A stretch of DNA of 64,000 bases. It comes from Gammaproteobacteria bacterium (lineage in GTDB: Bacteria; Pseudomonadota; Gammaproteobacteria; Pseudomonadales; Azotimanducaceae). Location: assembly GCA_027295305.1 (NCBI GenBank), contig JAPULC010000024.1:248-64247 (forward strand), in the 5' to 3' direction. The notes under the pieces were generated by a model. The model was not told the DNA's origin. It did no database searches and saw only the letters and a program-made list of their open reading frames with translations. Both the position numbers and the translations under genes were made by a program. Positions 1-64,000 of the stretch are shown here, in pieces (positions within the stretch are counted from its first letter, which is position 1; the number at the start of each line of letters is the position of its first letter).

Positions 1-1
1 G

Positions 2-160
2 AAGGCGCTCCCGTCGGTGAACGGCATGGATGTGATCGTTCGCCACAAGGACTACGCGCCGCTGACTCGAAAGATCCAGCAGATGAGTGAGAGGGTCAGG
101 CGCGTCGAGAGAGCGCGCGAGGTCGAGGACCGACTCGCGCAGGTGGTGGAGGGAACATGA
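2..160 (+). CDS. 3' end of a hypothetical protein (partial, enters from upstream)
   Basis: The frame is open from the window edge (..VIVRHKDYAPLTRKIQQMSERVRRVERAREVEDRLAQVVEGT*). Its TGA overlaps the next ATG as ATGA at 157-160. Confidence 0.4.
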   Translation, partial: KALPSVNGMDVIVRHKDYAPLTRKIQQMSERVRRVERAREVEDRLAQVVEGT

Positions 161-744
161 TCGAGCTGGGAATCCTTGTTGCGATATCGCTGCTGCTCAT
201 CGCCGGCGCCGCATGGCTGATGCGGTTCTTCTGGCGCGGACGTCGGTACCAATGGCCGCAGGGCACACGCAGGCGAGTGGTCTTTCAGGGCTACATCGTC
301 CATGTGATCACACAGGGCGAAGCCGCGAGCCCCGAGCTGCAGGCGGCCTGCATGAAAGCCGTCGCGGCGGCGGGGTTTGCCTGGACGCTTTCCGGCAAGC
401 GCGGCGCCCGCGGCAAGATCGGTGAGGTGGCCATTTGCTTCGTGTCTGACGTGGCCTTTGATAATCACAACTGTGAGCCCCTGCGCCGATCGGCAGCCTA
501 CCTTGATGCGGTGCCCCGCGGCCTGGGCCGACACATGCCGTGCGCGGTGATCCGTACCAGCCTCAAGGCTCACGTGATAGAAAGCGGTGACCCGGTGATC
601 CATGAGGTGATGTGCGTGCTTGATGGCTGGATCGGCCCCTATCCCGAGCCGGACACCTGGGAACTGTCCGAAGCCGCTCGCCCTGTGCAGAAGCGGGCGC
701 TGGAGTGCTATGTGAGTGCAGGGTCCTGGTATATCCAGTACTAA
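157..744 (+). CDS. Hypothetical membrane-anchored protein
   Basis: 195-aa ORF with an N-terminal hydrophobic helix (LGILVAISLLLIAGAAWLM) and GC-rich third codon positions. Confidence 0.6.
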   Translation: MIELGILVAISLLLIAGAAWLMRFFWRGRRYQWPQGTRRRVVFQGYIVHVITQGEAASPELQAACMKAVAAAGFAWTLSGKRGARGKIGEVAICFVSDVAFDNHNCEPLRRSAAYLDAVPRGLGRHMPCAVIRTSLKAHVIESGDPVIHEVMCVLDGWIGPYPEPDTWELSEAARPVQKRALECYVSAGSWYIQY

Positions 745-783
745 GTGGCACGGCCAACCAACCACGCCAGCAGGAGATTGACG

Positions 784-1170
784 ATGACGGATGAACCGAA
801 GCCAGAGGAAAGTCCCCTCAAAGCCGTAGGGCGCGAGTTCGCCCAGATATGCCACACCAGCGGGACCGAGGTCGCCCTCGCCAACCTGATTGCGTTGCAG
901 CAGCGCCAGGCCGCCCGCCTCGCCATCGCGCTCGGGTACACGGACCCGAGTCGGTCACCACCGCCCCCCGGAACCCCGCAGGATGTCATCGATCTGCAGG
1001 GGGACATGGTGCAGGCGTTGCAGCGTGCGGAGACGCGCATGCAGGAATGCGAGTTCTGGCTGACCCAGGCGGCCGCCATCCGCCAGCACATGACTGCCTT
1101 GCTGGGCCGCAAGGCGCCTCCTGCACGCGATGAGCCCGCGCCGGCCGAGGAAGCCGCACCCAATGACTGA
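784..1170 (+). CDS. Hypothetical protein
   Basis: ATG at 784 (MTDEPKPE) preceded by AGGAG. The track start at 745 is a less likely GTG. Confidence 0.6.
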   Translation: MTDEPKPEESPLKAVGREFAQICHTSGTEVALANLIALQQRQAARLAIALGYTDPSRSPPPPGTPQDVIDLQGDMVQALQRAETRMQECEFWLTQAAAIRQHMTALLGRKAPPARDEPAPAEEAAPND

Positions 1171-1636
1171 CCCCGCGAAACTGGAAGCGGCTGCGCGGGC
1201 GTGGATCGCACTGTTCGACAATGACACTTATGGGACCATGCACCTGTCCGATGTCCCGGAGGCAGTCGACCTCCGCGCCGCCCTCGAAGCCGAGCCCACA
1301 CAGGATAGCGTTCCGGGAGACTTCTGTTTTTACTGCGATGGGCCAACTGACTTTCCCACGTGCGATCAATGTGGAGGCCCTCACAACCCGCTGGTCGCCT
1401 GTATTGAGACTTTCCGCACCAAAGCCCATGCAGCCGGCCGGGCTGAGGGGCGGGACGTCGGTCACCGTGAGGCGAGAGACTGGATTCGCAAGCAGGCCGA
1501 CGAGTGGCGAGACGGCGCCAGCAGCGTCAAAGGGCACCATCTCCCGCTCAAGCATGTGTATCGGTGGCTCGACAGGTTGGCGGAGTACGACGCCAAGCTA
1601 CCGGAGGCCGACGATGCCCAGCCCTCCGGTCAATAG
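1163..1636 (+). CDS. Hypothetical Cys-containing protein, paralogue of 12516-13085
   Basis: ATG at 1163 overlaps the upstream stop. It shares LEAEPTQDSVPGD and KAHAAGR motifs with the 12516 product. Confidence 0.65.
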   Translation: MTDPAKLEAAARAWIALFDNDTYGTMHLSDVPEAVDLRAALEAEPTQDSVPGDFCFYCDGPTDFPTCDQCGGPHNPLVACIETFRTKAHAAGRAEGRDVGHREARDWIRKQADEWRDGASSVKGHHLPLKHVYRWLDRLAEYDAKLPEADDAQPSGQ

Positions 1637-1835
1637 CCTCCCCTGCCCCGGCTGCCGGGCCCTGCAGTCCGAGGTGCTCCGGGACCGCCGGGAGTTCAGG
1701 GATGAGGTGCACGAGCTGGAGGGTCGCCTACGCAGGCTGCGACGGGCGGCTGCCGAGCGCTGTGGCATCGTTCCCCTCGCCAGCATGACCGATGCCGAGC
1801 TGATCGAGCGCCTGACGGGGGAGGATGGATCCTAG
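1614..1835 (+). CDS. Hypothetical small protein
   Basis: ATG at 1614 follows GGAGG (1603-1607). The sequence is coiled-coil-like (REFRDEVHELEGRLRRLRRAAAE). It is the only coding-looking frame between 1636 and 1835. Confidence 0.45.
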   Translation: MPSPPVNSLPCPGCRALQSEVLRDRREFRDEVHELEGRLRRLRRAAAERCGIVPLASMTDAELIERLTGEDGS

Positions 1836-2163
1836 CGAGACCAACGAAGCGTTTGCCGACCGCATGCGCCACCGCCGCGACCCCAGCCTGATCCGGACAT
1901 ACCGCACGGACCCCATGCGAGTCAAACGAGGCGAGTCGTCCCGAGCGGTCACCTGGTTTCGAGCGAACTCGCTGACCTGCGCATCGGATGGGAGTTTCAT
2001 GGTGGACCCATACAGAGCCCCGGGAGCCGAGGTAGTCAGATCCGAATGGTTCGAGGCGGACGAGATAGCGCACCACCGAGAGGCTGCTCAGATCCATGTG
2101 GCCATCTATGATGAGCATGTCCCGCCCGGATGGGGCGTGATGGCAATCCCGGACCCGACATGA
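1825..2163 (+). CDS. Hypothetical protein, shared N-terminal motif family
   Basis: 112-aa ORF. Its N-terminus ETNEAFADRMRHRRDPSLIR resembles the N-termini of the 2160 and 2895 products. Confidence 0.6.
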   Translation: MDPSETNEAFADRMRHRRDPSLIRTYRTDPMRVKRGESSRAVTWFRANSLTCASDGSFMVDPYRAPGAEVVRSEWFEADEIAHHREAAQIHVAIYDEHVPPGWGVMAIPDPT

Positions 2164-2474
2164 TGACCACCCACCTATCCGATATCGAGTATGCCGCCCA
2201 CATGAGGGACAAGCGCGACGCCCGGCCGATGCTGACCTTCGTGTGGGATGACGAGTCGAGGCTCTACGCCCACGGGATAGACATGGTAGGCAATCCTACG
2301 GAAGTCCGCATGGGTAGCCCGTCGCTCACGGACATGACGCGCGCCGCCCACATGATCCCGGGCATCATCGTCCATGAGGTCAGCGGCACTCCGAACCACA
2401 ACGGCAATGCCTGGCACCTGCGGGTCGAGTACTCGGCCAAGCGACCCCGAGAGTTTGACAGGCTGGTGCTGTGA
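2160..2474 (+). CDS. Hypothetical protein, shared N-terminal motif family
   Basis: ATG at 2160 overlaps the upstream TGA as ATGA. N-terminus LSDIEYAAHMRDKRDARPML. Confidence 0.6.
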   Translation: MMTTHLSDIEYAAHMRDKRDARPMLTFVWDDESRLYAHGIDMVGNPTEVRMGSPSLTDMTRAAHMIPGIIVHEVSGTPNHNGNAWHLRVEYSAKRPREFDRLVL

Positions 2475-2487
2475 CTCAGGAGAAACG

Positions 2488-2892
2488 ATGACCGACCACG
2501 AACAAGCCAAAGCATTTCTGACCGAAGCCGGCGCCCGCTTCCCGGAACCCTGGATGGGCGAGCCCTTCATACACGTGGAAGCCGCCGAGGAAGTTGACAC
2601 CCAGGTGATCCGCTACGGACCGCCATGCCGTCCGGGCCGTGAAATCTACGAATGGGATGAGATAGCGGACACCGACGTGTATGTGCGCACCTTATCCGAT
2701 GAGGAGTTCGATGCAGAACTCGCACAGTACAATCGAGATGTGAAGCAGTGGAGTAAGGACGGAGGCCAGAAGATAGTGGTGAACGGGCCGCCCAAGCTCA
2801 CCGCCACATTCCGCACGGCCGGCGGCTCATGGTGCGAAGGCATCTGGACGAGCATCGGATGGCAGTGGACAGCATGGGAGATCAGGGGCTGA
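2488..2892 (+). CDS. Hypothetical protein
   Basis: ATG at 2488 (MTDHEQAKAF) with CAGGAG 6 nt upstream. Confidence 0.6.
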   Translation: MTDHEQAKAFLTEAGARFPEPWMGEPFIHVEAAEEVDTQVIRYGPPCRPGREIYEWDEIADTDVYVRTLSDEEFDAELAQYNRDVKQWSKDGGQKIVVNGPPKLTATFRTAGGSWCEGIWTSIGWQWTAWEIRG

Positions 2893-2894
2893 GC

Positions 2895-3227
2895 ATGACC
2901 CAGGACCTATCCAACGAGGACTTCGCCAGGCGGATGCGGGAGCAACGTGGAGAGCCGCGACTGATCCGTCTGCCGGCCGTCATGAGGCAGGGGGAACGGC
3001 TCGCCGAGTTCGCCGAGCAGTGGGAGCGCGTGATGATGAGCGCAGGGCTTTGGCGCAAACCCACTTTGGCGAGCATCGAGAAGACTGTGGAGGCCATGCC
3101 CGGGGTACTGTCCGCAGAGGCCACCGAGACGTCACCAGGAGTCGTCGAAGTCAGCGCGATGGTGCGTGGGCCCGTTATCTACTCGAAGACAATCCGCATA
3201 CCCCTATCATCGGTGCCCCTGCCATGA
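2895..3227 (+). CDS. Hypothetical protein, shared N-terminal motif family
   Basis: ATG at 2895 lies just after the upstream stop. N-terminus LSNEDFARRMREQRGEPRLIR. Its stop overlaps the next ATG as ATGA. Confidence 0.55.
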   Translation: MTQDLSNEDFARRMREQRGEPRLIRLPAVMRQGERLAEFAEQWERVMMSAGLWRKPTLASIEKTVEAMPGVLSAEATETSPGVVEVSAMVRGPVIYSKTIRIPLSSVPLP

Positions 3228-6124
3228 CCAAGAATATCCGAATATACGCGCCTGAGGGCATGGATCGCCTGGAACTCGCCCAGCATGTGATGGGGCCTTC
3301 CTTCCTCCTGAAGGCCGAGCGGCTCAAGTACAGCGAGCGGACCTTTCAGCATTACAAGGCGATGCAGCAGTCGGCGGAGCAGTTTGAGCGCGCCTACCGC
3401 AAGCAAATGGCCAGGATTCTTCAGGCGGTTCGGGCCTACGCGGAAGAAGAGATAATAGATAGCAAACTGAAGAAGGCCGAGCGTAGCCCCTACGATAGTA
3501 TCGCAAATCCCGAGCACCTGAAGGCCATCCGCGCGATCGTCACCGACTACCACCTAGCGTTCATCGCGGCCCGGGTCGGTCCCGAGTACGTGTCGGCCGA
3601 GGACATCCAGCGGATCATCGACAGCGGCATCCTGCCGGCCGACCTGCAGCACACCTACGATCCGGCCCTGGGCGGCGAGCCCGCGACCAGCGCGCAGAGC
3701 ATCGCCGACGCCTACAACTACGGCATTTCCATGGGGCGCGACCCCCGCCTGCGCGGCGTCGCCAGCGTCCTGGGCATCGACCCCTGGCGGACCAAGTACG
3801 GCGATCCGACCCTGTCCAGCCAGGAGCAGGCCGCCCGCACCTGGGCGTCCGGCAACGCGGCCAACACCATCACGGGCCTGGGCAACCGGGTGGGGGACGA
3901 CTTCAGCACCCTGGCCGTCGAGGCCGACGCCGAGCTGCGCGCCAAGTACCAGGCCGACGTCCGCCAGGAGCTGGACATGAACATCGAGCGCCAGCAGTCA
4001 TGGCGGAAGCTCGCGAGCGACCTGGGCCACAGGACCGAGGACTGGTCCCGGGACTTCAAGCGCATCGCGGCGACCGAGAAGCAGGCCGCTATGCAGCAGG
4101 GACTCACCGCGGGGCTCATCGAGCGCGAGGGCGACCCCGACGAGATCAACGTGGCAAAGCAACCGTCGCCTGGCGCCTGTCCAGATTGTGTGCGTTTACA
4201 CTACACCGCAGGTGAAGGCTCACCCCTGCGCATCTTCAAGTTATCTGAACTTCAAGCCAATGGAACGAACGTTGGGAAGAAGCAAAATGCATGGCTAGCC
4301 ACAATTGGGCCAATTCATCCGTGGTGTCACCGGCCGGATGCGGTGGTGGAGACTAGGGAGGGTCCGCGCCCGCTAGCCCTCATCCGGCCGGGTGACCGCG
4401 TGCTCACCCACAAGGGGCGATTCCGACCCGTACAGCGCGTCGCGAAGCGCGCCCACCGGGGCGAGCTTGTGGAACTCCTCAGCGGCGACGAGATCTTCGT
4501 AGCGACGCCAGAGCACCCGTACCTCACTCAGCGCGGATGGGTGGCGGCTTCGGATTTGCAACCGGGCGATCATCTCATGCGCGTTTTGCAACGACCCCTT
4601 GAGGATGTAGGCGCGAATGACAATCCAGCCGAGCGCTTCGAGGTAGGCCGACTTCTGGAGATCCTGGGCGATTTTGCGTTCGGACGAGTGCCACGTTGGG
4701 TCCACCTCTACGGCCGCGAAAATCCCCGGCAGCGCGAGGTCGATGTTGTATGGGCCTACCGCCAGCTGAGGCGTCGGATCAAATCCGTGGCGGCGCAAGG
4801 TGCCGAGCACCTGCTGTTCATACTCCGTCAGGTCGCCGGTTTTCTGTCGCGTCTGAGCCGAGCGGATCTTCTGCACGGCTGGGCGCGGCTTGCCACGGAC
4901 TGCGGCATGAGCGTTGTGTACCATCGCCCGGCGGCCCTCAGCATCCAGTTGATCCCAGAGCAAGCGAGTAGCTTCAGCAGGAGTTCGGATAGTGACGCCA
5001 TTCGCCCGCAACTTGGCGTTGATCGTTTGGGCACAAACCCCATATCTATTTCCGAGTTCGGAAGTCGGAGCGCCAGCAATATAGGCAGCGCACATATCTT
5101 CAATCGGGATGGAAGCAGCCCCGCCTTGGCTGATTTTGATGCCCGCGGCGGCGCTGCGTCGACGGACGGTATTCCCGCTGACCCCAAGCCGGGAAGCGAG
5201 TGCGGACACAGTGATTTCTCCGCGCTCCAAGGGGTCGCGGAATTCCTCAATATCGATGGAGTAGACCATGGCGACACGCTATACCATGGTGTTGAAATTA
5301 ATGAAATCCGTTCACATGAACATGATGGGGAGGTGTATTCGCTGAGCGTTGCCGAGGACGAGTCATATATCGTGGATGGCGTCGTGGTGCACAACTGCGC
5401 TTGTGAACTTATCCATGTGCCCAACGGCTGGGGCTTCAACGAAGACGGCGACCTCATGCCGGAAAGCCTGCTGCGCGCCGAGCTGCTCCCGGGCGACCTG
5501 CGCAAAGCCCACCTGACCTGGGGCAGCGTCGTGCCCGAGCGCGGCGTGGCTGTGCGCCTGGGCGACCCGCAGAAGGTGGCCGTGGCTGACGAGGTCATCG
5601 CGCGCACCCCCCCGGAGATTTTCGACAGGCGCGTGGGCATCACCCTGATCTGCGAAGACGAGCCGCGGGTCGAGAATGCGATGAGCGACCACGACCTCGC
5701 CTACTGGACCGGCAACGAAATCCGCGTGTCGGGCAAGGTCACCGCCGAGATGCTCCGGCACGTGCTCGAACATGAGATAGGCCACTCCCTGAACGTGTGG
5801 CTGATGTACTGCTGGGGCGGCGAGCCGAAGGTCATCGCGTGGCATGCGAAGCTATATCAGGTAAGTGAGGGCGAAGGGTTCGTGAGCGCCTACGCGCAGA
5901 CCGCGCCCATCGAGAATGCGGCCGAGCTGACTCGGCTCTATCTGTACGACCGCAAGCTCATCATGATGCAGTTCCCGCGGGCCTTCGCGATGCTGCACAA
6001 AGCCTACAAAGGGATATGGCGAAAGGGACGCAATGACCGACCACTCGAAGAACGACCCGGCGAGCAAGCCAAGCAACGACAAGACGCCATCGACGAGCGC
6101 AAGCGCGGAGGCGCCCGACTTTGA
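3224..6124 (+). CDS. MuF (SPP1 gp7)-like domain protein with C-terminal HExxH metallopeptidase-like module, interrupted by an intein
   Basis: ATG at 3224 in an ATGA overlap (the track start 3020 is rejected). It has a CPDC...HPW|intein|CACEL MuF signature and HEIGH at 5771-5785. The last ~90 nt overlap the better-coding 6033 frame. Confidence 0.8.
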   Translation: MTKNIRIYAPEGMDRLELAQHVMGPSFLLKAERLKYSERTFQHYKAMQQSAEQFERAYRKQMARILQAVRAYAEEEIIDSKLKKAERSPYDSIANPEHLKAIRAIVTDYHLAFIAARVGPEYVSAEDIQRIIDSGILPADLQHTYDPALGGEPATSAQSIADAYNYGISMGRDPRLRGVASVLGIDPWRTKYGDPTLSSQEQAARTWASGNAANTITGLGNRVGDDFSTLAVEADAELRAKYQADVRQELDMNIERQQSWRKLASDLGHRTEDWSRDFKRIAATEKQAAMQQGLTAGLIEREGDPDEINVAKQPSPGACPDCVRLHYTAGEGSPLRIFKLSELQANGTNVGKKQNAWLATIGPIHPWCHRPDAVVETREGPRPLALIRPGDRVLTHKGRFRPVQRVAKRAHRGELVELLSGDEIFVATPEHPYLTQRGWVAASDLQPGDHLMRVLQRPLEDVGANDNPAERFEVGRLLEILGDFAFGRVPRWVHLYGRENPRQREVDVVWAYRQLRRRIKSVAAQGAEHLLFILRQVAGFLSRLSRADLLHGWARLATDCGMSVVYHRPAALSIQLIPEQASSFSRSSDSDAIRPQLGVDRLGTNPISISEFGSRSASNIGSAHIFNRDGSSPALADFDARGGAASTDGIPADPKPGSECGHSDFSALQGVAEFLNIDGVDHGDTLYHGVEINEIRSHEHDGEVYSLSVAEDESYIVDGVVVHNCACELIHVPNGWGFNEDGDLMPESLLRAELLPGDLRKAHLTWGSVVPERGVAVRLGDPQKVAVADEVIARTPPEIFDRRVGITLICEDEPRVENAMSDHDLAYWTGNEIRVSGKVTAEMLRHVLEHEIGHSLNVWLMYCWGGEPKVIAWHAKLYQVSEGEGFVSAYAQTAPIENAAELTRLYLYDRKLIMMQFPRAFAMLHKAYKGIWRKGRNDRPLEERPGEQAKQRQDAIDERKRGGARL
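4325..5395 (+). mobile_element. Class-1 intein (357 codons) inserted in the MuF HPxCxC motif
   Basis: Starts with Cys (CHRPDAVVET), has a TPEH block-B-like motif, and ends VVVHN followed by Cys+1. Removing it restores HPWCAC. Confidence 0.75.
4373..5269 (-). CDS. Homing-endonuclease-like protein (two HTH units plus Vsr/DUF559-like nuclease core) encoded antisense inside the intein
   Basis: 298-aa ORF with ITVSALASRLGVSGNTVRR, TSELGNRYGVCAQTINAKL and VGPYNIDLALPGIFAAVEVDPTWH. It reads as a real protein, whereas the + frame of the same DNA does not. Confidence 0.65.
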   Translation of the reverse strand: MVYSIDIEEFRDPLERGEITVSALASRLGVSGNTVRRRSAAAGIKISQGGAASIPIEDMCAAYIAGAPTSELGNRYGVCAQTINAKLRANGVTIRTPAEATRLLWDQLDAEGRRAMVHNAHAAVRGKPRPAVQKIRSAQTRQKTGDLTEYEQQVLGTLRRHGFDPTPQLAVGPYNIDLALPGIFAAVEVDPTWHSSERKIAQDLQKSAYLEALGWIVIRAYILKGSLQNAHEMIARLQIRSRHPSALSEVRVLWRRYEDLVAAEEFHKLAPVGALRDALYGSESPLVGEHAVTRPDEG

Positions 6125-6398
6125 GGCGGAGATGGGCTCGCGCCTTCTGTTCCTAATGCTCGGGGATGATAGTGCGGTCCCAGGGTTGTGGTATTCGCAG
6201 CCGGAATGGTGCCGAAGAGCATGGCGGCGCGTGTACGAAGATCGACACGACCCGCGCGCATCGATGAATGCGTATTGGGACGGTGTAACCGCCGATGGCC
6301 GGCCCATTGGGGGATGGGACAAGGTGGCCAAGTCTTTCCGAGATAGATGGGCAAGAGCGCTGGAAGCGTTGCCCGCGCGGATGGCGAGGCAAGTATGA
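6033..6398 (+). CDS. Hypothetical protein
   Basis: ATG at 6033 (MTDHSKND). Third-position GC in 6033-6124 is much higher in this frame than in the overlapping MuF frame. An alternative start is ATG 6132. Confidence 0.55.
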   Translation: MTDHSKNDPASKPSNDKTPSTSASAEAPDFEAEMGSRLLFLMLGDDSAVPGLWYSQPEWCRRAWRRVYEDRHDPRASMNAYWDGVTADGRPIGGWDKVAKSFRDRWARALEALPARMARQV

Positions 6399-6874
6399 CC
6401 GACGAGGCGAAGGGAAGCGCGGAGGTGCCCGACTCTGGCGGGCGTGCCATGTACGAGGGCTTTCTTCGGTGCATGAACGTGGAGGGTCGCCCATGGGGTG
6501 AGCTGGAGGTCGCTGAGATTCGCGCTTGGGGCCGAGCAGCAGCGGTTGCGCTGTGCGCTCCGATTTCTGCGGGGCACGCAGCTTTCATGGCCTACGAAGT
6601 GGACAGCCGCCACGAGTCGAAGATTGCGCTGAGCCCTCCGGCCGCATGGGAGCACTGCCCGGCAGACTTCAGGGCGGCGTGGGAACAGGCAGCCCTGAAG
6701 ATGCGGGACGACGTGGAAGCGCCCGACTCCGAGACCGACCTATTAGAAGCGGCATCCAACATGGTTTGCTATCTGTACGACATGCACAACGATGACGCGG
6801 GCCTTCAAAGCCGACGCGAGATCCTGTGTGTGGCCATCGCGGCCGAGCGCGATCGGCGGAGGGTCAAGCGATGA
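6395..6874 (+). CDS. Hypothetical protein
   Basis: ATG at 6395 (MTDEAKGS) in an ATGA overlap with the upstream stop. Confidence 0.6.
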   Translation: MTDEAKGSAEVPDSGGRAMYEGFLRCMNVEGRPWGELEVAEIRAWGRAAAVALCAPISAGHAAFMAYEVDSRHESKIALSPPAAWEHCPADFRAAWEQAALKMRDDVEAPDSETDLLEAASNMVCYLYDMHNDDAGLQSRREILCVAIAAERDRRRVKR

Positions 6875-7329
6875 GCGACAAGACCTGGCCGGTTTTCGAC
6901 GCAGAGGGGGAGCCCGTCTCTGATGCGGAGCGGGAACGCGTGCTGGCGCTGTTGTCGGATCGGGCGAGGCGATACATAGAGACGGATTTCTCGCAGCGGC
7001 CGCGAGTGCCCATTGGGGCCGACAGCAAGCGCCATGTCACCTGGGACGGCAGCACGGTGATCGAGACGTACGACTCGGAGGTCACGAGCGCCACGGGTCT
7101 GTTGCTGCCAACCGCAACTGTGTTCCTCCCCCTGGACGTCGAGGAGATGGCGCGGCTGTACTTCGGCCTGGTCGAGCTGGACGCCGATGTGGTGGCCGCA
7201 TTCAACGCGGCCGTGGACGACGGGTCGCCGCTGTACCCCGGCGGGGAACCGTCGCTCCAGCGTAGCTACGAGCCTAACCAGGAGCTGCCCATCGTGGACG
7301 ACCTGCGCAGGAGAGGAGTGATCAGATGA
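6871..7329 (+). CDS. Hypothetical protein, tandem paralogue of 7326-7847
   Basis: ATGA overlap. It shares LPLD(V/I)E..(M/I)A....L and FN(A/D)AVD.G motifs with the next gene. Confidence 0.65.
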   Translation: MSDKTWPVFDAEGEPVSDAERERVLALLSDRARRYIETDFSQRPRVPIGADSKRHVTWDGSTVIETYDSEVTSATGLLLPTATVFLPLDVEEMARLYFGLVELDADVVAAFNAAVDDGSPLYPGGEPSLQRSYEPNQELPIVDDLRRRGVIR

Positions 7330-7847
7330 GCAATGACAAGACGACACCAAAGTTCGCCGTGGTCGCAGACGCAAGCCTACCCGAAGGTACGGCCGAGATG
7401 CGTGGCACAGACGGTAGCGTGGTCAGCATCGAGAACCTGAGCAGATCACCCTACATGAGCAAGGGGTCCATCGACTTCGATGAGTCGAAGTTGACCTTCC
7501 AATCGCACATGTACGTGGACGCATGGCGCAAGCAAGCGGGGTTCGCATCCAGGATCCCACTGGGGCCGCCCGGCGAGCGCTATGTCGCATGGACCGACCT
7601 CACCGTAGTCGAGGTGTTCGATTGGCGCGTCTACCGCGAGGTGGTGCCAGGGATGCGGTTCTACCATCTCCCACAGGCGGCCATCTGCCTGCCGCTGGAC
7701 ATCGAGGTGATCGCGGACATGCATCACAAGCTGCAGGTTGGCGACCCGGAGATGCTCGCCAAGTTCAACGATGCCGTGGACCACGGGACTAGCGTGCACC
7801 CGAGCGTCGAGGTTGATGTGGTGCTCAGTTTGGTACCGGTCCCATGA
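7326..7847 (+). CDS. Hypothetical protein, tandem paralogue of 6871-7329
   Basis: ATGA overlap, with the paralogy motifs described for 6871-7329. Confidence 0.65.
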   Translation: MSNDKTTPKFAVVADASLPEGTAEMRGTDGSVVSIENLSRSPYMSKGSIDFDESKLTFQSHMYVDAWRKQAGFASRIPLGPPGERYVAWTDLTVVEVFDWRVYREVVPGMRFYHLPQAAICLPLDIEVIADMHHKLQVGDPEMLAKFNDAVDHGTSVHPSVEVDVVLSLVPVP

Positions 7848-8086
7848 GCGACAAGCGCGTCACGGTACTCCTGATACCCGCTTCGGCGCAGTACTCCGCC
7901 GAAGAGCTGCGCAAGACGGCCGCCAAAGGAACGTACAGCGATACCGTCACCAATGACGCGGGGGAGAGCATCGGCAAGTTGGACCGCATATGGTTCGATG
8001 AAGACGAGCAAGCGCTCATGGGCTTGGCCGTAGTCGATGAGTCGGAACTTCTCCCGAAGACGGATCGTGTGAGGCTGTTGCATTGA
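7844..8086 (+). CDS. Hypothetical protein
   Basis: 80-aa ORF in an ATGA overlap with the upstream gene. Confidence 0.55.
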   Translation: MSDKRVTVLLIPASAQYSAEELRKTAAKGTYSDTVTNDAGESIGKLDRIWFDEDEQALMGLAVVDESELLPKTDRVRLLH

Positions 8087-8229
8087 CCCACGTGATCATC
8101 GAGGTGGGCTGGTACGACGCGCTGCACGTGGGGTTCATGCTCATCGAGGTGAGCTTTATCTGGTACATCCTGAGAAAGAACCCTGGCCAACGGGTGGTCG
8201 ATTGGATGCTCGGAAAGGACAAGCGATGA
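8083..8229 (+). CDS. Possible small membrane protein (48 aa, TTG start)
   Basis: TTGA overlap with the upstream stop and ATGA overlap with the next start. It has a hydrophobic core (VGFMLIEVSFIWYIL). It is below the ORF-track size cutoff. Confidence 0.35.
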   Translation: MTHVIIEVGWYDALHVGFMLIEVSFIWYILRKNPGQRVVDWMLGKDKR

Positions 8230-8453
8230 TACAAAGGCTATGGCTTTGGCTTTGGCTTTGGCTTTGCGGCTACCCCAGGCGCATCGACAATCACACAACC
8301 GAGGTCGCGCCGGGCAAGTACGTCATGACCGGCCGCTTTGTCGAGTCCACCGAAGCACCCCCAGGCTACTACGCTGTCGCATGGCGCAACGGTATCCCGT
8401 ATCAGTTTGCACCCCTTCCAGACGGCGAAAAGGAAAGCGATGATCTGGGATAA
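8226..8453 (+). CDS. Hypothetical protein with an N-terminal (LW)4 repeat
   Basis: ATG at 8226 in an ATGA overlap. N-terminus MIQRLWLWLWLWLCGY. Confidence 0.5.
   Translation: MIQRLWLWLWLWLCGYPRRIDNHTTEVAPGKYVMTGRFVESTEAPPGYYAVAWRNGIPYQFAPLPDGEKESDDLG
8241..8266 (+). repeat. Hexanucleotide tandem repeat (TGGCTT)x4 plus partial unit
   Basis: The sequence tggctttggctttggctttggctttg is read directly. It is in frame and encodes LWLWLWLW. Confidence 0.9.
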
Positions 8454-8465
8454 ACTATACGCGGA

Positions 8466-8873
8466 GTGGATGCGACTGCGCCGGCAGAGGTGGCGGCGAT
8501 GAGTGGCCTGTCCGACCTCGCAAAGATGTTGCTCGCGCGCGCTGGCGGCCGAGTCATCCCCCGAGCGATGACAGGGATCTCCCGTCGTGTCGTGTGGGTG
8601 GACATCAACAAACTCGCGCGGGCCCACGCGGACATGGACATGTGGGCCTCGAACCGCCTAGGTGAGATGTGGGGCGAGGATCGCAAAGACGAGCCTGCCT
8701 ACGCTTGGCACCGAGGCATCAACGGCCCAGTGCTGTGCGGCGCGAAGATGGAGGCCAACCCGCTAGAGATGCGCATGCCACTGGTCGAGCATCAGTGCAC
8801 CGAGTGTCAGCGTATCTGGCATGATCTGCACTGGAGCACAGAGGCGGATGATCCCGCTGGAGGTCCAGCGTGA
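8466..8873 (+). CDS. Hypothetical protein
   Basis: 135-aa ORF with a GTG start at 8466 or ATG at 8499. It has a C-terminal CTEC/HDLH-containing segment. Confidence 0.55.
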   Translation: MDATAPAEVAAMSGLSDLAKMLLARAGGRVIPRAMTGISRRVVWVDINKLARAHADMDMWASNRLGEMWGEDRKDEPAYAWHRGINGPVLCGAKMEANPLEMRMPLVEHQCTECQRIWHDLHWSTEADDPAGGPA

Positions 8874-9058
8874 AAACCCACATGACTAAGATGCCAAGAG
8901 CACTTACACCCTCTGCCGAGAAGCGTCGGAAGAAGCGTTTCCTGTATGTCCGCCGGAAGATGATGCAAATCTGGTGTGGGTTTCACAGGCCGCACATGGC
9001 TCGCTATTACGATCAGGGAATCGTTTATCACAGACACATCAACGTGGTGCTGTCATGA
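8870..9058 (+). CDS. Hypothetical basic small protein
   Basis: GTGA overlap at 8870. The product is Lys/Arg rich and the stretch has lower GC. Confidence 0.4.
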   Translation: MKTHMTKMPRALTPSAEKRRKKRFLYVRRKMMQIWCGFHRPHMARYYDQGIVYHRHINVVLS

Positions 9059-9246
9059 ACCCCAATGCTCATCCAGCAACCACCCACTGGAGCTGGCGCC
9101 GCAAGCGCAAAGGCCTCAAGTGGCACTACTGCAGCCACACCGGACGCCCGCTGTGCGCTTCGGTTCCATGGCTGCGCACAGAGTTCGGTGGCTTCCAGGA
9201 GGCGGAGCACCCGCCGCCGGGTGAATGCTGCGGAAGGTGCGGATAA
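9055..9246 (+). CDS. Hypothetical Cys-rich small protein
   Basis: ATG at 9055 in an ATGA overlap. It carries HYCSHTGRPLC...ECCGRC. Confidence 0.5.
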   Translation: MNPNAHPATTHWSWRRKRKGLKWHYCSHTGRPLCASVPWLRTEFGGFQEAEHPPPGECCGRCG

Positions 9247-9386
9247 GTTTTGCTCGCTTCACAACGTTCCACAGCCGGTCGGTTATCGTCGTTCATTGCC
9301 GGTCCTTGTTCCCGCTGCGCCGCGGGATGTGTGGGTGCCCGCATGCGTAAATGCGTTCAGGCGCGCGGAACTCCCGGCCGGCTTGA

Positions 9387-9590
9387 ATGGTCTCGCCGGC
9401 CGGGGGGTGCCGCGAGATGATCGACCGCAAGGTTCACACGATGAAGTTGAGGATGCTTTCTCAGCTACTTCCGTTGCCCGATCATGTACGCCTCAAGCTA
9501 GTTGCGCGCACGTTATCGCATGGCACCGCCGACCAAGCACAAGCCGCGCTTGAGGCACTTGTGATGCTGCCATCGACTAGGACGGGATGA
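9387..9590 (+). CDS. Hypothetical protein (weak)
   Basis: 67-aa ORF with only a moderate third-position GC signal. Confidence 0.35.
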   Translation: MVSPAGGCREMIDRKVHTMKLRMLSQLLPLPDHVRLKLVARTLSHGTADQAQAALEALVMLPSTRTG

Positions 9591-9791
9591 ATGATAGTCC
9601 GCAACGTGCATCGAGCCGGCCCGATGGTGAAGGGCGCGCAGTGCTGCCGTGACTGTGGGAGGCGGCTGCCGGACCTGCATGAGGCGGGCTGGCGCATCGG
9701 CGCCTACCTCGAAATGCTCGACGACCACCGCGTGAAGCAATGGCACAACCCGCCGCCGGCCCGCCGGCGATGCGATGCGGAGCCCGACTGA
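9591..9791 (+). CDS. Hypothetical small Cys-containing protein
   Basis: The ATG directly follows the upstream TGA. Third-position GC is high, and it has CCRDC plus a distal Cys. Confidence 0.5.
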   Translation: MIVRNVHRAGPMVKGAQCCRDCGRRLPDLHEAGWRIGAYLEMLDDHRVKQWHNPPPARRRCDAEPD

Positions 9792-10007
9792 TGGATTGGA
9801 TCAGCTGGATATTCTCTTGCGTCTGGCAGGGGCACGCATGGTCGCAGCATCTGCACCCATGCAGATGCCTTGTGTGCGGCAAATGGCGCCCCTGAGACTT
9901 ATCATGTAGAGCATCTACGAGGGCAGGCGGCGGATCCTCCTGGTTGGTTCGTGATGGCTCAAGCCGGACGTTTGCCTGCCCTCCTTTCCCAATCGAGGAT
10001 ATTTAAT

Positions 10008-10211
10008 ATGGCCGAAGCAAGTCAGACCAAAGCACAATGGCAGACAATGACGGAAGCAGAAATGATGGAACGGGCAGCGACATGTTTTGAGAAGGCAGCT
10101 ACCGCAATGCAGGGAAGCCCCGAGCACCATGCCTGGAAGAAGGCCGGCGAGCTGTGGCGCAAGCAGGCGGGCGTGAATACGCCACAGAAAGAAGCGGAAG
10201 CCAGCCCCTGA
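10008..10211 (+). CDS. Hypothetical small protein in a lower-GC island
   Basis: ATG at 10008 with GAGGA 9 nt upstream. It is flanked by roughly 200-nt and 180-nt non-coding, structure-rich spacers. Confidence 0.5.
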   Translation: MAEASQTKAQWQTMTEAEMMERAATCFEKAATAMQGSPEHHAWKKAGELWRKQAGVNTPQKEAEASP

Positions 10212-10399
10212 AAACTTCGGAGGGCCGCACATGGGCGAGTCTCACCGCCCGCGGAACTCTGCAGGCCCGCCCCGTGCTATTCCGAGCGGGGGCAAGACCG
10301 GGCCAGTCCCGGGGGTGACCTGTCACATCCTGCCCGTCTGCGGTGGGTAGACTGAGAGCCACCCTCGGGGCAATCGGATTTATCGCGTAGGAGATGGGC

Positions 10400-10696
10400 A
10401 TGCGGGAGGAGATTGACGTGGATGCAGCGCTGTCTCGGCACCGGGAACGCCTGAAGAGCCAAATGGAAGTGGGCCGGCGGATGATGTCGGAATGCCGATG
10501 TCCCGACGATGGCTCCGCTCTCATTCCGAGTCACTATGATGGTGGTTTGAATGTCGTCACGGTGCGTTGTATGCGTTGCCGTTTTTGGATGCGGATATTT
10601 GAACAGGAAGAGCATCGGCCTTGGATGAGGGCCGCATGGGATACTCTCCACGAGAGTCAAGCGGTGCAGGAATGGCAGGAGGAGATAAGCAAATGA
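10400..10696 (+). CDS. Hypothetical zinc-ribbon-like protein
   Basis: ATG at 10400 follows AGGAG. It has the Cys pairs CRC...CMRC. Confidence 0.55.
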   Translation: MREEIDVDAALSRHRERLKSQMEVGRRMMSECRCPDDGSALIPSHYDGGLNVVTVRCMRCRFWMRIFEQEEHRPWMRAAWDTLHESQAVQEWQEEISK

Positions 10697-10953
10697 CTGA
10701 GGGATACGTTACACCAGAAGAACGAGAAGCCTATGCCGAGCGCAAGCGAGAGGGGCAACCGCGGCTCCAGCGGTGGTATCCGCTCCTCTCGCTTCTGATG
10801 ACGATTGCCCTGTGTGCTGTGATTTTCTGGCAGAGGTCAATCATCGACCGCAAGGCGTCCCTCCTTGATCGGGCGGGGTGTGCCATTCTTATCCAAGAGC
10901 GTCGCATCAAAGATCTGGAGGCGGTGGTCGAGTGGAGTGGAACCGATGAGTGA
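10693..10953 (+). CDS. Hypothetical single-pass membrane protein
   Basis: ATGA overlap. It has a transmembrane helix (WYPLLSLLMTIALCAVIFW). Confidence 0.55.
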   Translation: MTEGYVTPEEREAYAERKREGQPRLQRWYPLLSLLMTIALCAVIFWQRSIIDRKASLLDRAGCAILIQERRIKDLEAVVEWSGTDE

Positions 10954-11368
10954 GCCGACAAAGCCGGGGCTGTTCCAAGGCACAGGCTGGGCCATGAATG
11001 CGAAAGCCGGCAAGCTCGATCGGCTCAATGCAGCACTGACAGCCGCCGCCGAGGGGCTCTATGCGCTCAATCTGGGTGCGGCCGCCGAAATCCCGATGGG
11101 TGGCGACACGTATCTAATGTGGGCCAAGCACGACGGCAAGTGGGGCTTGTATGTCTACAGCTACAACGAATCACTGCGTAAGGGAAAGGCGCCTATGAAG
11201 CTTGTGCCTATCCTGCAAGCCGAAGCAGACCACAGGATATTGGCTGCGGGGCACCTGAACGCGCTGCTGGAAGCTGTCCGGGTCGCATCGGGCGAGGCGC
11301 TGCGCGGCATCGAAGATGCGATCAGCGCTGCGCAGTCATTTGCGGAAGGGATGGCAAAGGATGGCTGA
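10946..11368 (+). CDS. Hypothetical protein
   Basis: ATG at 10946 (MSEPTKPG) overlaps the upstream gene by 8 nt. Confidence 0.6.
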   Translation: MSEPTKPGLFQGTGWAMNAKAGKLDRLNAALTAAAEGLYALNLGAAAEIPMGGDTYLMWAKHDGKWGLYVYSYNESLRKGKAPMKLVPILQAEADHRILAAGHLNALLEAVRVASGEALRGIEDAISAAQSFAEGMAKDG

Positions 11369-11420
11369 CATACCCCGAATGGTGTGCGCCGAGATGCGCG
11401 GTTTGTGGGAATGATCGAAG

Positions 11421-11430
11421 ATATCCGGTA
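11421..11430 (+). promoter_or_regulatory. WTATCMSGTA start-associated motif copy (ATATCCGGTA), 26 nt upstream of thyA ATG
   Basis: Read directly from the sequence. It is one of six copies of this motif. Confidence 0.4.
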
Positions 11431-11456
11431 GAAGGGTTTCAACCACACGGAGAACC

Positions 11457-12299
11457 ATGACCATTCAATACCTTGATCTACTCGCGGACATCCTGGACAA
11501 CGGCACGCCGCGCGGCGACCGCACGGGCACCGGGACAACGGCTCTATTCGGCCGCTCGATGCGCTTCGACCTGTCTGAAGGCTTCCCGTTGCTCACCACG
11601 AAGAAGCTCCCGCTGCGCTGGATCGCGGAAGAGCTGCTGTGGATGCTGTCGGGTTCGACCGACGAGCATGTGCTACGCGACAAGAAGGTGCACATTTGGA
11701 GTGAGTGGGCTACCGAGGAGCAGTGCGCGAAGTTTGGTCGCGAGCCTGGCGACCTGGGACCAGCATATGGCCACCTCTGGCGAAACTTCGGCGCGTCGGG
11801 CGCCAACATCGGATACTATCCGAACGGCATCGACCAGATTGCGGAAGTCGTGCGGCAGCTCAGGGAGAGCCCGAATAGCCGGCGCATTATCATCACGGGC
11901 TGGGACCCTCGGGAAGCCACACAAGTCGCACTCCCCCCATGCCACACGCTAGTTCAGTTCGACGTGGACGCGGGCAAGCTGTCCTGCCAGCTCTACATGC
12001 GGTCGGCCGATGTGTTCCTGGGCGTGCCGTTCAACACGGCGAGCTACGCGCTGCTGACCCACATGTTCGCGCAGGTCACGGGCCTCGAAGTGGGCGACCT
12101 GATCATGTCGTTCGGCAACGTCCACATCTACAACAACCATCGCGAGCAGGTACGGATGCAAATCGAGCGCGACCCGCGGCCATTGCCCGAGCTGCTCCTG
12201 GACCCGACCGTCAAGTCGATCGATGACTTCGAGTGGAGGCACATCGAGATGCGGGGGTACGACCCGTGCCCGACGATCAAGGCCGAGGTGTCGGTGTGA
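11457..12299 (+). CDS. thyA: Thymidylate synthase (ThyA type)
   Basis: 280 aa with the canonical ThyA blocks: DRTGTGT, FPLLTTKK, DLGPAYGHLWR, SRRIIITGWDP, LPPCHTLVQF, YMRSADVFLGVPFNTASYALL. Confidence 0.95.
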   Translation: MTIQYLDLLADILDNGTPRGDRTGTGTTALFGRSMRFDLSEGFPLLTTKKLPLRWIAEELLWMLSGSTDEHVLRDKKVHIWSEWATEEQCAKFGREPGDLGPAYGHLWRNFGASGANIGYYPNGIDQIAEVVRQLRESPNSRRIIITGWDPREATQVALPPCHTLVQFDVDAGKLSCQLYMRSADVFLGVPFNTASYALLTHMFAQVTGLEVGDLIMSFGNVHIYNNHREQVRMQIERDPRPLPELLLDPTVKSIDDFEWRHIEMRGYDPCPTIKAEVSV

Positions 12300-12523
12300 G
12301 CGTATTCGAGAGACAGCTGGCAGCATTGACACCGGAGGACCGGCAAGCGGTCGCGGACGGGCTCACGTATCGCGTAGCTCATCCGGGAGGAAGGGTCGAG
12401 TACGCACGCGACCTCCAGCACGCGATCGACATTCGACAGTGCAAGCTCGGAGAGCAGCAGGCGCAAATCACCGCGCTGCCTTGGGAGCGCAAGCCGGCCG
12501 AGGAAGGCGTCCCCAATGGCTGA
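12296..12523 (+). CDS. Hypothetical protein
   Basis: GTG at 12296 in a GTGA overlap with the thyA stop. Confidence 0.5.
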   Translation: MSVFERQLAALTPEDRQAVADGLTYRVAHPGGRVEYARDLQHAIDIRQCKLGEQQAQITALPWERKPAEEGVPNG

Positions 12524-13085
12524 TCACGTGAATCTTGAGGCGACGGTGAAGGCATTGCGAGCCCTCTCTGAATATGCTCGGTTCCAAAAACTAAGCACTT
12601 TGGATATCGGCGACGCTGTTGATCGGGCGCTGCATGACTTGCTCTGCGACTCCCTCGAAGCCGATCCCGCGCAGGACAGCGCCCCGGGAGATGGGTGTGA
12701 GGTCTCCAACCATTTCAATCTTGAGGCTGCGGCCGATGGTGAGTGCGAGTGGTGCGCTGACATCACCAAAGCCCACGCCGCCGGGCGGGATGAGCGGGCC
12801 GCAGAATTTGTGTCTGCGGCGGCGGGGCTTCGCCACGATGGCATCAACAGGCTGGTGGCAGCCCTACTCGTCAAGTTACCGGATGCCGATGACCTCCGCG
12901 CCGCCCTCGGCGGGCGCACGACAGACGGTTACGGGCGTTGCGTGCCGCGATGCCAGTGCGCTGACTGTGGCCGCCCTCGCCTGCTGGCACAGATGCTCGT
13001 GGAAGTGATTGGCTCCGTCGGTCCAGAGTCGGCAGAGGACACCGTTGCGCGCGCCGTTGTGGCCCTAGCTGAGTTCAAGGGATGA
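12516..13085 (+). CDS. Hypothetical protein, paralogue of 1163-1636
   Basis: 189-aa ORF. Motifs LEADPAQDSAPGD and KAHAAGR are shared with the 1163 product. Confidence 0.6.
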   Translation: MADHVNLEATVKALRALSEYARFQKLSTLDIGDAVDRALHDLLCDSLEADPAQDSAPGDGCEVSNHFNLEAAADGECEWCADITKAHAAGRDERAAEFVSAAAGLRHDGINRLVAALLVKLPDADDLRAALGGRTTDGYGRCVPRCQCADCGRPRLLAQMLVEVIGSVGPESAEDTVARAVVALAEFKG

Positions 13086-13246
13086 ACCCTCCCGAGGACC
13101 ATGGTGACATCGATGCCGTTGAGGCATGGGTGCGCGAGACGGTCGAGGCACAGGAGGCGAAGAAAGCTCAGCACATCATGATCCCGATCACGATGATGCG
13201 GACGCTGTTGGATGCAGTCCAAGATCTGAGGGAAGAGTTCGAGTGA
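13082..13246 (+). CDS. Hypothetical small protein (54 aa)
   Basis: ATGA overlap at 13082 and GTGA overlap at its stop. It is below the ORF-track cutoff and was translated by hand. Confidence 0.45.
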   Translation: MNPPEDHGDIDAVEAWVRETVEAQEAKKAQHIMIPITMMRTLLDAVQDLREEFE

Positions 13247-13404
13247 CGGGGATGGCACCGATCGGGGATGGCGAGGACTGCTTGTACTGCGGGACAAGCG
13301 CCAAGGCATGCGACAATCTGCCGTTCCATCAGTGCTGCGATGATTGCCAGAAATACCCGGCCGCCCACCTGAGCGGCCACGAGAAGGACGACAGCAATGA
13401 GTGA
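13243..13404 (+). CDS. Hypothetical Cys-rich small protein
   Basis: GTG at 13243 (or ATG at 13252). It carries CLYCG...CDN...HQCCDDC. Confidence 0.45.
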   Translation: MTGMAPIGDGEDCLYCGTSAKACDNLPFHQCCDDCQKYPAAHLSGHEKDDSNE

Positions 13405-14131
13405 TGAACCACGTGGATGGGATGGCGACCTGAAGAAGGCGCTCGAAGCGAGAGTGACAATGTCGACGAAGGGCGATGTGTTCGCGCAGGTCCGCGCGTT
13501 CTGGGAGATCGGGCACACGGAGAAGCTGGCCGACCGCCCGCAGATGCCGAGCGATGCCAGCCTACAGTTATGCCTGAAACTCATCCGCGAGGAACGGCTG
13601 GAGCTGACCGATGCAATCGATGCCGGTGACCTCGTGGAGATGGCCGACGCACTCGGCGACCTCATGTACGTGACCATAGGCATGGGCCTCGCGTGCGGCT
13701 TCCCCATGCGCGAGGTGTTCGACGAGATCCAGCGGACCAACATGGCGAAGTTCCCCGGCGGAGTTGTGACGCGACGACCCAGCGACGGCAAGGTCATGAA
13801 GCCAGAGGGATGGACGCCACCCGACATCAAGGGGATCTTGGAGCGTGCGACCAATGCCGCGACTCCCTGCGGTCATGAATGGAATGGTAGGGTGTGCATA
13901 GGTCCCCAAGGGCATCCGATATGGCATCGCGATGGCAAGACCTCCTGGCGTGCGGACTATGTTGAGGAACAGTGCCCGGCTGGCGAGACCGTCGTGCTCG
14001 ATTCGACAGACAAGAGCATGGTTGAAGAGCGGACTGGCTGGCGTTGCATCCATCCCGAGAAGCATTCAGGAGACCACGTCGATGAGGACGGGAATGAGCA
14101 CTACAACGCATTCGCGCACACCCGGCCCTAA
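13397..14131 (+). CDS. MazG-like nucleotide pyrophosphohydrolase with C-terminal Cys/His-rich extension
   Basis: The N-terminal ~130 aa have a MazG-type helical EExxE/D pattern (LIREERLELTDAIDAGDLVEMADALGDLMYV). The C-terminus has C..GH..H units. Confidence 0.7.
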   Translation: MSDEPRGWDGDLKKALEARVTMSTKGDVFAQVRAFWEIGHTEKLADRPQMPSDASLQLCLKLIREERLELTDAIDAGDLVEMADALGDLMYVTIGMGLACGFPMREVFDEIQRTNMAKFPGGVVTRRPSDGKVMKPEGWTPPDIKGILERATNAATPCGHEWNGRVCIGPQGHPIWHRDGKTSWRADYVEEQCPAGETVVLDSTDKSMVEERTGWRCIHPEKHSGDHVDEDGNEHYNAFAHTRP

Positions 14132-14153
14132 GTGGACGCATGTCGCCGAACAC

Positions 14154-14594
14154 ATGGGCGGCACGTTCTGGGACCTCGGTCCCCTGCGCGTGAAGTCCGA
14201 GCTGTGCGAGGCTGAATACCCCGACGGCTCGGGCGACGTCGGCCCGCAGTGGATGATCAGCGTGAGCTACAAGCGGCGTCGGCCCACTGACAAACAGCTC
14301 CGCAAGGCGCTGCGAGCGTTCGGCATGGTGGGCGCTGAGGAAGACAACCACATGCCCGGGTCGACTCGACAGTTCTGGCTACCCGTCGACCCCAGCCGGC
14401 GGGTGGACTGCGAGTGCAAGGTCACCGAGGATCTTGTGGTCGAGCTAGACGGCCACAAGTGGACCAACCCCAAGCCCGACGACCCCGAGGGCTGTCGCGG
14501 CTGCCTGTTCGAGAGGATCAGACCGGAGTACCGGTGTTCCATCCACGGGTCGGACGCGCCAGCGACAGTCTTATCAGGTATAGACAAGTTGTAA
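14154..14594 (+). CDS. Hypothetical protein
   Basis: ATG at 14154 (MGGTFWDL). An alternative ATG at 14094 follows GAGGA. Confidence 0.55.
   Translation: MGGTFWDLGPLRVKSELCEAEYPDGSGDVGPQWMISVSYKRRRPTDKQLRKALRAFGMVGAEEDNHMPGSTRQFWLPVDPSRRVDCECKVTEDLVVELDGHKWTNPKPDDPEGCRGCLFERIRPEYRCSIHGSDAPATVLSGIDKL
14571..14580 (+). promoter_or_regulatory. WTATCMSGTA motif copy (TTATCAGGTA), 13 nt upstream of ATG 14594
   Basis: Read directly from the sequence. It lies inside the 3' end of the upstream gene. Confidence 0.4.
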
Positions 14595-14800
14595 TGGCTT
14601 TCAAGAAACCCAGGGCAGGTGACACCTGCAAGTGTGGCCACCGGCGCAGCGCGCACATGAGGATAGGCATGGGCGGAGCCTGCGAGCAGTGCGGCTTATC
14701 CTCGATGTCACAGAATCCGCGCTGCCGCGCATTCGAGTTGCACTACCGATGGGGCGAGCTGCCGCCATTGCCGAAAGGACAACGTCATGACCGACGATGA
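14594..14800 (+). CDS. Hypothetical zinc-binding small protein
   Basis: TAATG overlap. It carries CKCGH...CEQC. Confidence 0.5.
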   Translation: MAFKKPRAGDTCKCGHRRSAHMRIGMGGACEQCGLSSMSQNPRCRAFELHYRWGELPPLPKGQRHDRR

Positions 14801-15074
14801 TGGCAAGCCACGCAAGGTGAGTTACTTCGAGGCGCAGCCCATGGGCGGTCGCCTGATCATCCCTAAGCGGCCCAAAGACGATAGGACCGCTGGCCAGGTC
14901 GCCTACGAAGCGTTCATGCAGGAACGATGGGGCCATCCAGGCGACTGGATACGAGGGGCCAGTGTCAAGCAAAAGGCATCGTGGGAGGTGTCCGCGAAGG
15001 CTGTGCTCGACGCTGCCGGCGGCCTAGTGGACCTTGATGGTCTGGTGGACGATGGCTTTGAGGGACCGGGGTGA
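14787..15074 (+). CDS. Hypothetical protein
   Basis: 95-aa ORF starting MTDDDGKP. Confidence 0.55.
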   Translation: MTDDDGKPRKVSYFEAQPMGGRLIIPKRPKDDRTAGQVAYEAFMQERWGHPGDWIRGASVKQKASWEVSAKAVLDAAGGLVDLDGLVDDGFEGPG

Positions 15075-15256
15075 CCGACGTCTGCGGCTACTGCATGCAG
15101 GCCCTGGGCAGCACGGTAGGGTGCTCAGGGTGCGACCCACTCGTTAGGATGATGAGCGAATACAATGGCCAGTGCTATGCGTTCATGCTGTTCGGAACTT
15201 GCGCGAAGCCGAGAGGATATGATCTATGGTTGAGTCTACGAAAGAAGACGCGGTGA
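15071..15256 (+). CDS. Hypothetical Cys-rich small protein
   Basis: GTGA overlap. It carries CGYC...CSGC. Confidence 0.45.
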   Translation: MTDVCGYCMQALGSTVGCSGCDPLVRMMSEYNGQCYAFMLFGTCAKPRGYDLWLSLRKKTR

Positions 15257-15471
15257 CCGCGGCCGCTGAGGCTGCCGTGGAAGCTGGAGATACACATCAC
15301 GTGCGCCTGTCCCGCCTCGCCAACGCCGCGACCATGCTGCACACCCGGATGAGTGAGCTGACCGCGGAAGAGCGAGAGATGGTCGACGACTGGGTGGAGG
15401 AACAACCGCTTGGACCCTTTGATGCTGATGCGCTCGAAGAGATCTTGGTCACGCTCGGTGCGGCCGAGTGA
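15226..15471 (+). CDS. Hypothetical acidic protein
   Basis: 81-aa ORF with good third-position GC. Confidence 0.5.
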   Translation: MVESTKEDAVTAAAEAAVEAGDTHHVRLSRLANAATMLHTRMSELTAEEREMVDDWVEEQPLGPFDADALEEILVTLGAAE

Positions 15472-15662
15472 GCAAGCGCTGCAAGCTCTGCGGGTGCATC
15501 CGAACCGAAGGGTCTCACCGCGAGAACCCGAGGTGGCAAGGCGACGCTGGCAAAGGCAAGACGTTCCATAACTTCACCCCCGTGGAACGAAAGAAGAAGC
15601 GCGCCGGATCCACCGCTCGCGCCCTCGCAGACGAATGGAAGAACGGGAGAGCTGACCGATGA
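15468..15662 (+). CDS. Hypothetical basic small protein
   Basis: GTGA overlap. It carries CKLCGC. Confidence 0.45.
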   Translation: MSKRCKLCGCIRTEGSHRENPRWQGDAGKGKTFHNFTPVERKKKRAGSTARALADEWKNGRADR

Positions 15663-16729
15663 ACGATGGCAATGTGAAGGAACAATGCGGATCGCATACG
15701 TGTGTGCAGGCGCTGGGTCACCCGGGAGAACACACAAACGAACTCGGCGGTCACTGGGGCGAGCCCAAGTGTGGCTTGCGAGGTTGTGATAACCATCCCG
15801 CGCCTCGCGAGGCCGCAATCCTGTGCATGCGGTGCGAGGCGGACGTCGCCAAGAGCCTGCAAGGCACCATCCCCATCCCCAGCAAGATCGTTGGCGACTT
15901 CGTGGAAGGCGAGCGGATCAAGCCACTGTGCACAGCGAGTGCGGCCGGCCACCCAAAGGCGGTCTGTTCACTCTACGACCCGCACCCAGGCAACCATCGC
16001 TCTGCGGGCGGCCTGGAGTGGTGCCCCCCCCGGCATCTGGCAGGCAGCAAGCCGCACCCTATGCACGGGCCTGGGCACACTCTGGCCTGCTACCAGGAGC
16101 AGGATACGCCGATCTGTGGTTGCAGTTCGTGGATGACCCCGACGGTGGTCTGTGGAAAAGACAGGGGCCATGATGACGGCGTCCACGGTCGGCGGCACGG
16201 GGGCGAGGACAGCGAGGGCTACGCTCACTACTGGGGCGATGACACGGCGGTGGCCGCCGGGTTCAAGCGTTGTGATTCCGTCCAGCCAGGCAGCACCAAA
16301 TCATTGCGCTGCGGCAAGCCCGAGGGGCACTCGCATCAGCACCAGTCCCTGTACGTGCAGGGAGTCAACAATGGCGATGTGTACACATGGGATACGCCAT
16401 GCGGGCACGTTGGTCCCGAGGGCGCGACCTGCACCACAGGTCACCCCCACAAGGGTTCACACCTGGACCGTGGCCGCCTCGACACGGTCCAGGGGAGCAG
16501 CTCCGTATCTGGCTACTTCGAGTGGCCCCAGGACGACCTCCCCGACGGGTGGACCGAGACCTGGTGCCCCGACCACGGGCCGGACGTGAGCGTCGACGAG
16601 GATGGGCTGTGCAACGCATGCGGAGTGACATCCGTTGGCAAGGCTGCCGAGCGCGCCGCCAAGCTGGAGAAGGCGTTCGAGGAGCTGTTGCCCATCGTGA
16701 AGGGGGTAGCGAAGGGGCATATCTGGTAA
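15659..16729 (+). CDS. Cys/His-rich repeat protein (5 or more C-x-GH-x-H...W units)
   Basis: 356 aa. Repeated units include CVQALGHPGEHTNELGGHW, CSLYDPHPGNHRSAGGLEW, CGKDRGHDDGVHGRRH, CGKPEGHSHQH and CTTGHPHKGSH. Confidence 0.65.
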   Translation: MNDGNVKEQCGSHTCVQALGHPGEHTNELGGHWGEPKCGLRGCDNHPAPREAAILCMRCEADVAKSLQGTIPIPSKIVGDFVEGERIKPLCTASAAGHPKAVCSLYDPHPGNHRSAGGLEWCPPRHLAGSKPHPMHGPGHTLACYQEQDTPICGCSSWMTPTVVCGKDRGHDDGVHGRRHGGEDSEGYAHYWGDDTAVAAGFKRCDSVQPGSTKSLRCGKPEGHSHQHQSLYVQGVNNGDVYTWDTPCGHVGPEGATCTTGHPHKGSHLDRGRLDTVQGSSSVSGYFEWPQDDLPDGWTETWCPDHGPDVSVDEDGLCNACGVTSVGKAAERAAKLEKAFEELLPIVKGVAKGHIW

Positions 16730-16738
16730 TGAGATGTT

Positions 16739-16948
16739 GTGGTCTGTGATCGGCACTCGAAGTCTCAGGTAACGTCGGGTGGCATGTGCCTGACGTGCCT
16801 GATCGTCAGTGCCGCGCGGATGAAGGCGGGGGGCCTCGATTTGGGCATGCCCCCGCATGTGGACAGGTGGATCGCGGCCGAGTTGGTGCGCAGGGAGGAC
16901 ATGGACGGTGAACCGAAAAAAGCGCCACAAGGCGAAGAAGAAAGCTGA
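16739..16948 (+). CDS. Hypothetical small protein (GTG start)
   Basis: 69-aa ORF with a CDRH...CLTC pattern. Support is weak. Confidence 0.35.
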   Translation: MVCDRHSKSQVTSGGMCLTCLIVSAARMKAGGLDLGMPPHVDRWIAAELVRREDMDGEPKKAPQGEEES

Positions 16949-17132
16949 GCGGAACGCAGCGCGCCGGGAGCGCCAAGCGCTCGGCAGGTGGGCGGACCGC
17001 TTCGCAGGGGAGTGTGCAGAGTTCGAGGCCACGCCCGATGAAGAGATACCGCGTAGTGGGCTTGCGGAAGGCCGAACCGGGGCGCCGGTCAGCCTAGGCG
17101 ATATCACCCAAGAGTTTTTGAAAAGCCGGTAG
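16908..17132 (+). CDS. Hypothetical basic protein
   Basis: GTG at 16908 (VNRKKRHKAKKKAERNAARRERQ). It overlaps the previous ORF by 41 nt. Confidence 0.4.
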   Translation: MNRKKRHKAKKKAERNAARRERQALGRWADRFAGECAEFEATPDEEIPRSGLAEGRTGAPVSLGDITQEFLKSR

Positions 17133-17160
17133 CGACCGGCACAGCAACGGAGATAGACAG

Positions 17161-17559
17161 ATGGCAGCGAAGAAGAAGAAGGTCACGAAGAAAAAACCGA
17201 CACCGCGCATCACGCGAAAGGCTCCCGAGAAGACCAAAGAAGAGTTGATGGCAGATAGCCTGAATGAGCAGGCGCGCATTGGCCAAGAGATCGATGCGCT
17301 CACTGAGCAGATCATGGACCTGGTCGACGGCGCGAGCGCCGACCAGGTCAGGTCGAATGCACTGACACAGGCAACAGCGCGCTTCTGCCTGACCTCAGAC
17401 GTCACGAGCAGCCGGCTGGCTCAGATGGTGACGATTCACCTGGAATCAACCGCGAAGGAAATGCTCACCAATAAAAAAGGGGCCCTGAAGAAAACTCTAG
17501 CCAAGAGAAGGGCGGAGACGAAGGAAGCGAAATCCAAGAAAAAACGGCGCAAGCGTTGA
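17161..17559 (+). CDS. Lys-rich, histone-like or nucleic-acid-binding protein (putative)
   Basis: Both termini are poly-basic (MAAKKKKVTKKKPTPR..., ...KEAKSKKKRRKR). ACGGAGA lies upstream. Confidence 0.6.
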   Translation: MAAKKKKVTKKKPTPRITRKAPEKTKEELMADSLNEQARIGQEIDALTEQIMDLVDGASADQVRSNALTQATARFCLTSDVTSSRLAQMVTIHLESTAKEMLTNKKGALKKTLAKRRAETKEAKSKKKRRKR

Positions 17560-17646
17560 TAGCAAGGGGGCTCCTGTGGCAGACGACAGTCAGATCGATG
17601 TCTACGTTTGCCGCAGGGCCAGCTGCTCGCCCCGAAGTCTGCCTGA

Positions 17647-17656
17647 TTATCCCGTA
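17647..17656 (+). promoter_or_regulatory. WTATCMSGTA motif copy (TTATCCCGTA), 10 nt upstream of ATG 17667
   Basis: Read directly from the sequence. It sits in a 107-nt intergenic gap. Confidence 0.45.
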
Positions 17657-17666
17657 TAGAGTAGGC

Positions 17667-18137
17667 ATGACAAAGAAGATAGGTAGCCCGAAGTCGCGCC
17701 GGGCAATCAGTGCAGCGACGAAACGACTCCTGAAGCTCACGAAGGGCATGACCCACGCGGAAGCTGCCGACAGGCTGAGCCTGGGAATCAACGATGTGTG
17801 CAACCTTCGGCAAGGCAACTCCAGGCTGTCGGTGCCGATGCTGCTCAAGATGGTGCGCATTGGGCGATACGATCCCGCGTCTGTCCTCGTGGGGCCGGAG
17901 CTGAAGCACATGTCGGCCGATAAGTCGGTGCGGGGCGCACAGCAGAGGCTGATCAACGCTCGCATTGCCAGGCTCGCGCGCCTACGCTCGGGCGAAGAGA
18001 CAGCTCGGCTCACCGGCCTGTCGGTCACAGGGGCGTTTGGCCTGCGGTACAGACCCGATGCCAACGTCACGCTCTACACAGTGATGGGCTTCTGGCACGC
18101 CGGCCACGACTTCGACGCGATGATCTTTGGAGGCTAG
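17667..18137 (+). CDS. XRE-like helix-turn-helix protein (putative regulator)
   Basis: ATG at 17667. The segment MTHAEAADRLSLGINDVCNLRQGNSRLSVPMLLKMV looks like an HTH_XRE unit. Confidence 0.6.
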   Translation: MTKKIGSPKSRRAISAATKRLLKLTKGMTHAEAADRLSLGINDVCNLRQGNSRLSVPMLLKMVRIGRYDPASVLVGPELKHMSADKSVRGAQQRLINARIARLARLRSGEETARLTGLSVTGAFGLRYRPDANVTLYTVMGFWHAGHDFDAMIFGG

Positions 18138-18143
18138 CCCCAA

Positions 18144-18341
18144 ATGGAGAATAGGACAGCAACGGAGGAAGACCGGTTCTACGTGCATCCGAGTGATCGC
18201 GGCGCTCAGGGCGATGGGGCAACCATCCACGACCGCCATCGGGGAGACGTGCGGTTCGCGGAGTGCGCCCCGGAGAAGGCCGATTGGCAGTGCGCCGCGT
18301 TCAACGCACACCACAAGCGAGATCAGGAGAGCGAAGCATGA
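18144..18341 (+). CDS. Hypothetical protein
   Basis: 65-aa ORF whose stop overlaps the next ATG as ATGA. Confidence 0.4.
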   Translation: MENRTATEEDRFYVHPSDRGAQGDGATIHDRHRGDVRFAECAPEKADWQCAAFNAHHKRDQESEA

Positions 18342-18538
18342 AAGTCAAAATCCTAGTTGAGTTCAACGTCCCGGGTACGGACGACGAAAGCGTGGCCCGA
18401 GGCGCGGCGAGCATGGCCGCCCACGAATGGTTGACGGTCTGCGAGATTGGCGGCGGCAGCATGCGCATTGACAAGTGTACGGTGCATGTCGATGGGCATG
18501 GCGAGTTCGAGGTTATGGTTGGTGATGACCATGACTAG
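18338..18538 (+). CDS. Hypothetical protein
   Basis: ATG at 18338 follows AGGAGA. Confidence 0.5.
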   Translation: MKVKILVEFNVPGTDDESVARGAASMAAHEWLTVCEIGGGSMRIDKCTVHVDGHGEFEVMVGDDHD

Positions 18539-18722
18539 GCGGACCACCCGTCGACAGAAGCTGTCGGTGGCCTGCCCCCGCTGCGAGTCGACTCCGGGCC
18601 AACGATGCCGAGCCCGTCAGAGGTGGAGCGTGGCCGGCGCGTCGGTGTCGTGGACGCTGCCCTACCCGCTGTCTGAGTCGCACCGCGAGCGCCGCCTGAA
18701 GTACATTAAGGAGAATCCATGA
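18525..18722 (+). CDS. Zinc-ribbon small protein (CPRC-x3-PGQ-x-C family)
   Basis: It carries ACPRCESTPGQRC...H..R and is a paralogue of 27368-27574. Confidence 0.5.
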   Translation: MTMTRRTTRRQKLSVACPRCESTPGQRCRARQRWSVAGASVSWTLPYPLSESHRERRLKYIKENP

Positions 18723-18940
18723 ACTCGATCGCTGAAATCCTCGCCCACCTCGACGACGACACGCAGCCCATCAAGCGCGCGGATCTGGCGGCCGCCATTC
18801 GGCGATGCATGGGCGATGATGAGCCCAAGCGCCTGTGGCACCGCGTGTTCGCTACCAACTACGCGTTGTGCAAGGACTACGACCAGGCGATGGAGACGGC
18901 CGACAACGCGGTAGAAGACGGCAAGGAACGGTTCCCATGA
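18719..18940 (+). CDS. Hypothetical protein
   Basis: 73-aa ORF in an ATGA overlap. Confidence 0.55.
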   Translation: MNSIAEILAHLDDDTQPIKRADLAAAIRRCMGDDEPKRLWHRVFATNYALCKDYDQAMETADNAVEDGKERFP

Positions 18941-19629
18941 AGCGCGCAACGCGTCCCCCCATGCCCGACCGCGAGATGCGCAAGGTCAAGCCGGTCTCGA
19001 AGTGGAAGGTGTACGGGTGGAGTGGCTTCCGCACGTTGCCCGGTGACGAGCTGGTCCAGAGTTGCGAGTTTGCCATCGCCCCCTCGAAGGCAGCGATCGT
19101 CCGTGGCTCGGGGGGCAACCATCGTTCCGAGGACATCGGCGAGATGGAAAACTCGGCGGAGATGGATAAGGCGCGAAGCAAGCCCGGGACGATCTTCTAC
19201 TGCAGTCTCAACGCGCGTCGAGATGATCAGTGCGAGTGGTTCGAGGCGCAGCCCGAGGTGCCGTTCGATCAGCCCTTCAAGAAGAAGGGCGAGCCCACGC
19301 AGGTCACGCTGTGGGTGGTGACTGCCGGCAGGTTCGCTGAGAAGGGCGAGCCGCCGAAGCTCTACAGCCTCCTGTGCAAGAAGCACGTGAACCACTACGC
19401 GATGGTGACGAGTCCACGCGGCCGGTACGCCGGTGATGCGTTCGGGTTCCGGCATAAGTTCGAGTTCGGACAGTACGAAGAAGACCCGCAGAACGCCATC
19501 GCCCGCTATATCCGGGAGAAGGAAGACAGCGCGGTGTGTGCGCGAGCAGAGGCAGACGAGTGCGACGCGCTGGCGGGCAAGGCTGCCCTGCTCTACCTGA
19601 GAGAACCTGACGGCATATCCGGTAACTAA
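18937..19629 (+). CDS. Hypothetical protein
   Basis: ATG at 18937 in an ATGA overlap, 230 aa. Confidence 0.65.
   Translation: MKRATRPPMPDREMRKVKPVSKWKVYGWSGFRTLPGDELVQSCEFAIAPSKAAIVRGSGGNHRSEDIGEMENSAEMDKARSKPGTIFYCSLNARRDDQCEWFEAQPEVPFDQPFKKKGEPTQVTLWVVTAGRFAEKGEPPKLYSLLCKKHVNHYAMVTSPRGRYAGDAFGFRHKFEFGQYEEDPQNAIARYIREKEDSAVCARAEADECDALAGKAALLYLREPDGISGN
19615..19624 (+). promoter_or_regulatory. WTATCMSGTA motif copy (ATATCCGGTA), 10 nt upstream of ATG 19635
   Basis: Read directly from the sequence. It overlaps the last codons of the upstream gene. Confidence 0.4.
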
Positions 19630-19634
19630 GAGTC

Positions 19635-19976
19635 ATGCCTAACGCACTCAACTGTAGAGGGTTCAGCCCGTCCGGAAACGGGGGCTTACTTTGCGGGCAC
19701 TGTGGCGCTCCCATAGACCAACACAGTTCGCCGCAGGATGTGCCGAAGCTGGAAGCCGCGGCCGACAAGGTGATCGCGCTCTGCAACGAGCTGGGCCTCA
19801 CCGTCGATGAGGTTGCGACCATGACGCACACCATTGCAGTCAATCACTTCGTGGCATCGGGCGTTACGGAGCAACGCGCAGCGCGGGCAACACAGCTCGC
19901 GCATCGCTGGCGAGTGAGCCAGGGGCAGAATGACCGGGTGCTCGTGAAGCGCCCCCCTAGAATCGAGGGAACATGA
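19635..19976 (+). CDS. Hypothetical protein
   Basis: 113-aa ORF with an N-terminal C..(x)..CGHC pattern. Confidence 0.55.
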   Translation: MPNALNCRGFSPSGNGGLLCGHCGAPIDQHSSPQDVPKLEAAADKVIALCNELGLTVDEVATMTHTIAVNHFVASGVTEQRAARATQLAHRWRVSQGQNDRVLVKRPPRIEGT

Positions 19977-20230
19977 CAGAGCGAGTAGCAGGCGGGCAGT
20001 CCCCGAAGGTCCAGAAGAACCGCAACAGCAAGGGCGTCCGAGTGCCCGCGTTGGCGCTCATTGAAGAGAATGGCTGGAAGGTCGGTGACTTCCTCACCGG
20101 CGGCAACTGGAAGGCTCCGCGGAGCATCGAGCAAATCGATGGCGGCGAGGTGAAGCTACGTAGCCCCAAGGGGTGTGGGTACTCCTGGACGGCGTCTCTG
20201 CCGGCGGATGCGCGGAAGGTCAAGGCATGA
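19973..20230 (+). CDS. Hypothetical protein
   Basis: 85-aa ORF in an ATGA overlap. Confidence 0.55.
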   Translation: MTERVAGGQSPKVQKNRNSKGVRVPALALIEENGWKVGDFLTGGNWKAPRSIEQIDGGEVKLRSPKGCGYSWTASLPADARKVKA

Positions 20231-20379
20231 CGCCGCCGACGGATGTTGAGAAGTTGAATGACGACCAGATGGCGAAGGTGCTGGCAGAGATCATCGCCAG
20301 CGGCCGAGAACTATCCAGCGATCAGCGCGACCGCGTGCTCATGACGCTGCGCGTCTTTTGGGGCTTCAGTGACGGCTGA
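20227..20379 (+). CDS. Hypothetical small protein
   Basis: ATG at 20227 in an ATGA overlap, 50 aa. Confidence 0.45.
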   Translation: MTPPTDVEKLNDDQMAKVLAEIIASGRELSSDQRDRVLMTLRVFWGFSDG

Positions 20380-20426
20380 GTCTCAGTGTAAGCTTGTGCC
20401 GCGGGACGAAACATTGGAGTTGGTTC

Positions 20427-20651
20427 ATGAGCACACCACCACACCATGATGACAGGCACACCGACTGCGGGGGTATGTGGATCGGTGGCATCTGCGCGCG
20501 GTGCCAGAAGGCGTGCGAATGCCTGCTGTGCCTGCGGCTGGATGCGCGGAGCGTGCTCGGTCGAAGCATGGGTTACGTGGACAAGCCCACGCGCATGGTC
20601 GAGCCCCAGGATGTGAAGCCAGGCAGGTGGAGCGAGTACGACGGTGAGTGA
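20427..20651 (+). CDS. Hypothetical Cys-rich protein
   Basis: ATG at 20427 follows GGAG. It carries CGG...CARCQKACECLLC. Confidence 0.5.
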   Translation: MSTPPHHDDRHTDCGGMWIGGICARCQKACECLLCLRLDARSVLGRSMGYVDKPTRMVEPQDVKPGRWSEYDGE

Positions 20652-20853
20652 TCCCATGATGGACAACCTGCGGCGCCTGCAGTTTCCCGCGAAGGTCAAA
20701 GAGATATTCGACATTGCGACCTCGCGCGGTTGGAGGGTGAAGCTCGTGATCTGGAAGCCTGACGGCGAGGAATGGGAGCTGAACCCGTCGGGTTCCCGCC
20801 AGATCAGCGAGGCCCGCCGGCCGGCCGATCGCGTGCAGGCGACGCAGCGCTAG
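20644..20853 (+). CDS. Hypothetical protein
   Basis: GTG at 20644 or ATG at 20656. It converges on the - strand gene and their ends overlap by 4 nt. Confidence 0.5.
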   Translation: MSDPMMDNLRRLQFPAKVKEIFDIATSRGWRVKLVIWKPDGEEWELNPSGSRQISEARRPADRVQATQR

Positions 20854-21212
20854 ATTGCGTCCTGGGCGAACTTGCGCTTGAGGGCCGCGAGATGCAGCAT
20901 GTGGCTCGGCACCGGTGCCGCGTCGGCGATGTAGGCCCGGATTGCTTCGAGTCCCTTCAGGGTCATCGAGATGGTGGCCTCTTCCCCGGAGCCCTCGCAG
21001 TGGACCAGCCCTTTCTTGGACAGGCTGGAAGCGATGCCCCCCGCGCTCTTTCCGAAGCCCTCCGCGGGGCTCCAATCCCACACCGGAGTTCCGACGATGA
21101 GGTCAGCGTCCCCGGTCATGATGTCCTGCCCCTCGGCGTAGTCGCTCTCGATGATGCCCACGAGGTAGGCGGCTTCGTTTTCGGTGATGCGGGTTGTTTC
21201 GTTGTTGTCCAT
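20850..21212 (-). CDS. Hypothetical protein, possible winged-helix regulator, divergent from rusA
   Basis: The real start is MDNNETT at 21212; the 290-aa track ORF is an upstream extension. The SLSKKGLVHCEG...TLKGLEAI segment is wHTH-like. Confidence 0.6.
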   Translation of the reverse strand: MDNNETTRITENEAAYLVGIIESDYAEGQDIMTGDADLIVGTPVWDWSPAEGFGKSAGGIASSLSKKGLVHCEGSGEEATISMTLKGLEAIRAYIADAAPVPSHMLHLAALKRKFAQDAI

Positions 21213-21321
21213 ATCCAGAACCCTACTAGCCCATCTGTACGGACGCAAGACATTCGTACGTTTGAAATAAGATGTACGGAAGTGCTTGACGGTACGGACG
21301 GTCGGGTGCAGGATGGTGCTC
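21213..21321. promoter_or_regulatory. Divergent intergenic control region with phased GTACG(GA) direct repeats
   Basis: GTACGGA occurs at 21237, 21274 and 21292, and GTACG at 21256, spaced 18-19 bp apart. TTGACG lies at 21286-21291. Confidence 0.5.
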
Positions 21322-21756
21322 ATGAACAACAAGGTGATGCGCGTCGAGTTCACCATCCCCGGACCCCCTCGCTCCTGGAAGCGTCGGAACACGGGCCGGT
21401 CGCGGTCCACGGGCAAGTCGGTGTCGTTCAACGATCCGAAGTACGAGCAGCACAAAAAGCATGTCGCGTGGCTTATGATCCAGCACACCACCGAGTCCGA
21501 GCGCCAGCTCATCCGCGGGTCCCGGCTTTCGCTGCAGCTCGCGATGTACTTCCCATCCTTCCGAGTGCAGGACGCCGACCGCGTTTTGAATCTGGTCCTC
21601 GATGCCGGGAAATCGCTGTTCTGGGTGGATGACACATGGACCACATTCGAGGGGGGCGAGATTGTTCTGCGTCCTGCCCTAGACCGAAAAAACCCGCGAG
21701 TCGAAGTTGTCGTGGATTGCATAGCTCCGCTAACTCGCGAGATGGAAGCGGAGTAA
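21322..21756 (+). CDS. rusA: RusA-like Holliday junction resolvase
   Basis: It shows FTIPGPPRSWKR..., ...LSLQLAMYFP...DADRVLNLVLDAGKSLFWVDD, matching the RusA pattern (D.DN..K...DA......DD). The start could be 21313, 21322 or 21337. Confidence 0.75.
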   Translation: MNNKVMRVEFTIPGPPRSWKRRNTGRSRSTGKSVSFNDPKYEQHKKHVAWLMIQHTTESERQLIRGSRLSLQLAMYFPSFRVQDADRVLNLVLDAGKSLFWVDDTWTTFEGGEIVLRPALDRKNPRVEVVVDCIAPLTREMEAE

Positions 21757-21821
21757 AAGTTCGGACGCCCGTTCAGAAGCGAGGGGGCGGTCCGTTGTAG
21801 ATGCGCGATCGAGGGGACGCC

Positions 21822-22274
21822 ATGAAAAAATATGACGCAGAGGTAGTAGGGCTAATCGCGGAACGCGTGCATGCCCGCACGGCCAGACTAAACGGTACGG
21901 ATGGGCTTGTGGGTTGTACGGACTTCGTGCCAAGATTGGATAAGACAATGAAACGACAACCCAGAACAGTGCGACTCGCCGTCAATCCTGACGAGATGGT
22001 GCTCATTGGAGAACACATGGCATCGAGAGAAGACCCGCAGTGCGCCCGCATCGAGATCCGCACCGACAAGAAAACCAAAGATGCGCTGCAGGCGCTCGCG
22101 GAGGAAGCTGGAGCGGACAGCTTGACCGCGTTCATGTTGGATCGAGCGATTGCAAGGCCAACCCAGAAGGAAATCCGCGAGTGGAGAAAGCGCTCAAACT
22201 CAAAGGTCGCCGTCGCGAAGCGCGGGGTTCGGGATGCTCAGAAAAAGTTGAGGGAAGCGCAAGGCAATGGCTGA
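21822..22274 (+). CDS. Ribbon-helix-helix (DUF1778/CopG-like) domain protein
   Basis: ATG at 21822 follows GAGGGG. The segment RIEIRTDKKTKDALQALAEEAGADSLTAFMLDRAI fits an RHH pattern. Confidence 0.55.
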   Translation: MKKYDAEVVGLIAERVHARTARLNGTDGLVGCTDFVPRLDKTMKRQPRTVRLAVNPDEMVLIGEHMASREDPQCARIEIRTDKKTKDALQALAEEAGADSLTAFMLDRAIARPTQKEIREWRKRSNSKVAVAKRGVRDAQKKLREAQGNG

Positions 22275-22575
22275 CGGACCCAACACAGTCATCGTGCGAC
22301 GCTACCGCCCAGCGTTCTTTGAAGGGTTCAAAGTCGAGGCGGTGACGGTGACGAGCATGGAGCAGCTCGTTGAGATTCCTTGGATCGCGCAGCACGCAAA
22401 GGCCGACGGGTTTGAAAGGTACGACGTCCATGTCAGCGAAGCTTGCGGCGTTACGCAGGTGACTATTTCCGCGATCTGCGCAGAAGTCCACTGGGTGATC
22501 GCCATGCTCGAAGGTCCAGGCGCAAAGGCGTTATCGGGTAGCTGGTCGTACGAGCCGGTAGAAAGCGAGGGGTAG
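22267..22575 (+). CDS. Hypothetical protein
   Basis: 102-aa ORF. Confidence 0.55.
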   Translation: MADGPNTVIVRRYRPAFFEGFKVEAVTVTSMEQLVEIPWIAQHAKADGFERYDVHVSEACGVTQVTISAICAEVHWVIAMLEGPGAKALSGSWSYEPVESEG

Positions 22576-22576
22576 G

Positions 22577-23056
22577 ATGGTTGAGTTCAGAAAGATTGTT
22601 CGGAATGGGATTGTTGATGAAGATGGCTACGGTGGTTTCGTGATCAGCGAGGTCAGCGGCGAACCTGAGGGCGACTTTGATGACGGCCCATGTGAGGCGC
22701 TGGAGCCGCCAAGCTATGGGATCTTACGAGACAGCGACGGTGGGTTCGTTATGCATCCGGTCACCGAAGTCGACCCGGACCGTTGGGATGACGGTAGTGG
22801 GGAGCTAGCGAAGGTGCCCGTTGGGCTATGGCAGGTGGTGCTGGTGTTTCCTCTAGCGCCGCGTGGCTTCCGGTACGTCCACGGGCAGACACTGTATGCG
22901 AAAGCGGAGTATGCAGAGTCCGCTTACCGAGAAGGCGAGCGCCCTGTGACCTGGGTCGGGATGACCGCCGTCAGGGAGTACTTCGCTTATGCTATTCGGC
23001 AGGGTGCCAAGTTGCTGGACACGGGGTGTGTGTTGCTTGGTGAGGGTCGGCTATGA
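22577..23056 (+). CDS. Hypothetical protein
   Basis: 159-aa ORF with GAGGGGTAGG upstream. Confidence 0.55.
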   Translation: MVEFRKIVRNGIVDEDGYGGFVISEVSGEPEGDFDDGPCEALEPPSYGILRDSDGGFVMHPVTEVDPDRWDDGSGELAKVPVGLWQVVLVFPLAPRGFRYVHGQTLYAKAEYAESAYREGERPVTWVGMTAVREYFAYAIRQGAKLLDTGCVLLGEGRL

Positions 23057-23232
23057 ACCGCAATCGCAAAGCCAGGTCAGTCCGATGGCGGCACCCGGTG
23101 CGGCAGCCCAGGGAGTTCGTCACCGCCAACAGGCTCGACCTGGAGAACAAGTTTGATATACATGCCGGAACAGTCCACGTGGATTGGCTCCCGCCGGTCA
23201 AGCTACGATTGGTAGAGGGAGGACAGTCATGA
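23053..23232 (+). CDS. Hypothetical basic small protein (59 aa)
   Basis: ATGA overlaps at both ends. It was translated by hand and is below the ORF-track cutoff. Confidence 0.4.
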   Translation: MNRNRKARSVRWRHPVRQPREFVTANRLDLENKFDIHAGTVHVDWLPPVKLRLVEGGQS

Positions 23233-23744
23233 AACGCAGAGGGTTTTTGAAGCTGATCGGGATCGGGGCTGCGGGGACTGCGGTCGCCCCGCTGGTTGGC
23301 GCAAACGCGCAGGAAACGGTCGAGCGTGATGCCGGCGTGAACTGGAATCCCGCTTGCCCGAACCCGCTGGCGGTGAAGCTGGATGGCCCGACACTGATTT
23401 CGGTTGGGGATGTTCCGCGATTGATTTCGGGCGGCATCGTCACGTTGAGCGATGGCAATCCGTCAGAGTTCGATGTCGGCGCGGGCGAGGTGGTTTTCCC
23501 GCTCTATACCGATGACCCATGGGTACCGTTCAGCTCCTTTGTTTCGATAGGTTTCCTCTGGCACAAGGACTACAGCTGCGTAGGCATCAACCACAGTGGT
23601 AAGTTAGAGGTGCATGGCTTCGACGCTCCCAAGTGGCTAACTCCCATCGACCAACGACGGCTCGTGCACCTCGCCACGGTCTACCATTGGGACCACAACA
23701 CGGTCACCTCGATCGAAGTTCCGCAGAGACTGGCAGCCCTATGA
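23229..23744 (+). CDS. Secreted protein with twin-arginine (Tat) signal peptide
   Basis: ATG at 23229 follows GGGAGGA. N-terminus MKRRGFLKLIGIGAAGTAVAPLVGANA|QE matches the Tat consensus RRxFLK. Confidence 0.65.
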   Translation: MKRRGFLKLIGIGAAGTAVAPLVGANAQETVERDAGVNWNPACPNPLAVKLDGPTLISVGDVPRLISGGIVTLSDGNPSEFDVGAGEVVFPLYTDDPWVPFSSFVSIGFLWHKDYSCVGINHSGKLEVHGFDAPKWLTPIDQRRLVHLATVYHWDHNTVTSIEVPQRLAAL

Positions 23745-23771
23745 CACAGCAAGGCGACCACGGCGCGAACT

Positions 23772-23781
23772 ATATCCGGTA
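23772..23781 (+). promoter_or_regulatory. WTATCMSGTA motif copy (ATATCCGGTA), 10 nt upstream of ATG 23792
   Basis: Read directly from the sequence. It sits in a 47-nt gap at the head of junction-motif array 1. Confidence 0.45.
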
Positions 23782-23791
23782 AGGGGTAGGC

Positions 23792-23977
23792 ATGGAAATC
23801 GGAAGCGAAGAATGGGTGAGGTCACAGAATCGAGCGCAAGGGCTGTTCCTCTTGCTTGTGTTCCTGGCCGGCCTAGCTGTGCTGTTCACGATGCGGTCCA
23901 TCGTTGACATGAACGACCTGATCGTCGAGCAGCGGCAACGGCTGTCCGACTGCGACTGCATGGAAGGAACCCCCTGA
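23792..23977 (+). CDS. Small membrane protein
   Basis: It has a transmembrane helix (GLFLLLVFLAGLAVLF) and ends in junction motif 1. Confidence 0.5.
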   Translation: MEIGSEEWVRSQNRAQGLFLLLVFLAGLAVLFTMRSIVDMNDLIVEQRQRLSDCDCMEGTP

Positions 23978-24153
23978 TGCCGAGTGACGAACTGAAGCCA
24001 TGCCCCTTCTGCAGGGGCGGCTGGGTCGTAATCGTAGGAACGGACAAGGGTGTGTGGGCTAAATGTTTCGAGTGCGACGCACAGGGGCCCAGACATCCAG
24101 AGGCGGATGCAGCCCTGGAGAGCTGGAACCGCGCGACCAAGGAGACCCCCTGA
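23977..24153 (+). CDS. Lar-like restriction alleviation protein
   Basis: 58 aa. The sequence ELKPCPFCRGG...WAKCFECDAQGP...EADAALESWNR matches the Lar family pattern (CPFCGG...C..C...GP....A...WN). Confidence 0.65.
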   Translation: MPSDELKPCPFCRGGWVVIVGTDKGVWAKCFECDAQGPRHPEADAALESWNRATKETP

Positions 24154-24428
24154 TGTCACGGCACTACGACGCGAGGAGAGTGGTGGACGCGGTCCCGGGG
24201 CGGCTTGGCCCCGCCCACCGCCAGGGCGAGCTCTGGTGGGTGCTGCTGGAGTGCGGCTGCATCTGCTGGCGTGCGTGTAAGCCGGGTCGGGGCCTGAAGT
24301 GCGAGACGCATGAACTCGGGCCCGTCACCCTCACTGGCCTGACGGAGATCGGCAAGCAATGTCCTGCATGTAGCCGCCCGATCCAAGCATGTGAGGACCA
24401 ATGCTGGCTATGCCGGAGGACCCCCTGA
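24153..24428 (+). CDS. Hypothetical Cys-rich protein
   Basis: Bounded by junction motifs. It carries CGCICWRAC...CPAC...CEDQCWLC. Confidence 0.5.
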   Translation: MSRHYDARRVVDAVPGRLGPAHRQGELWWVLLECGCICWRACKPGRGLKCETHELGPVTLTGLTEIGKQCPACSRPIQACEDQCWLCRRTP

Positions 24429-24637
24429 TGCAGATCAAGTTCTGGAAAATCTACGCCAAGATCATGGCGGTGCTGCTCGGCATGGTCGCCTTTGCCGCTG
24501 GCACGAACCTCGCCGCGCATGTGATTGAGCTTGTCACCGGCGTTGGGTCGGGGTGGGTGATGTTGGCGTTCGGAGCCGCCTACATCGTAATCGGCGTTGG
24601 AGTTGCCGCACACCAGGTAACCAAGGAGACCGACTGA
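24428..24637 (+). CDS. Small membrane protein (2 TM)
   Basis: Bounded by junction motifs. It has two hydrophobic helices. Confidence 0.55.
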   Translation: MQIKFWKIYAKIMAVLLGMVAFAAGTNLAAHVIELVTGVGSGWVMLAFGAAYIVIGVGVAAHQVTKETD

Positions 24638-24671
24638 TGCCGATAGCCACCCAGACAGAGAAAGAACCGAC

Positions 24672-25139
24672 ATGCTAATCGACCCAGAGAACCTGAGAGC
24701 ACCAGATCCTGTTCTAGCCGTGATCGCGGGTAGCGGCGCTGGCCCCATACGTTTGGCGGAAGGACAGTACGAGATAGGTCATTTCAGCTTTGACATGTTG
24801 CTCAGCGCGCGCGGTGGAAATCTAGCAGGTGGGGACCTATGGTCGGACCACCCCGAGTTTCCGTGGGGCTACGGCGAAGGCAAGCCCGACTGTTATGGGG
24901 TGTGCGACTCCCCCGTTCAGTTCATGGATGACCACGGCGCCTGGCTCAACGAGACCGACAGGAAGTTCTGCATCTCGTTCACCCCCATTCACAAAGCTGA
25001 GCAAGGGCCCGATGGAGGCTGGCGTTGGCACAAGTGGGGCGCTTACGTAGGGCGCGGGACGCCCACCTACGAATACCTCTACGACGAGCCCGACTTTGAG
25101 ACGGTGTATTGCTTCCACATCTACGAGCGGACCGACTGA
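24672..25139 (+). CDS. Hypothetical protein
   Basis: 155-aa ORF. It is preceded by a 13-codon MP-ORF that starts in junction motif copy d. Confidence 0.6.
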   Translation: MLIDPENLRAPDPVLAVIAGSGAGPIRLAEGQYEIGHFSFDMLLSARGGNLAGGDLWSDHPEFPWGYGEGKPDCYGVCDSPVQFMDDHGAWLNETDRKFCISFTPIHKAEQGPDGGWRWHKWGAYVGRGTPTYEYLYDEPDFETVYCFHIYERTD

Positions 25140-25471
25140 TGCCGATCACATGGTGCAAAGACTGTAGCGAAAGCATTTTCGACTACGATGGCGCGAGGCC
25201 GCACAAGTGCCCGCCGGCGTTCCTCGTTTGGTACGAGGGTCACGGCGATGACCCCGAGGTCGATCACGATGTGGTGCACTCGCACGATGCCGAGTCGGCT
25301 GCCGAGAAGTGGGCCGAGGAGAGCGACGGCCAGGGCGACTACACGATCGTCCAGGGTAGCGACGAAACCGTGAAGGTGCGCCCGCGCGATGGTGGTGCGT
25401 GGGAAACCTGGACGGTGAGTGGCGAGACCGTCGCGCAGTACTCCGCGACGAAGGTCAAGGCGACCCCCTGA
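25139..25471 (+). CDS. Hypothetical protein
   Basis: Bounded by junction motifs, starting MPITWCKDC. Confidence 0.55.
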   Translation: MPITWCKDCSESIFDYDGARPHKCPPAFLVWYEGHGDDPEVDHDVVHSHDAESAAEKWAEESDGQGDYTIVQGSDETVKVRPRDGGAWETWTVSGETVAQYSATKVKATP

Positions 25472-25683
25472 TGCCGGAACGCGGATACACAGTGGCGGAG
25501 CTGTTGGCCATACCAGGTTGCGAAAGCGTGTCCTTGTTCGGCGCAGACGGTTCCGGTGTGAAGGTGACACGGCCCCCGGGGAAGTGGGTGCCGGCGCTGC
25601 GGGAAATCTGTCGTCACGATATCAAGGGGCACTGTGAGGACTGCATGATTCACGGGCCCGACATGGAATGGGAGACCGACTGA
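25471..25683 (+). CDS. Hypothetical protein
   Basis: Bounded by junction motifs. Confidence 0.5.
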   Translation: MPERGYTVAELLAIPGCESVSLFGADGSGVKVTRPPGKWVPALREICRHDIKGHCEDCMIHGPDMEWETD

Positions 25684-25970
25684 TGCCGATAGTACACAAG
25701 CTCAAGACATGGTCAGACGAATGGGACGCGGTCTCACGCCGCGACAAGCGCTTCGAGTTCCGACGCAACGATCGGGACTTCAAGGTAGGGGATGTGCTTC
25801 GGCTCCAGCGGTGGAACCCCGTGCTGGGCGAGTACACAGGTGCGCTCGATATTCTGGTGCCAGTCACCTACGTCCTACACGGAAACCACCATCACGCATT
25901 CGGAGTGCCTGAGGGCTACTGCGTGATGTCGTTGGATTGCAACTTTGAACAGGTCGCGAGGACCGACTGA
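25683..25970 (+). CDS. DUF3850/ASCH-like (PUA-fold) protein
   Basis: The sequence HKLKTWSDEWDAVSRRDKRFEFRRNDRDFKVGDVLRLQ matches the DUF3850 pattern (H.LK....F......K.FE.R.NDRDF.VGD.L.L). Confidence 0.6.
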   Translation: MPIVHKLKTWSDEWDAVSRRDKRFEFRRNDRDFKVGDVLRLQRWNPVLGEYTGALDILVPVTYVLHGNHHHAFGVPEGYCVMSLDCNFEQVARTD

Positions 25971-26128
25971 TGCCGATCGACTTCACCGTTACGCTGGACC
26001 TCATCAAGTACACGTTCACAGTCGAGGAGCTACGGCGGTGCGAGCGGTCAGTCTCTCAGGTCTTGGCTGAGCGTCACGACCGTGCCCTGCTGAGGGTGCT
26101 GTTTCCCCACCCACCGGAGACCGTCTGA
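25970..26128 (+). CDS. Hypothetical small protein (52 aa)
   Basis: Bounded by junction motifs. Translated by hand. Confidence 0.4.
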   Translation: MPIDFTVTLDLIKYTFTVEELRRCERSVSQVLAERHDRALLRVLFPHPPETV

Positions 26129-26376
26129 TGCCGAGAATCAATCCCGACTGGGGCCACATCGAAACGGAAGCCACAGCAGCGCTTGTCCCGCATGGGCGCC
26201 GTGTACCGCTCAGGGAGTGCCCAACCGGACCCTACCAGTTCTCCGGGGGGTTCGCGTGGATGTCGGAGTATGGAGGCGAGTCCTACCTTACCAGTGGGGA
26301 ACGTTGCGTCATTGCCAAGGATACGATGGTGCAACCTCTGGTGGTTGTTGCCCACACAATCGAGGAGACACCCTGA
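26128..26376 (+). CDS. Hypothetical protein
   Basis: Bounded by junction motifs. Confidence 0.5.
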   Translation: MPRINPDWGHIETEATAALVPHGRRVPLRECPTGPYQFSGGFAWMSEYGGESYLTSGERCVIAKDTMVQPLVVVAHTIEETP

Positions 26377-26534
26377 TGCCGAGCACGAAACGCAAGATGC
26401 GGATGCAGTGGATTGGGGACGCGGCCACGTTCGTTGTGTTCGTGATTGTATTTTTCCCGTTCATCATCATGGGCGGGTTCGCGTGGCTGGCGTTTGACCT
26501 CCCGGAGCGACTAGGGCTTTGGAGGGTAGAGTGA
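26376..26534 (+). CDS. Small membrane protein (52 aa)
   Basis: It starts at the last junction motif and has a hydrophobic core (FVVFVIVFFPFIIMGGFAWLAF). Confidence 0.45.
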   Translation: MPSTKRKMRMQWIGDAATFVVFVIVFFPFIIMGGFAWLAFDLPERLGLWRVE

Positions 26535-26539
26535 AGAGG

Positions 26540-27196
26540 ATGCCTGAAGCACCACGCCGCGTCGCCATCTACGTGCGCGTGTCCACACGCGACCAACGCC
26601 TGCTCCAGCAGTTTCGCGAGGTGCGTCGTATGGTCGAGCGCAAGGGCTGGACCATCGTCAAGGTCTACCGCGAGCGTCGTAGCGCCAAGCAGGGTGCCTA
26701 CCGACCCGAGTGGGAGCGCCTACGGAAAGACGCCGCACGTAAGCGCTTCGGGGCCGTCGCTGTCTGGTCAATCGATCGGATGGGCCGTAGCACCCTAGAC
26801 GTGCTCAAGGGCGTAGAGGGGTTCGAGAGGCGCGGCGTCGAGCTGCTGATCGTCAAGCAGAAGGTGGACACCACGTCACCGCTCGGCAAGCTCCTGCTGA
26901 CCATCCTGGCAGCGTTCGCACAGATGGAACGGGAGCTGATCAGTGAGCGCACCAAGGCAGGCATGGCGGCGCGGCGTGCAGCGGGCCTGCCTCTGGGTCG
27001 GGTTGCCGTCCTGGTACCACGCGAGCACATCGATGCGGTTCTTAGTGAGGAGAAGTCAGCGGCCCAGGTGAGCCGCGAGACAGGTATCGGAGTCGGTACC
27101 ATCCGGGCTCGGGTGAGGGCAGCGAAAAGGGAGGGGGGTCACGCCGTGCAAACGTCCGCTGGCACCCGACAGCAGAAAGGGCTCCCCCATGGTTGA
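26540..27196 (+). CDS. Small serine recombinase (resolvase/invertase family) with C-terminal HTH
   Basis: It has VAIYVRVSTRDQ (catalytic Ser), VWSIDRMGRS, LLTILAAFAQMERELISERTKAG, and the HTH AAQVSRETGIGVGTIRARV. An alternative GTG start at 26531 gives a GTGA overlap. Confidence 0.85.
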   Translation: MPEAPRRVAIYVRVSTRDQRLLQQFREVRRMVERKGWTIVKVYRERRSAKQGAYRPEWERLRKDAARKRFGAVAVWSIDRMGRSTLDVLKGVEGFERRGVELLIVKQKVDTTSPLGKLLLTILAAFAQMERELISERTKAGMAARRAAGLPLGRVAVLVPREHIDAVLSEEKSAAQVSRETGIGVGTIRARVRAAKREGGHAVQTSAGTRQQKGLPHG

Positions 27197-27371
27197 GCAA
27201 CCGAACGACCTGTGGACGGTCGGCAGTGACGGTCGAATCGTGGCCATCCCAGGACGCCCCGCCCCAGACTGGCACTACGATTGCGGCTGTTCGGGCACGG
27301 CCATTCAGTTCGTATGTACGGCGGGGTGCTGGCGGGAATACGTGCGACAGCAGAAAGGGCTCGGCAAATGA
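27189..27371 (+). CDS. Hypothetical Cys-containing small protein
   Basis: 60-aa ORF between motif-2 copies a and b. Confidence 0.45.
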   Translation: MVEQPNDLWTVGSDGRIVAIPGRPAPDWHYDCGCSGTAIQFVCTAGCWREYVRQQKGLGK

Positions 27372-27574
27372 GTGCTCACCCCACCAAGCTAGCAAAGACT
27401 ATGTTGATGCAATGTCCGCGCTGCGATGCACCGCCAGGCCAATCGTGCCAAGCGTATTCGGGGTGGCGTGCGGGTCTGCGTGCAGGTGCGAACCGCCTTT
27501 CCTATCAGAACCTCCACCCACACGCCGAACGGTGGAGAGCGTACCTCGACCAGCAAGAAAGGCTCGACGGATGA
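27368..27574 (+). CDS. Zinc-ribbon small protein (CPRC-x3-PGQ-x-C family)
   Basis: ATGA overlap. It carries QCPRCDAPPGQSC...HPHAER and is a paralogue of 18525-18722. Confidence 0.5.
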   Translation: MSAHPTKLAKTMLMQCPRCDAPPGQSCQAYSGWRAGLRAGANRLSYQNLHPHAERWRAYLDQQERLDG

Positions 27575-27927
27575 CTCACCCCATGGAGGATGCGGTAGCG
27601 GCTACTCGCGAACTCAAGCCCGGGCTCGTGCTTACGCGAGCACAGCGTTCGGCACTAAGCGCTCTCGCGTGGGGGCAGTACTACTTCGGTGGCCTGCTAA
27701 CCGGCGGGAACACGCGTCGCGCAGTTGTCCTTGCGCTCTGCAAGAAGGGCCTCGCTGAAAGTCAGGGAATGGTGGAGCAGTGCGACGGCGACGGCTTCAT
27801 CTTGCACGGTCGCCAGATGCGCGAGGCGTTCGGACTCACCAGCGCCGGCCTCGACGAGGCCGTAAGGCTCGATTGCTATTACGCGAAGGAGTTGGTCAAG
27901 CGCGACCAGCAGAAAGGGCTCCAATGA
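27571..27927 (+). CDS. Hypothetical protein, possible winged-helix
   Basis: ATG at 27571 in an ATGA overlap. The VVLALCKKGLAESQG segment is wHTH-like. The 244-aa track ORF upstream of 27571 is a shadow frame. Confidence 0.55.
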   Translation: MTHPMEDAVAATRELKPGLVLTRAQRSALSALAWGQYYFGGLLTGGNTRRAVVLALCKKGLAESQGMVEQCDGDGFILHGRQMREAFGLTSAGLDEAVRLDCYYAKELVKRDQQKGLQ

Positions 27928-28178
27928 AGAAACGTGACGCCAAGCGATACGCCTACCAACTGGCGGCCGAGATCCTCACGCGCAACCAGCAATCGGGCGT
28001 GGTGGCCGAGGACGTGACCGATGTGTCCGTGGGGGGCTACGGGGAGCGAGAGGTAGTGATGGTGGAGGCCGCTATGTCCGAGATCATAGCGGCACTGGAG
28101 GCGCGCGGGGACAGGCTCTACCCGCCGGGGAGCAAAGGCGCTGCGGCGTGTCAGCAGAAAGGGCTCGGTGAAGGATGA
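27924..28178 (+). CDS. Hypothetical protein
   Basis: ATGA overlap, lying between motif-2 copies d and e. Confidence 0.5.
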   Translation: MKKRDAKRYAYQLAAEILTRNQQSGVVAEDVTDVSVGGYGEREVVMVEAAMSEIIAALEARGDRLYPPGSKGAAACQQKGLGEG

Positions 28179-28570
28179 GGTCCGTACTGACAAACCGCGA
28201 TTTGGATGCGATGCGGCACATCGCCGACAGCATTCGCCAATCCGCGCAGGAGACTGGTTACGGGTTTTTCCCAGGGGGTGACCCGCGTGAGTTTTTCCCC
28301 GACGGAGAGTCGTGCAGTAATGAGGAGCTGGAAGCGCATCGGGTAGCTTGTGCAGAGTGGGATGCGGGAACTGGCCAGGACATTGGCGGCCCCTGCACCG
28401 TCGAACACGTCGAGATTGAGAGGAAGGATGGCAGCGTGCTCTCGGGTCCGGCACTGGTCACCCGCGCGCACTATGGCATTGGTACCTACACGATGTCCGA
28501 TCCCGACATCGAGAAGCTGGCCCAGCAGCTTGACGACTGGATGGACGCAGCAGCGCAGGCGGGCATATGA
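28175..28570 (+). CDS. Hypothetical protein
   Basis: 131-aa ORF. Confidence 0.55.
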   Translation: MRSVLTNRDLDAMRHIADSIRQSAQETGYGFFPGGDPREFFPDGESCSNEELEAHRVACAEWDAGTGQDIGGPCTVEHVEIERKDGSVLSGPALVTRAHYGIGTYTMSDPDIEKLAQQLDDWMDAAAQAGI

Positions 28571-28598
28571 CCCGACAGCAAGAAAGGCTCGGTGAAGG

Positions 28599-28835
28599 AT
28601 GAGTGGCGAGCAGGAGGACAATCTAGAGCTCTGCGTGCTGTCGTATGGGCGCGCGGGCTATGACGGGGCGGGTTGGTACTACTGGGACGCTGAGTATCCG
28701 GCAGAGGGTTCGGTGGGTGCGTTTGTGACGCTGGACGAGGCCTGCGACCACGCGGTGGAGGCCGGGTATGTGCGCCCCAAGCCCAGTGCGGACGACCTGA
28801 AACGGGAAGCGGGTGAACATGTATTCGGCGACTGA
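28599..28835 (+). CDS. Hypothetical protein
   Basis: 78-aa ORF preceded by an intergenic motif-2 copy. Confidence 0.5.
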   Translation: MSGEQEDNLELCVLSYGRAGYDGAGWYYWDAEYPAEGSVGAFVTLDEACDHAVEAGYVRPKPSADDLKREAGEHVFGD

Positions 28836-28865
28836 CATCGATCAGCAAAAATGGCTCGGTGAACG

Positions 28866-29117
28866 ATGAGCATGATGGACGTGTACTGTTCCGTTTGCAG
28901 GAATCCGTTCTCGACGGGGTGTATCTGCAGCGTCTTCGTGGCGGGGGGCGAGGCACCAGTCGCTTCCTGTGTGCGGTCCCCGGAGCAGCTTCGTTTGGTC
29001 ATTGAGTATGCGCGGCGTGAATGGCGAGATGACGGGGCTGATGGTGAGTCGGTGCATGCCCTCTGCGATGCATTGGAACTGCGGCTCGACAGTGAGCAGC
29101 AAGAAGGGCTCAAATGA
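28866..29117 (+). CDS. Hypothetical Cys-rich protein
   Basis: 83-aa ORF preceded by an intergenic motif-2 copy. Confidence 0.5.
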   Translation: MSMMDVYCSVCRNPFSTGCICSVFVAGGEAPVASCVRSPEQLRLVIEYARREWRDDGADGESVHALCDALELRLDSEQQEGLK

Positions 29118-29746
29118 GAATCAGAATGGAGATCATCGACCTGGTGCGGGGCCTGCGCGCGGTCGCCCTCGCAACTGGTGGAAAGCAGTTCCCGGACATG
29201 CTCATCGATGTGGTCGATGGTGAGCTGCATTTCGTCGCCACCGACGGCTGTTGGCTCATCGAGTGGCAGCATGATGTCGGTCGCAGTACCGAGGATGCCC
29301 GTGTCGGCGTCTGTGGCCTCTCTCTGGCGGCTGCCATTCCGACGCTCATCCAGTTCGCGGAAGGCCAGGAAACTCAGGGAGACCTGCTGCTGGGCGACGG
29401 AGCGGCGTTCGTGGAGGATGGGGTGAAACCGATCCGCATCGAACATGGCCTGGGCGCCGTGACCATCAACGGCGCGGCCCTGTCCGGGCTGACATTTGCG
29501 GACAAGTATGAGGCGCTGATGCGACCCGCTCGCCATCCCGCGCCCGCGCCGTATTTTGCAGGCACGGCGGGCTATCTGACGAAGGTCGCGGAGGCGTTCA
29601 AGATCGTAGGAGGAAGGGCCGACCCGAATCTGCTGCTCCGTGTTGGCGGAGCCATGGATCCGATCCATGTCACCTGCCCTGACCTCCCCGAGCTGACAGC
29701 GATTCTGATGCCCGTGCGACTATCGGATCGCAGCCCGAAGTCTTGA
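29114..29746 (+). CDS. DnaN (beta sliding clamp)-like protein, truncated two-domain-like form
   Basis: LHFVATDGCWL resembles the DnaN VATDGHRLA motif. GLTFADKYEALMRP resembles G.FPDYRRVLP, and the near-C-terminal ILMPVRL (9 residues before the stop) resembles the terminal MPMRL of DnaN. It is only 210 aa. Confidence 0.6.
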   Translation: MRIRMEIIDLVRGLRAVALATGGKQFPDMLIDVVDGELHFVATDGCWLIEWQHDVGRSTEDARVGVCGLSLAAAIPTLIQFAEGQETQGDLLLGDGAAFVEDGVKPIRIEHGLGAVTINGAALSGLTFADKYEALMRPARHPAPAPYFAGTAGYLTKVAEAFKIVGGRADPNLLLRVGGAMDPIHVTCPDLPELTAILMPVRLSDRSPKS

Positions 29747-29777
29747 CGGCCGTCGTCCCATCCGCGACCGTTCGCGG

Positions 29778-30071
29778 ATGGTCTCCCAGGCCGACAAGCG
29801 ACCGCGGGGCATCTGCCCGGTGTGCCTACTCGACGTCGCGCTCCGTCTGACGGGGCATTGCGTCAAGCATGGCCGAAAGTCCCACAATCCCGACAGAATG
29901 GCCCCTAAAACTGGCTGCCAGGGGACTGGGCGGCAGGCTCTCCACAATGTAATCGTGCGCCCCTGCCGCAAAAAATGCGGCAATCTTGTGTGTTATCCGA
30001 AAAGTGCTACGGTCACGGGGATAGCTATTTGCTCGGAGTGCAGAGATAACGTATCCAAGGGGGCATCATGA
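29778..30071 (+). CDS. Hypothetical zinc-finger-like protein
   Basis: 97-aa ORF with CPVC...HC..H and C..C...CSEC. Confidence 0.45.
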   Translation: MVSQADKRPRGICPVCLLDVALRLTGHCVKHGRKSHNPDRMAPKTGCQGTGRQALHNVIVRPCRKKCGNLVCYPKSATVTGIAICSECRDNVSKGAS

Positions 30072-30268
30072 CGACTCAACTCGAACAGCTTGTGGACCAG
30101 GGCCACACGATGGAAGAGGCCGAACTGGTCGTGCGTCTCACCGCGACCGCATTCGCCGATCGGGCCGCGGCGGTGCGTACGGGCATGTGCGCGTGCGGCG
30201 CCCGCATGGCACGCGTGGGACATGGTCGGATCGAGTGCTTGAGCTGCGACGCGGTGCACGCGGCGTAG
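30068..30268 (+). CDS. Hypothetical small protein
   Basis: 66-aa ORF in an ATGA overlap, carrying CACG...CLSC. Confidence 0.45.
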   Translation: MTTQLEQLVDQGHTMEEAELVVRLTATAFADRAAAVRTGMCACGARMARVGHGRIECLSCDAVHAA

Positions 30269-30502
30269 TCAAGGTACGCGGTACAAAGTCGCGTCGTCTG
30301 TGAACACCATAGTCCTGATTTCCCCAGACTCAAACTTAGCGATGGCGTCGATCGCCAGCTGCATCTTTTCGCGTGACCAGCTCGACGGGATGCGCGCGAC
30401 GAGTTTGTCTGCGCGGATTTCGGTCTCCCCGTCTTCCAGCGGCGGAGCTGCGGCCAGTAGAGGGAGGGCGGGTAGCGACTTCAGGAAGTTCCGGCGATTC
30501 AT
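30269..30502 (-). CDS. Small exported protein with Tat-like signal (77 aa)
   Basis: The real start is MNRRNFLKSLPALPLLAAAPP at 30502; the 127-aa track ORF is an upstream extension. Confidence 0.55.
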   Translation of the reverse strand: MNRRNFLKSLPALPLLAAAPPLEDGETEIRADKLVARIPSSWSREKMQLAIDAIAKFESGEIRTMVFTDDATLYRVP

Positions 30503-30516
30503 GCAAGGAATGTAGC

Positions 30517-30542
30517 GGATATGGCGCCGGTTGAACATATCC
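30517..30542. promoter_or_regulatory. Inverted repeat GGATATG-N12-CATATCC in a divergent gap
   Basis: The 7-bp arms are perfect. The repeat lies between the - gene start (30502) and the 5' end of the + ORF. Confidence 0.4.
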
Positions 30543-30946
30543 ACTATGGGGTGGGTATGGAACACGAAATCACGCGCCATCGCCGGACCGGCGGCTCGGC
30601 CAATCCTGCCATTCGGATCACGGCGAAGCCAAAGGTCGACGGGCATTGCCACGAGTATGAGTTCAACATGCTGCCCATGCGCATCGGCGATGGGACCATG
30701 ACGCCGAAGGTCTTCGCCTGTATCCTATTCCAGGATGGGATACCTGCGGAGGTCGGCATCAACGGCACCACGGAGGAAGCGCTGATCGCCATCCTCATCG
30801 ATCGGCTGGAGCGCTTCAACAAGGGGCCATACGCTTGTCGGCAGAACAGCCTTGCGATCACCAGCCTGGAAACGGCCATGCACTGGCTGGGCGACCGGAC
30901 GGCCGAGCGGTCGGAGCACGGCGTTGAAGGGACCATGGCGCCATGA
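30521..30946 (+). CDS. Conserved phage protein of unknown function
   Basis: The pattern ILFQDGIPAEVGINGTTEEALIAILIDRLERFNKGPYACRQNSLAITSLETAMHWLGDRTAERSEHGVEGT recurs in phages. I cannot name the family with confidence, and the start is uncertain. Confidence 0.6.
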   Translation: MAPVEHIHYGVGMEHEITRHRRTGGSANPAIRITAKPKVDGHCHEYEFNMLPMRIGDGTMTPKVFACILFQDGIPAEVGINGTTEEALIAILIDRLERFNKGPYACRQNSLAITSLETAMHWLGDRTAERSEHGVEGTMAP

Positions 30947-31131
30947 GCACCGGCGGCGTCTGGAGAGAGGGAGCCTATGCAGCCCTCATGCGCGAGCCGC
31001 GGCGATGTCCCGGCAAGGTGGATGAGACCCCCATCCAGCACGTGCAGGCTTGGTACAATGGATTTGACGATGCCCGGGCTCGCCTGGCAGCTCTGGAGGC
31101 GGAGATGATCCGCGGAGAGGAACCGAAATGA
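30943..31131 (+). CDS. Hypothetical protein
   Basis: 62-aa ORF in an ATGA overlap. Confidence 0.5.
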   Translation: MSTGGVWREGAYAALMREPRRCPGKVDETPIQHVQAWYNGFDDARARLAALEAEMIRGEEPK

Positions 31132-31475
31132 CGATCAAGTGCGATGTGATTCTGGATAGCGAGCAGGTCGATGCCTTTCTGACGGAGCATGACCACGAGC
31201 GCGAGTTCGGCCCGGTCGCGGTCGGTGATGATCCCGAGGCCGGCGCGTTGGAGCGCAACGGGCTCACCCACATCCTGCTAGGCAAGAACCGCGGCGGGGT
31301 AGCGACGGTGCTGCTCTGCCACGAGGTGCCATCCCCTCCCGAGAACAAAACCCAATACGAAGTCATCCCCACAAGCCTTGCGCTGCTGGAGCACGTGGTC
31401 GGCGAGATGCGCGCGGCTGTGGGCGAGGATTCCCGCCTGGATGGCGACCCCGCAGTCATCGAGGAAGGCTCGTGA
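31128..31475 (+). CDS. Hypothetical protein
   Basis: 115-aa ORF in an ATGA overlap. Confidence 0.55.
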   Translation: MTIKCDVILDSEQVDAFLTEHDHEREFGPVAVGDDPEAGALERNGLTHILLGKNRGGVATVLLCHEVPSPPENKTQYEVIPTSLALLEHVVGEMRAAVGEDSRLDGDPAVIEEGS

Positions 31476-31819
31476 GCGAGCAGCTCGACATGTTGCAAGG
31501 GGACCTCGATCTGTTTGTGAGGGAACAGCGAGTCGAACGCGACTCGGCGCTCAACATGCTGGAGAAAACCCGCAAGCGGGTCATAGAGGTCGCCCGGGAG
31601 ATTGCGGTCGAGCTGGTCGGGAAGCATGGCGAGGTCACGAGCCCGCATGTCCTGCGTGTGATGCGCGAGCGCGGCCACGGGAATGCGCTCGATGCGGTTG
31701 ATGCAAGATTCATGGGCGCCGTATTTCGCGCGGGATGGCTGAAGAATGGATATCGATGCGATGGCGCTAGCCACAATCGGCCGGTCGCCGTCTGGATTCG
31801 ATCGCCTGAAGGCGTGTAA
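31472..31819 (+). CDS. Hypothetical protein
   Basis: 115-aa ORF in a GTGA overlap. It is the last gene before the 240-nt gap. Confidence 0.55.
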   Translation: MSEQLDMLQGDLDLFVREQRVERDSALNMLEKTRKRVIEVAREIAVELVGKHGEVTSPHVLRVMRERGHGNALDAVDARFMGAVFRAGWLKNGYRCDGASHNRPVAVWIRSPEGV

Positions 31820-31998
31820 TCTTTGTAATATCCTATTTGCGCAAGACGTTCCCTAGCCGCGATTTACGGCGATAAGCCCTAGGAAGTTGGGGCGGCGACT
31901 GTCGCTCTTTGCGGAAACCCGCAGGTCGGCTACCGTTTATTTCAGAGCCTTGCTGCATGTTGTGGGCCTGGTTCCTCCGTAGCACCCCCGGTAGTACG

Positions 31999-32043
31999 CG
32001 CCCGCTGGTCCACACATCCCCCCCGGACCGGCGGGCGTTTTTT
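31999..32043 (+). terminator. Rho-independent terminator
   Basis: A 13-bp stem pairs CGCCCGCTGGTCC with GGACCGGCGGGCG (one G-U pair). The loop is 13 nt and TTTTTT follows at 32038-32043. Confidence 0.8.
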
Positions 32044-32059
32044 ATGGCATGCTGCGCCC

Positions 32060-32791
32060 ATGCAGGTCTACAGCGTCGCGGAACTAGTCAAAGCGCGGAA
32101 GCTGGACCGCCGCCGCAAGTTCCAAGGGCTGGACATCTCAGTCGAGACGCAGCGCGGCGCCTACCGTCATTGGCATGACCCGCACACGGGTCGAGACGGC
32201 AAGACCAAGATGCCGTGGGACTACGGATATATCCGTGGCAGCGTGGGCGCCGATGGGGACCATGTCGACGCCTACATCGGGCCAGATCCCAACGCCACGC
32301 ACGCGTATGTGGTCGACCAAATGAGAGCACCTGACTTCCAGATATTTGACGAACAAAAGGTCTTTCTAGGGTTTGAGTCTGCCCAGGATGCGCGCGCAGC
32401 CTATGCGAGTTGCTATGATAAGCCCGGTTTTTTCGGCCGCTTGAAGGCCGTTCCGATGGGGGAGTTCCGCCGCCAAGTCCTGAACACCTCGAAGGACGCC
32501 CCACTGATCAAGGCTGGCGGCGACACGAGTCTGGTCCACGAGATCTTCGAGGATGCGACGCCGGGCTACCCCGTGGTCACCCACGTTTTCACGGGCAAGG
32601 ACCGCGCGGAGGTGCAGGGATACTTCGATGCGCACATGAAGACCGATGCCTTCATGCGGGGCATGGAGAATGCCGGCGAGTGGAACGGGGTGAAGGGCCG
32701 CGCGGTCAAGCGCTGGTCGGCCGCGGGGATGGGTCTACGGAAGGCGGCTAGGAAGCGGCTGGGCTTGCGGCTGGATCTTCCGCGCCTGTGA
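32060..32791 (+). CDS. Hypothetical virion-module protein with pyrophosphatase-like DGDxxD motif
   Basis: 243-aa ORF with GADGDHVDAYIG. It is the first gene after the terminator. Confidence 0.6.
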   Translation: MQVYSVAELVKARKLDRRRKFQGLDISVETQRGAYRHWHDPHTGRDGKTKMPWDYGYIRGSVGADGDHVDAYIGPDPNATHAYVVDQMRAPDFQIFDEQKVFLGFESAQDARAAYASCYDKPGFFGRLKAVPMGEFRRQVLNTSKDAPLIKAGGDTSLVHEIFEDATPGYPVVTHVFTGKDRAEVQGYFDAHMKTDAFMRGMENAGEWNGVKGRAVKRWSAAGMGLRKAARKRLGLRLDLPRL

Positions 32792-33248
32792 GGAATCCGA
32801 ACACCTGACGCTTTGCTTCGGCAGCACGCGTCGCTTCTTCGATGGTATCGAAGGTTCCGACATGATGAAGCGTTCCTTGATATCCGACTCGGGACCGGTA
32901 TTTTCCCGATGGCCGAAGTGAAACGCCGCGCACGCCCGTAAAGGAGTTTTTGTTAGCCCCGCGCCTGTTCTCGCTATTGCCTCTGCTATTGGTGATTCGC
33001 AGATTGCTGCGCCTGCAGTCCAGTTTATCTCCACTGACATGATCGACCATCTTGCCCATCGGGCTCCCCATGATCTCGCGGTGCAATAACAGAGTTTCGC
33101 TGCCCGATCGCCTTTCGGCATATCCCTTCGAGTGAAGGCGCCAATGGGCATTTCCAAGGTGATCGCTCTCACCAAGATACGCGTCTTGGTCATCGACCGT
33201 TGCCTTCGCGACAACGACCCCGTGTTTCCAGACATCGATTTCAACCAT
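32748..33248 (-). CDS. HNH homing endonuclease with AP2-like DNA-binding domain
   Basis: It has LLLHREIMG...VDHVSGDKLDCRRSNLR...N (HNH) followed by GVRGVSLRPSGKYRSRVGYQGTLHHVGTFDTIEEA (AP2-like). Confidence 0.8.
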   Translation of the reverse strand: MVEIDVWKHGVVVAKATVDDQDAYLGESDHLGNAHWRLHSKGYAERRSGSETLLLHREIMGSPMGKMVDHVSGDKLDCRRSNLRITNSRGNSENRRGANKNSFTGVRGVSLRPSGKYRSRVGYQGTLHHVGTFDTIEEATRAAEAKRQVFGFLTGAEDPAASPAAS

Positions 33249-33285
33249 CGCAGCAGATTACCCGATTTTGGGGTACCGTCTAGCG

Positions 33286-33525
33286 ATGCCCCCCAGTACC
33301 GGCAACGCCTGCCCCCATTGCCAGCAGATGCTGTTCCGCAAGAGTGAGGCGGGCGACAGAATGAAGCTCGGCAGGACGATGGTCGTGCTCCACAAGTCTG
33401 GTGATATCGAGGTGAACTGCGTTCGTTGTAAGCGCGCGGTTATCATCGGCAAGCTCGAAGCCGGGGCGCAACTCCGCAAGGCCGGCCCGCGTCTGCATAT
33501 CCGCGTCCGAGCAGATCAGGCTTGA
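33286..33525 (+). CDS. Mu Com-like zinc-finger protein
   Basis: CPHCQQMLFRK...IEVNCVRCKRAVIIG parallels Mu Com CKNCNKLLFKA...IEIRCPRCKRHIIM. Confidence 0.55.
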   Translation: MPPSTGNACPHCQQMLFRKSEAGDRMKLGRTMVVLHKSGDIEVNCVRCKRAVIIGKLEAGAQLRKAGPRLHIRVRADQA

Positions 33526-33589
33526 CATCGGCGGCACCCGCCGCCCAGTATCTGTCACGTAGGCCCGTCTCTCGTTGGTTCGAGGATCA

Positions 33590-33630
33590 GGGGCGCCCCC
33601 GCAGAAGATGCGGTCGGGCAACGCCCCTTT
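33590..33630 (+). terminator. Possible terminator-like nested hairpin
   Basis: GGGGCG...CGCCCC encloses CCGCA-gaaga-TGCGG. Only TTT follows. Confidence 0.3.
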
Positions 33631-33645
33631 CGATCCCGACCAACC

Positions 33646-34395
33646 ATGTTGCAACACGCACCTACCGCCCGTCCGACCGACCCCTCGGCCATTTTCCAGT
33701 TTGATATGGAGATGGAGTCGATGGAGAAGTCCCGGGTCGACGGGCGCGATGGTCGGTTCATCGGCGGATACATCTCCACCGACCACATGGACCGTGCGGG
33801 CGAGACGCTGATCCAAGATGGGCTGGATTTCGAGCCCTTCCTGAAGAAAGGGTGGTTCAACGATAACCATGACGGCGCGGGCGATTCGCTCGTGGGCTAT
33901 CCGACCATGGTCCGCTTGGACAACCTCGCGAAGGGTCATAAAGGATGGTACGTCGAGGGCGAACTGCTCCCCGACGGCGCCAACCCGCGGGCCGATTCGC
34001 TCTGGAAGATCGCGCAGGGCCTGCACAAGGGCGCCAGCGGCCGCAAGCTCGGGTTCTCCGTTGAGGGCAGCATCCTCAAGCGCGACGCGAAGGATTCCAA
34101 GATCGTGCGTAAGGCGGAGGTCCGCGAGGTCGCCATAACTAGGTGTCCTGTGAACACGCAGACGAGCCTGGATGTCCTCGCGAAGTCGCTGGCCGTGGGC
34201 ATCCCCGCGGGCGAGCCCGGGAGCGCGGAGCCTCTGCAGACCGAAGCGCTCGAAGGCGTCGGCACCAAAAAGAAGAAGAAAAAGAAGCTCACCAAGGGGG
34301 CGGCTGTCGAGCTGATCCTCGCGATTCGACCTGGATTCAGCCGCGCACTCGCGGCGCAGATTGTGGACTACACGGCGCGGCATCACGCCGCTTAG
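33646..34395 (+). CDS. Prohead serine protease (HK97 gp4/S78-like)
   Basis: It has FIGGYISTDHMDRAGETL...NDNHD...VGYP...GWYVEGEL...GFSVEGS and a Lys-rich C-terminus. The start is 33646 or ATG 33706. Confidence 0.72.
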   Translation: MLQHAPTARPTDPSAIFQFDMEMESMEKSRVDGRDGRFIGGYISTDHMDRAGETLIQDGLDFEPFLKKGWFNDNHDGAGDSLVGYPTMVRLDNLAKGHKGWYVEGELLPDGANPRADSLWKIAQGLHKGASGRKLGFSVEGSILKRDAKDSKIVRKAEVREVAITRCPVNTQTSLDVLAKSLAVGIPAGEPGSAEPLQTEALEGVGTKKKKKKKLTKGAAVELILAIRPGFSRALAAQIVDYTARHHAA

Positions 34396-34413
34396 CCCCG
34401 AGAGGAAGAGATC

Positions 34414-35448
34414 ATGCCCGGAACACAAACTCCCGAAGATGGCGTCACGCCCGAAAGCCTCGGCGCTTCGCTCGATGAACTCGTCAAGGCGGCCGCGGCC
34501 ACCGATCTCCTGAAGGGTGGCGCCACCGTGGATGCCAACCGCGTCGAGTCTTCGGGCCGTGTCGAAGGCGAGGACGCCAAGACCGCGACGGTCACGGGCG
34601 GCGGCCGCGCGCCGGTGCCCAAGGCCATGGACAGCATGATGATCGGCAAGCTCGCCGACCTCGGATTCGACGCCGGTGACATCGCCGCCATGGCAGGTGC
34701 CCTCACAGGCAAGGCGAAGGATGACGAGGAAGAGGAAGACGACAGCATGGAGGGTTACGTCGGCAAGATGACCGCACATGCCAAGGGCTACGCTGACAAG
34801 AACGGTGGCTCGATGAAGGGCTACATGGGCTACCCCGGTGCCCATGACGTCACCCCGAAGATGGACAAGGCGGGCACGGTCGGCGGCGAGCCGCTGGCGA
34901 AGGCAATGGATGCTTACAACGCCGATCCAGACATGGGACCGCTGCTCGATGGCACGGATTTCTTTGCGGGCTTCGTGAAGACGACCGCCGATCAGCTGGA
35001 CGGCGTCAATGCCACCCTGAAGAAGGGTTTCGGCAATCAGGAGCATGTCAACGCCGCGATGGCCGGAGCCATCCACCAGACGGGCACGCTCATCAAGAGC
35101 CAGTCGGGCATCATCGAAGCCCTGGGCGAGCGCCTGGGCCTAGTCGAGCGGCAGCCGCAACAGCCTCGCGGCGCGACCTCCGCAAGCGCGGCGGCCACGC
35201 TGGCGAAGTCCATGCCAGGCGAAGCGGGCGCGGGCGGCGGCGAGCCGCTGAAGAAGCACGAAATCCTTTCGACCCTTTCCTACATGAACCTGGAGAAGGG
35301 CATGCGCGAGATCGGCGGGGAGCGAACCGCGCAGATCATCGGGTTGCTCGAAGGTGGCAACCAGTGCTCAGAGCAGGCCCTGGCGGCCGTCAACGACTTC
35401 CTCATGGCCAACCCCACCGAGGTCCAGGCCGCTCGGACCTACCAGTAG
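34414..35448 (+). CDS. Scaffolding protein (putative)
   Basis: It lies between the protease and capsid genes, is acidic with low complexity, and has GAGAGGAAGAG upstream. Confidence 0.55.
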   Translation: MPGTQTPEDGVTPESLGASLDELVKAAAATDLLKGGATVDANRVESSGRVEGEDAKTATVTGGGRAPVPKAMDSMMIGKLADLGFDAGDIAAMAGALTGKAKDDEEEEDDSMEGYVGKMTAHAKGYADKNGGSMKGYMGYPGAHDVTPKMDKAGTVGGEPLAKAMDAYNADPDMGPLLDGTDFFAGFVKTTADQLDGVNATLKKGFGNQEHVNAAMAGAIHQTGTLIKSQSGIIEALGERLGLVERQPQQPRGATSASAAATLAKSMPGEAGAGGGEPLKKHEILSTLSYMNLEKGMREIGGERTAQIIGLLEGGNQCSEQALAAVNDFLMANPTEVQAARTYQ

Positions 35449-35516
35449 GCCAACCTCAAACGATTCAACTGCGCTGAAAACGCACCCGCAAAGAGACCCG
35501 TAAGGAGATACGCATC

Positions 35517-36929
35517 ATGACTGTCGGAGCATTCATTTCGGCGCAGGACTACCGCGATTACAGTGGCTATGGCTCGTCCAGCACCAACGAAATCGCGGAG
35601 CTACGCAAGGCCCTCGTCGCAGGGAACGACGTCAACGATCCGGGTGTAGCGCCTGGCGTTGGCTTCCCGCTGCGCGTGGAGTCGCTCGAAGCGACGATGA
35701 AGAACCTCACCTACGAGATGGATGAGATCAAGCTCTTCAAGACCATCCCGAAGATACCCGCGACCAACACGGTCGAGGAGTTCAACCGGTTGCTGGCTTA
35801 CGGCCAGGGCGGTTCGACCCGGTTCAACCTGGGCTTCATGGGAGAAGGTGACCTGCCCGAGGAAGAGGACAGCACCTACGAGCGCGTCACGATGCTGATC
35901 AAGTATCTGGGCGTGACCGGTCGCGTGACTCACGTCGCGAACACCATCCGGGCAGCGACCGGCAACGTGATCGCGCTGGAGACCATGAACAAGACCATGG
36001 ACCTCCTGAAGAACAACGAAAACGCCTTGTTCTTCGGCGACTCCACGCTCATCCCCGAGCAGTTCGACGGGCTCCAGAAGCTCATCACGGACGGTGCGCC
36101 CGACAACGTCATCGACCTGCGCGGCGCGCCGCTCAGCGAGAACGCGCTCAACGACATGTTGCTGCGCATCCGCCAGAACTTCGGCACCGCGACGGATGCC
36201 TACTTCGCGACCGGCGCCTTCGCCGACCTCGCAAAGCAGGTCTACGACCGGCAGCGGTTCGCCTACTCGCCGGCCCCCGGCGTGCTCGGAGCGACCGTCA
36301 CAGCCTTCCAAGGCCAGCACGGCCGCATCAACCTGCATGACCACGTGTTCATCCAGGAGGGCCCCGCGTCTCCCGCCACCGGACTGGGCAAGACCGACAA
36401 GCGCCCGAACGTTCCGAGCATCACCGTGGCGCCAGCAGCGGCCGCCAATGCGGCTTCGCAGTTCATCGCGGCCGACGACGGGACCTACATCTACCAGGTG
36501 GTTGCAGGCAACCGCTTCGGTCTGTCCGCCCCCGTGGACAGTGCTGGTGTGGCCGTGGTCGCAGGCGAGCAGGTGACGTTCACCATCCAGGACAACGGGC
36601 AGAGCCCGACGTACTACGAGATCTACCGCTCGACGATCGGCGGCGCCGCCAGCACCGCGCGGCTCATGGTCCGGGTTGCCCGCACGGGTGCGACCCAGGT
36701 GATCACCGACAACAACGACGACATCCCAGGGACCAGCATTGGCTTCGTGCTCATGCAGAACCAGCGTTCGTTCAGCTGGGCGCAGCTTCTGCCGATGACG
36801 CGCATACCCCTCGCGGCCATCGACACCAGCATCCGATGGGCGCAGGTGCTCTACGGTGGCGTCAAGATGTACACGCCCGCCAAGAACATCGTGGTCAAGA
36901 ACGTCGGACGCGCGGCCGGCTCGCTGTAG
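35517..36929 (+). CDS. Major capsid protein (putative)
   Basis: 470 aa, positioned after the protease and scaffold genes. It has a strong AAGGAG RBS and is followed by a hairpin terminator. Confidence 0.62.
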   Translation: MTVGAFISAQDYRDYSGYGSSSTNEIAELRKALVAGNDVNDPGVAPGVGFPLRVESLEATMKNLTYEMDEIKLFKTIPKIPATNTVEEFNRLLAYGQGGSTRFNLGFMGEGDLPEEEDSTYERVTMLIKYLGVTGRVTHVANTIRAATGNVIALETMNKTMDLLKNNENALFFGDSTLIPEQFDGLQKLITDGAPDNVIDLRGAPLSENALNDMLLRIRQNFGTATDAYFATGAFADLAKQVYDRQRFAYSPAPGVLGATVTAFQGQHGRINLHDHVFIQEGPASPATGLGKTDKRPNVPSITVAPAAAANAASQFIAADDGTYIYQVVAGNRFGLSAPVDSAGVAVVAGEQVTFTIQDNGQSPTYYEIYRSTIGGAASTARLMVRVARTGATQVITDNNDDIPGTSIGFVLMQNQRSFSWAQLLPMTRIPLAAIDTSIRWAQVLYGGVKMYTPAKNIVVKNVGRAAGSL

Positions 36930-36954
36930 TAGCTGAACCAGACCGCTGGTAGAG

Positions 36955-36990
36955 TCGGGGCGGTGGGCGCAGGCTCGTCGCCCCGATTTC
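36955..36990 (+). terminator. Hairpin terminator after capsid gene
   Basis: TCGGGGCG-N16-CGCCCCGA forms a perfect 8-bp stem and is followed by TTTCTATAT. Confidence 0.55.
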
Positions 36991-37012
36991 TATATCAACG
37001 AAAGGCTCAGTC

Positions 37013-37651
37013 ATGAAGAACGTTCAGAACAAAGCACTCGCGAACACAGTCCTCAGCATAGGAGGCGCCTCCTACACAGGCGACCATGGCGGTGTTTTCG
37101 CGATGGATGGTGCGCACGCGGATATGCTGCTTGCGACTCCAGGGTGGTCGAACAGCGCGCGGGGACCCGAGGAGGCGCCCGCGGCATTCGATCCCGTTGC
37201 GGCCATGGCGGGTGGGGCCGATGCCGGTGAACTGCAAGCTGTGAAGGCACAGCTACAGCAAGCACTGGGCGCCGCGGATGCTCTCCGGACGAAGCTGCGA
37301 ACCTCCGAATCCCTACGGGCGGATCTCCAGCTGGCCGTGAAGAGCAGAGATGCGGAGATCGATCAGCTGAAGGCCGCGGCGGCCGACGCGGATGCTCCTG
37401 CGGACCCTGTGGCACCCGCGAGCGCTCCGGTACCTCCCGCACCGGGCGCAACGTCCGCGCCTGCGACGCCTACGGCTGGCGACGGGAGTGATGAGGCGGC
37501 CGACGATGAGGGTCCGCAGCTCGACGGGATGGATAAGAAGCAGCTCCTGGCAGCCGCGGAAAAGTGGGAAGTCGAGTTGACGGCGCCCCAGAAGAAGCTC
37601 GGCGCTGACAAGCTGCGTCCGATCTTGGACAAGGCGATCTACGGCGACTGA
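37013..37651 (+). CDS. Ala/Pro-rich coiled-coil protein with C-terminal HeH/Rho_N-like motif
   Basis: It has a coiled-coil mid region, an APAPAP linker, and the C-terminus MDKKQLLAAAEKWEVELTAPQKKLGADKLRPILDKAI. Confidence 0.55.
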   Translation: MKNVQNKALANTVLSIGGASYTGDHGGVFAMDGAHADMLLATPGWSNSARGPEEAPAAFDPVAAMAGGADAGELQAVKAQLQQALGAADALRTKLRTSESLRADLQLAVKSRDAEIDQLKAAAADADAPADPVAPASAPVPPAPGATSAPATPTAGDGSDEAADDEGPQLDGMDKKQLLAAAEKWEVELTAPQKKLGADKLRPILDKAIYGD

Positions 37652-37668
37652 AAGCAACGAGGGATGAG

Positions 37669-38055
37669 ATGGCAGCGAATGCAGACGACCTAAAGCATTT
37701 CTACGCTGAGCGCATTGGGATCAGCGTCATCCTCAGTGTCGGGGACGCTGCTTCCGTGCCCCTTGCCGCGCCCCTTGCTCCCGGTCGGTACCGACTCAGC
37801 ACGAAAGTTGTCGCAGGGGGCGCCACGCTGTTGTGGGTGAGACAGGGGCCGTTCGCCGGCCTCCCGGATGCAGTCGCGGCGGCCCCGCTCCTCCCCATCG
37901 ACCTGCTGGAGGATCCCAGGTTCAAACCCATCTTCATCGCGCGGCCGCCAGGGCAGGGAAACGTCGGCCCGGCGACGGCATCGGACGGTCTCACGTTCAT
38001 CACGGACGCGGGCACCGTCGATGTGGTGATCACGAGGATTTCAGCTGATGGCTGA
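37669..38055 (+). CDS. Hypothetical virion protein
   Basis: 128-aa ORF in the late module. Confidence 0.55.
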   Translation: MAANADDLKHFYAERIGISVILSVGDAASVPLAAPLAPGRYRLSTKVVAGGATLLWVRQGPFAGLPDAVAAAPLLPIDLLEDPRFKPIFIARPPGQGNVGPATASDGLTFITDAGTVDVVITRISADG

Positions 38056-38422
38056 AGCACGCAGAGGTGACGACGATATTGCGTTCTTCGCAGCTTCGCT
38101 CGGCCGTACGCGCGCGCTTGCGGTGACCGACACTGCAGCGGAGATCACCGATCCCGACGGCGCGCTCGTCCCGGGTCGGTATTTGCTGCACGTCGCCAAC
38201 CTGAGTGCGGGCGCCGTAGTGTGGGTGGCGACTGGGAAGTTCGAGAAGGGCGCCGCACCGCTCACGGTCGTTGCAGCTGCGCCCCACTTCCCCATGTCAG
38301 CCGCGACCATTGTTGCCCTTGAACTGAACATCCTGAAGGAAGACAACGACCGCATCGCAGCGATTGCTACGGGGGGCGGCACGGGCACGCTCTACATCAC
38401 GCAAATCTCCAGAGGTGCCTGA
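38048..38422 (+). CDS. Hypothetical virion protein
   Basis: 124-aa ORF. It shows weak similarity to the preceding gene (both end ...I(T/S)R(I/G)...). Confidence 0.55.
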   Translation: MAEARRGDDDIAFFAASLGRTRALAVTDTAAEITDPDGALVPGRYLLHVANLSAGAVVWVATGKFEKGAAPLTVVAAAPHFPMSAATIVALELNILKEDNDRIAAIATGGGTGTLYITQISRGA

Positions 38423-41400
38423 ATGCCAATTCTGACCCGAGCGCTCACAGCTGGTGGCGGTGGTGGTGGTGGCGGTGATGGGGAGATCAACACTGGCTTC
38501 AACTTGGGCGCAGGACCGGGTGAAGTCTTCGCGCAGAAGAACGGTGTCAATCTAGAGTTCCGTAGCCTTCAGGGCACGAACGACATCGGCATCACGCAGA
38601 GCGCCACCGAGATAGCGATCAGTGGTGCGTTGCTGCTCCCGCTCGACGGTTCACGCGCGATGACGGGCGCCCTGGACATGGGGTCGCAGATCATCTCGAA
38701 CGCCGGGGCCATCAACGGCGCCTTGTTGAGCAGCTCTGGCGTTGCCACGGACTACTTGGATGAAACCGGGAGCTACAGCACCCCGAACTCGGTCTTTACG
38801 AACGTGGCGGCTGTCACGGGAATCATCTCCGGAGGTTTGGTCACTGCGAATGTTGATACCACCAAGTTCGATGTGGCTGCCGGCGTCGCTCATCACGCAG
38901 ACCCGAATGATCCTACAGCTATACCGACTTCTGTCGCGTTCGGTCCGTTCGTTGGCATAACCCCGGACGACATAGCGACCCAGACAGCCACGATACTGTC
39001 CATCTCACCTGCAGGCTTGCTCCTCCAGCAGATCCCATTTGAGACACCAGAGGATCGAAGAACCAACGCGCTCCTCCAAGATGTTAGTCATGCGGACCTC
39101 ACGAACATCACTAGCATATCCACGTCGCAGCAGCCGGCGTTCAATGTGCAGCAGTCACTGATTGACTATGTAAAGCTCCTTGGAGCGATAAACTCGGGAA
39201 ACCAATACGCCGCCGCCGCTTCAGACCTGACTATTTCTAAGTCTGCGGGCACTTCAAATCTGCCATTTTTGAATGGTGCGCTCAGTGCGACAAACCCAAA
39301 CGAGCAGATCAATGCAGCTGCTGATCCCACTGGGTTTTTGCAGATATACATAGACTCCACGCAGCCAGGCGGCTTCAACATCTCCCCCCAGACCGACGTA
39401 CCCGCAGGGTCGTGGGACGACGGATCCGACACGCTGGCTACCGTCGGCATGAACAACTGGGCCATCTACTGGATGGACTTCTTCAACAACGTTTCTGCGC
39501 TCACGATAGGGCAGGCCGAATACAACACACTGGCTGCTGCAGAGGCTGCGCTCTTCACAGAGAATCCGATCACGCTTCCAGCGATCGACGCCGTTCCAAA
39601 CACGCGTCGGACTGCAATCATCGTCAAGGGGAACGCGAGCGACCTGTCGGTCCAGCCGGGACAGGCGAAGTTCGTACCGATTCAGATGGGCGTCACAGGC
39701 GGCGCGAGTGCGGTGCTCAGCGTGTTCGGTCGCACGGGCATCGTCACCTCAGCCGCTGGCGACTACATCGCGTCGCAGATCACGTTCACACCCGACGGCG
39801 ACATCGCAGCGGTTGAAGTGCAGGCGGCCATCGTCGAGGTGCGTGACGACACTGACACGAAGCTTGCGCTGAAGGCGGACGCGTCAGTCGTCATCACGGC
39901 TGGCGCTGGACTGACAGGCGGCGGCGATCTATCCGCGAGTCGCACGCTTGATGTGGTGGCGACGGACGCTTCCATCGTCGTCGTTGCCGACAGCCTCGCT
40001 GTGGGCGTCCTGCAGACCGATGCAATGCACGGTGTGCGCGGGGGCGGTACGCAGCATGCGGACGTCATCGCTGGTGGCGCCGACGGTTTCATGACGGGGG
40101 CCGACAAGACCAAGCTCGACGGCATTGCGGCCGGTGCAGCTGCGCTGACCGCGGCCGCGCCTGCAGACGTTACGAAGGCTGCAGCCGCGGTTGGCGTCGC
40201 CACCCTCGCTGCCAGGGCGGATCACAAGCACGACATCTCCACAGCTGCGGCAGTGAATGTCGGAACGGCGAATGCTGAAGGTTCAGCCACGTCGCTGTCC
40301 CGTTCGGATCACGTCCATGCGCATGCTGCGCAAACCGATGGCACTCTGCACGCGGACGTCATAGCGGGCGGTGCCGACGGCTTCATGACTGGGGCTGATA
40401 AGACGAAGCTCAATGGTATCGAAGCGCTTGCCGATGTCACCGACTTGGCGAACGTGACTGCCGCGGGGGCCGCCATCTTGGCCGGGCAGGCCGGCGGACA
40501 GATCCTGATCGGCGGAACAGCTACAGGCGACGACCTGACTCTTGAGTCAACTTCGTTCGCGACGAAGGGTGACGTGATTGTCGCTGCAGGCAGCGCATTC
40601 CTGCTCAACGACATGGCTGCGCCCGCCAACCCCTCAGCAGGTCAGGGCCGGCTCTACAAGAAGACTGGCGATGATGGGGTGTTCTGGAAGCCGGACGCGG
40701 CAGGCCCCGAGGTCGACCTGACTGCCAACACGGGTGAGGTCAACACCGCCAGCAACCAGGGCACGGTTTCCTTGGTGCTGACTAAGTCGGGCGTGGACCT
40801 TCCGTTCCGCGGCCTCGCAGGCATCAACAACATTGGTGTAGCGATCAACGGTAACGATGTTGAGATAAGTGGATCTCTGCTCGCTATTGCTGCGCGCGAC
40901 ATGATTGCCGGCGCCGGTCTCACAGGTGGCGGTGACCTCTCGGCCGACCGCACGTTCAATGTGATCGCGAATGGTGATGCATCGATCGTAGTCAATGCCA
41001 ACGACATCCAGGTTGGTGTTTTGGCGACAGACGCACAGCACGGTGTGCGGGGTGGAGGTACACAACACGCCGACGTCATCGCAGGCGGCGCCGATGGCTT
41101 CATGACCGGTGCCGACAAGACAAAGCTTGATGGCATAGCTACTGCTGCAGCTGCGTTGACCGGCGCAGCGCCCGCCGACGTTACGAAGGCCGCAGCCGCG
41201 GTCGGCGTCGCCACCCTCGCTGCCAGAGCGGACCACAAGCACGATATCTCCACAGCCGCAGCAGTGAATGTTGGTACGGTGAATGCTGAGGGTTCGGCGA
41301 CATCGCTGTCGCGCTCGGACCACGTGCATGCTCATGCCGCACAGACTGATGGCACCCTGCACGCCGACGTGGTCGCTGGCGGCGCTGACGGTTTCATGAC

Positions 41401-41920
41401 GGGGGCTCGGGCACAGCTACAAGACGACATGGCGCTATTCCGCGAGTGGGTGCCCGGGGGTAAGCTGATCAGCATCACAAACTCCAGCTGGGTGATCACC
41501 GTCAATGCGCCTGCGGTGGCGAGTGCAGCCAACGCGGAGAAGACGGTGCGCGTGTTCGACGACACCGACGACGAAGGCGCTGGCTACGAGCTGTTCGTAC
41601 CGACGGGCGCTACCGACGTGGTGTTCACGATGGTCACGCGGCCCGTGTCGTCACCAGGCGGCGCTGTCACATCGACGTGGGCAGTGTATGAAAAGGACTT
41701 CGGCGACGATGCGGTGCCGGGGTCATGGAGTGCCGCCAACGCGCTCACCACTGCTAACCACGCGTCCGGGAATCTCAATGTCCAGTACGATGAGACGTCG
41801 TTCACGTTGGCGGGGCTGGGCGTCGCCGCTAACCAGCTGCACCTACTGGAGTTCGTCCGCAGCGGAGGCACGCTCACTGGCGACGCCGAGCTGCTAGGCG
41901 TGCTGGTGGAGGTAGTCTAA
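38423..41920 (+). CDS. Fibre-like repeat protein (phage tail fibre repeat motifs)
   Basis: 1165 aa with an N-terminal Gly run. It has four GGADGFMTGADKTKL(D/N)GI-type motifs and a large internal duplication. Confidence 0.7.
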   Translation: MPILTRALTAGGGGGGGGDGEINTGFNLGAGPGEVFAQKNGVNLEFRSLQGTNDIGITQSATEIAISGALLLPLDGSRAMTGALDMGSQIISNAGAINGALLSSSGVATDYLDETGSYSTPNSVFTNVAAVTGIISGGLVTANVDTTKFDVAAGVAHHADPNDPTAIPTSVAFGPFVGITPDDIATQTATILSISPAGLLLQQIPFETPEDRRTNALLQDVSHADLTNITSISTSQQPAFNVQQSLIDYVKLLGAINSGNQYAAAASDLTISKSAGTSNLPFLNGALSATNPNEQINAAADPTGFLQIYIDSTQPGGFNISPQTDVPAGSWDDGSDTLATVGMNNWAIYWMDFFNNVSALTIGQAEYNTLAAAEAALFTENPITLPAIDAVPNTRRTAIIVKGNASDLSVQPGQAKFVPIQMGVTGGASAVLSVFGRTGIVTSAAGDYIASQITFTPDGDIAAVEVQAAIVEVRDDTDTKLALKADASVVITAGAGLTGGGDLSASRTLDVVATDASIVVVADSLAVGVLQTDAMHGVRGGGTQHADVIAGGADGFMTGADKTKLDGIAAGAAALTAAAPADVTKAAAAVGVATLAARADHKHDISTAAAVNVGTANAEGSATSLSRSDHVHAHAAQTDGTLHADVIAGGADGFMTGADKTKLNGIEALADVTDLANVTAAGAAILAGQAGGQILIGGTATGDDLTLESTSFATKGDVIVAAGSAFLLNDMAAPANPSAGQGRLYKKTGDDGVFWKPDAAGPEVDLTANTGEVNTASNQGTVSLVLTKSGVDLPFRGLAGINNIGVAINGNDVEISGSLLAIAARDMIAGAGLTGGGDLSADRTFNVIANGDASIVVNANDIQVGVLATDAQHGVRGGGTQHADVIAGGADGFMTGADKTKLDGIATAAAALTGAAPADVTKAAAAVGVATLAARADHKHDISTAAAVNVGTVNAEGSATSLSRSDHVHAHAAQTDGTLHADVVAGGADGFMTGARAQLQDDMALFREWVPGGKLISITNSSWVITVNAPAVASAANAEKTVRVFDDTDDEGAGYELFVPTGATDVVFTMVTRPVSSPGGAVTSTWAVYEKDFGDDAVPGSWSAANALTTANHASGNLNVQYDETSFTLAGLGVAANQLHLLEFVRSGGTLTGDAELLGVLVEVV
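39896..40396 (+). repeat. Internal duplication, copy 1 (protein-level repeat of the fibre gene)
   Basis: AGAGLTGGGDLSASRT...DASIVV...HADVIAGGADGFMTGA. The 144-aa core at 39965-40396 is about 90% identical to copy 2. Confidence 0.85.
40904..41407 (+). repeat. Internal duplication, copy 2
   Basis: It has the same architecture 1011 nt downstream (core 40976-41407). Many synonymous differences separate it from copy 1. Confidence 0.85.
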
Positions 41921-43269
41921 TGCGGTGGAACGGAGACGGGCTGGAGCTCGACCGGGGACTAGGTAGGTCACCTGCAGCGTTCGATAACATATGGGACGGC
42001 GGTGCGACGTTGTCGTGCTGGGTGCTGCTGGACTCGTTTGGAGTGTCCGAAGGACCGCGGCTGCTCAGCAAGACCGGAGCCCTCGCCAGCAATGACGCCG
42101 GGTGGGTGGTAAGCCTTATCGATGCAGGTGGCGGCTTCGCCCTGCAGTACGGATTCTCAGGCGATGACGGAGGCTGGTGGCCTAATGCGCAGGCGCTCAC
42201 GATAGACGTGTGGATGCACCTGGTGCTGACCTACAACGCCGACAGTGCCAGCAATAATCCCATTTTCTACGTCGACGGGGTGGCCGAGACCACCACCGAG
42301 TTTGGCACGCCCACGGGCACGCGCGAGAGCGATGCCGATTCCAACATGCTGATCGGCAACTTTGATGGTGACGCCCAGCGGTGTGTGGATGGGCAAATAG
42401 AGGACCTCAGGCTATACAACCGGATACTGCCGCCGTCGGAGATCTTGGACCTCTTCACGCTAAACGGGGGCGACGGCATCGTTGACGGGCGGATCTTCCA
42501 CTTGCCGCTGGACGGCATTGTAGGGCACGCGGGCGCTAGCGAGTTCGCCAGCGGTACCCTTGACGAGGTGAGCAGCTCGACAACGCTCACCATGAATGTG
42601 CCTACGGGCACAGTAGAGGGCGACAAGCTGATCATTGTGATAGCCAGCGGGGGCAACGGCAGCACCCCGGAGAACATGACTACGCCCAGTGGCTGGACGC
42701 TGGTCAACTCGGGCAACACAGACCTGCCCTCGTCTACTAATACATCGAGCGTTTGGGTATTTGAGCGCGACGCGCCAGCAAGCGTACCCGCTACCTACGT
42801 GGTCACCGGCGACCTGACGACGGACAAGACAGGTACCATGATTCGAGCGCCGCGCGTGGGCGCGCTTGACGTGTCATCGTCGATCAACACGGGAACGTCG
42901 AGCAGCCCAGTGGCGTCCAGCATCACAGCCGGCGGCGACGCCTATTGCCTGCGTATCTGCGTCATGGACGGCGATGTACTGCCCACGTACGATGTCGACA
43001 TGATTCCCGAGGGCGTGAATCGTCGCGCCACAGCAGCAGGCTCTGACGTGCTGCTGGCCGTAGCCGACGAGATGGTGTCATCGGGCTCCACGGGCACAGC
43101 GACGTTCGCGCCCACGGGCTCTGACGAGTGGGGTTGTCTGACCATCACATTTGACGCACCCAGCGGTGATGAGCCGGGCGAGCTGCGCGACATCGGGCCC
43201 AATGGCCTACACCTGGATTTCTCGGGCACTGCCCCTGTAGCGGAAACTGAACTGGAGCAGATTTCATAA
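41920..43269 (+). CDS. LamG/concanavalin-like lectin domain protein (fibre or receptor-binding accessory)
   Basis: TAATG overlap. The sequence WMHLVLTYNADSASNNPIFYVDGV...IGNFDGD...GQIEDLRLYNRILPPSEI is LamG-like. Confidence 0.6.
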   Translation: MRWNGDGLELDRGLGRSPAAFDNIWDGGATLSCWVLLDSFGVSEGPRLLSKTGALASNDAGWVVSLIDAGGGFALQYGFSGDDGGWWPNAQALTIDVWMHLVLTYNADSASNNPIFYVDGVAETTTEFGTPTGTRESDADSNMLIGNFDGDAQRCVDGQIEDLRLYNRILPPSEILDLFTLNGGDGIVDGRIFHLPLDGIVGHAGASEFASGTLDEVSSSTTLTMNVPTGTVEGDKLIIVIASGGNGSTPENMTTPSGWTLVNSGNTDLPSSTNTSSVWVFERDAPASVPATYVVTGDLTTDKTGTMIRAPRVGALDVSSSINTGTSSSPVASSITAGGDAYCLRICVMDGDVLPTYDVDMIPEGVNRRATAAGSDVLLAVADEMVSSGSTGTATFAPTGSDEWGCLTITFDAPSGDEPGELRDIGPNGLHLDFSGTAPVAETELEQIS

Positions 43270-43850
43270 TGGCAAATGTACTGAACCGAAGGACACTGGA
43301 GTACATACCAAGTGCACACACGCCCAAGTACCCAGTTGCTACCTGGTTGGGCGGCATGAATCTTGACGGCACAAAGTCTGCCTCGATAGACCGGAGACCT
43401 ATCGATGGCGAGACGCCCAGTCCGCTCAGACACGCGTTGGACGGGGATGTTCTGCGCTACCTCACTGACGTGGAGCTCAGCGCGTTGACCCCGCTCAACG
43501 AATACAAGCGCACACGAAGTAAGAGTATTACCCAGACGACAGAAGCTTTGGTCAGCCAGGGCTTCGAGTACCCACCAGGCTCCGGTCAGATTTTCAGCAT
43601 GTCGGAAAAAGCGCGAATTGACTTGATGGAGCTGTACCAAGCGCGCAACGAAGTGGCTTATCCACTGAGCTATCCGTTTGCTGATGAGAGCGGGTATCTG
43701 GATATCAAGGATGCTGCCGACATGAGTGCCCTGCTAGCGGCTATGACGGCAACCAAGCGAGGGTTCGATAGTTCCGATAGCACATTGAAACGAGCACTCA
43801 TCGCTGCTGCAGACAAGACCGAGGTTGATCTCGTTGTGGATGAACGGTAG
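43269..43850 (+). CDS. Possible tail-fibre assembly/DUF4376-like protein
   Basis: TAATG overlap, positioned after the fibre genes. The similarity call is weak. Confidence 0.45.
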   Translation: MANVLNRRTLEYIPSAHTPKYPVATWLGGMNLDGTKSASIDRRPIDGETPSPLRHALDGDVLRYLTDVELSALTPLNEYKRTRSKSITQTTEALVSQGFEYPPGSGQIFSMSEKARIDLMELYQARNEVAYPLSYPFADESGYLDIKDAADMSALLAAMTATKRGFDSSDSTLKRALIAAADKTEVDLVVDER

Positions 43851-43942
43851 CGGCGCTTCTGGGTCTTTCCCTTTCGGGGCTCGGTTCATTGAGGACGTCC
43901 AACTCGATGGGTTGGGTACTACGGAGTTCGCTGGAGTGGCGA

Positions 43943-44455
43943 TCAGCGCGACCCGAGGCGTCTCGCGATTGGCATCGGCTTGGCTGGGCCGAGGGGTTGG
44001 TCTGCTATTAGATGGTCATCGATGTACTCGTCAACGTCGGGCCAAATGTCATGGGGCGCATCGAGGCAATCTCGCTGGACCAGTTTCACTGTGTCGGCTG
44101 GATCACTACGCACGCCGATGATGTCGAGGATGATGCCATCGTCCGACATGACGATGCTGTGTTTCTTAGCGTTCACGATGTGCCATTCGTTTTTCGGGAG
44201 TGCCCGCTGTGCGAGATCCAGCATGGGGGCCACGATCACATGGCAATATCCGATCATCTGAAAGGCGCCGGCACATTCCCGAGTGCGCGGCCATGGATAA
44301 TCGATGGTGTATCCCGCTTCTCTGGGGATGTGGATGGCTGGGTCATAGTCATAGCGGATGGTGCGGATCGCGCGGCGCAATGTGTTCTGCACATCGGGGA
44401 TATGGGGCCAGAACTTTCGGCGCCACATCTTGTTGATGGGATATATCATTAGCAC
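43943..44455 (-). CDS. Hypothetical protein, downstream partner of HNH gene in an antisense-oriented insert
   Basis: 170-aa ORF with lower GC than its surroundings. It overlaps the HNH gene stop by 7 nt. Confidence 0.55.
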   Translation of the reverse strand: MLMIYPINKMWRRKFWPHIPDVQNTLRRAIRTIRYDYDPAIHIPREAGYTIDYPWPRTRECAGAFQMIGYCHVIVAPMLDLAQRALPKNEWHIVNAKKHSIVMSDDGIILDIIGVRSDPADTVKLVQRDCLDAPHDIWPDVDEYIDDHLIADQPLGPAKPMPIARRLGSR

Positions 44456-44958
44456 CGAGTTGTGCCAGATTGGGCGCCGACATGCGCCCAGTTTTTTCGA
44501 TTCACGATGACGCTGATGAGCGCCTGGCTAACGCCGAAATCCTTTGCGAGTTTGCGCTGTGAAATACCACCAGAGGCATATCGCGTTCTGATGGTGTTCA
44601 CGTCGGCCTCGGTGAGTTTCGATCGGCCGTTCGTTTCGCCACGTTGGCGTGCCGCCCGCTGCTTCATGACCATGTCAGCAGTGTTATCGGGATTCGTACC
44701 CAAAAAAAGATGCGAGCCTCGGACGCATGGGCGATTATCGCAGTGATGCAATACGCAAAGACCGGCCGGGATGCCGCCGCGCTGGATCTGCCATGCCACG
44801 CGGTGGGCATACTGCGGCCATCCATCGAGGCTGAACTTGCCATAGCCGTCTTCGTTGCAAAAGGCCGCCCACACCCAGCACGGTCCCGGCCGATGCTTCG
44901 GCACGGGACCGTCTTTGTCGACCTTCGACCAGAAGCGCTGTAGAGTTTTATCATCCAT
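44449..44958 (-). CDS. HNH endonuclease with C-terminal HTH
   Basis: It has CWVW...DGYGKF...AHRVAW...VLHHCDNRPCVRGSHLFLGTNPDN followed by GISQRKLAKDFGVSQALIS. Confidence 0.75.
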   Translation of the reverse strand: MDDKTLQRFWSKVDKDGPVPKHRPGPCWVWAAFCNEDGYGKFSLDGWPQYAHRVAWQIQRGGIPAGLCVLHHCDNRPCVRGSHLFLGTNPDNTADMVMKQRAARQRGETNGRSKLTEADVNTIRTRYASGGISQRKLAKDFGVSQALISVIVNRKNWAHVGAQSGTTRC

Positions 44959-44987
44959 GGGGAACTGAACCTTTCCTGTGGGTCAAT

Positions 44988-45022
44988 GCCTCCGGCTGCT
45001 GATACAGCGCGGGGGCTTTTTT
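44988..45022 (+). terminator. Hairpin plus T6, + strand orientation
   Basis: GCCTCCGGCTG...CAGCGCGGGGGC forms an imperfect stem and is followed by TTTTTT (45017-45022). It lies just upstream of the - strand HNH start. Confidence 0.5.
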
Positions 45023-45197
45023 ATAGCACGTTTGCCCCAACCAAAGCTGCTACGACGCGGTCATAGATCCTCGTGAGCGGTTGCACTCTGTAGGGGAAAA
45101 CCGACCTTGTGTCACCCCGAGGGGTGGCATTCGAGGTCGAGGTGCTTGGTGAGTATGAGCCGTTCGGTTTAGGCTTTGTGGTGGAGGTCACAGCAGT

Positions 45198-45710
45198 ATG
45201 TCCGCGCATGATCCAGGCTTCGAAGCCCACGTCACCAACCCGCCGCCCGGCAAACGCCCGACAAGCATCAATGTCGACGAGACGGGCATCTCGATGTCCT
45301 GGAGAACGGCCGTAGCGATCATCGGTTTCGTCATCTTCCTCATGCTGACCTGGAACACCTTCGCGCAGAGCTTGCTGAAGGCGGCGGACCTGGCCGAGCA
45401 TGACGCGCTCCCGACCGCGCACGCGAAGCACCCCGCCCTTCTGGACCCTATCAAAAAGGCGGAAGTCATCGCGATGGTTGAGCCCATTCGCACGCAGGGG
45501 GAGCAAACGGCCCGGGTGGTCGCCAAAGTCCAGGACGGCATCTACGAGCAACGGGCGGATGATTTGGCCTATCGCGCGATCGAGCAGCTGCCCAAAGGCG
45601 CCGGACGGCGCAGGATCAGCACGCATTTCGAGAAGGTGAAGAAGCGGGCCCTGGTGAATCAGAAGGCTGGGCGCAACATACGCGACGGCATCGACGTTCC
45701 CGTGATGTAG
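45198..45710 (+). CDS. Single-pass membrane protein
   Basis: 170-aa ORF with a transmembrane helix (WRTAVAIIGFVIFLMLTW). Confidence 0.5.
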   Translation: MSAHDPGFEAHVTNPPPGKRPTSINVDETGISMSWRTAVAIIGFVIFLMLTWNTFAQSLLKAADLAEHDALPTAHAKHPALLDPIKKAEVIAMVEPIRTQGEQTARVVAKVQDGIYEQRADDLAYRAIEQLPKGAGRRRISTHFEKVKKRALVNQKAGRNIRDGIDVPVM

Positions 45711-45725
45711 GGGTACGCTGCAGGG

Positions 45726-46841
45726 GTGGCTGTCGCATCGACACTCGACCAGCAGAATCAGATCCCCATCGGCCTGGTGGAGGGCGCGAACCCAGGCGTG
45801 GGCGCGCAGGCCCTGGGCTCGGTCATCCGGCTGACCACGACCGACGACAACATCGCCGCAGTCGTCGCGGCCGGCTACGAGCGCCTGGTGGTCGAGCGCA
45901 GCACCGACGGCGGCATCACCTTCGCCGAGATCACCGTGCCGTCCGAGCGCCCCGTGCTCAAAGCCGACCAGCCGGTGATGGAGTTCTTCGACCGCCGGGG
46001 CAACCTGACCTTCTTCTACCGCTTCCGCTACATCGGCAAGATTGCAGGCCAGACGGCCCTCACAGATCCGTCGGTGGCCATCGAGGGGGCTGGGCTAGCC
46101 CTGCTCGGGATCCTCACCGTCGAGCAGCTGAAGGCACGCTACTTCTTCGGCGTTGATATAACGGACAACGATGGCAAGCCGCTCGCGGATGCCGTGTTCC
46201 AGCACTACATCCTGTCGGCGATCAAGTGGTTCGAGACCGAGCTGGACATTGCGATCCTGCCCACAGCGTTCAGCGAGTTTCACGACTATTATCGAAATGA
46301 TTACGAAGCCTTCAATATCATCCAGCTCGACAACTATCCGATCATCTGCATCGACGAGTTCCGCGTGCAGTACCCATCGGGTCAGAGCGTCATCGTGTTC
46401 CCCAACGAGTGGCTGCGCATCGATCCCGCGGGCGGCACGGTCCAGATTGTGCCGACGGCCGGCACGTTGTCCGAGGTACTGATTGGACAAGGCGGCAGCT
46501 TCCTGCCGACTATCTACAATGGCTTGGATTATTTGCCCCAGCTATTCAATCTGGTCACCGTGGCGGGCTTCGAGTCGGGCAAGGTCCCACGCAATATTAT
46601 CGACTTGATTGGCATGGCCGCGTCGTTCGGTCCGTTTAATTTGTTCGGCGACCTCATCGCGGGTGCGGGCATTGCGAACGTGAGCCTGTCCATGGATGGA
46701 CTGAGCCAGACCATCGGCACCACGTCATCGGCGACGAATAGCGGATACGGCGCGCGCCTCATTCAGTATGGCAAGCAAATCAAGGATCAGATCCCCGTAC
46801 TGAAGAGATATTATCATGGTTTGCGAATGATCGTGGCATGA
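45726..46841 (+). CDS. Virion structural protein (head-tail region, putative)
   Basis: 371-aa ORF with a GTG start, placed by context only. Confidence 0.55.
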   Translation: MAVASTLDQQNQIPIGLVEGANPGVGAQALGSVIRLTTTDDNIAAVVAAGYERLVVERSTDGGITFAEITVPSERPVLKADQPVMEFFDRRGNLTFFYRFRYIGKIAGQTALTDPSVAIEGAGLALLGILTVEQLKARYFFGVDITDNDGKPLADAVFQHYILSAIKWFETELDIAILPTAFSEFHDYYRNDYEAFNIIQLDNYPIICIDEFRVQYPSGQSVIVFPNEWLRIDPAGGTVQIVPTAGTLSEVLIGQGGSFLPTIYNGLDYLPQLFNLVTVAGFESGKVPRNIIDLIGMAASFGPFNLFGDLIAGAGIANVSLSMDGLSQTIGTTSSATNSGYGARLIQYGKQIKDQIPVLKRYYHGLRMIVA

Positions 46842-46896
46842 ATATCCGCTCAGTTCTCCAGAGCGGAAAGGCCCGCGCGATGGCACGGGGTGCCGC

Positions 46897-47778
46897 GTGA
46901 CCGACGGCGGCTTCCGCCCACCGCCGCCGGGCAACGCCGTACCGTTCACCGCCACCCGGCAGTTCGCCAATGCGGTGCCGGGAACGGCTGGCGACGTCGA
47001 TCCGATCGCGCAGAGCAACGACACGCTCCCGCTGAACAAGCTGCGCGCTGACTTCAAGCCTGAAGAGTTTGACCGTGTGCTCCTGCAGCATGGCAAGCGG
47101 ATCACCTGGCGGAAGGCGATGCTGTGCCCATGCCTGCGCGATGAGACGCAGCAGGCAGACCTCGCGTGCACCGACTGCGATGGTTCGGGCTACTTCTACG
47201 TGGACCCGTTGAACATCCAGGCGCTGATGTTCGCGTTCTCGGACAGCACGCGACTCTACGAGAAGTTCGGCCTGTGGGCGTCCGGCGAGGTCGCAGTGAC
47301 GACGCAGGCGCCGCACCGCCTGTCCTGGCGTGACTCGCTGGAGATGACCGACGACCTGATGAGCTACAACGAGTTGCTCAAGAAAGACAACCGTCGCGGC
47401 CGCCGGCAGAACCTGCCCGCGAACACTGACGTCGCACGCTATCGGATCTCGCATCTCACGAAGGCGATCGTGAAGACGGCGGCGAGCGGGAGTTTCGCCA
47501 CGCTGGAGCAGGGCATCGACTTCAACGTGAACGACCAGGGGCATATCGTCTGGACGACCGCGGGTGATGCCAAGGTGCCAGCGGGCACTGTTGTGAGCGT
47601 CCACTACGACTTTCATCCCGTCTGGATCGTGATGAGTCATCCGCATGCTGTGCGCTCTGATATAAAGGGATTCAAAGAGAGCCCCGACAAGGTGCAGCCG
47701 CTGCCGCTGCAGGCCTCCGCGCAGCTGGACTTTCTCACGGATTCCGAAACCATCCTGCCGGTGACCGGGGCATGCTGA
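46897..47778 (+). CDS. Virion structural protein with CPC...CTDCDGSG motif
   Basis: 293-aa ORF. Its GTG start is coupled by GTGA to a 6-codon upstream mini-ORF. Confidence 0.55.
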   Translation: MTDGGFRPPPPGNAVPFTATRQFANAVPGTAGDVDPIAQSNDTLPLNKLRADFKPEEFDRVLLQHGKRITWRKAMLCPCLRDETQQADLACTDCDGSGYFYVDPLNIQALMFAFSDSTRLYEKFGLWASGEVAVTTQAPHRLSWRDSLEMTDDLMSYNELLKKDNRRGRRQNLPANTDVARYRISHLTKAIVKTAASGSFATLEQGIDFNVNDQGHIVWTTAGDAKVPAGTVVSVHYDFHPVWIVMSHPHAVRSDIKGFKESPDKVQPLPLQASAQLDFLTDSETILPVTGAC

Positions 47779-48576
47779 ATGGTGGTCAAAGTCGACATCG
47801 GGCAGATCTCGCTGGCTGTGCTTGGGATGCTGCCCACGCGCTCTGACCAGGAGCGCATGGTCCACGGCATGGGTGCGGCGGCGCTGGCGTTCTGGAAGCG
47901 GCAGGCGCAGCAGAACCTCAAGTCAACGAGCCGCGAGTACGTGCAGGCGCTCACGAGCGAGGAGGGCGATCGCAAGTTCACCATCACGCTGTCTGGCGTG
48001 CTGCCGAATCTCATCGAGCAGGGATTCCAGGGTGGCGACATGCGCGACTGGATGCTGAGCGGGCCGAAGGCGAAGCAGGGCAAAAACGGAAAATATCTCA
48101 TTATCCCATTCAGCCATGGCGCCGCGGGTTCGAGCGGACGCAACACGGGACCCGCGATGCCCGTGAGCATCCACGCGGCGGCCAAGCGGCTCGCGCCGTC
48201 CCTTTCGCGCCCCGCGCGGGGGACCGCTGCCGAGGCGCACAAGACGCGCCCGGGGGAGCGCCTGAGCGCCGCGAGCGCCCATGTCGATCGCCAAGCGCAC
48301 AAGTTGCTGACCACGAAGGCCAAGCCCTGGCATGCGAGCAGCGTGTACCAGGGCATCGTTCGCCAGGAGAAAAAGTACAAGCGCGCGACGCAATCGAGCT
48401 ACACCTCGTTTCGCGTGATCAGCGAGAACGTCAACCGCGGCGAATCGGATAAAGAAGGCAAGGCGACACAGCACTGGTTCCACCCAGGCATCCGCGCGGT
48501 TCACTTCGCTACCAAGACACAGAAGCATGTCGGCATGATCACGACCCAGATGTTCCGCGCGTCCACGAAGGGATAA
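47779..48576 (+). CDS. Virion structural protein (putative)
   Basis: 265-aa ORF directly abutting the upstream stop. Confidence 0.55.
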   Translation: MVVKVDIGQISLAVLGMLPTRSDQERMVHGMGAAALAFWKRQAQQNLKSTSREYVQALTSEEGDRKFTITLSGVLPNLIEQGFQGGDMRDWMLSGPKAKQGKNGKYLIIPFSHGAAGSSGRNTGPAMPVSIHAAAKRLAPSLSRPARGTAAEAHKTRPGERLSAASAHVDRQAHKLLTTKAKPWHASSVYQGIVRQEKKYKRATQSSYTSFRVISENVNRGESDKEGKATQHWFHPGIRAVHFATKTQKHVGMITTQMFRASTKG

Positions 48577-48578
48577 GC

Positions 48579-49364
48579 ATGGCCAACCGCAAAGACCCCG
48601 CGAACCTCGGCGGCACGTTCGAGAATGATAAGTTCCCGCCTGATGATCCCGTGCTCGACTTCGAGCAGGCGGCAGGTGCGCACAGCGTCGTCATGCCCGA
48701 ACGGGTGATCCTGGCGCTGCTGCGCAGTGAGACGGATCGACTGTCGAACCTCGCCAACGTCGGTGAGCTGAGGCGGTTTTTCAGCTTCTTTTTCGATCCG
48801 ATGATCACCGAGGATGAGCGGGAGAGCTACATCACCAGCTTCCAGAGGACCCCGCCGGTGCCGATTCTGGGATACCCGCGTTCGAGCAGCGAGTTCCCGT
48901 GCATGGCGGTGGTCTTGGAGCGCGACGCCGAAGACCAAGCCGCTCTATCCCATTACTTGGGGCAGACGCGAGCGGGAGATCCCGTTGAGCAGGCTTCCGA
49001 GTTTCAGGGGTCGATGTACGAGAAGACCTACGGCGTCTACATCTACGCAACGCATCCCGACCTGTGCCTGTATCTCTACCACTTCGCGAAGGCCGTTCTG
49101 ATAGGCTCCAACGTGGCCATGCAGCGCTGTGGCATGGTGGAGACGCGCTACGATGGGAACGAGCTGAATCCGCAAGATACTTATCTCCCCGAAAACATGT
49201 TCGTGCGGCGCCTGGGCGTGACCGTGAAGTCGCTGGAGACCGTGCCGATCTTCCTGGGCGTCGACGGACAGAATGTTCAGATCACGGGTATCTGGGCCGA
49301 CGACATCATGGTGGCGGGCGTCCGCGGCGGCGTACACCCCATCGATCCCTCCGAGGAACCTTGA
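48579..49364 (+). CDS. Virion structural protein (putative)
   Basis: 261-aa ORF followed by a strong terminator. Confidence 0.55.
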   Translation: MANRKDPANLGGTFENDKFPPDDPVLDFEQAAGAHSVVMPERVILALLRSETDRLSNLANVGELRRFFSFFFDPMITEDERESYITSFQRTPPVPILGYPRSSSEFPCMAVVLERDAEDQAALSHYLGQTRAGDPVEQASEFQGSMYEKTYGVYIYATHPDLCLYLYHFAKAVLIGSNVAMQRCGMVETRYDGNELNPQDTYLPENMFVRRLGVTVKSLETVPIFLGVDGQNVQITGIWADDIMVAGVRGGVHPIDPSEEP

Positions 49365-49425
49365 CAGCGATCGGTAGGCACGGACAGTATTGCTGTTGAG
49401 GCCCGCGTCTGCCAAAGGCGCAAGG

Positions 49426-49457
49426 GGCAGTTCCACTTTCGTGGGGCTGCCTTTTTT
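49426..49457 (+). terminator. Rho-independent terminator
   Basis: GGCAGTTCCAC-tttc-GTGGGGCTGCC forms an 11-bp stem with two G-U pairs and is followed by TTTTTT (49452-49457). Confidence 0.8.
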
Positions 49458-49476
49458 GCGTTCCGAGGAACCGAAT

Positions 49477-49809
49477 ATGTCACCACGAAAGCCTGCTGAT
49501 AAGACGGAGCCCGAGCCGGCCAAGACCGACCCTCTGCCACCTTCGACCGGGCGGCCGTTGACGAGTGGTCAACTCCGCGCGAAGGCAGCGGCGTCGGTAC
49601 TCAAGGAGGCCCCGAGCGGGAAGGTCGCGGCCCGGCCGGCGCCGACCGTGGATACTCGGGAGCTGACCGTGAGCCATTGGGCCCGGGGGCGCCGTGATGC
49701 ATTGCTCACCGCATTCGTATCTCAGCACTCGGCCGGGCGCACTGTGAAGCGGCAGCCTGCCGCGTGGATGAAGATGTATCGGGACTTCCTGACGGAGCCG
49801 AGGGGCTGA
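49477..49809 (+). CDS. Hypothetical basic protein
   Basis: ATG at 49477 with GAGGA 7 nt upstream. Confidence 0.5.
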   Translation: MSPRKPADKTEPEPAKTDPLPPSTGRPLTSGQLRAKAAASVLKEAPSGKVAARPAPTVDTRELTVSHWARGRRDALLTAFVSQHSAGRTVKRQPAAWMKMYRDFLTEPRG

Positions 49810-49901
49810 TGGCCGGAGTCATCAACGGACGAACTTGGGCCGTGCCCAACTAGAAAGGCAAGGATTCCATCGCCACTGCAATCTTCTTTAACGGACGTCG
49901 T

Positions 49902-52160
49902 TTGAACATCCCACAGGCGGTAACTCGCGTCGACGCGTCGGCGTTGGCCGCGGTCTCGCCGGCATCTATAGGCATCGTCGCGCTCATCGGCACGGCCGAG
50001 GGCGGTGCGCCGCTCACCGTCGATGAGAGCCTGGCGGACGCCAACAGCCCGAACACGGTCCAGGAGCGCTACCGCTCGGGCGACCTGCGGACCGCGGGCA
50101 TCTTCTGCTTCGAGCCCAGCCAGGACGATGCGGTGCCGGGCGGCGCGCAGAAGGAGATCCTGGTAAAGGTGAACCCGGCCACGCAGTCGGGCGCGAGCCT
50201 GCCGGATGGCAACGGGGCGGACGCGCTTGATGTGACCTCCGCGGACTTCGGCCTGTTCACGGCGCAGATCAACATCGAGGTGTCGGCGGGCACGAACATC
50301 GGCCTCAAGTACACCGTGGTCTTCGAGAGCACGACCGAGGTATTCGACGATGTGGGCGGCGAGGCTATCTTCGACGTGACCTATACGCCGGGCGCCGACG
50401 GGTACGATACGGCCCTCGGCACCATCAACGCGACTACGTTCACCATCGCGGCCACGAAGGCCGAGTCGGGCCTGGAAGCCGAGCGAGCCGCGGACATTCC
50501 TGCCCCGGGCGTGCTCGACGTGGTGAGCAGCAACGCGGGCGACACCACGCAGAGCATCACGGTCTTCGGGCTCGACGGCGTGGGTGCCGTGATCAATGAG
50601 GTGATCGCCCTCAATGGCACCACGAATGTGCAGGGCACGACCAGCTTCACCAAGGTGCTGGCCATTCGCCTGAGCGCGTCGGCCGCGGGCACCGTGACTG
50701 TCTCGGACTTCCCGATCTCGGTCACGCTCTTCACCGTCCTGACGACCGTGCTTACGCGCGGCCTGGTGGACCTGACCAACGCGCCCGCCGCGGGCGTGGT
50801 GACCGTGGCCGCAGTGGCGGACTTTGCGGCCGATGCGGTCATTCTGGGCACCGACGCGGCGGGTACGCCGGTCAACGAGGTCTTCGACCTCACGGCAGCT
50901 CTCACGACCCCAGTGGTTGGAACCGTGTCGTTTTCCACCCTGACCACCCTGCTACTGGGCGATGTCCCGGGCGGCAACGGCGTCGCGCTGAGCCTCGATG
51001 CGGTGGTCACGAACCACACGCAGTTCACGACGGTAGCGCTGGTGGTCGACCGCCTGAACGCCATTCCAGGCCTCGCGGCGACGTCGCTGGTCAGCAACTT
51101 CACCACGTTCCTGATGGTCGATGCGGACTACAACGTGGCGGCGACGCGCCCGCCCACGAATGTGCTGTCGGTGGCCGGCGAGTTCTTCGCGGACCTGTTC
51201 GATGCGATCACCACGCTGACCCAGCAGAGTCAGTTCGTGAACGCCGCGCGGGCGACCGGCGGCGACCTGCCCCCGCTCGCGACCGCGGCCCCCGTGTTTC
51301 TCGTGGGCGGCATCGAGGGCGTCGTGACGATCACCGAGTGGCAGACCGCTTTCAAGCTGCTGGAGAAGCGCCGCTACAACATCGTGGTGCCGCTATCGTC
51401 CGACCCGGCCATCCACAACCTCGCGCTGACTGCGCTCATCGCAAAGACCGGCCGGCTGAAGAGCGAGGCCAACGGATACGTGGGCATCGGCAAAATCGCA
51501 GATGGGAGCGGCGAGACGCGCGCGAACATCCAGACGCAGATCCTCGCGCTCAACACGCGGCATCTGTCGGCGATCAGCCAGGAGATCGAGCGCTTCGACC
51601 CCATCACGGGCGTATCGACGTTCTTTCCCCCCTACATCTTCGCGGCCATCGCGGCCGGCATGCAGGCGGGGAGCGCCATCGCGGAGCCGCTCACGCGCAA
51701 GCTCGTCATCGGCAACGGCATCCGCAACGATGCCTCGTGGGATGTCGAGGAGGACGCGAGCGACCTCATCGATCGCGGTCTGATGATCTACGAGCAGGTC
51801 GACAATGTGGGCATCCGGTGCATTCGTAGCATCACGACCCACCTCGCCGACGACAACCTGGCGTTCGTCGAGATGTCGAGCAACGAATCGCTCAACACCT
51901 TCGTGTTCGAGTTCCGCACGGCGCTCGACCAGAAGATCGGCCAGCGCGGGCTCGGCAACAGTGTGGGCGCGATCAAAGCACTCGCGATCGAGGTGGCGAA
52001 TCGTCTCGTCTCTGAAGATAAGATTGTGGCGCACCGATCGCTGCAAGTGGAGCAGGTCGGGGACGTGTTCCCGGTCAGCATCGAGGTGGCGCTGGTCAAC
52101 CCGATCAACTTCATCCCGATCACCGTACACCTGACCCCGACAGTGGCTGTAGCCGCGTAG
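49902..52160 (+). CDS. Tail sheath protein (putative)
   Basis: 752 aa, directly upstream of the tube gene. The N-terminus (..GIVALIGTAEGG) and C-terminal region look sheath-like. TTG is the only canonical start in the frame. Confidence 0.68.
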   Translation: MNIPQAVTRVDASALAAVSPASIGIVALIGTAEGGAPLTVDESLADANSPNTVQERYRSGDLRTAGIFCFEPSQDDAVPGGAQKEILVKVNPATQSGASLPDGNGADALDVTSADFGLFTAQINIEVSAGTNIGLKYTVVFESTTEVFDDVGGEAIFDVTYTPGADGYDTALGTINATTFTIAATKAESGLEAERAADIPAPGVLDVVSSNAGDTTQSITVFGLDGVGAVINEVIALNGTTNVQGTTSFTKVLAIRLSASAAGTVTVSDFPISVTLFTVLTTVLTRGLVDLTNAPAAGVVTVAAVADFAADAVILGTDAAGTPVNEVFDLTAALTTPVVGTVSFSTLTTLLLGDVPGGNGVALSLDAVVTNHTQFTTVALVVDRLNAIPGLAATSLVSNFTTFLMVDADYNVAATRPPTNVLSVAGEFFADLFDAITTLTQQSQFVNAARATGGDLPPLATAAPVFLVGGIEGVVTITEWQTAFKLLEKRRYNIVVPLSSDPAIHNLALTALIAKTGRLKSEANGYVGIGKIADGSGETRANIQTQILALNTRHLSAISQEIERFDPITGVSTFFPPYIFAAIAAGMQAGSAIAEPLTRKLVIGNGIRNDASWDVEEDASDLIDRGLMIYEQVDNVGIRCIRSITTHLADDNLAFVEMSSNESLNTFVFEFRTALDQKIGQRGLGNSVGAIKALAIEVANRLVSEDKIVAHRSLQVEQVGDVFPVSIEVALVNPINFIPITVHLTPTVAVAA

Positions 52161-52170
52161 GATCTGACCG

Positions 52171-52356
52171 ATGGCTGACTTGGGTAAAGCACTTTTCGAC
52201 CTGTGGAGCCGCCTTGTAAGGGCGGTCCCAAGGGTCTCGCTCTACTCGGAAGAGATCGACTACGACCCGGTGGAGGTGGCCGGCCGAATAGTTCGATTCA
52301 ACCCGATCTCGTATCGGAAAACTTACAGGGTGGAATGGAGTTTGACCGATGGCTGA
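52171..52356 (+). pseudogene. Truncated paralogue of the tail tube gene 5' end (61 codons)
   Basis: MADLGKALF...VSLYSEEIDYDPVEV...ISYRKTYRVEW parallels tube MADLGRVLS...NYSEEIQYDPVEV...VAYRVTFTAQW. The same TGACCGATGGCTGA start context occurs at both. Confidence 0.45.
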
Positions 52357-52792
52357 TCTAGGCAGAGTTCTTTCCGGCGCGCGTGCCCGGCTTCTCATCG
52401 AAGGCGTGCCCGTCCTGTACTGCACGAACGTCAACTACTCCGAGGAGATCCAGTACGACCCGGTTGAGGTGCTGGACCAGCTCGAAGTGGCCGAGTTCGT
52501 CGCGGTCGCCTACCGTGTGACGTTCACGGCGCAGTGGGTCCGGGTGGTGACCAACTCGATCAAGAACCGCGACGGCATCCGCATCTTCCCGCGGCTCACG
52601 GATATCATCCAGGCGCCCGACCTCACGGGCAGCGTCGAGGACAACATCACGGGCGAGGTGCTCGCGTCGATCCAGCGCGTGAAGGCGTCCCGCTACACGG
52701 TCAACATCGGGGCCCGGGGCATCGTGCTCACGGATACCGAGTTCGTGGCGGTCCGCATCCAGGACGAGAGCGAGATCGGGCAGACAGCATAG
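52349..52792 (+). CDS. Tail tube protein (putative)
   Basis: 147-aa ORF following the sheath gene. Confidence 0.62.
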   Translation: MADLGRVLSGARARLLIEGVPVLYCTNVNYSEEIQYDPVEVLDQLEVAEFVAVAYRVTFTAQWVRVVTNSIKNRDGIRIFPRLTDIIQAPDLTGSVEDNITGEVLASIQRVKASRYTVNIGARGIVLTDTEFVAVRIQDESEIGQTA

Positions 52793-52800
52793 GGCACTAC

Positions 52801-52810
52801 TTATCAGGTA
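52801..52810 (+). promoter_or_regulatory. WTATCMSGTA motif copy (TTATCAGGTA), 10 nt upstream of ATG 52821
   Basis: Read directly from the sequence. It sits in a 28-nt gap. Confidence 0.45.
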
Positions 52811-52820
52811 TGTAGGGATC

Positions 52821-53402
52821 ATGCCAACTGAGCGACCCATCCTGTTCAACGGCGCCATGGTCCGGGCACTGCTCGACGGCACCAAGACGCAGACGCGGCG
52901 GATCGTGAAGGCCCCGAAGGGGTTCACCGTGGGGACCATGACGTCTGGCGGGGTCGTCGAGATGATCAGCGTGAAGCCCGACGGCAACCCGTGGGACGTC
53001 ATCCGCTGCCCCTACGGCGTACCCGGGGACCGGCTGTGGGTGCGCGAGACATTCCGGTATGAGCGATGTCCCGCTGGTGCTGCCGTGCGCTACCGTGCGG
53101 ACAACCATCTCCGCGAGCTAGGAGAACCGGTCAGGCGCGACACCGTTCCCAACGGCCGCTGGCGCCCATCCATCCACATGTTTCGGTGCGATTCACGCAT
53201 CACCCTGGAGGTGACCGACGTCCGGGTGGAGCGGGTGCAGGATATCACCTGGGAGGACGTCGAGGCCGAGGGCACTGAGGGGGCCGACTCTGCGGCATTC
53301 GCCGATCTCTGGGACAGCATAAACGCCAAGCGCGGGTACGGCTGGGAAGCCAACCCGTGGGTGTGGGTGGTGGAGTTCAACGCCATAGATCTGGTAGGGT
53401 GA
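52821..53402 (+). CDS. ASCH-like (PUA-fold) phage protein inserted between tube and chaperone genes
   Basis: It has PILFNGAMVRALLDGTKTQTRR...PYGVPGDRLWVRE...RWRPSIHMFR...ITLEVTDVRVERVQDI...ANPWVWVVEF, a pattern widespread in prophages. Confidence 0.6.
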   Translation: MPTERPILFNGAMVRALLDGTKTQTRRIVKAPKGFTVGTMTSGGVVEMISVKPDGNPWDVIRCPYGVPGDRLWVRETFRYERCPAGAAVRYRADNHLRELGEPVRRDTVPNGRWRPSIHMFRCDSRITLEVTDVRVERVQDITWEDVEAEGTEGADSAAFADLWDSINAKRGYGWEANPWVWVVEFNAIDLVG

Positions 53403-53442
53403 CCAGACCGCCGGGGCTCAACCGGCGCTGAAAGGGAACCCT

Positions 53443-54033
53443 ATGGAACAGCCAGTAAGCCGGAAGAGCGCGGCAGAGGTGGGCGCCGATTTGCGCAAGC
53501 CTGCCGAGGAAGAGGATAAAGCGTTGTCGCCGAAGACAGTGCTCGTCCTGGATCAGACGAGTATCGACGGGCGGCGGAAGTACGCGGGAAATTTCCCGTT
53601 CACGGTACCCAACATGGGTCATCGCGTGGACGTCGGCAGGCTGCGCACGCAGTTCTTGCAAGAGGTGGCGAACGTCGAGGGGGAGGCGCAGAGCATCGCG
53701 GAAGCGCTGGCCTATCTCAACACCACGCTGGACCATGACAACTGCCCGCAGTGGTGGCGCGACAGCAAGCTGGGAATCGATTTGTACGACTATCCACCCT
53801 TACTGAGTTTGTATGCCCAAGCGAGGGCATACGAGGCCACGTTTCTCGGGGCGCCCCTTGAGCCTGTCGGGGATGAAAGCTCAGATGAAGGAGGATCCGG
53901 AGCTGATGGTGGCGGGGATGTGGAGCCTGACGTTCAATCTCCCCCCGAACGATCCCAGACTCTTGCAAGTTTCGGCCCGGGAAGCGATGGAACACATGGT
54001 TCTGTTCCAGGCGGCGAAGGCTCTGGAGACTGA
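53443..54033 (+). CDS. Tail assembly chaperone (gpG-like, putative)
   Basis: It lies between the tube and tape measure genes. The last ~50 codons are Gly/Ser/Asp low complexity and overlap the next ORF. Confidence 0.5.
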   Translation: MEQPVSRKSAAEVGADLRKPAEEEDKALSPKTVLVLDQTSIDGRRKYAGNFPFTVPNMGHRVDVGRLRTQFLQEVANVEGEAQSIAEALAYLNTTLDHDNCPQWWRDSKLGIDLYDYPPLLSLYAQARAYEATFLGAPLEPVGDESSDEGGSGADGGGDVEPDVQSPPERSQTLASFGPGSDGTHGSVPGGEGSGD

Positions 54034-54274
54034 GAATATCTCGGCCGCTGCCAAGCAATCCGAGACACAGCGACATCACGACAACGATCCGTACTCTCCG
54101 AACTTCCGACCCGATACCAAGACGGTCGTGGGCGAGGAAGCCGAGAAGGTAGCGGATAAGCCGCTGCCGTTGACTGGAGATGCCGAGTGGGACGAGGTGG
54201 AGCTTGCCGAAACTGACCCCATGCGGGAACCTTTCGATGATGCCTTTGTGGCGGATTTCCTGAAGGGCGCGTAG
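53873..54274 (+). CDS. Tail assembly chaperone second ORF (gpT-like), in the +1 frame relative to 53443
   Basis: ATG at 53873 lies inside a GGGGATG run. The ORF ends 1 nt before the tape measure start. Confidence 0.45.
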   Translation: MKAQMKEDPELMVAGMWSLTFNLPPNDPRLLQVSAREAMEHMVLFQAAKALETENISAAAKQSETQRHHDNDPYSPNFRPDTKTVVGEEAEKVADKPLPLTGDAEWDEVELAETDPMREPFDDAFVADFLKGA

Positions 54275-56119
54275 TTGCCAAACGAGAAGCACAAAACCAC
54301 CCTAGAAATCTCGGTTGAGGACCGGCTGCTCCGTCAGTTCGGGTCGACCCTCAAGCGTGTTTTTTCGACGGAGCCCATTGATCGCTTCCGGCGGGCGCAA
54401 GCTGGGGTTACTCAGGAGCTGGACAGACAGACTAGGGCAGCAGAGCGGGCTGGCGCGATGGGGGGCGCCGCAGGCGGAGGCGGCGGGGGCCGGGACAGTC
54501 GGGGCCGCTTTATTGCTGGATCGGGGGGCCGGGGGGCCGGGGCTGGCGGCGGAGGTGGGGGGACCGCCGGCCGCCAGCCTTTGAGCTTTGGGCAGACCGT
54601 CGGCGCGGGCGCCCTGGGTGGCATGCTTTCCCAGGGTGTGGGGCGTGGCAGTCAGGCTATGGCGGGCATCGCGCGGGGGCAGGGCGCGACATCGATGGCC
54701 CTGGGCGCCATTCCCTTCGTCGGCCCAGCCCTGCAGGCGGCTGTGCAGGCCGCGGAGAGCCTCACGGACATCGCCATAGGCCAAGCGCAGGCGCAGGCGT
54801 CTACGGCCGGTGTGACTGGCGCCCTCGGGACGGCCGGCGGTATGAGGATGGCCGGGCTCGGCCTGAACCGCACGCAGGTCACTGGGCGCATGGCTGCCCT
54901 CGCGCAGGCGAGTGGGATGCGTGGGAAGAACTTGGCGGCGCTCGGGCCCGAGGCGCTGCGCATGCAGGAGCTGACCGGCATCAACGCGGGGGGCATGGCT
55001 GGCGCCCTCGGGACGGCCGGCGGTGGGCAGAACCCCCGGCAGGCCATGAAGCTGACAGAGGAGGCCATCGCGGCCGGGCTCAACGCGGGCATCCGCGAGG
55101 GGAAGCTCCCGCAGTTCATCGCGGCCATCGCGGCCAACATCGAGTCCATGCGGAAGCAGGGCATCCAGGTGGACCCCCGGGGACTCCCGAGTCTCGTGCG
55201 CCAGCTATCGAAGGCAGGCCCCAGCCTACAGGGCGCTGCCGCTGTTACAGCTGCAAAAGGAGGCGTTGCGGCGATAAAGGGCGCGGGAAAAGGCGGGGGC
55301 TTTATGGACGCCCTGGCGCTGCAGGTGGCCATGGGGACCACAGACCCCGAGACGGGCAAGAAACTGACTGCTTTCCAGGCCGAGCTGGCGCTGGAAGCGA
55401 ACCCGGAGAAGTTCATACCCTTGATGATGGATAGGATTGGTCAGATGGGGGGCACTGACGAAGGGAAAGCTAAGCTGATACAGCGATGGCAAGGCGGATC
55501 GCTAGCGCAGGCATTTGATATAGCGCGTGGTGCGACCGCGGGTAAGTTTGCTGGGGGGCCGGGGGCCGCAAGCGCGGGAGCAGGAGCAGCCTTCGTAAAC
55601 CAAGAGGAGGCGGCGCAGGCCGGCGGCCGAGGTTTGGCGGGCCAAGTGGCTGCACAACAGAATAGGAAGATCGCAGCGGGTAAGAAGATCTCAGGTCAGA
55701 TGATGAAGGTCCGGGAGCAAGAAATCGGGATGGGGATCGGGGGCGCAAAAGTCGGCGCCGCTGCAGCTGGATTGGTTTCGGGCGCGGTAGGTCGGTACAG
55801 CGACGCGCTCACGTCCAATGACCCGATCGGCGCAGTCATGGGGATGTTCGCCGAAGACATGCGTTCGATGTTTTCGGGCGTGTTCGAGGACCTGAGCACG
55901 CAGCTGGGTAAAACTGTCAAAGGCGCTTTCGGCCTCGATCCGGAGTCAGCGGGCGCCGAGCTGCAAAAACTTCTGTCGACCCCCGAAGGCCGTGAGGAAG
56001 GCTGGAAAGCCATCACGGACATCCTGTCGAAGATTTTTGCATGGCTGCAGCAGCTGGTTGTTGATGTTCCCTTCATCGGCAGCCCAGGAGGCGGCCCCAC
56101 TCTCGTAGCCGGAGAGTAG
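54275..56119 (+). CDS. Tape measure protein
   Basis: 614 aa, Gly/Ala rich, positioned after the chaperone pair. It has a TTG start. Confidence 0.7.
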   Translation: MPNEKHKTTLEISVEDRLLRQFGSTLKRVFSTEPIDRFRRAQAGVTQELDRQTRAAERAGAMGGAAGGGGGGRDSRGRFIAGSGGRGAGAGGGGGGTAGRQPLSFGQTVGAGALGGMLSQGVGRGSQAMAGIARGQGATSMALGAIPFVGPALQAAVQAAESLTDIAIGQAQAQASTAGVTGALGTAGGMRMAGLGLNRTQVTGRMAALAQASGMRGKNLAALGPEALRMQELTGINAGGMAGALGTAGGGQNPRQAMKLTEEAIAAGLNAGIREGKLPQFIAAIAANIESMRKQGIQVDPRGLPSLVRQLSKAGPSLQGAAAVTAAKGGVAAIKGAGKGGGFMDALALQVAMGTTDPETGKKLTAFQAELALEANPEKFIPLMMDRIGQMGGTDEGKAKLIQRWQGGSLAQAFDIARGATAGKFAGGPGAASAGAGAAFVNQEEAAQAGGRGLAGQVAAQQNRKIAAGKKISGQMMKVREQEIGMGIGGAKVGAAAAGLVSGAVGRYSDALTSNDPIGAVMGMFAEDMRSMFSGVFEDLSTQLGKTVKGAFGLDPESAGAELQKLLSTPEGREEGWKAITDILSKIFAWLQQLVVDVPFIGSPGGGPTLVAGE

Positions 56120-56122
56120 TCG

Positions 56123-58045
56123 GTGACGTTCCTTGGGGCACTCAGTGATGCGGTGACAGGCGCCCTCTCCCCTTCGACAGCCAAAGGGGAGTCGGCGTCC
56201 CACCACACGCGGTGCTATGTCAGCTTCCACACGGACGATGGTTTCGATGGTGCAGTGGATTCATCACCAGGCAGTGCAGAGGATCAGCCTTTCCGTATCA
56301 TTGGGCTGAGCACAAACAAGATATTCGGACAGGCCGCCACTTGGACGCTCACCGTGAAGGGCCGCGGCAAAGAACAGGGTCCGCTGTCTAGCCGGGACGT
56401 GATGGACCTGTGGGAGGACCCCGAGGACGTGTGGGTGCGCATCGTTGTCGTGAAAGACGGCGTACCGACGGAGGTGCTGTTCGGGCTGATGAACACGGTC
56501 ACCGAAAGCATGACGCGCGATGGCGCGGGCGCGCGCAATGAGACCTACACCCTGACGGGCCAGGACTTCCACAAGGTATTCGACCGGACGCAGCTCTACA
56601 TCAATATCCATGAGAACGCTGGCCAACTCCCGATCATCCCGCTGTACGACGCGGTCTCTGAGAATCTGATCGGGACGCCGGACGAAGTGATGTCGGTGCT
56701 CCTGCGTGCGTGGCTCGGCAACAACGGCGTGGCCGACAAGCAATGGGCGCTCCCGCAGAGCCTGGGCGGCAAGTTTTTCTTCGACTTGCTGGGGCTCGAC
56801 TTCGGCGACCTGCGGGGGAACATCTTCGATCCATCGCTGTACAGTCCCGACCAGATGATGGGCCGCTCGCTGTGGCAGACCATGACCGAGTACTCCAACG
56901 GAATGCTCAATGAGATGTACACCGAGACATTCGAGGATGTGCCGTTCGATCGCAACCGGCCGCCGCGGCCACGCCTGACCCTGCGCGAGCGACCGTTTCC
57001 CACCCGCGATAAAAACAATCGCAGCTGGGAGGATTTGCTCACGCATGACCTGGGGCTCGGCGACATCAAGGCCAGAAACATGTCAAAGGGTGCACCCGAA
57101 AGTCGGTTCAACTATTGGCTGCTCGACTCGAAGGGATTGGTGGGAGATGGCCTCGGGACGCTGATGCAAATCCAGCAAGCATCGAATCGTGAGCTGGGGG
57201 TTCCAGGGTCTGCGCCGATCTACAACATCGAAGATATTCGCCGGCATGGTTTCCGGAAGTTCACACAGAGCACGCGCTATTTTCCATTCCGTGAGGATCC
57301 GAAGTGGCTCACGCACTCAGCGCGTTGGTTGCAGATGCTTCACGATTGGTATGCGGTCGCGCCGTTTGAGCTTTCAGGCACGCTCACCACGACCTCGATA
57401 TTCCCGGGCATTCGGATCGGCCATCGCGTGCGTGAGGCGCGGCGTGGGGGTTCGTCCATCGTCTACTATGTCGAAGGCGTCACCCAGAACTGGCAGTTTC
57501 CGGCGGCCGGCAGTACGACACTGAACCTCACGCGCGGCGAGGCCGAGGGAAAGCACTTGCTCGACATGGTCTACGACAAGATCACGGGCAGCGGTACGGG
57601 CGCATTGGATAGCATGCTGGAAGCAGCTACGGGGTTGGTGGTGGGTACGCCGCTCGGCGATGCTGTGCCGCATGGATCGGGACCCCGCTTGGACAAGGCA
57701 GTAGGCCAGGTCAAGACAGCGGAGCGGATCTATTTGGACACGCAGGGCGTGACCGTGGACGACCAGCAGCACATTGCGCGCGGCGAGTTGACCGGCAAGC
57801 ACGAAGAAGACATCCCTGATCTGCGGCCGGCTGATTTACCGGATCAGCAGACCACCTTGGAGCAGGAAATCCTTGTCGGACGTGCGGAGCCTCGGGAGCG
57901 AACACAGGGCGGCAATCTCACGCAACGCGAACTGGAGTCGGGGCGTCGACTGCCTGCGCTGGAGCCGACGGACAATGAGACCGAGAATGCGGATCTGACG
58001 CGCGATCAGCAGGATCTGAAGTGGCGGCGACGGAGGCAGCGATGA
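56123..58045 (+). CDS. Baseplate hub-like / tail-associated protein (putative)
   Basis: 640-aa ORF with a GTG start, lying between the tape measure and spike genes. Confidence 0.55.
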   Translation: MTFLGALSDAVTGALSPSTAKGESASHHTRCYVSFHTDDGFDGAVDSSPGSAEDQPFRIIGLSTNKIFGQAATWTLTVKGRGKEQGPLSSRDVMDLWEDPEDVWVRIVVVKDGVPTEVLFGLMNTVTESMTRDGAGARNETYTLTGQDFHKVFDRTQLYINIHENAGQLPIIPLYDAVSENLIGTPDEVMSVLLRAWLGNNGVADKQWALPQSLGGKFFFDLLGLDFGDLRGNIFDPSLYSPDQMMGRSLWQTMTEYSNGMLNEMYTETFEDVPFDRNRPPRPRLTLRERPFPTRDKNNRSWEDLLTHDLGLGDIKARNMSKGAPESRFNYWLLDSKGLVGDGLGTLMQIQQASNRELGVPGSAPIYNIEDIRRHGFRKFTQSTRYFPFREDPKWLTHSARWLQMLHDWYAVAPFELSGTLTTTSIFPGIRIGHRVREARRGGSSIVYYVEGVTQNWQFPAAGSTTLNLTRGEAEGKHLLDMVYDKITGSGTGALDSMLEAATGLVVGTPLGDAVPHGSGPRLDKAVGQVKTAERIYLDTQGVTVDDQQHIARGELTGKHEEDIPDLRPADLPDQQTTLEQEILVGRAEPRERTQGGNLTQRELESGRRLPALEPTDNETENADLTRDQQDLKWRRRRQR

Positions 58046-59175
58046 GGAATCGAACCTACGTGGACCCGCGCACAGGCCGCACGATCAAAAGCGGCCTGAA
58101 TCTGCAGGAGGAAGGGAAGCAAAGCAGCTTCATCCCGCGAGGCACCATCTATCGCGCGGTGGTGTTGCGTACGTTCGCGACCGACGACAGCGTTCGCACG
58201 GAAGGTCTGCGCAAAGACAGCACGCGTCTATACGAAGTCGAGTGCGATATCTTGCTCACGTCGACGAGGGTGCCCAAATCGCGCGTTCCTGTCATGCAGT
58301 ACAACCATGGCGTCAACGACGCGCGGTTGTGGATCCCACGCCCGAGCACGCGCGTAGTCGGCAATGCTTCGCCACTGAATCTGACGCGTGTGTCGCGCCG
58401 CGGCACGCTGCAAAGTCTTCCGCCGAACTTTGAAGATCTCGACGGCGACCAGGTGCTGGTGCAGTTCATCGAGGGTGATCCGGAGAAGCCGATCATCGTC
58501 GGCGCGATGAGTCATGCGAAGACGAAGCGACTGGTCACCGATGGCAGTGGGTGGACACCGGGCACAGGCGGGGCAGGCCAGCGGGGCGGGCCAGAGCTTC
58601 TGGAAAACTACATGCGCTTTCGCGGATTCGAGATGCGCATCAACGACGCAGGGGATGTCCTGTTCGACACGGTGGGATCCAATCCCATCGATGGCGACAC
58701 GGAGACGCCCAACCCGGTAGTGGGCGGCCAGGTACGGTTTCGCCTCAAGGGTCCGACCACTGGCGTTGTGGACTCGCAGCGCTATGTCGTCGAGATCGAC
58801 GGTACCGATATCCTGGAGGTGTTCCAGGCGCTTGATGGACTGCTGCAAATCCAGATGGTGGGCGGAAGCGAACAGTTTATCCGGGGCACCACGCATGCGG
58901 CCAACCTGAGCACGCTCATGACGGCAGCGCAGACATTCACCAACGTGGCCGCGATTGCATGCAGTTCGGGTGCCGCGCTGTCGGTCGGCCCCCTGGCGGC
59001 GTTCAAGCCGGTTTGGATTGCGCTGGGCAACGCCTTCAATGTGTTTGGTGGCATGATAGGCCCATCGCTGGACCCGGGCATCGTCCCGATTCCTCCGGCG
59101 ACTGCCCCTGTGGGCGTCTTTTCCGCGACCCTCGTGGACGGGCAAGCGCTGTCCACGAAGATTCGCGGAGATTGA
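58042..59175 (+). CDS. Baseplate central spike (gpV/gp5 OB-fold-like)
   Basis: ATGA overlap. It has the motif GDQVLVQFIEGDPEKPIIVGAMSH, typical of gpV/VgrG N-domains. Confidence 0.65.
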   Translation: MRNRTYVDPRTGRTIKSGLNLQEEGKQSSFIPRGTIYRAVVLRTFATDDSVRTEGLRKDSTRLYEVECDILLTSTRVPKSRVPVMQYNHGVNDARLWIPRPSTRVVGNASPLNLTRVSRRGTLQSLPPNFEDLDGDQVLVQFIEGDPEKPIIVGAMSHAKTKRLVTDGSGWTPGTGGAGQRGGPELLENYMRFRGFEMRINDAGDVLFDTVGSNPIDGDTETPNPVVGGQVRFRLKGPTTGVVDSQRYVVEIDGTDILEVFQALDGLLQIQMVGGSEQFIRGTTHAANLSTLMTAAQTFTNVAAIACSSGAALSVGPLAAFKPVWIALGNAFNVFGGMIGPSLDPGIVPIPPATAPVGVFSATLVDGQALSTKIRGD

Positions 59176-59193
59176 TCGTGTAGGCTGGGTCTG

Positions 59194-60975
59194 ATGGCAC
59201 TTCTCTCCGATGCCCGAACTTCGCTCAATGCGGTGGTCCCCGGATTGCCGCTGGGTGACGTCCTGCTGGGTGACATCGGCGCGTTCCGAAAAGGCTTCGT
59301 CTTCGAGATCATCGACACACTCGATGATAAGGCCGGCAAAGAAGCGTTGATGACCAAGAGCCTCGTGCTCAACCCGCGGGTCTACACGATATCCGAGCCC
59401 TTCGTGAGCACGCTGACACCGTCGGAAGACGATACGATCGTCACCGAGGAAAACGGCATCCTCATCCGCGAGATTGTGCTCGAAGGCACCACCGGGATCA
59501 CCAACAAGACAGAGGATGCGCTCAGCCGCGGCAGCACCATCGGCACCAACGCCAGTGGCATTGAGCACTTCCATGAGTTGCGGGATATGTTCCGTCGGTA
59601 TGGCGAGTTGAAGAAGGACCCGCTCCGGTCATCGCGTATCCGAATGATCTTCCACAACGTCAAAGAAGATGATCATTTCGTGGTGGTGCCTCGGATGTTC
59701 GAGACCCCGCGCGACGCCAAGAGCAACCGGTTTCATCTGAACTACAGGATCACACTTGCTGCCATCCAGCCGTACCCTCCCCCTCCCCCACAACTGGATT
59801 TTCTGGGCCTGCTGGGCGGGTTCGGGCAAGCGATCAAGGATATCACTTCGTCGGTCAACACCGCCCGCGCGAACTTGGTGGAGCTGATCGATGCGGTTGA
59901 CATCCTACGGGACAGGATAAGAAATCCCGATCAGTTCTTCGTCGACACCGCGCTGTGCACCAATGCGTCGCATGATCTGATCGACGGTGTGACAGTCACG
60001 ATCGCCTTGTCCCAAGAGTTCTTCGCAGCAACCAACGATTTGCTCGAAGAGGTGCAGGAAGATCTGGAAAACGATATCGATTCACCGCCAACCGAAGATG
60101 AGTTCCGTTTGGCTCGGTTGATAAAGTCTACGCGCGCGCAGATGGAGCAGATACAGCAGCACACCGAGCAGTTTTCTCCGCCACTAGGCGACGACATCGC
60201 GGCGCCGTTCGCGGGAGACCGCAATCTGACCAATGCGGATCTGCGGGACAATACGGCGGGCGCCTCAAAGGGCACGCGCACGCGCCTCGCGTTGGGTTCC
60301 GCGCGCAGATCCGGGCTCGACCTGGGGGCCTTCAACAGCAGCCGCCTGGGCAGCATCGCGGCCGGCGACACGATCGATGGCATCGCAACCCGCGAGAATG
60401 TGCCCCGCGAAGTGCTCATCGCGATCAACGACCTGCGGTTTCCGTACATCGCGCGCGGGGGCGGCCCGGGCACACTTGAGCCAGGCGCAACGATCCTTAT
60501 TCCGGTGCTGGCGGCCGGCCAGTCGACCAACACGACACCGAGCGGGGTGTACCTGACCCCTGAAGAGATCCTGTACGGCGTCGATCTCGCGCTGGATCCG
60601 GATTTGGCGGAGGCCGGCATTTTCGATGTTCTCGTGGACACCACGCACGGATCCCTGGATGCGCAGCAGGTGAAAGGCGTCAACAACGCGACCCAGGGTA
60701 TCCAGATCATCGTGAGCACGGAGCGCGGCGCCACGGATTTCATCTCTGATCTAGGCATCAAACGCACGCCTGGGGTAAAAGGCACCGTCGCCAACATGCT
60801 CGTCGCGAGCATGTACCTGCGTGAGGCTATCTTGAGCGACCCGCGCGTGGAGCTGATCCAGAGCACTCGAATCACGCTGGCGGGTGATGTATTGAGCCAG
60901 GAAATCTCGCCGCAGTTGATCGGCGACCGGGACGGCGTCACTGTCGTGGTGCCATTCGGAAAGGCCGCGCAATAG
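59194..60975 (+). CDS. Baseplate protein with LysM-like segment
   Basis: 593 aa. The segment GDTIDGIATRENVPREVLIAINDLRFPYI...LEPGATILIPV resembles LysM. Confidence 0.55.
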   Translation: MALLSDARTSLNAVVPGLPLGDVLLGDIGAFRKGFVFEIIDTLDDKAGKEALMTKSLVLNPRVYTISEPFVSTLTPSEDDTIVTEENGILIREIVLEGTTGITNKTEDALSRGSTIGTNASGIEHFHELRDMFRRYGELKKDPLRSSRIRMIFHNVKEDDHFVVVPRMFETPRDAKSNRFHLNYRITLAAIQPYPPPPPQLDFLGLLGGFGQAIKDITSSVNTARANLVELIDAVDILRDRIRNPDQFFVDTALCTNASHDLIDGVTVTIALSQEFFAATNDLLEEVQEDLENDIDSPPTEDEFRLARLIKSTRAQMEQIQQHTEQFSPPLGDDIAAPFAGDRNLTNADLRDNTAGASKGTRTRLALGSARRSGLDLGAFNSSRLGSIAAGDTIDGIATRENVPREVLIAINDLRFPYIARGGGPGTLEPGATILIPVLAAGQSTNTTPSGVYLTPEEILYGVDLALDPDLAEAGIFDVLVDTTHGSLDAQQVKGVNNATQGIQIIVSTERGATDFISDLGIKRTPGVKGTVANMLVASMYLREAILSDPRVELIQSTRITLAGDVLSQEISPQLIGDRDGVTVVVPFGKAAQ

Positions 60976-62358
60976 ATGCCCCTGTTCAAGCCCCGCACTC
61001 GACCAGAGATCCTGCGCGAGATGATCGCGCGCGTGATCGCGCGCTCCACCCTCGTGGGACTGTTGCGCAACAGTGTCGTGTTCCATACGCTGGCGGCCGC
61101 CGCAGACGAGGACGCTGAGCAGTACTTCCAGCTGGTGAACCTGCGCGCGGTGTTTTCGATCGACAAGGCGACCGGATCCGACCTGGACGAGCGCGCCGCG
61201 GAGATCCAGCCCGCTACGATCAAACGTCGCCGAAGCCTGTTTAGTAGCGGGAACATGTCGTTGTTCCGCGAGGGCACCGTCGGAAATCTGAATATCCCGG
61301 CAGGCACCATCGTGGCCGCCGAGGATGCCGAGGGGCAGATCAAGTACCGCACCACGGTCGCGGCCACGATCCTCGATGGGTTCAGCCAGGTGATCGGGAT
61401 TGGCGTAGTGGCGCTCGAAGCGGGCGCGCGCGGCAATGCGGCCGCGGGGACCATCGTGCAGATCGTGAGCCGCACGCCGGGCCTCACGGCGGTCTCGAAC
61501 CCCGCATCGTTCGATAATGGGCAGGATCGCGAGGGAGACGATAGATTCCGTGCGCGGCTCAAGCTCTACGTGCAGGGTCTATCCCGCGGGACGCCGGTTG
61601 CGATCCGGTCTTTCGCGCTCAATGTTCAGCTCACCGACGGCCGTCGCGTGCTGTTCGCGAGCGTATCCGAGCCGGTCGTGCCGACAGGCACCTACGATGT
61701 GTTCATCGACGATGGCACGGGATTCATCACCGAGACCGACAACGGTTTCCAGTTTTCGCTCGATACGCTGATCAGCCCAGCGCTCGGGGGTGAGACCAAT
61801 CTGTTCACTTCTGCCCGCCCGCTTGTCCCCGGGTCCCTCGTGGCATTCAAAAATGCCGTGGCAATGGTGGAAAATGTCGATTTCGTCGTGAACACAGCCA
61901 ACGGACAGCTCGAACTGCTCATCCCGCTCGTGGCCGGCGACATCGTCACCGCAAACTACGTGTTTTTCATAGGGCTCATCCAGGAGACGCAACGGGTTAT
62001 CGATGGCGATCCGGGCGCTTTGTTGACCTTCCCAGGCGTGCGCGCCGCGGGCACGCGCGCGATCGTGAAGGCTGCGACGCCAATACCGCAGACGCTGGCG
62101 GCGTCCGCGTCGGTGGCCAACGACTTCGATGCGGCCACGGTCATTGAGCAAGTAATCGCGGAGATTCAGAGCTACATCAACAACCTGGATATCGGCCGAT
62201 CAGTCATCGTGGCGGAGATCATTGAGCGCGCAATGGCGGTACCTGGGATGTTCAACTTCCAGATCACCGATTTGAGCGGTACATTTCCAGCGGTGGACCA
62301 GTTCATCCTACCCAACCAGGTGGCCCGCATCGTGTCGGCCAACATATCCGTCGTCTGA
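60976..62358 (+). CDS. Baseplate J-like (gpJ/gp6-like) protein
   Basis: 460 aa. It follows the N-terminal pattern of the J family (ATGSDLDERAAE...IPAGTIV...). Confidence 0.62.
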   Translation: MPLFKPRTRPEILREMIARVIARSTLVGLLRNSVVFHTLAAAADEDAEQYFQLVNLRAVFSIDKATGSDLDERAAEIQPATIKRRRSLFSSGNMSLFREGTVGNLNIPAGTIVAAEDAEGQIKYRTTVAATILDGFSQVIGIGVVALEAGARGNAAAGTIVQIVSRTPGLTAVSNPASFDNGQDREGDDRFRARLKLYVQGLSRGTPVAIRSFALNVQLTDGRRVLFASVSEPVVPTGTYDVFIDDGTGFITETDNGFQFSLDTLISPALGGETNLFTSARPLVPGSLVAFKNAVAMVENVDFVVNTANGQLELLIPLVAGDIVTANYVFFIGLIQETQRVIDGDPGALLTFPGVRAAGTRAIVKAATPIPQTLAASASVANDFDAATVIEQVIAEIQSYINNLDIGRSVIVAEIIERAMAVPGMFNFQITDLSGTFPAVDQFILPNQVARIVSANISVV

Positions 62359-62370
62359 AGGCACCCGAAT

Positions 62371-63429
62371 ATGACCGCACAACTCGTATTTGACGCAGGA
62401 GGGGGGCCATTTCCCGGTTCGATCACGCTGCCTGGCGTCGACGTGGGTACAGCGGTCACCGTATCGAACCTGGACAATACGGGGGTGGCGGGCTGGCGGT
62501 TTGAGATCCTGGATGCTCCGTCGCCGAGTCCCACACTGAATCCGCTGCCGGCTCCAGTCTTCACCAGCACGACCGTCGTCACGCCGGACGTGAAGGGTCA
62601 TACCGTCATGATGCGGCTCACGACCTACACGGACGTGGCGCGGACCATCATCGATGCCATCGCGACGGGCACCATTCGGGTACGCTTCGACCCGCCCTTC
62701 GATTGGGTTATCCCTGCAGCGCAGGAGTCCATCGAATCCAATGAGATCCGGGGTTGGGCGAATGACGTCAACCGCATTCTGCGCGACGTACATGGCATCA
62801 TCCAAGACGCCGGGGCGGGCCAGAGCTTCCGCGTGATCACCCCCACGGATACGAAGACGGTCGGCCCCAACTCGCGGTCGTTCTTCGGCCCTGATATCAC
62901 CATCCAAGACGGTGGTGATATCAATCTCTCCGATCCGCTGGGCGACCTGCTCGGGTTCACTCACCGCGAGAATCACACGGTGGAGCAGATCCCCTACGGT
63001 GCCCACCGGGTTATCCAGGCCCAGGAGATCATGCGTGTCGAGTCCCTGACGGTGGGGGGCACGTTGACGATCTTCGGCACGCTGCAGGAAATCGCGACGG
63101 CCGATGCGCAGCTGCCCGACCACACCACGCTCGATTCGATCGTGCGCACCAGCAACTTTTCGATGTTGCCGAAGCGCCGCCATCCCGTGGACATCAGCGG
63201 CGGCAATGTGGTCGCCGAGCTGCCGCAAGCGGGCTTGGTTCCCGTAGATACGGAATCGTGGGTCATCGTCCAGGGGGACGCCGGGGGCAACACGCTGTCG
63301 GTGGTGACACAGTTCGGGGATACGCTGGGCAAGCTCGCGTCCCCGAAGACGACCGAGCCGCTGATCACGGACCTGGCATTCGCTGGATTCCGAAGCAATG
63401 GCGTCAACGTTTGGTACCAGTTCGCGTAG
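62371..63429 (+). CDS. Baseplate/tail fibre-associated protein (putative)
   Basis: 352-aa ORF after the J-like gene. Confidence 0.5.
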   Translation: MTAQLVFDAGGGPFPGSITLPGVDVGTAVTVSNLDNTGVAGWRFEILDAPSPSPTLNPLPAPVFTSTTVVTPDVKGHTVMMRLTTYTDVARTIIDAIATGTIRVRFDPPFDWVIPAAQESIESNEIRGWANDVNRILRDVHGIIQDAGAGQSFRVITPTDTKTVGPNSRSFFGPDITIQDGGDINLSDPLGDLLGFTHRENHTVEQIPYGAHRVIQAQEIMRVESLTVGGTLTIFGTLQEIATADAQLPDHTTLDSIVRTSNFSMLPKRRHPVDISGGNVVAELPQAGLVPVDTESWVIVQGDAGGNTLSVVTQFGDTLGKLASPKTTEPLITDLAFAGFRSNGVNVWYQFA

Positions 63430-63444
63430 TCTAGAGGGAGAGCG

Positions 63445-64000
63445 ATGAGCACACTCACACAAACCAAAACCGATCCTTCGGCCATCCCGACGCCTGCCAC
63501 CGGTCAGACCTCCAATGTGGTCGACCTTGCGGGTGTCCTCCGACAAAAGCAGGATGATGGTTCGGTCACCCCGGCCAGCCCCAATGTCGCGACGTCCATC
63601 GAGCCGAGCAGTCCCAGCACACCGATCCCGATCACCGGCGGCGCTGGCACCGTCGGCGACGTGCTTGCCAAGACGACAGATTCGGGCGCTGGCGAGGTCG
63701 GATTGGTCGAGCCGCGGGTCCAGGGCATCAGTCAGAACGTGCGCCAGCTGCGCGCGGTCGTGACCGCGGGCGCGCAGACCAATGACTTGGTGCTCGGCGA
63801 GTTGCTGGTGGTCGACCTCGAAGCCATCGCGGGCCCGCATGAGGTGCTGCTGCCGGCCGCGCCGACAGCCGATTCCAACCGCTCGGTCTGCATCAAGATC
63901 TTCGGCGACGCCGCCGGCCAGACGCTCACGATCACGCCCGATGGCGCCGACTTTCTCGACAAGGATCAGACCACCCGGGCGATCACCAACACACGCGAGT
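63445..64000 (+). CDS. Tail fibre-like protein, 5' part (runs off window)
   Basis: ATG at 63445 follows AGAGGGAG. My hand translation shows the frame open to the window end. It is absent from the ORF track because it has no stop. Confidence 0.55.
   Translation, partial: MSTLTQTKTDPSAIPTPATGQTSNVVDLAGVLRQKQDDGSVTPASPNVATSIEPSSPSTPIPITGGAGTVGDVLAKTTDSGAGEVGLVEPRVQGISQNVRQLRAVVTAGAQTNDLVLGELLVVDLEAIAGPHEVLLPAAPTADSNRSVCIKIFGDAAGQTLTITPDGADFLDKDQTTRAITNTRE

Follow-up and report, generated by a model that had tools for sequence, protein, structure and literature searches.

The window, by which we mean the whole 64,000-nucleotide stretch of DNA that was analysed, lies on a contig of an NCBI MAG labelled Gammaproteobacteria and carries SPO1/SP-10-like myovirus genes. 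Within it, a continuous open reading frame on the + strand encodes a MuF-like head-morphogenesis protein that is interrupted in frame by a class-1 intein, and the middle of this intein is overlapped on the - strand by a predicted homing-endonuclease gene. The features of the locus, with the basis of each assignment in brackets, are:

3020-6124, + strand: open reading frame (ORF) as listed (ORF listing)
3224-6124, + strand: NCBI protein P0153, 966 aa, starting at 3224 (annotation)
3224-4324, + strand: N-extein, MuF-like head-morphogenesis protein, ending ...ATIGPIHPW (P0153 start; alignment with intein-less alleles to W367; custom HMM)
4325-5395, + strand: class-1 intein of 357 codons with Cys1, T61-P-E-H64 (block B), and ...VVVHN357, followed by Cys+1 (Pfam; gap in intein-less alleles)
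4325-4591, + strand: Hint N-lobe, intein residues 1-89, blocks A and B (pLDDT 86-93; Hint_2 match to residues 1-44)
4592-5278, + strand: predicted linker of 229 aa in the sense frame, intein residues 90-318, a mirror translation of the nuclease gene (no family, low pLDDT, substitution pattern)
5279-5395, + strand: Hint C-lobe, blocks F and G, ...EVYSLSVAEDESYIVDGVVVHN (pLDDT 81-92; Intein_splicing alignment)
5396-6124, + strand: C-extein, starting CACELIHVPNGW, with a conserved HExxH motif (alignment with intein-less alleles)
4373-5269, - strand: predicted gene for a homing endonuclease of 298 aa, its codons in exact antiparallel register with those of the intein frame (ORF listing, register, PF18741 and DUF559, relatives, AlphaFold)
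5003-5251, - strand: two predicted helix-turn-helix (HTH) units, nuclease residues ~7-41 and 56-89 (model helices; weak Pfam HTH matches)
4547-4774, - strand: predicted Vsr-like/EDxHD nuclease core, residues ~166-241, with D177, E188, and W193-H194 (PDB fold matches, conservation)
4373-4546, - strand: low-confidence C-terminal tail, residues 242-298 and the stop codon, on the strand opposite Hint blocks A and B (pLDDT 43-62; codon mapping)
4550-4591, both strands: ~14 codons in which both proteins are confidently modelled, the last helix of the nuclease against the last strand of the Hint N-lobe (two AlphaFold models compared)
5270-5287, - strand: nuclease gene leader, with ATG-GTA-TAG at 5279-5287 and TAGCGT 6 nt upstream of the ATG at 5269 (sequence reading)

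A class-1 intein in a MuF-like gene

Two Pfam profiles matched the insert at 4325-5395 above their cut-offs, namely Intein_splicing (PF14890; 43.5 bits, cut-off 35.8), with an alignment extending to profile position 155 of 155, and Hint_2 (PF13403; 32.3 bits, cut-off 28.4). C1, T61/H64, H356-N357, and C+1 were invariant in an 11-row alignment of the window and 10 intein-containing homologues. When the host protein was aligned with intein-less MuF homologues, a check named in the preliminary description of this DNA, the gap in five intein-less alleles (P0155, P0157, P0158, P0159, and P0163) corresponded exactly to residues 368-724. The insertion flanks HPW|C.CEL (the bar marks the insertion point) are invariant in these five alleles, and H365, P366, W367, C725, C727, and E728 are invariant in the alignment with them; the closest extein is that of P0155, with 82% identity to the window exteins. 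The Pfam matches and the exact gap bear out the preliminary description, in which a class-1 intein at HPW|CAC with Cys1, a TPEH block B, and HN|C had been proposed. The spliced junction peptide is predicted to be ...GPIHPWCACELIHVPNGW. Empty-site DNA was also read at two loci, L092 and L093, which are candidate substrates of the nuclease; the L092 site, an intein-less allele, reads ...ATCCACCCTTGG|TGTTCTTGCGAACTT....

The host protein had earlier been assigned to the MuF/SPP1-gp7 family. Motifs that speak for this assignment (RIAATE, CxxC, and HPWCxC) are present, together with a weak match (22 bits, E 1e-8) to a custom HMM built from the N-exteins of 54 relatives, in which RIAATE aligned to IARTE. 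A curated match is absent: neither Phage_Mu_F (PF04233) nor PHROG matched the host protein, even when it was spliced in silico to the 609-aa extein. Among the spliced cores of relatives, PF04233 matched four of the seven tested (Vivi2, Aaphi23, Snoke, and L018). On its motifs and the custom-profile match, we describe the host protein as MuF-like, not as a confirmed member of the family.

An AlphaFold model of the + strand intein, for which the input alignment was shallow (11 rows), gave pLDDT values of 81-93 for the Hint lobes and 25-45 for the middle, and the + translation of 4592-5290 matched no Pfam or PHROG family, in agreement with the earlier reading of this segment as lacking a recognisable domain. 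The linker, put at ~240 aa in that reading, comprises 229 aa (intein residues 90-318) here. By sequence and model, it is predicted to be a non-domain segment that is kept only stop-free.

The antisense ORF encodes a predicted Vsr-like nuclease

The product of the - strand ORF matched REase_MTES_1575 (PF18741; 44.0 bits, cut-off 38.2) and, marginally, DUF559 (PF04480; 20.7 bits, cut-off 20.6), and several HTH families gave weak Pfam matches at residues 15-40 of its N-terminus. Its AlphaFold model has a pLDDT of 85.8, is confident over residues 1-240, has 213 residues at 90 or above, and places the helices of the HTH units at 7-15, 21-28, and 32-41 and at 56-64, 69-76, and 80-89. In a Foldseek search with this model, the top PDB match was the homing endonuclease I-Bth0305I (3R3P; probability 1.0, TM 0.64 on target), and Vsr (1CW0) matched with probability 0.99; the E-values for these two structures are weak (0.015-0.3), though their ranking is consistent. 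The window nuclease had no match when its sequence was searched directly against the PDB. Relatives of the nuclease numbered 2,005 in the representative library, 677 of them at E<=1e-10, and across 72 homologues D177 is invariant while E151 and E188 are at least 90% conserved. The Trp-His pair (W193-H194) is conserved as well, the window motif reading ...NIDLA...AAVEVDPTWH..., and when its motifs are compared with those in Dassa et al. 2009 (PMC2677866), the nuclease has residues that appear equivalent to Vsr D51 and H69. In the C-terminal tail, 'RVLW' mirrors the intein's 'PEHP', and the conservation of 'RVLW' is thus due to the intein. With both Pfam families above cut-off and a pLDDT of ~86, the earlier proposal of a real - strand protein with two HTH units and a Vsr/DUF559-type core is confirmed at the level of prediction, and we regard the ORF at 4373-5269 as encoding a predicted two-HTH nuclease of the Vsr-like/EDxHD kind.

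Codon register and stop-codon avoidance are conserved among related loci

Every + codon starts at a position congruent to 2 mod 3, with - codons filling identical triplets (e.g. 5267-5269), so that the triplets of both strands coincide throughout. Among its 27 Leu and 18 Ser codons, the - ORF has 0 TTA, 0 CTA, and 0 TCA codons, and because these are missing the + frame stays open across the nuclease gene. Both points had been made in the preliminary description and both hold. In the genes of the window (7,509 codons), TTA, CTA, and TCA together have a frequency of 0.0092 per codon, which gives a probability of 0.064 for an open + frame over 298 codons, or of 0.03-0.05 given the Leu and Ser content. 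At 63% GC, the open frame in the window alone is therefore not remarkable (P about 0.03-0.06). Long shadow ORFs are common in the window. It is homology, together with the pattern across the family and the structure models, that makes the open frame more than chance.

The nuclease gene lies antisense, in register, and inside an open head-protein ORF of 314-1,265 aa in 82 of 84 related loci, a set that was gathered by nuclease search and cannot show how often such inteins lose the nuclease; 65 of the 82 loci are unique, and their GC content ranges from 0.38 to 0.69. At the related loci, the two remaining antisense frames contain 3-35 stops. Against ~227 stop-generating codons expected in 46 unique genes, 0 were observed, and for loci of 38-45% GC the chance probability is 1e-5 to 1e-14 per locus. 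The insertion point, H-x-x|C-x-C of MuF-type proteins, is common to at least 65 diverged loci. In all six GenBank phages inspected (Vivi2, Aaphi23, Snoke, Pseudomonas CF74b, Mycobacterium Sejanus, and Jerseyvirus jersey), the nuclease match is antisense to a spanning CDS.

In nine close pairs, mismatches fell at sense position 3 in the exteins and Hint lobes and at sense position 1 in the nuclease region (e.g. 20:5:5 and 24:1:6), and this switch argues for selection on the - frame in the nuclease region. In the intein middle of the window lineage, antisense and sense amino acid identities were 37 vs 27%, 72 vs 59%, and 47 vs 27%. The family evidence is decisive in indicating that the arrangement is selected rather than a product of chance.

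Expression signals of the nuclease gene

The closest relatives (L086-L088) start the nuclease gene at the counterpart of the ATG in ATG-GTA-TAG (5279-5287), and in the window copy this start is closed by a stop after two codons; therefore, the window nuclease could be weakly expressed or recently inactivated. No convincing Shine-Dalgarno sequence was found upstream of the nuclease start in the window or in L086-L088, a promoter scan of 4100-5700 found nothing, and L086-L088 have no convincing promoter upstream of the nuclease start. In the main clade of relatives, the block-F His codon is CAT, antisense ATG, in 44 of 50 loci, and the Leu codon of 'DLQ' is CTC, antisense GGAG, in 31 of 40 (background 26%). 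A sigma-70-like promoter with 10 or more of 12 matches is present in 14 of 50 main-clade loci but in 0 of 336 control windows, and three of these promoters are perfect (TTGACA-17-TATAAT). From the end of the -10 element to the antisense ATG, the distance is 26 nt. In the main clade only, a candidate promoter, a candidate ribosome-binding site, and an ATG thus appear to be written antisense into the splicing motifs.

Mobility and origin

Between L086 and L087, the inteins are 77-86% identical and the exteins 65-74%, while between the window and L086 the extein is 74% identical and the intein only ~45%. These values hint that intein and extein phylogenies disagree in the manner that homing predicts, and such a conflict is also described for some clusters (bioRxiv 10.1101/2025.01.02.630785). 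Free-standing relatives of the nuclease also occur: at L015 the gene converges on the 3' end of a MuF gene that lacks an intein and ends ...HPNCRC, and at L052 on the 3' end of a portal-MuF gene. We suggest that a free-standing nuclease gene, convergent at the 3' side of MuF, may have invaded the loop of a mini-intein, where the in-register antisense frame would naturally carry the fewest stops.

Discussion

We propose that the locus is very probably a composite selfish element in a MuF-like gene, consisting of a class-1 intein and an in-register antisense homing-endonuclease gene. As the sequence indicates, the + strand would be translated straight through the mirrored nuclease gene. The Hint lobes (intein residues 1-89 and 319-357) would then dock and excise 357 residues, including the 229-residue linker, and splicing would rejoin ...HPW to CAC..., completing the four-cysteine CxxC...CxC motif. 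The nuclease would be expressed from a separate antisense transcript, uncoupled from the late structural gene, and during co-infection would cut intein-less alleles near the HPW|C.C codons, repair copying the element in (homing). Relatives show that the middle of the intein is under selection in its - frame and the Hint lobes in their + frame, the mid-intein + frame being constrained only by the absence of stops.

The locus might instead be a decaying relic: splicing of the intein would persist, but the antisense nuclease gene would have lost its expression or activity and would simply not have acquired a stop so far. We consider this unlikely. The ATG at 5269 is preceded by neither a promoter-like site nor a Shine-Dalgarno sequence, the start homologous to that of L086-L088 meets its stop after two codons, and at 63% GC a frame that is open in register costs little (P about 0.05), all as a relic would have it; however, the family-conserved residues are all present (including E151, D177, E188, and W193-H194), the model is confident over 240 residues, and within the lineage conservation is higher in the nuclease frame than in the sense frame. 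Moreover, stops in the - frame would accumulate fast without selection, the + middle being unconstrained, and a leaderless transcript would be compatible with the TAGCGT that lies 6 nt ahead of the ATG.

It is improbable, in our view, that the nuclease is an independent selfish gene nested in the intein that has another target or a general anti-competitor role and provides no homing drive. The free-standing relatives L015 and L052 show that the nuclease can occur alone, and the Gordonia phage Barsten, with the same Hint subtype, carries an antisense LAGLIDADG gene, suggesting that nuclease and Hint modules are exchangeable. Yet at least 65 diverged loci keep the nuclease with inteins at the one site, H-x-x|C-x-C, the free-standing relatives adjoin that same MuF site, and the conflict between intein and extein phylogenies takes the form predicted by homing.

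We give little credence to an insert that does not splice and is tolerated in frame, leaving a functional protein of 966 aa, a reading put forward for the ShiLan/HNH element. Nuclease inserts that lie out of frame and lack splicing domains provide a precedent (PMC11855218), but in the window and its homologues the Hint lobes are complete with all catalytic residues conserved, the insert splits the invariant HPW|C.C motif, partner of the invariant CxxC, and relatives spliced in silico regain a full-length Phage_Mu_F match (to profile positions 110-112 of 112). Finally, that the - ORF is a high-GC shadow ORF and the + middle a novel in-frame intein domain (a real nuclease or other) is refuted, even though such ORFs are common in the window and conservation in one frame automatically gives some in the mirrored frame, because the - product matches curated nuclease families and the + segment none, pLDDT is at least 90 for 213 - residues vs below 50 across the + middle, substitutions in the - frame gather at its third codon positions, loci of 38-45% GC have the arrangement as well (P 1e-5 to 1e-14 per locus), and free-standing homologues of the - protein exist.

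Relation to known systems

Having named no known intein with an antisense nuclease gene, the preliminary description has to be corrected on this point. Antisense LAGLIDADG genes in inteins go back to Gorbalenya 1998 and Gogarten 2002, with Synechocystis DnaX and a Chloroflexus SpoVR-like protein as examples (all as cited in bioRxiv 10.1101/2025.01.02.630785), and the citing preprint itself, by Gosselin, Arsenault & Gogarten 2025, describes inteins with an antisense VSR-like homing endonuclease in minor capsid proteins of actinobacteriophages. Their nuclease model matches Vsr (1CW0) and, by HHpred, I-Bth0305I (3R3P). The window shares with these inteins an unsplit MuF intein, an antisense Vsr-like ORF between the splicing blocks, and a structureless in-frame middle (bioRxiv 10.1101/2025.01.02.630785), and its insertion point is that of the actinophage members, H-x-x|C-x-C. 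The window nuclease and those of Gordonia phage Vivi2-type loci are direct homologues (30% identity), and by tblastn it matches Vivi2, Fosterous, Affeca, and Angelicage, antisense within their MuF genes. The window differs in that it is not from an actinophage but carries SPO1/SP-10-like myovirus genes, in its Hint subtype, which is related to that of Barsten rather than that of Vivi2, and in the two HTH units of its nuclease. The MuF intein of Barsten has its antisense LAGLIDADG nuclease gene in exact codon register; its Hint lobes are 49% identical to those of the window over window residues 371-453, and both inteins end ...DEDESYI..G..VHN|C. Antisense-LAGLIDADG inteins and the window thus both have an opposite-strand nuclease gene in an intact intein, whereas the fold in the window is Vsr-like/EDxHD.

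In fractured genes, a free-standing Vsr-like endonuclease gene lies between the halves of a split intein (Dassa et al. 2009, PMC2677866). The window resembles them in the Vsr-like superfamily with an extra conserved Glu, in the phage setting, and in a free-standing nuclease invading an intein. However, the host gene of a fractured gene consists of two ORFs with a trans-splicing split intein and pieces in parental orientation (PMC2677866), whereas the window has the continuous ORF 3224-6124, a contiguous intein, and an inverted, fully overlapping nuclease gene; the single ORF without a stop in the intein excludes a fractured gene or split intein here. I-Bth0305I, the EDxHD homing endonuclease of a group I intron in recA of Bacillus phage 0305phi8-36 (Taylor et al. 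2011, PMC3239194; PDB 3R3P), is likewise phage-borne and combines an N-terminal DNA-binding region with a C-terminal Vsr-like catalytic domain, but it is intron-encoded on the sense strand and only 18-19% identical to the window nuclease over ~95 residues. The ShiLan/HNH element described in 2025 (PMC11855218) similarly has an alternative-frame nuclease within an insertion that is open in the host frame, its nuclease gene lying in a shifted frame of the same strand with no detectable splicing domain.

The antisense-nuclease intein is therefore an already known design, and the window is a further case of a rare kind. In the main text of the actinophage preprint, 'promoter' and 'ribosome binding' are absent, and its passages with 'codon' or 'transcri' contain nothing on codon register, stop-codon avoidance, or expression signals (bioRxiv 10.1101/2025.01.02.630785). 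What is new here is the spread of this design beyond actinophages, the conserved register, and the avoidance of stop codons, together with, in the main clade, a candidate promoter, ribosome-binding site, and ATG that appear to lie antisense within the splicing motifs.

A class-1 intein with a domain-less middle

The insert at 4325-5395 matches the Pfam profiles Intein_splicing (43.5 bits; cut-off 35.8) and Hint_2 (32.3 bits; cut-off 28.4). Besides the window's own protein, a protein search yielded several homologues with the intein (889-977 aa) and many that lack it (560-615 aa). Alignment with intein-less homologues, a check proposed in the preliminary description, showed that five intein-less alleles lack exactly 357 residues in a single clean gap, flanked by HPW and C-x-C-E, both invariant (HPW|C-x-C-E); the closest intein-less allele, database protein P0155, is 82% identical to the window exteins, i.e. 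the parts of the host protein that flank the intein. The DNA of the intein-less site has the form ...CAY CCN TGG | TGY NNN TGC GAR... and reads CAAGCGACGATAGGCCCTATCCACCCTTGG|TGTTCTTGCGAACTTATCCATGTACCGAAC in the related locus L092; splicing at HPW|C is predicted to give the junction peptide GPIHPWCACELIHVPNGW. Residues C1, T61/H64 (in TPEH), H356-N357 and C+1 are invariant among 11 intein-containing sequences. The Pfam matches, the catalytic residues and the exact gap in five alleles thus bear out the earlier assignment, and by all features visible in the sequence the insert is a class-1 intein.

We note that extein position +2 is Ala (C-A-C) in four of four intein-containing alleles (window 5396-5401; loci L086-L088) and Ser or Gly in four of five intein-less alleles in a comparison that includes L092, L093, P0158, P0159 and P0163. 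This Ala may reflect a co-conversion tract or a requirement for splicing.

The + translation of 4592-5290 had no match in Pfam or PHROG. In an AlphaFold model of the + intein built from 11 sequences, the two Hint lobes were predicted confidently (pLDDT 86-93 for residues 1-89 and 81-92 for residues 319-357), and all of residues 90-318 scored 25-45, in agreement with the initial reading of the middle segment as lacking a recognisable domain.

A Vsr-like nuclease gene in exact register on the opposite strand

Both reading frames described initially are present. The + ORF 3020..6124 of the ORF listing corresponds to the NCBI-annotated 966-aa protein P0153, which starts at 3224, and 4373..5269 (-) is a 298-aa ORF. 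Each + codon begins at a position that leaves remainder 2 on division by 3, and the antisense codons are the identical triplets, each the reverse complement of a + codon, confirming the exact antiparallel register. As claimed for the open + frame, the antisense ORF, with its 27 Leu and 18 Ser codons, contains no TTA, CTA or TCA, the triplets whose reverse complements are stops. About 14 codons (4550-4591) code for confidently modelled parts of both proteins. The tail of the antisense ORF (residues 242-298) mirrors Hint blocks A and B, with 'RVLW' mirroring 'PEHP', and is probably mere read-through.

The antisense product matches the Pfam family REase_MTES_1575 (44.0 bits; cut-off 38.2), reaches DUF559 at the cut-off and has weak N-terminal helix-turn-helix (HTH) matches. 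An AlphaFold2 model (mean pLDDT 85.8; residues 1-240 confident, 241-298 poor) shows two HTH units of three helices each, with a helical linker and a nuclease core of the alpha/beta type. Because a PDB sequence search with the product found nothing meaningful, we turned to a fold search, in which the best Foldseek matches, with weak E-values, were the I-Bth0305I catalytic domain (3R3P; probability 1.0, TM 0.64 on target) and E. coli Vsr (1CW0). A word-indexed protein search gave two matches only, compared with 2,005 relatives (677 with E<=1e-10) in an exhaustive HMMER search; therefore, the low count reflects sensitivity, not rarity. In an alignment of 72 homologues, D177 never varies, E151, E188, Y174, N175, G214 and W215 are each at least 90% conserved, and the nuclease motif ...YNxDxA...VAVE.xGGxWH... 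is of the Vsr type. Profile, model and fold matches thereby uphold the earlier view of a real protein with HTH units and a Vsr/DUF559-like core. The window nuclease has an extra N-terminal HTH unit of ~45 residues (5117-5269, -) that L086-L088 do not have.

From the contrast in pLDDT between the Hint lobes, the sense middle and the antisense product, we conclude that a folded nuclease is encoded on the antisense strand and, on the sense strand, two Hint lobes with a linker of 229 residues between them that forms no domain. Because the protein collection includes the window's + ORF and is missing the antisense ORF, this case shows that gene callers and intein surveys overlook the nuclease.

The sense frame is kept open across a family of phage loci

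Considered alone, the open mirrored frame of the window is hardly beyond chance: with 0.0092 stop-generating codons per codon in the window genes, the probability that a mirrored frame stays open over 298 codons is 0.064, or 0.03-0.05 given the Leu and Ser content, and it is weak evidence by itself because long opposite-strand ORFs are usual at 63% GC. Numerous long ORFs lie opposite likely genes in the window (e.g. 33280-35076, -). The in-register antisense frame has the fewest stops to begin with. The idea that it is the sole frame that can be opened synonymously was rejected on genetic-code reasoning, as synonymous changes can keep any of the three antisense registers free of stops.

Megablast of the gene against GenBank phages gave no match; tblastn with the antisense product matched 102 GenBank phage records (62 Salmonella, 15 Pseudomonas, 8 Gordonia, 6 Escherichia, and Haemophilus, Aggregatibacter and others). 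The matches sit under genes annotated as 'head morphogenesis', 'MuF-like minor capsid' or 'intein-containing capsid morphogenesis'; in each of the six GenBank records opened, the match is antisense to the long CDS spanning it. An IMG/VR scan found 137 relatives, and we fetched 80 of these loci; in total we analysed 84 loci (65 unique), a set found via the nuclease, from which loss rates are not estimable. Locus GC ranges from 0.38 to 0.69. In nearly all host ORFs the N-junction is ...HPN|C(L/F)xxG(T/D)... and the C-junction ...GHVY(D/N)LQT...S(S/H)N|CRC.... The in-register antisense frame is stop-free across the nuclease match in 82/84 loci, with ORFs of 314-1,265 aa, and the other two antisense frames contain 3-35 stops. 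From the extein codon usage of each locus, ~227 TTA, CTA or TCA codons are expected in 46 unique nuclease genes and none is observed, the per-locus probability of their absence reaching 1e-5 to 1e-14 in AT-rich phages. Because of this deficit, we conclude that the sense frame is actively kept open across the family; the family evidence settles that the pattern is more than chance.

Among nine close pairs, mismatches in exteins and Hint lobes concentrate at sense codon position 3, and mismatches in the nuclease region at sense position 1 (position 3 of the antisense frame), with position 2, common to both frames, hit least often (counts at sense positions 1:2:3 of, for example, 20:5:5, 24:1:6 and 58:13:45). 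L086, L087, L088 and the closest nuclease relative, L084, which together with the window form the window lineage, have the in-register antisense nuclease ORF in the same intein and the same host protein. Within this lineage, antisense versus sense amino-acid identity is 37 versus 27%, 72 versus 59% and 47 versus 27% in the middle region; in exteins and Hint lobes sense identity is above antisense identity. As judged from these substitution patterns, the comparisons show purifying selection on the antisense frame in the middle and on the sense frame elsewhere; sense stops are selected against.

Expression signals of the nuclease gene

We analysed expression signals in the 50 unique loci with the block-F motif GHVY(D/N)LQ (the main clade). 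In these loci the nuclease gene starts on the antisense of the block-F His codon, which is CAT in 44/50 and CAC in 6/50 and reads ATG and GTG in antisense. The Leu codon of 'DLQ' is CTC in 31/40 cases compared with 26% of Leu codons elsewhere; therefore, the antisense of this region reads as a Shine-Dalgarno sequence, ..TGGAG(G/A)T..(N7)..ATG. Farther upstream, the S-L-Y and L-S-S-N codons read backwards are TATAAT and TTGACA, and the -10 box has a fixed position, ending 26 nt ahead of the ATG. Sigma-70-like promoters scoring 10 or more out of 12 matches occur in 14/50 loci and in 0/336 control windows taken from the antisense strand of N-exteins, and three main-clade loci have a perfect TTGACA-17-TATAAT. 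Backward-read signals lie within the antisense of the C-terminal 90 nt of the intein in L005, L016, L017, L018, L025, L031, L072 and others.

These backward promoter, GGAG and ATG signals are absent from the window lineage. Within 4100-5700 of the window, a sigma-70 scan found no promoter-like site and a terminator scan found one terminator-like hairpin (+ strand, 5116-5132), which is within chance; upstream of the ATG at 5269 a relaxed search gave TANNNT matches only and no Shine-Dalgarno sequence. The start codon of L086-L088 (MVRNVM...) is present in the window and closed after two codons (ATG GTA TAG, 5279-5287, -), the window nuclease starting at the next ATG. A TAGCGT hexamer lies 6 nt before this ATG and, speculatively, would suit a leaderless transcript. 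With the earlier start closed in this way, the window copy may be a recently silenced nuclease, a reading that we regard as unlikely. The + ORF is contiguous through the mirrored gene, the Hint lobes and catalytic residues are intact, and the nuclease is intact and conserved.

Possible mobility and exchange of modules

Our working model is that of a mobile intein: the precursor would be translated through the linker and then spliced, the nuclease would be made from an antisense transcript and cut intein-less alleles near HPW|C.C, and repair would copy the element into the cut allele. The inteins of L086 and L087 are 77-86% identical and their exteins 65-74%, the window and L086 are 74% identical in the extein and ~45% in the intein, and P0155, with the closest extein of all, is without intein. 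Together, these identity contrasts and the intein-less allele are consistent with mobility.

Only two of the 84 loci, L015 and L052, depart from the in-register arrangement. Both have a free-standing nuclease gene. In L015 it is convergent with, and overlaps the 3' end of, a MuF gene that has no intein and ends ...HPNCRCCLTFKVD; in L052 it faces the 3' end of a portal-MuF fusion gene, again in convergent orientation. It is plausible that this convergent state is ancestral to the antisense arrangement. Gordonia phage Barsten (L085) has a MuF extein nearly the same as that of Gordonia phage Vivi2 and, at the same site, a window-like Hint domain with an antisense LAGLIDADG ORF in exact register; Vivi2 has a different Hint subtype and a Vsr-like nuclease at this site.

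Nuclease gene arrangements in L015, L052 and L085
L015, 2689-3675 (+) with 3662-4168 (-), nuclease/MuF gene pair
L052, 2959-3612 (+) with 3593-6046 (-), nuclease/portal-MuF fusion gene pair
L085, 2600-3220 (-), antisense LAGLIDADG ORF (..AAFIDGEGT..) inside CDS 1619-4726 (+)

Hint and nuclease modules appear exchangeable, and the LAGLIDADG ORF of Barsten set against the Vsr-like nuclease of Vivi2 shows that they were combined more than once, antisense and in register each time. Proteins P0228, P0229 (654 aa) and P0231 (1,101 aa, a portal-MuF fusion) have an in-frame DUF559/MTES_1575 domain inside the intein, between its Hint lobes; in P0229 the nuclease occupies residues 476-544 within the Intein_splicing envelope 337-608 (DUF559 27.3 bits, above cut-off). 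In-frame Vsr-like nucleases are absent from the homing-endonuclease arrangements reported in the text available to us of a 2025 preprint (bioRxiv 10.1101/2025.01.02.630785).

Host protein and source contig

The preliminary assignment of the host to the MuF/SPP1-gp7 family holds in part: motifs and a custom profile (22 bits) point to a MuF-like protein, and Pfam and PHROGs searches of the spliced extein gave no MuF match. We therefore describe the host as MuF-like; it fails the curated tests. Of seven relatives whose spliced cores were tested, four have Pfam Phage_Mu_F matches that reach the last positions of the profile, and one more, L043, matches Phage_min_cap2 (PF06152). The C-extein has an HExxH motif (VLEHEIGHSLN; 5771-5785, +) that is invariant in 10/10 aligned homologues, and the host protein may join a C-terminal domain of metallopeptidase type to an N-terminal part that is MuF-like. 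An invariant CxxC (C319, C322; 4178-4189, +) and CxC (C725, C727; 5396-5404, +) suggest a putative four-Cys metal site that would be split by the intein and completed by splicing. Hosts unlike standard MuF also carry the same antisense-nuclease intein (L064/L065, L027, L069/L071/L082, L070 and L043), those other than L043 with junctions such as CDLC|VVPG..HN|CRPW and KYGCC|LVEG..HN|CVWA; these may be extein switches.

The source is a 65.9-kb NCBI MAG contig labelled 'Gammaproteobacteria bacterium', and the contigs of relatives are 114-117 kb. The window encodes large-myovirus genes:

Phage genes in the window
35517-36929, major head protein, 35% identical to that of Bacillus phage SP-10
49902-52160, tail sheath
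11457-12299, thymidylate synthase

The source is probably a phage contig binned into a MAG.

Relation to described inteins and significance

The arrangement, for which the initial reading knew of no precedent in inteins, is not new. In the text available to us, Gosselin, Arsenault and Gogarten surveyed actinobacteriophage inteins and reported an in-frame middle without recognisable structure, an antisense product matching Vsr (1CW0) and I-Bth0305I (3R3P), and phylogenetic signs of ongoing transfer, and credited antisense LAGLIDADG inteins to Gorbalenya 1998 and Gogarten 2002 (bioRxiv 10.1101/2025.01.02.630785). Dassa et al. 2009 described Vsr-like nucleases as free-standing genes between split-intein halves (PMC2677866). 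Given these reports, the window is a further case of a known, rare architecture in a different, non-actinophage lineage; the structural interpretation is supported and the novelty claim is not. The words 'promoter' and 'ribosome binding' do not occur in the main text of the Gosselin et al. preprint, and its passages with 'codon' or 'transcri' contain nothing on register, stop avoidance or expression signals. Because that main text is silent on them, the invariant codon register, the quantified stop-codon avoidance and the antisense promoter, ribosome-binding site (RBS) and ATG within blocks F and G appear to be additions, as do the spread to Proteobacteria phages, the codon-position substitution flip, and the free-standing convergent and in-frame relatives.

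The window alone is of modest value, extending a recently described architecture to a non-actinophage lineage. The architecture is striking and recently published; the family-level regularities are new and testable, and the register, the 0 versus ~227 stop-generating codons and the embedded promoter/RBS/ATG make predictions for cultivable Salmonella, E. coli, Gordonia and Aggregatibacter phages. The data also suggest that Hint domains tolerate ~230-residue linkers of arbitrary sequence, which would be useful for intein engineering. In a wider reading, which we put forward tentatively and hold at somewhat less than an even chance, these inteins would be mobile units with obligate dual coding, one strand carrying the splicing domain and the other the nuclease together with its whole expression cassette; they would offer a reusable 'antisense slot', always in the same codon register, to unrelated nuclease families (Vsr-like, LAGLIDADG) and uncouple nuclease expression (early, low and driven by its own promoter) from the highly expressed late structural gene; the window would be a second lineage with other signals, possibly a leaderless transcript. 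The antisense nuclease gene over the intein is a clear natural example of long antisense dual coding with selection on both strands, and the arrangement supports the 'splicing first, nuclease invades later' model of intein evolution.

Follow-up and report, generated by a model that had tools for sequence, protein, structure and literature searches.

A 21-nt stop/start junction repeated between small accessory genes in a lineage of uncultivated tailed phages

Eleven small genes and one mini-ORF of an uncultivated phage contig form an array in which ten copies of the same stop/start element, designated motif 1, mark the gene boundaries. Motif-1 junctions are a lineage-wide feature of uncultivated tailed phages, and in the relatives genes were lost, duplicated, and exchanged exactly at these junctions. 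The constraint on motif 1 acts on the nucleotides and not on the encoded residues. We interpret the element as a junction for translational coupling that also serves cassette exchange as a short-homology linker, a reading to which we give a modest lead over its alternatives (probability of about 0.58).

Structure and conservation of the motif-1 junctions

The analyzed stretch of DNA (the window) is 64 kb long and originates from an uncultivated phage contig within an environmental MAG; metagenome bins disagree on the host. Ten motif-1 copies were found at positions 23965–26382, all on the plus strand and all at stop/start overlaps. A search of the whole 64 kb with GGAGACCSMCTGATGCCGA, allowing up to three mismatches, returned exactly these 10 matches and zero copies outside the array, while shuffled sequences gave a mean of 0.13 and a maximum of 2 matches. 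With ACCNNCTGATG as the query, nine matches were obtained in the window versus 0.65 expected. Every copy is a true junction, at which the upstream ORF is closed by TGA and the next one is opened by ATG, and all joined ORFs are of the coding type (GC3 > GC1 > GC2). The family-wide consensus, RGGRACC(GA/CC)C-TGATG-CCGA, spans positions -12 to +9 around the T of TGATG. It starts with a Shine-Dalgarno (SD)-like purine run (-12 to -7), continues through an invariable spacer (ACCGAC or ACCCCC) to the one-base overlap TGATG, and closes with a constant CCGA behind the start codon.

These data confirm the observation behind the original prediction, which was made from sequence alone: its ten TGATG positions with their flanks were all found as quoted, as were the common C-terminus -(E/R/G/A)-T-(P/D/V) and the M-P start in eight of ten successors. 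It described an element of ~20 nt, now refined to the limits given above, and eleven genes, which is correct apart from the additional mini-ORF of 13 codons at 24637. Frequent occurrence of the motif away from gene boundaries would have refuted it, and this was not observed.

All array genes are encoded on the plus strand. The first (23792–23977; 61 aa, hydrophobic core) has an ordinary start without the motif and ends with …EGTP in copy 1 (23965–23983, AGGAACCCCCTGATGCCGA). It is followed by a Lar-like restriction-alleviation protein of 58 aa (23977–24153; Pfam PF14354, E = 3.8e-10; phrog_599), copy 2 (24141–24159, GGAGACCCCCTGATGTCAC), a Cys-rich protein of 91 aa with no family (24153–24428), copy 3 (24416–24434, GAGGACCCCCTGATGCAGA), and a hydrophobic, membrane-like protein of 69 aa, also without a family (24428–24637). 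Copy 4 (24625–24643, GGAGACCGACTGATGCCGA) opens the mini-ORF MPIATQTEKEPTC (24637–24678), whose TAA overlaps the ATG (24672) of the next gene as ATGCTAA. This gene (24672–25139) encodes a 155-aa member of the widespread phage family phrog_18298/12048, keeps its own start, and has a C-terminus fused to the linker (…ERTD). A half motif, GAACCGAC, is located inside the mini-ORF at 24661–24671, just before the ATG of the 155-aa gene. The mini-ORF and the half motif could be the footprint of the capture of a foreign gene, although this is only an inference.

The second part of the array consists of copy 5 (25127–25145, GCGGACCGACTGATGCCGA), a 110-aa protein of phrog_21008 (25139–25471), copy 6 (25459–25477, GGCGACCCCCTGATGCCGG), a 70-aa protein with no family (25471–25683), copy 7 (25671–25689, GGAGACCGACTGATGCCGA), a DUF3850/ASCH-like protein of 95 aa (25683–25970; Pfam PF12961, E = 3.7e-22; phrog_986), copy 8 (25958–25976, GAGGACCGACTGATGCCGA), proteins of 52 aa (25970–26128) and 82 aa (26128–26376) with no family, separated by copy 9 (26116–26134, GGAGACCGTCTGATGCCGA), and copy 10 (26364–26382, GGAGACACCCTGATGCCGA), which leads into the last motif-1 cassette (26376–26534; 52 aa, hydrophobic), the end of which lacks the motif. 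The accessory or anti-defence cargo proposed originally is thus partly supported: the Lar and DUF3850 assignments were confirmed, and the majority of cassettes could not be placed in a family. Elsewhere in the phage, genes rely on GGAG/GAGG-type sites.

To characterize the constraint, 92 junctions were collected from independent gene calls. The information content over positions -12 to +9 amounts to 26.3 bits, with ~12 of these outside the SD and TGATG, so that conservation does extend beyond the needs of a ribosome-binding site, as was first supposed. Synonymous codons at the junctions are nearly fixed: threonine is encoded by ACC in 78 of 82 cases (background 41%, p = 1e-25), proline by CCG in 67 of 73 (background 42%, p = 4e-19), and aspartate by GAC in 62 of 65. 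The register is TGATG in 90 of the 92 junctions and TAATG in the other two; one copy, in contig L105, is intergenic. Among 130 candidate TGATG junctions, positions -3/-2 are almost solely GA (80) or CC (18). Conservation ends sharply at -12 and +9, a further conserved block in inverted orientation is absent from the ±40 nt around the motif, and no conserved RNA fold was detected at the junctions (the consensus fold of 30 junctions has 0 pairs). Two control sets lacked the motif, namely other TGATG junctions of the same phage (38046 and 59192) and the small-gene junctions of an unrelated phage carrying a homologue of the 155-aa gene. Motif similarity is no higher inside a genome than across genomes, and therefore intragenomic gene conversion is not what keeps the motif uniform.

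The simplest alternative is an ordinary strong ribosome-binding site with a TGATG overlap, the extra conservation of which results from protein-end preferences or from tandem duplication of one ancestral gene. The purine run and TGATG are indeed ordinary coupling signals, and the GGAG/GAGG-type sites of other phage genes are consistent with this explanation. Against it are the near-fixation of synonymous codons, the intergenic and TAATG-containing copies, the lack of relationship between the cassette proteins, and the motif-less TGATG junctions of the same genome. The synonymous-codon test and the control junctions largely refute this explanation, and we consider it very unlikely.

Cassette turnover in related phages and the proposed role of motif 1

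Megablast of the window against GenBank phages gave no match. Relatives were found with a serine recombinase gene of the window as bait, and nine other metagenomic phage contigs carry 2–28 motif-1 copies each; the absence of the motif in relatives, which would have spoken against the original prediction, can thus be excluded. All of these relatives are metagenome assemblies, and the cassette order in any single contig may contain assembly errors. The ten contigs including the window (203 kb) contain 122 motif-1 matches on the plus strand and 3 on the minus strand. Strictly verified stop/start overlaps account for 109 of the 122 copies, and 121 of the 122 are located upstream of, or at, the start of the recombinase gene.

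The genes between the motifs are almost entirely different. Among 95 motif-1 cassettes from nine arrays, just two cross-genome homologous pairs were found. Closely related contigs revealed how the differences arise. Exactly one cassette separates L253 from L254 and L255; the flanks are 99.7–99.96% identical, and the crossover falls within CAGCAGAAAGGGCTCG. In L263 one cassette is duplicated (99.6% identity), and both ends of the duplication lie in motif-1 copies. A 596-bp block of two cassettes with motif 1 on both sides is 99.8% identical in L263 (355–950) and L261 (1005–1600), despite only ~80% identity of their recombinase genes. Blocks bounded by a second junction motif, motif 2 (described below), are common to L252 and L261 and to L260 and L270, and one motif-2 cassette family occupies different array positions in L260, L263, and the window. 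In this way the junction works as a natural standard connector for gene shuffling. A linker role was one of two suggested in the original prediction, and it is supported both by the test proposed there, since motifs are fixed while the intervening genes nearly all differ in relatives, and by the recombination breakpoints inside the motifs.

Our preferred reading consists of three steps. First, the junction would couple the translation of each small gene to that of the previous one by termination-reinitiation, and therefore a long promoter-less polycistronic string of unrelated accessory genes could be expressed as a unit. This step is inferred from the anatomy and from published TGATG pairs, among which 13 of 14 tested ATGA/TGATG pairs were strictly coupled (PMC6728339); no expression data are available, and the host is unknown. 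The coupling role that had also been suggested initially fits the SD-like run and the TGATG overlap, but it cannot account for the ~12 bits outside the SD and stop/start codons, given that those bases are missing from other TGATG junctions in this phage.

Second, as shown by the comparison of relatives, the same 16–21 nt are present at every junction, in frame with both neighbors. Recombination between any two copies therefore deletes, duplicates, inserts, or exchanges whole genes, either within one genome or between co-infecting phages, and all reading frames and expression signals survive. The two or three codons that close each gene, and the two that open its successor, are linker rather than protein. 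Third, we infer that exchange most likely proceeds by short-homology recombination with general recombination enzymes of the phage or host, and that the motif may be kept uniform by a cassette pool common to all linker-carrying phages and possibly also by a translational requirement. No recombination genes besides the serine recombinase were identified in the window. Several observations are not covered by this reading: short-homology recombination alone leaves unexplained the identical motif in a phage with a 54%-identical recombinase and the strict separation of the two motif classes around one gene, while a translational role leaves the fixed spacer and CCGA unexplained.

A possible alternative is that the motifs are operators for sequence-specific trans-acting factors. 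Such a factor could be a translational repressor or activator that binds RNA, an endoribonuclease that targets the initiation region, like T4 RegA or RegB, or, as at L5 stoperators, a DNA-binding protein. Each motif class would then mark a gene set under common regulation, with motif recombination as a by-product of many identical sites. This is consistent with the ~12 additional bits being centered on the start codon, where a translational operator would sit, with the invariance of the motif while the recombinase diverged to 54% identity, with the arrangement of the two classes in two contiguous blocks, and with copies being as similar across genomes as inside one, the outcome expected of a shared functional constraint. 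For the start-associated sequences (SAS) of cluster K phages, which still lack an explanation, the same possibility arises (PMC3203893, PMC12699233). On the other hand, no candidate factor is conserved beside the arrays, where the recombinase alone is common within ±10 kb; an operator would not need the strict register with the upstream stop codon; and the almost exclusive GA or CC at -3/-2 resembles two inherited alleles more than per-base recognition.

The serine recombinase and the second junction class

The array described originally is only half of a larger module, which has a second junction motif at 27170–29111. The whole accessory module (22274–29114, plus strand) lies between two core genes and comprises four motif-less genes, the motif-1 array, the recombinase as a "hinge" gene, and the motif-2 array. 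In the closest capsid relative, the syntenic contig L267 (92% identity of the major capsid protein), the anchors matching window positions 22017–22271 and 29114–29743 are separated by just 1.3 kb of unrelated genes, and neither the motif nor the recombinase is present at this site.

The hinge gene (26540–27196, plus strand) encodes a small serine recombinase of the resolvase/invertase type (Pfam PF00239, E = 2.2e-38) with relatives in PDB including Gin and gamma-delta resolvase; alignment showed that its catalytic motif YVRVSTRDQ is intact. It is 73–93% identical in eight relatives, in which it is essentially the only window ORF in common within ±10 kb, and it lies between the two arrays in 10 of 10 contigs. 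In relatives the start of the gene falls within a motif-1 copy. At its other end, the first motif-2 copy supplies the final codons (…QQKGLPHG). With a class-1 junction at the 5' end and a class-2 junction at the 3' end, it is therefore the sole cassette that motif-to-motif recombination could not remove.

Motif 2, CAGCARGAARGGCTCG followed by 2–9 nt and ATG, takes over downstream of the recombinase gene and would do the same job for the second array. A search of the window (up to two mismatches) yielded nine matches versus 0.63 expected, eight of them in the array at 27170–29111. Seven motif-2 cassettes span 27189–29117 on the plus strand. Copy 1 (27170–27184, CAGCAGAAAGGGCTC) precedes cassette 1 (27189–27371), copy 2 (27348–27362) precedes cassette 2, a phage zinc-finger protein (27368–27574; PF24623), and copies 3 (27551–27565, CAGCAAGAAAGGCTC), 4 (27907–27921), and 5 (28152–28166) precede cassettes 3 (27571–27927), 4 (27924–28178), and 5 (28175–28570), respectively. 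Copy 6 (28576–28590), before cassette 6 (28599–28835), and copy 7 (28843–28857, CAGCAAAAATGGCTC), before cassette 7 (28866–29117), are intergenic, with the stops of the upstream genes at 28570 and 28835. Copy 8 (29097–29111) is directly 5' of the ATG (29114) of a conserved core gene.

A bolder reading, which we regard as unlikely, is an integron-like platform, in which the hinge recombinase would catalyze site-specific excision and insertion of cassettes at both motif classes; such catalysis is only inferred. If true, it would be an autonomous gene-capture platform of phages, with single-gene cassettes at two classes of 16–21-nt linkers. Each linker would provide its neighboring genes with stop codon, ribosome-binding site, and start codon at once, and both the class of recombination site and the type of cassette system would be new. 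The conservation of the recombinase and its position between the arrays, its intact catalytic motif, the promoter-less and co-oriented cassettes, and the absence of the whole module from the syntenic site of the closest capsid relative are in its favor. The presence of the recombinase in relatives, however, is an ascertainment effect because it was the bait, and its hinge position by itself accounts for its retention. The asymmetric motif of 21 nt has abrupt limits and lacks the dyad symmetry of serine-recombinase crossover sites; two different site classes would be needed; the motif is unchanged while the recombinase, including the C-terminal DNA-binding region, diverges to 55% identity; and no inverted repeats marking an invertible segment were found.

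Integron arrays resemble the phage module in having co-oriented, promoter-less, unrelated small genes, a recurring site between them, and an adjoining recombinase gene whose conservation contrasts with the variable cargo. The enzyme of integrons is a tyrosine recombinase, and their attC sites are hairpin-forming and 57–141 bp long. The phage module instead combines a small serine recombinase with a coding junction of 21 nt that is unstructured, and there is no evidence that the former acts on the latter. The adjoining enzyme is a PF00239 resolvase/invertase and not an IntI-type tyrosine recombinase, and an attC-like site is ruled out by the absence of pairing and dyad symmetry and by the boundaries at -12 and +9. 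Crossover sites of small serine recombinases (res site I, gix, hix), with two inverted ~12-bp half-sites around a central dinucleotide, were likewise rejected: the motif is asymmetric and no inverted block lies within ±40 nt.

Relation to known gene-boundary elements

By analogy, the motif-1 system appears related to cluster K SAS, to the PeSL elements of T4-type phages, and to the boundary sequences of modular theory. In hyperplastic regions, PeSL (Arbiol et al. 2010, PMC2839356; Comeau et al. 2014, PMC4122927) likewise separate small non-essential ORFs, as short conserved signals for gene expression, and act as points of homologous exchange giving indels and replacements between close relatives; location at such breakpoints is a property that motif 1 meets. 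They differ in being intergenic transcription signals, composed of a sigma-70-type promoter and a terminator hairpin, whereas motif 1 is a translation-level junction in the coding sequence with no promoter, hairpin, or intergenic space. Only two sigma-70 promoter-like sites were found in 14.5 kb versus 3.6 expected, none of them at a junction; terminator-like sites were at chance level, and the unpaired consensus fold does not match the PeSL stem-loop.

Boundary (linker) sequences (as cited in PMC3029335) represent the same concept, conserved short gene-boundary sequences enabling homologous joining of unrelated modules. In lambdoid phages and mycobacteriophages they are absent from most mosaic joints, and illegitimate recombination is therefore favored there (PMC3029335). 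In contrast, one motif-1 sequence is present at essentially every array joint and is common to divergent phages. Termination-reinitiation pairs (Huber et al. 2019, PMC6728339) have the same TGATG one-base overlap with an SD inside the upstream gene, and motif 1 meets this anatomy (co-directional genes, stop/start overlap, SD-like run inside the upstream gene). In ordinary coupled pairs, conservation is confined to the overlap and, to a variable extent, the SD, and no 21-nt sequence recurs across tens of unrelated pairs. Cluster A stoperators (mentioned in PMC3203893, PMC3029335) are also asymmetric short multi-copy sites oriented with transcription near gene boundaries, but they are repressor-binding DNA sites of temperate phages and keep no register with stop and start codons; the phage analyzed here showed neither a repressor nor a lysogeny module.

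The cluster K SAS, cited as a precedent in the original prediction, are a fair analogy, although motif 1 is not a member of the SAS family. SAS are 13-bp elements, GGGATAGGAGCCC, found 3–7 bp upstream of the start at a variable distance and not tied to the upstream stop. Each genome has 11–19 of them, mainly before conserved gene families and frequently extended on the upstream side by an inverted repeat (ESAS) (Pope et al. 2011, PMC3203893); their function was still unknown in 2025 (PMC12699233). The source is not a cluster K mycobacteriophage genome, given its lack of megablast matches to GenBank phages and its origin in an environmental MAG. The SAS consensus with up to two mismatches matched the window three times versus 1.7 expected, all on the minus strand and none in the arrays. 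Both elements are short asymmetric repeats in a single orientation, with an SD core, adjacent to start codons of non-structural genes only, and conserved before unrelated genes beyond the needs of rRNA pairing. Unlike SAS, motif 1 is ~21 nt long, locked to TGATG, continues into the coding region of the next gene, and marks almost all junctions of a contiguous array in up to 28 copies, with cargo almost wholly different between relatives and breakpoints demonstrably inside the motif. The variable 3–7-bp spacing and the independence from the upstream stop are not met by motif 1, which has a fixed register; motif 2 does have a variable spacing of 2–9 nt to the ATG.

Motif 1 and the gene array upstream of the recombinase

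Ten matches to GGAGACCSMCTGATGCCGA (≤3 mismatches) were found in the 64-kb window, all on the plus strand and all within positions 23965-26382, against a mean of 0.13 and a maximum of 2 in dinucleotide-preserving shuffles; ACCNNCTGATG gave nine matches, with 0.65 expected. In each copy of this element, motif 1, one ORF closes with the TGA and the following one opens with the ATG. The original prediction, an array of small genes joined by a conserved stop/start element, held to the letter, and no copy in the window lies away from the array junctions. One detail had to be corrected: the ORF starting at 24637 has only 13 codons and ends in a TAA that overlaps with the start codon (ATG, 24672) of a gene for a 155-aa protein, giving eleven genes plus one mini-ORF. 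The ORFs of the array all show GC3 > GC1 > GC2, the pattern of real genes, in a genome with a G+C content of 62%. Family matches were obtained for four cassettes, i.e., small accessory genes bounded by motif copies (Lar, DUF3850, phrog_18298, and phrog_21008). Sigma-70-type promoters and terminators were no more frequent inside the arrays than expected by chance, and a search of Rfam returned no family. The 13-codon mini-ORF (24637-24678) links the 155-aa gene to a full motif copy via an ATGCTAA overlap, and the half motif GAACCGAC directly precedes the ATG of that gene. Members of the 155-aa family also occur in phages lacking the motif, and the mini-ORF with the half motif could be a scar of foreign-gene capture, a possibility inferred from sequence alone.

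The constraint on the junctions was analyzed using 92 junctions defined by independent gene calls alone (the end of one gene being the start of the next), in order to avoid circularity. About 85 of them carried motif 1, and the information content of positions -12 to +9 around the T of TGATG was 26.3 bits, including ~10 bits for TGATG, ~4 for the purine run, and ~12 for the ACCGAC spacer together with the CCGA that follows the ATG. Conservation drops sharply at both edges of the motif, and positions -3/-2 are almost always GA or CC, mixtures being rare. The synonymous codons at the gene ends and starts are nearly fixed: threonine is encoded by ACC in 78 of 82 cases (background 41%, p = 1e-25), proline by CCG in 67 of 73 (background 42%, p = 4e-19), and aspartate by GAC in 62 of 65 (p = 4e-7). 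Two junctions retain motif 1 with TAATG instead of TGATG, and one copy in the metagenomic relative L105 is intergenic, with a GTG start. No inverted partner of motif 1 was found, and the junctions had no consensus RNA structure. Motif 1 is missing from the control TGATG junctions at 38046 and 59192 in this phage and from the junctions between small genes in an unrelated phage encoding a homologue (59% identical) of the 155-aa protein, and therefore it is not a general requirement for coupling. Both the synonymous-codon test and these motif-less controls contradict an explanation of the motif by an ordinary ribosome-binding site or a residue preference, which can be dismissed almost entirely. 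The constraint acts on nucleotides, and motif 1 is an element at the nucleotide level. At the protein termini, the residues encoded by the motifs are a linker: the 155-aa protein ends with …ERTD, its homologue in the motif-less phage has a different end, and the tail encoded by the second junction element, motif 2, is present at the end of all recombinases.

The recombinase hinge, motif 2, and the related phages

Array 1 ends at the gene of a small serine recombinase (26540-27196; PF00239, catalytic YVRVSTRDQ). Downstream of it, among seven further small genes, motif 2 (CAGCARRAARGGCTC) is present in eight copies (27170-29111), all on the plus strand; the window contained nine matches versus 0.63 expected, the ninth being an isolated minus-strand match with two mismatches. 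The next ATG is located 2–9 nt downstream of each copy. The upstream protein has its tail (…QQKGL…) encoded by the motif in six cases; the other two copies lie between genes. In several relatives, the start of the recombinase gene falls in a motif-1 copy, and in every one of them the gene ends with codons formed by a motif-2 copy. The recombinase gene is the hinge between two arrays, a position in which it survives, since crossovers between motifs of the same class can never remove it. Inverted repeats marking an invertible segment for the recombinase were not significant, with only weak, chance-like pairs detected. Motif 1, motif 2, and GCCATCGCGGCC account for every 12-mer with four or more occurrences in the window; the last of these has four exact plus-strand copies (6833, 51645, 55064, and 55124; 0.04 expected), which sit within unrelated large genes.

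Two motif patterns were used to scan IMG/VR, the JGI metagenomes, and GTDB genomes. Nearly all matches were single and at chance level, and an array was found only in L105, a contig of 5.2 kb from a Planctomycetota MAG, which has ten motif-1 copies (eight within three mismatches) followed by a recombinase gene with 80% DNA identity to that of the window. The other relatives were therefore reached via proteins. Megablast against GenBank phages gave no match, and the motif was present in none of the IMG/VR relatives of the 155-aa cassette (≤47% identity) or of the recombinase (≤38%). Recombinase homologues of 73%–93% identity led to eight more contigs, and a homologue of 54% identity to a ninth. 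In all relatives, nearly all of the stop/start junctions that precede the recombinase carry motif 1, RGGRACC(GA/CC)C-TGATG-CCGA (2–28 copies per contig). Over 203 kb, window included, there were 122 matches on the plus strand and three on the minus strand; 121 of the former preceded the recombinase gene or coincided with its start, and strictly verified stop/start overlaps accounted for 109. Motif 2 is also conserved in all relatives, where the downstream junctions carry CAGCRAGAARGGCTCG in up to 16 copies. Conservation in relatives, on which the original prediction depended, was confirmed for motif 1, which is lineage-wide. A hybrid junction was noticed at the extreme end of the motif-2 array of L253 (1775-1800), where CAGCAGAAAGGGCTCG, the upstream half of motif 2, runs into TGATGCCGG, the downstream half of motif 1.

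The relatives were examined only within ±10 kb of the bait genes, and all of them are metagenome assemblies, in which misassembly at repeats could alter the cassette order in a single contig. Each junction is supported by unique flanks on both sides, and the exchange events described below rest on more than one assembly, or on two copies differing at one base.

Cassette turnover and the role of the motif

Comparison of 95 motif-anchored motif-1 cassettes of nine arrays (blastp, E < 1e-3) revealed only two cross-genome homologous pairs and one paralogous family, and in eight relatives, the ±10 kb around the recombinase contained essentially no window ORF but the recombinase itself. The idea that genes vary between fixed motifs held, the cassettes being almost all unlike across arrays and the motifs constant. 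Crossovers inside the motif lose, duplicate, and exchange cassettes. Contigs L253 and L254/L255 differ by exactly one 224-bp cassette within flanks of 99.7%–99.96% identity, and the recombinant joint consists of the left flank, CAGCAGAAAGGGCTCG, and the right flank. In L263, one cassette is duplicated (1305-1569 and 3521-3785, 99.6% identical), the identity starting in one motif-1 copy and stopping at the CCGA of the following copy. A two-cassette block is shared by L263 (355-950) and L261 (1005-1600) at 99.8% identity, although their recombinase genes are only ~80% identical; the identity extends from GACCGACTGATGCCGA to the next-but-one motif copy, with unrelated sequence on either side. Motif-2-bounded blocks are common to L252 and L261 (81%) and to L260 and L270 (79%), and one motif-2 cassette family occupies position 1 in L260, positions 2 and 5 in L263, and, as a distant homologue, position 4 in the window.

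Homogenization of motif variants within genomes was not seen (identity of 11.26/17 within versus 11.37/17 between genomes, permutation p = 0.81), which agrees with a common pool and speaks against local gene conversion. Nor did the motif diverge together with the recombinase: it was unchanged at 54% recombinase identity. Site-specific recombination of cassettes by the hinge recombinase, as in integrons, is favored by the architecture of arrays around a recombinase, and the module resembles an integron in layout. However, the attC and IntI criteria failed, the site is asymmetric and short, two site classes would be needed, the expected co-divergence is missing, and the recombinase itself served as the search bait for relatives; this explanation is unlikely. 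The motif may instead be an operator for a trans-acting factor, with the two classes representing two regulons. The 12 unexplained bits centered on the start codon and the invariance of the motif between divergent recombinases speak for this possibility, while the lack of a conserved candidate gene nearby speaks against it. Annotation of the flanking genes with PHROG and Pfam, aimed at a single-strand-annealing recombinase or an RNA-binding regulator, yielded no informative match.

In the absence of expression or biochemical data, we give a slight preference (probability of ~0.58) to the motif being a standard junction with two linked roles, gene linker and translational coupling. The SD-like run and TGATG would couple translation along a promoter-less operon, cassette exchange would run on short-homology recombination, and the motif would be uniform because cassettes circulate in a pool common to all carriers. 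In published coupling tests, 13 of 14 gene pairs of this type were strictly coupled (PMC6728339). The motif works like the boundary sequences of modular theory and like the promoter-early stem-loop (PeSL) cassettes that mediate shuffling in T4-type phages (PMC2839356, PMC4122927), but both the promoter and the hairpin defining PeSLs are absent. PeSL sequences have also been recovered as mini-circles. The precedent originally proposed, the start-associated sequences (SAS) of cluster K mycobacteriophages (PMC3203893), held as a likeness in appearance; sequence, length, fixed register, and cargo behavior differ. Identity with SAS was ruled out, their consensus occurring in the window at chance level. 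A coding-embedded stop/start linker of this kind was not described in the literature searched, but the coverage was incomplete and absence is unproven.

Phage genomes are mosaics, and the boundary-sequence model lacked clear examples because such sequences are absent at most joints (PMC3029335). Here, one 21-nt sequence is present at essentially every array joint and is common to divergent phages, and the capture of exchange in three ways (an indel, a duplication, and a block in two phages) makes the boundary model directly testable. The translation signals themselves are the linker, and a gene gaining both ends becomes a plug-in part, in frame and presumably expressed. The junction could serve as a ready-made standard for polycistronic constructs, and the motif offers a second, independent system for asking about the role of SAS-type elements.

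Genomic context and cargo of the module

The window is a fragment of a tailed-phage genome encoding an SU10-type major capsid protein (MCP), baseplate J, tail-tube initiator, thymidylate synthase, and MazG. The matching contig (65.9 kb) comes from an environmental MAG labelled Gammaproteobacteria, and the L105 bin is labelled Planctomycetota; since the bins disagree, the host cannot be assigned. The module is accessory. L267/L268, the nearest relative by capsid (92% MCP identity), shows synteny with the window through anchors matching 22017-22271 and 29114-29743, and between these only 1.3 kb of unrelated genes was found, with both motif and recombinase absent. A second capsid relative (86% MCP identity) has no module within 10 kb of the capsid gene. 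The flanks of the recombinase-bearing relatives have nothing else in common with the window; in L262, the genes just upstream include a DnaB-type helicase and a primase. With 480 clusters at E ≤ 1e-20, on contigs of up to 118 kb, the capsid family is a very large one, and its best 120 clusters are 69%–100% identical.

Cassettes of L263 (2140-2664 and 4993-5622) encode a protein with a weak match to AcrIF11-type ADP-ribosyltransferase and a Fic-domain protein, and DUF1643, RNA ligase, Dam, DpdA, and PAPS-reductase were found in cassettes of other relatives. With Lar-like cargo and, in relatives, the weakly AcrIF11-like and Fic proteins, the arrays are a promising source of new host-takeover and anti-defence genes. 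Elsewhere in the window, a 1034-aa protein (3020-6124) contains an intein/Hint splicing domain. The protein encoded just upstream of the array (23229-23744) begins with MKRRGFLKLIGIGAAGTAVAPLVGANA, resembling a twin-arginine export signal, and has no Pfam or PHROG family; its export is inferred from sequence alone. A terminator-like G+C-rich hairpin with a T-run (32010-32045) precedes a conserved gene at 32060 and is kept in the closest relative (L267, 6500-6531); judging only by its sequence, it is probably where the early operon containing the arrays ends. The window ORF at 30560-30943 is 43% identical to an L267 gene (5446-5820) with a weak Pfam match to Acb2_Tad1_hairpin, an anti-CBASS/Thoeris sponge fold.
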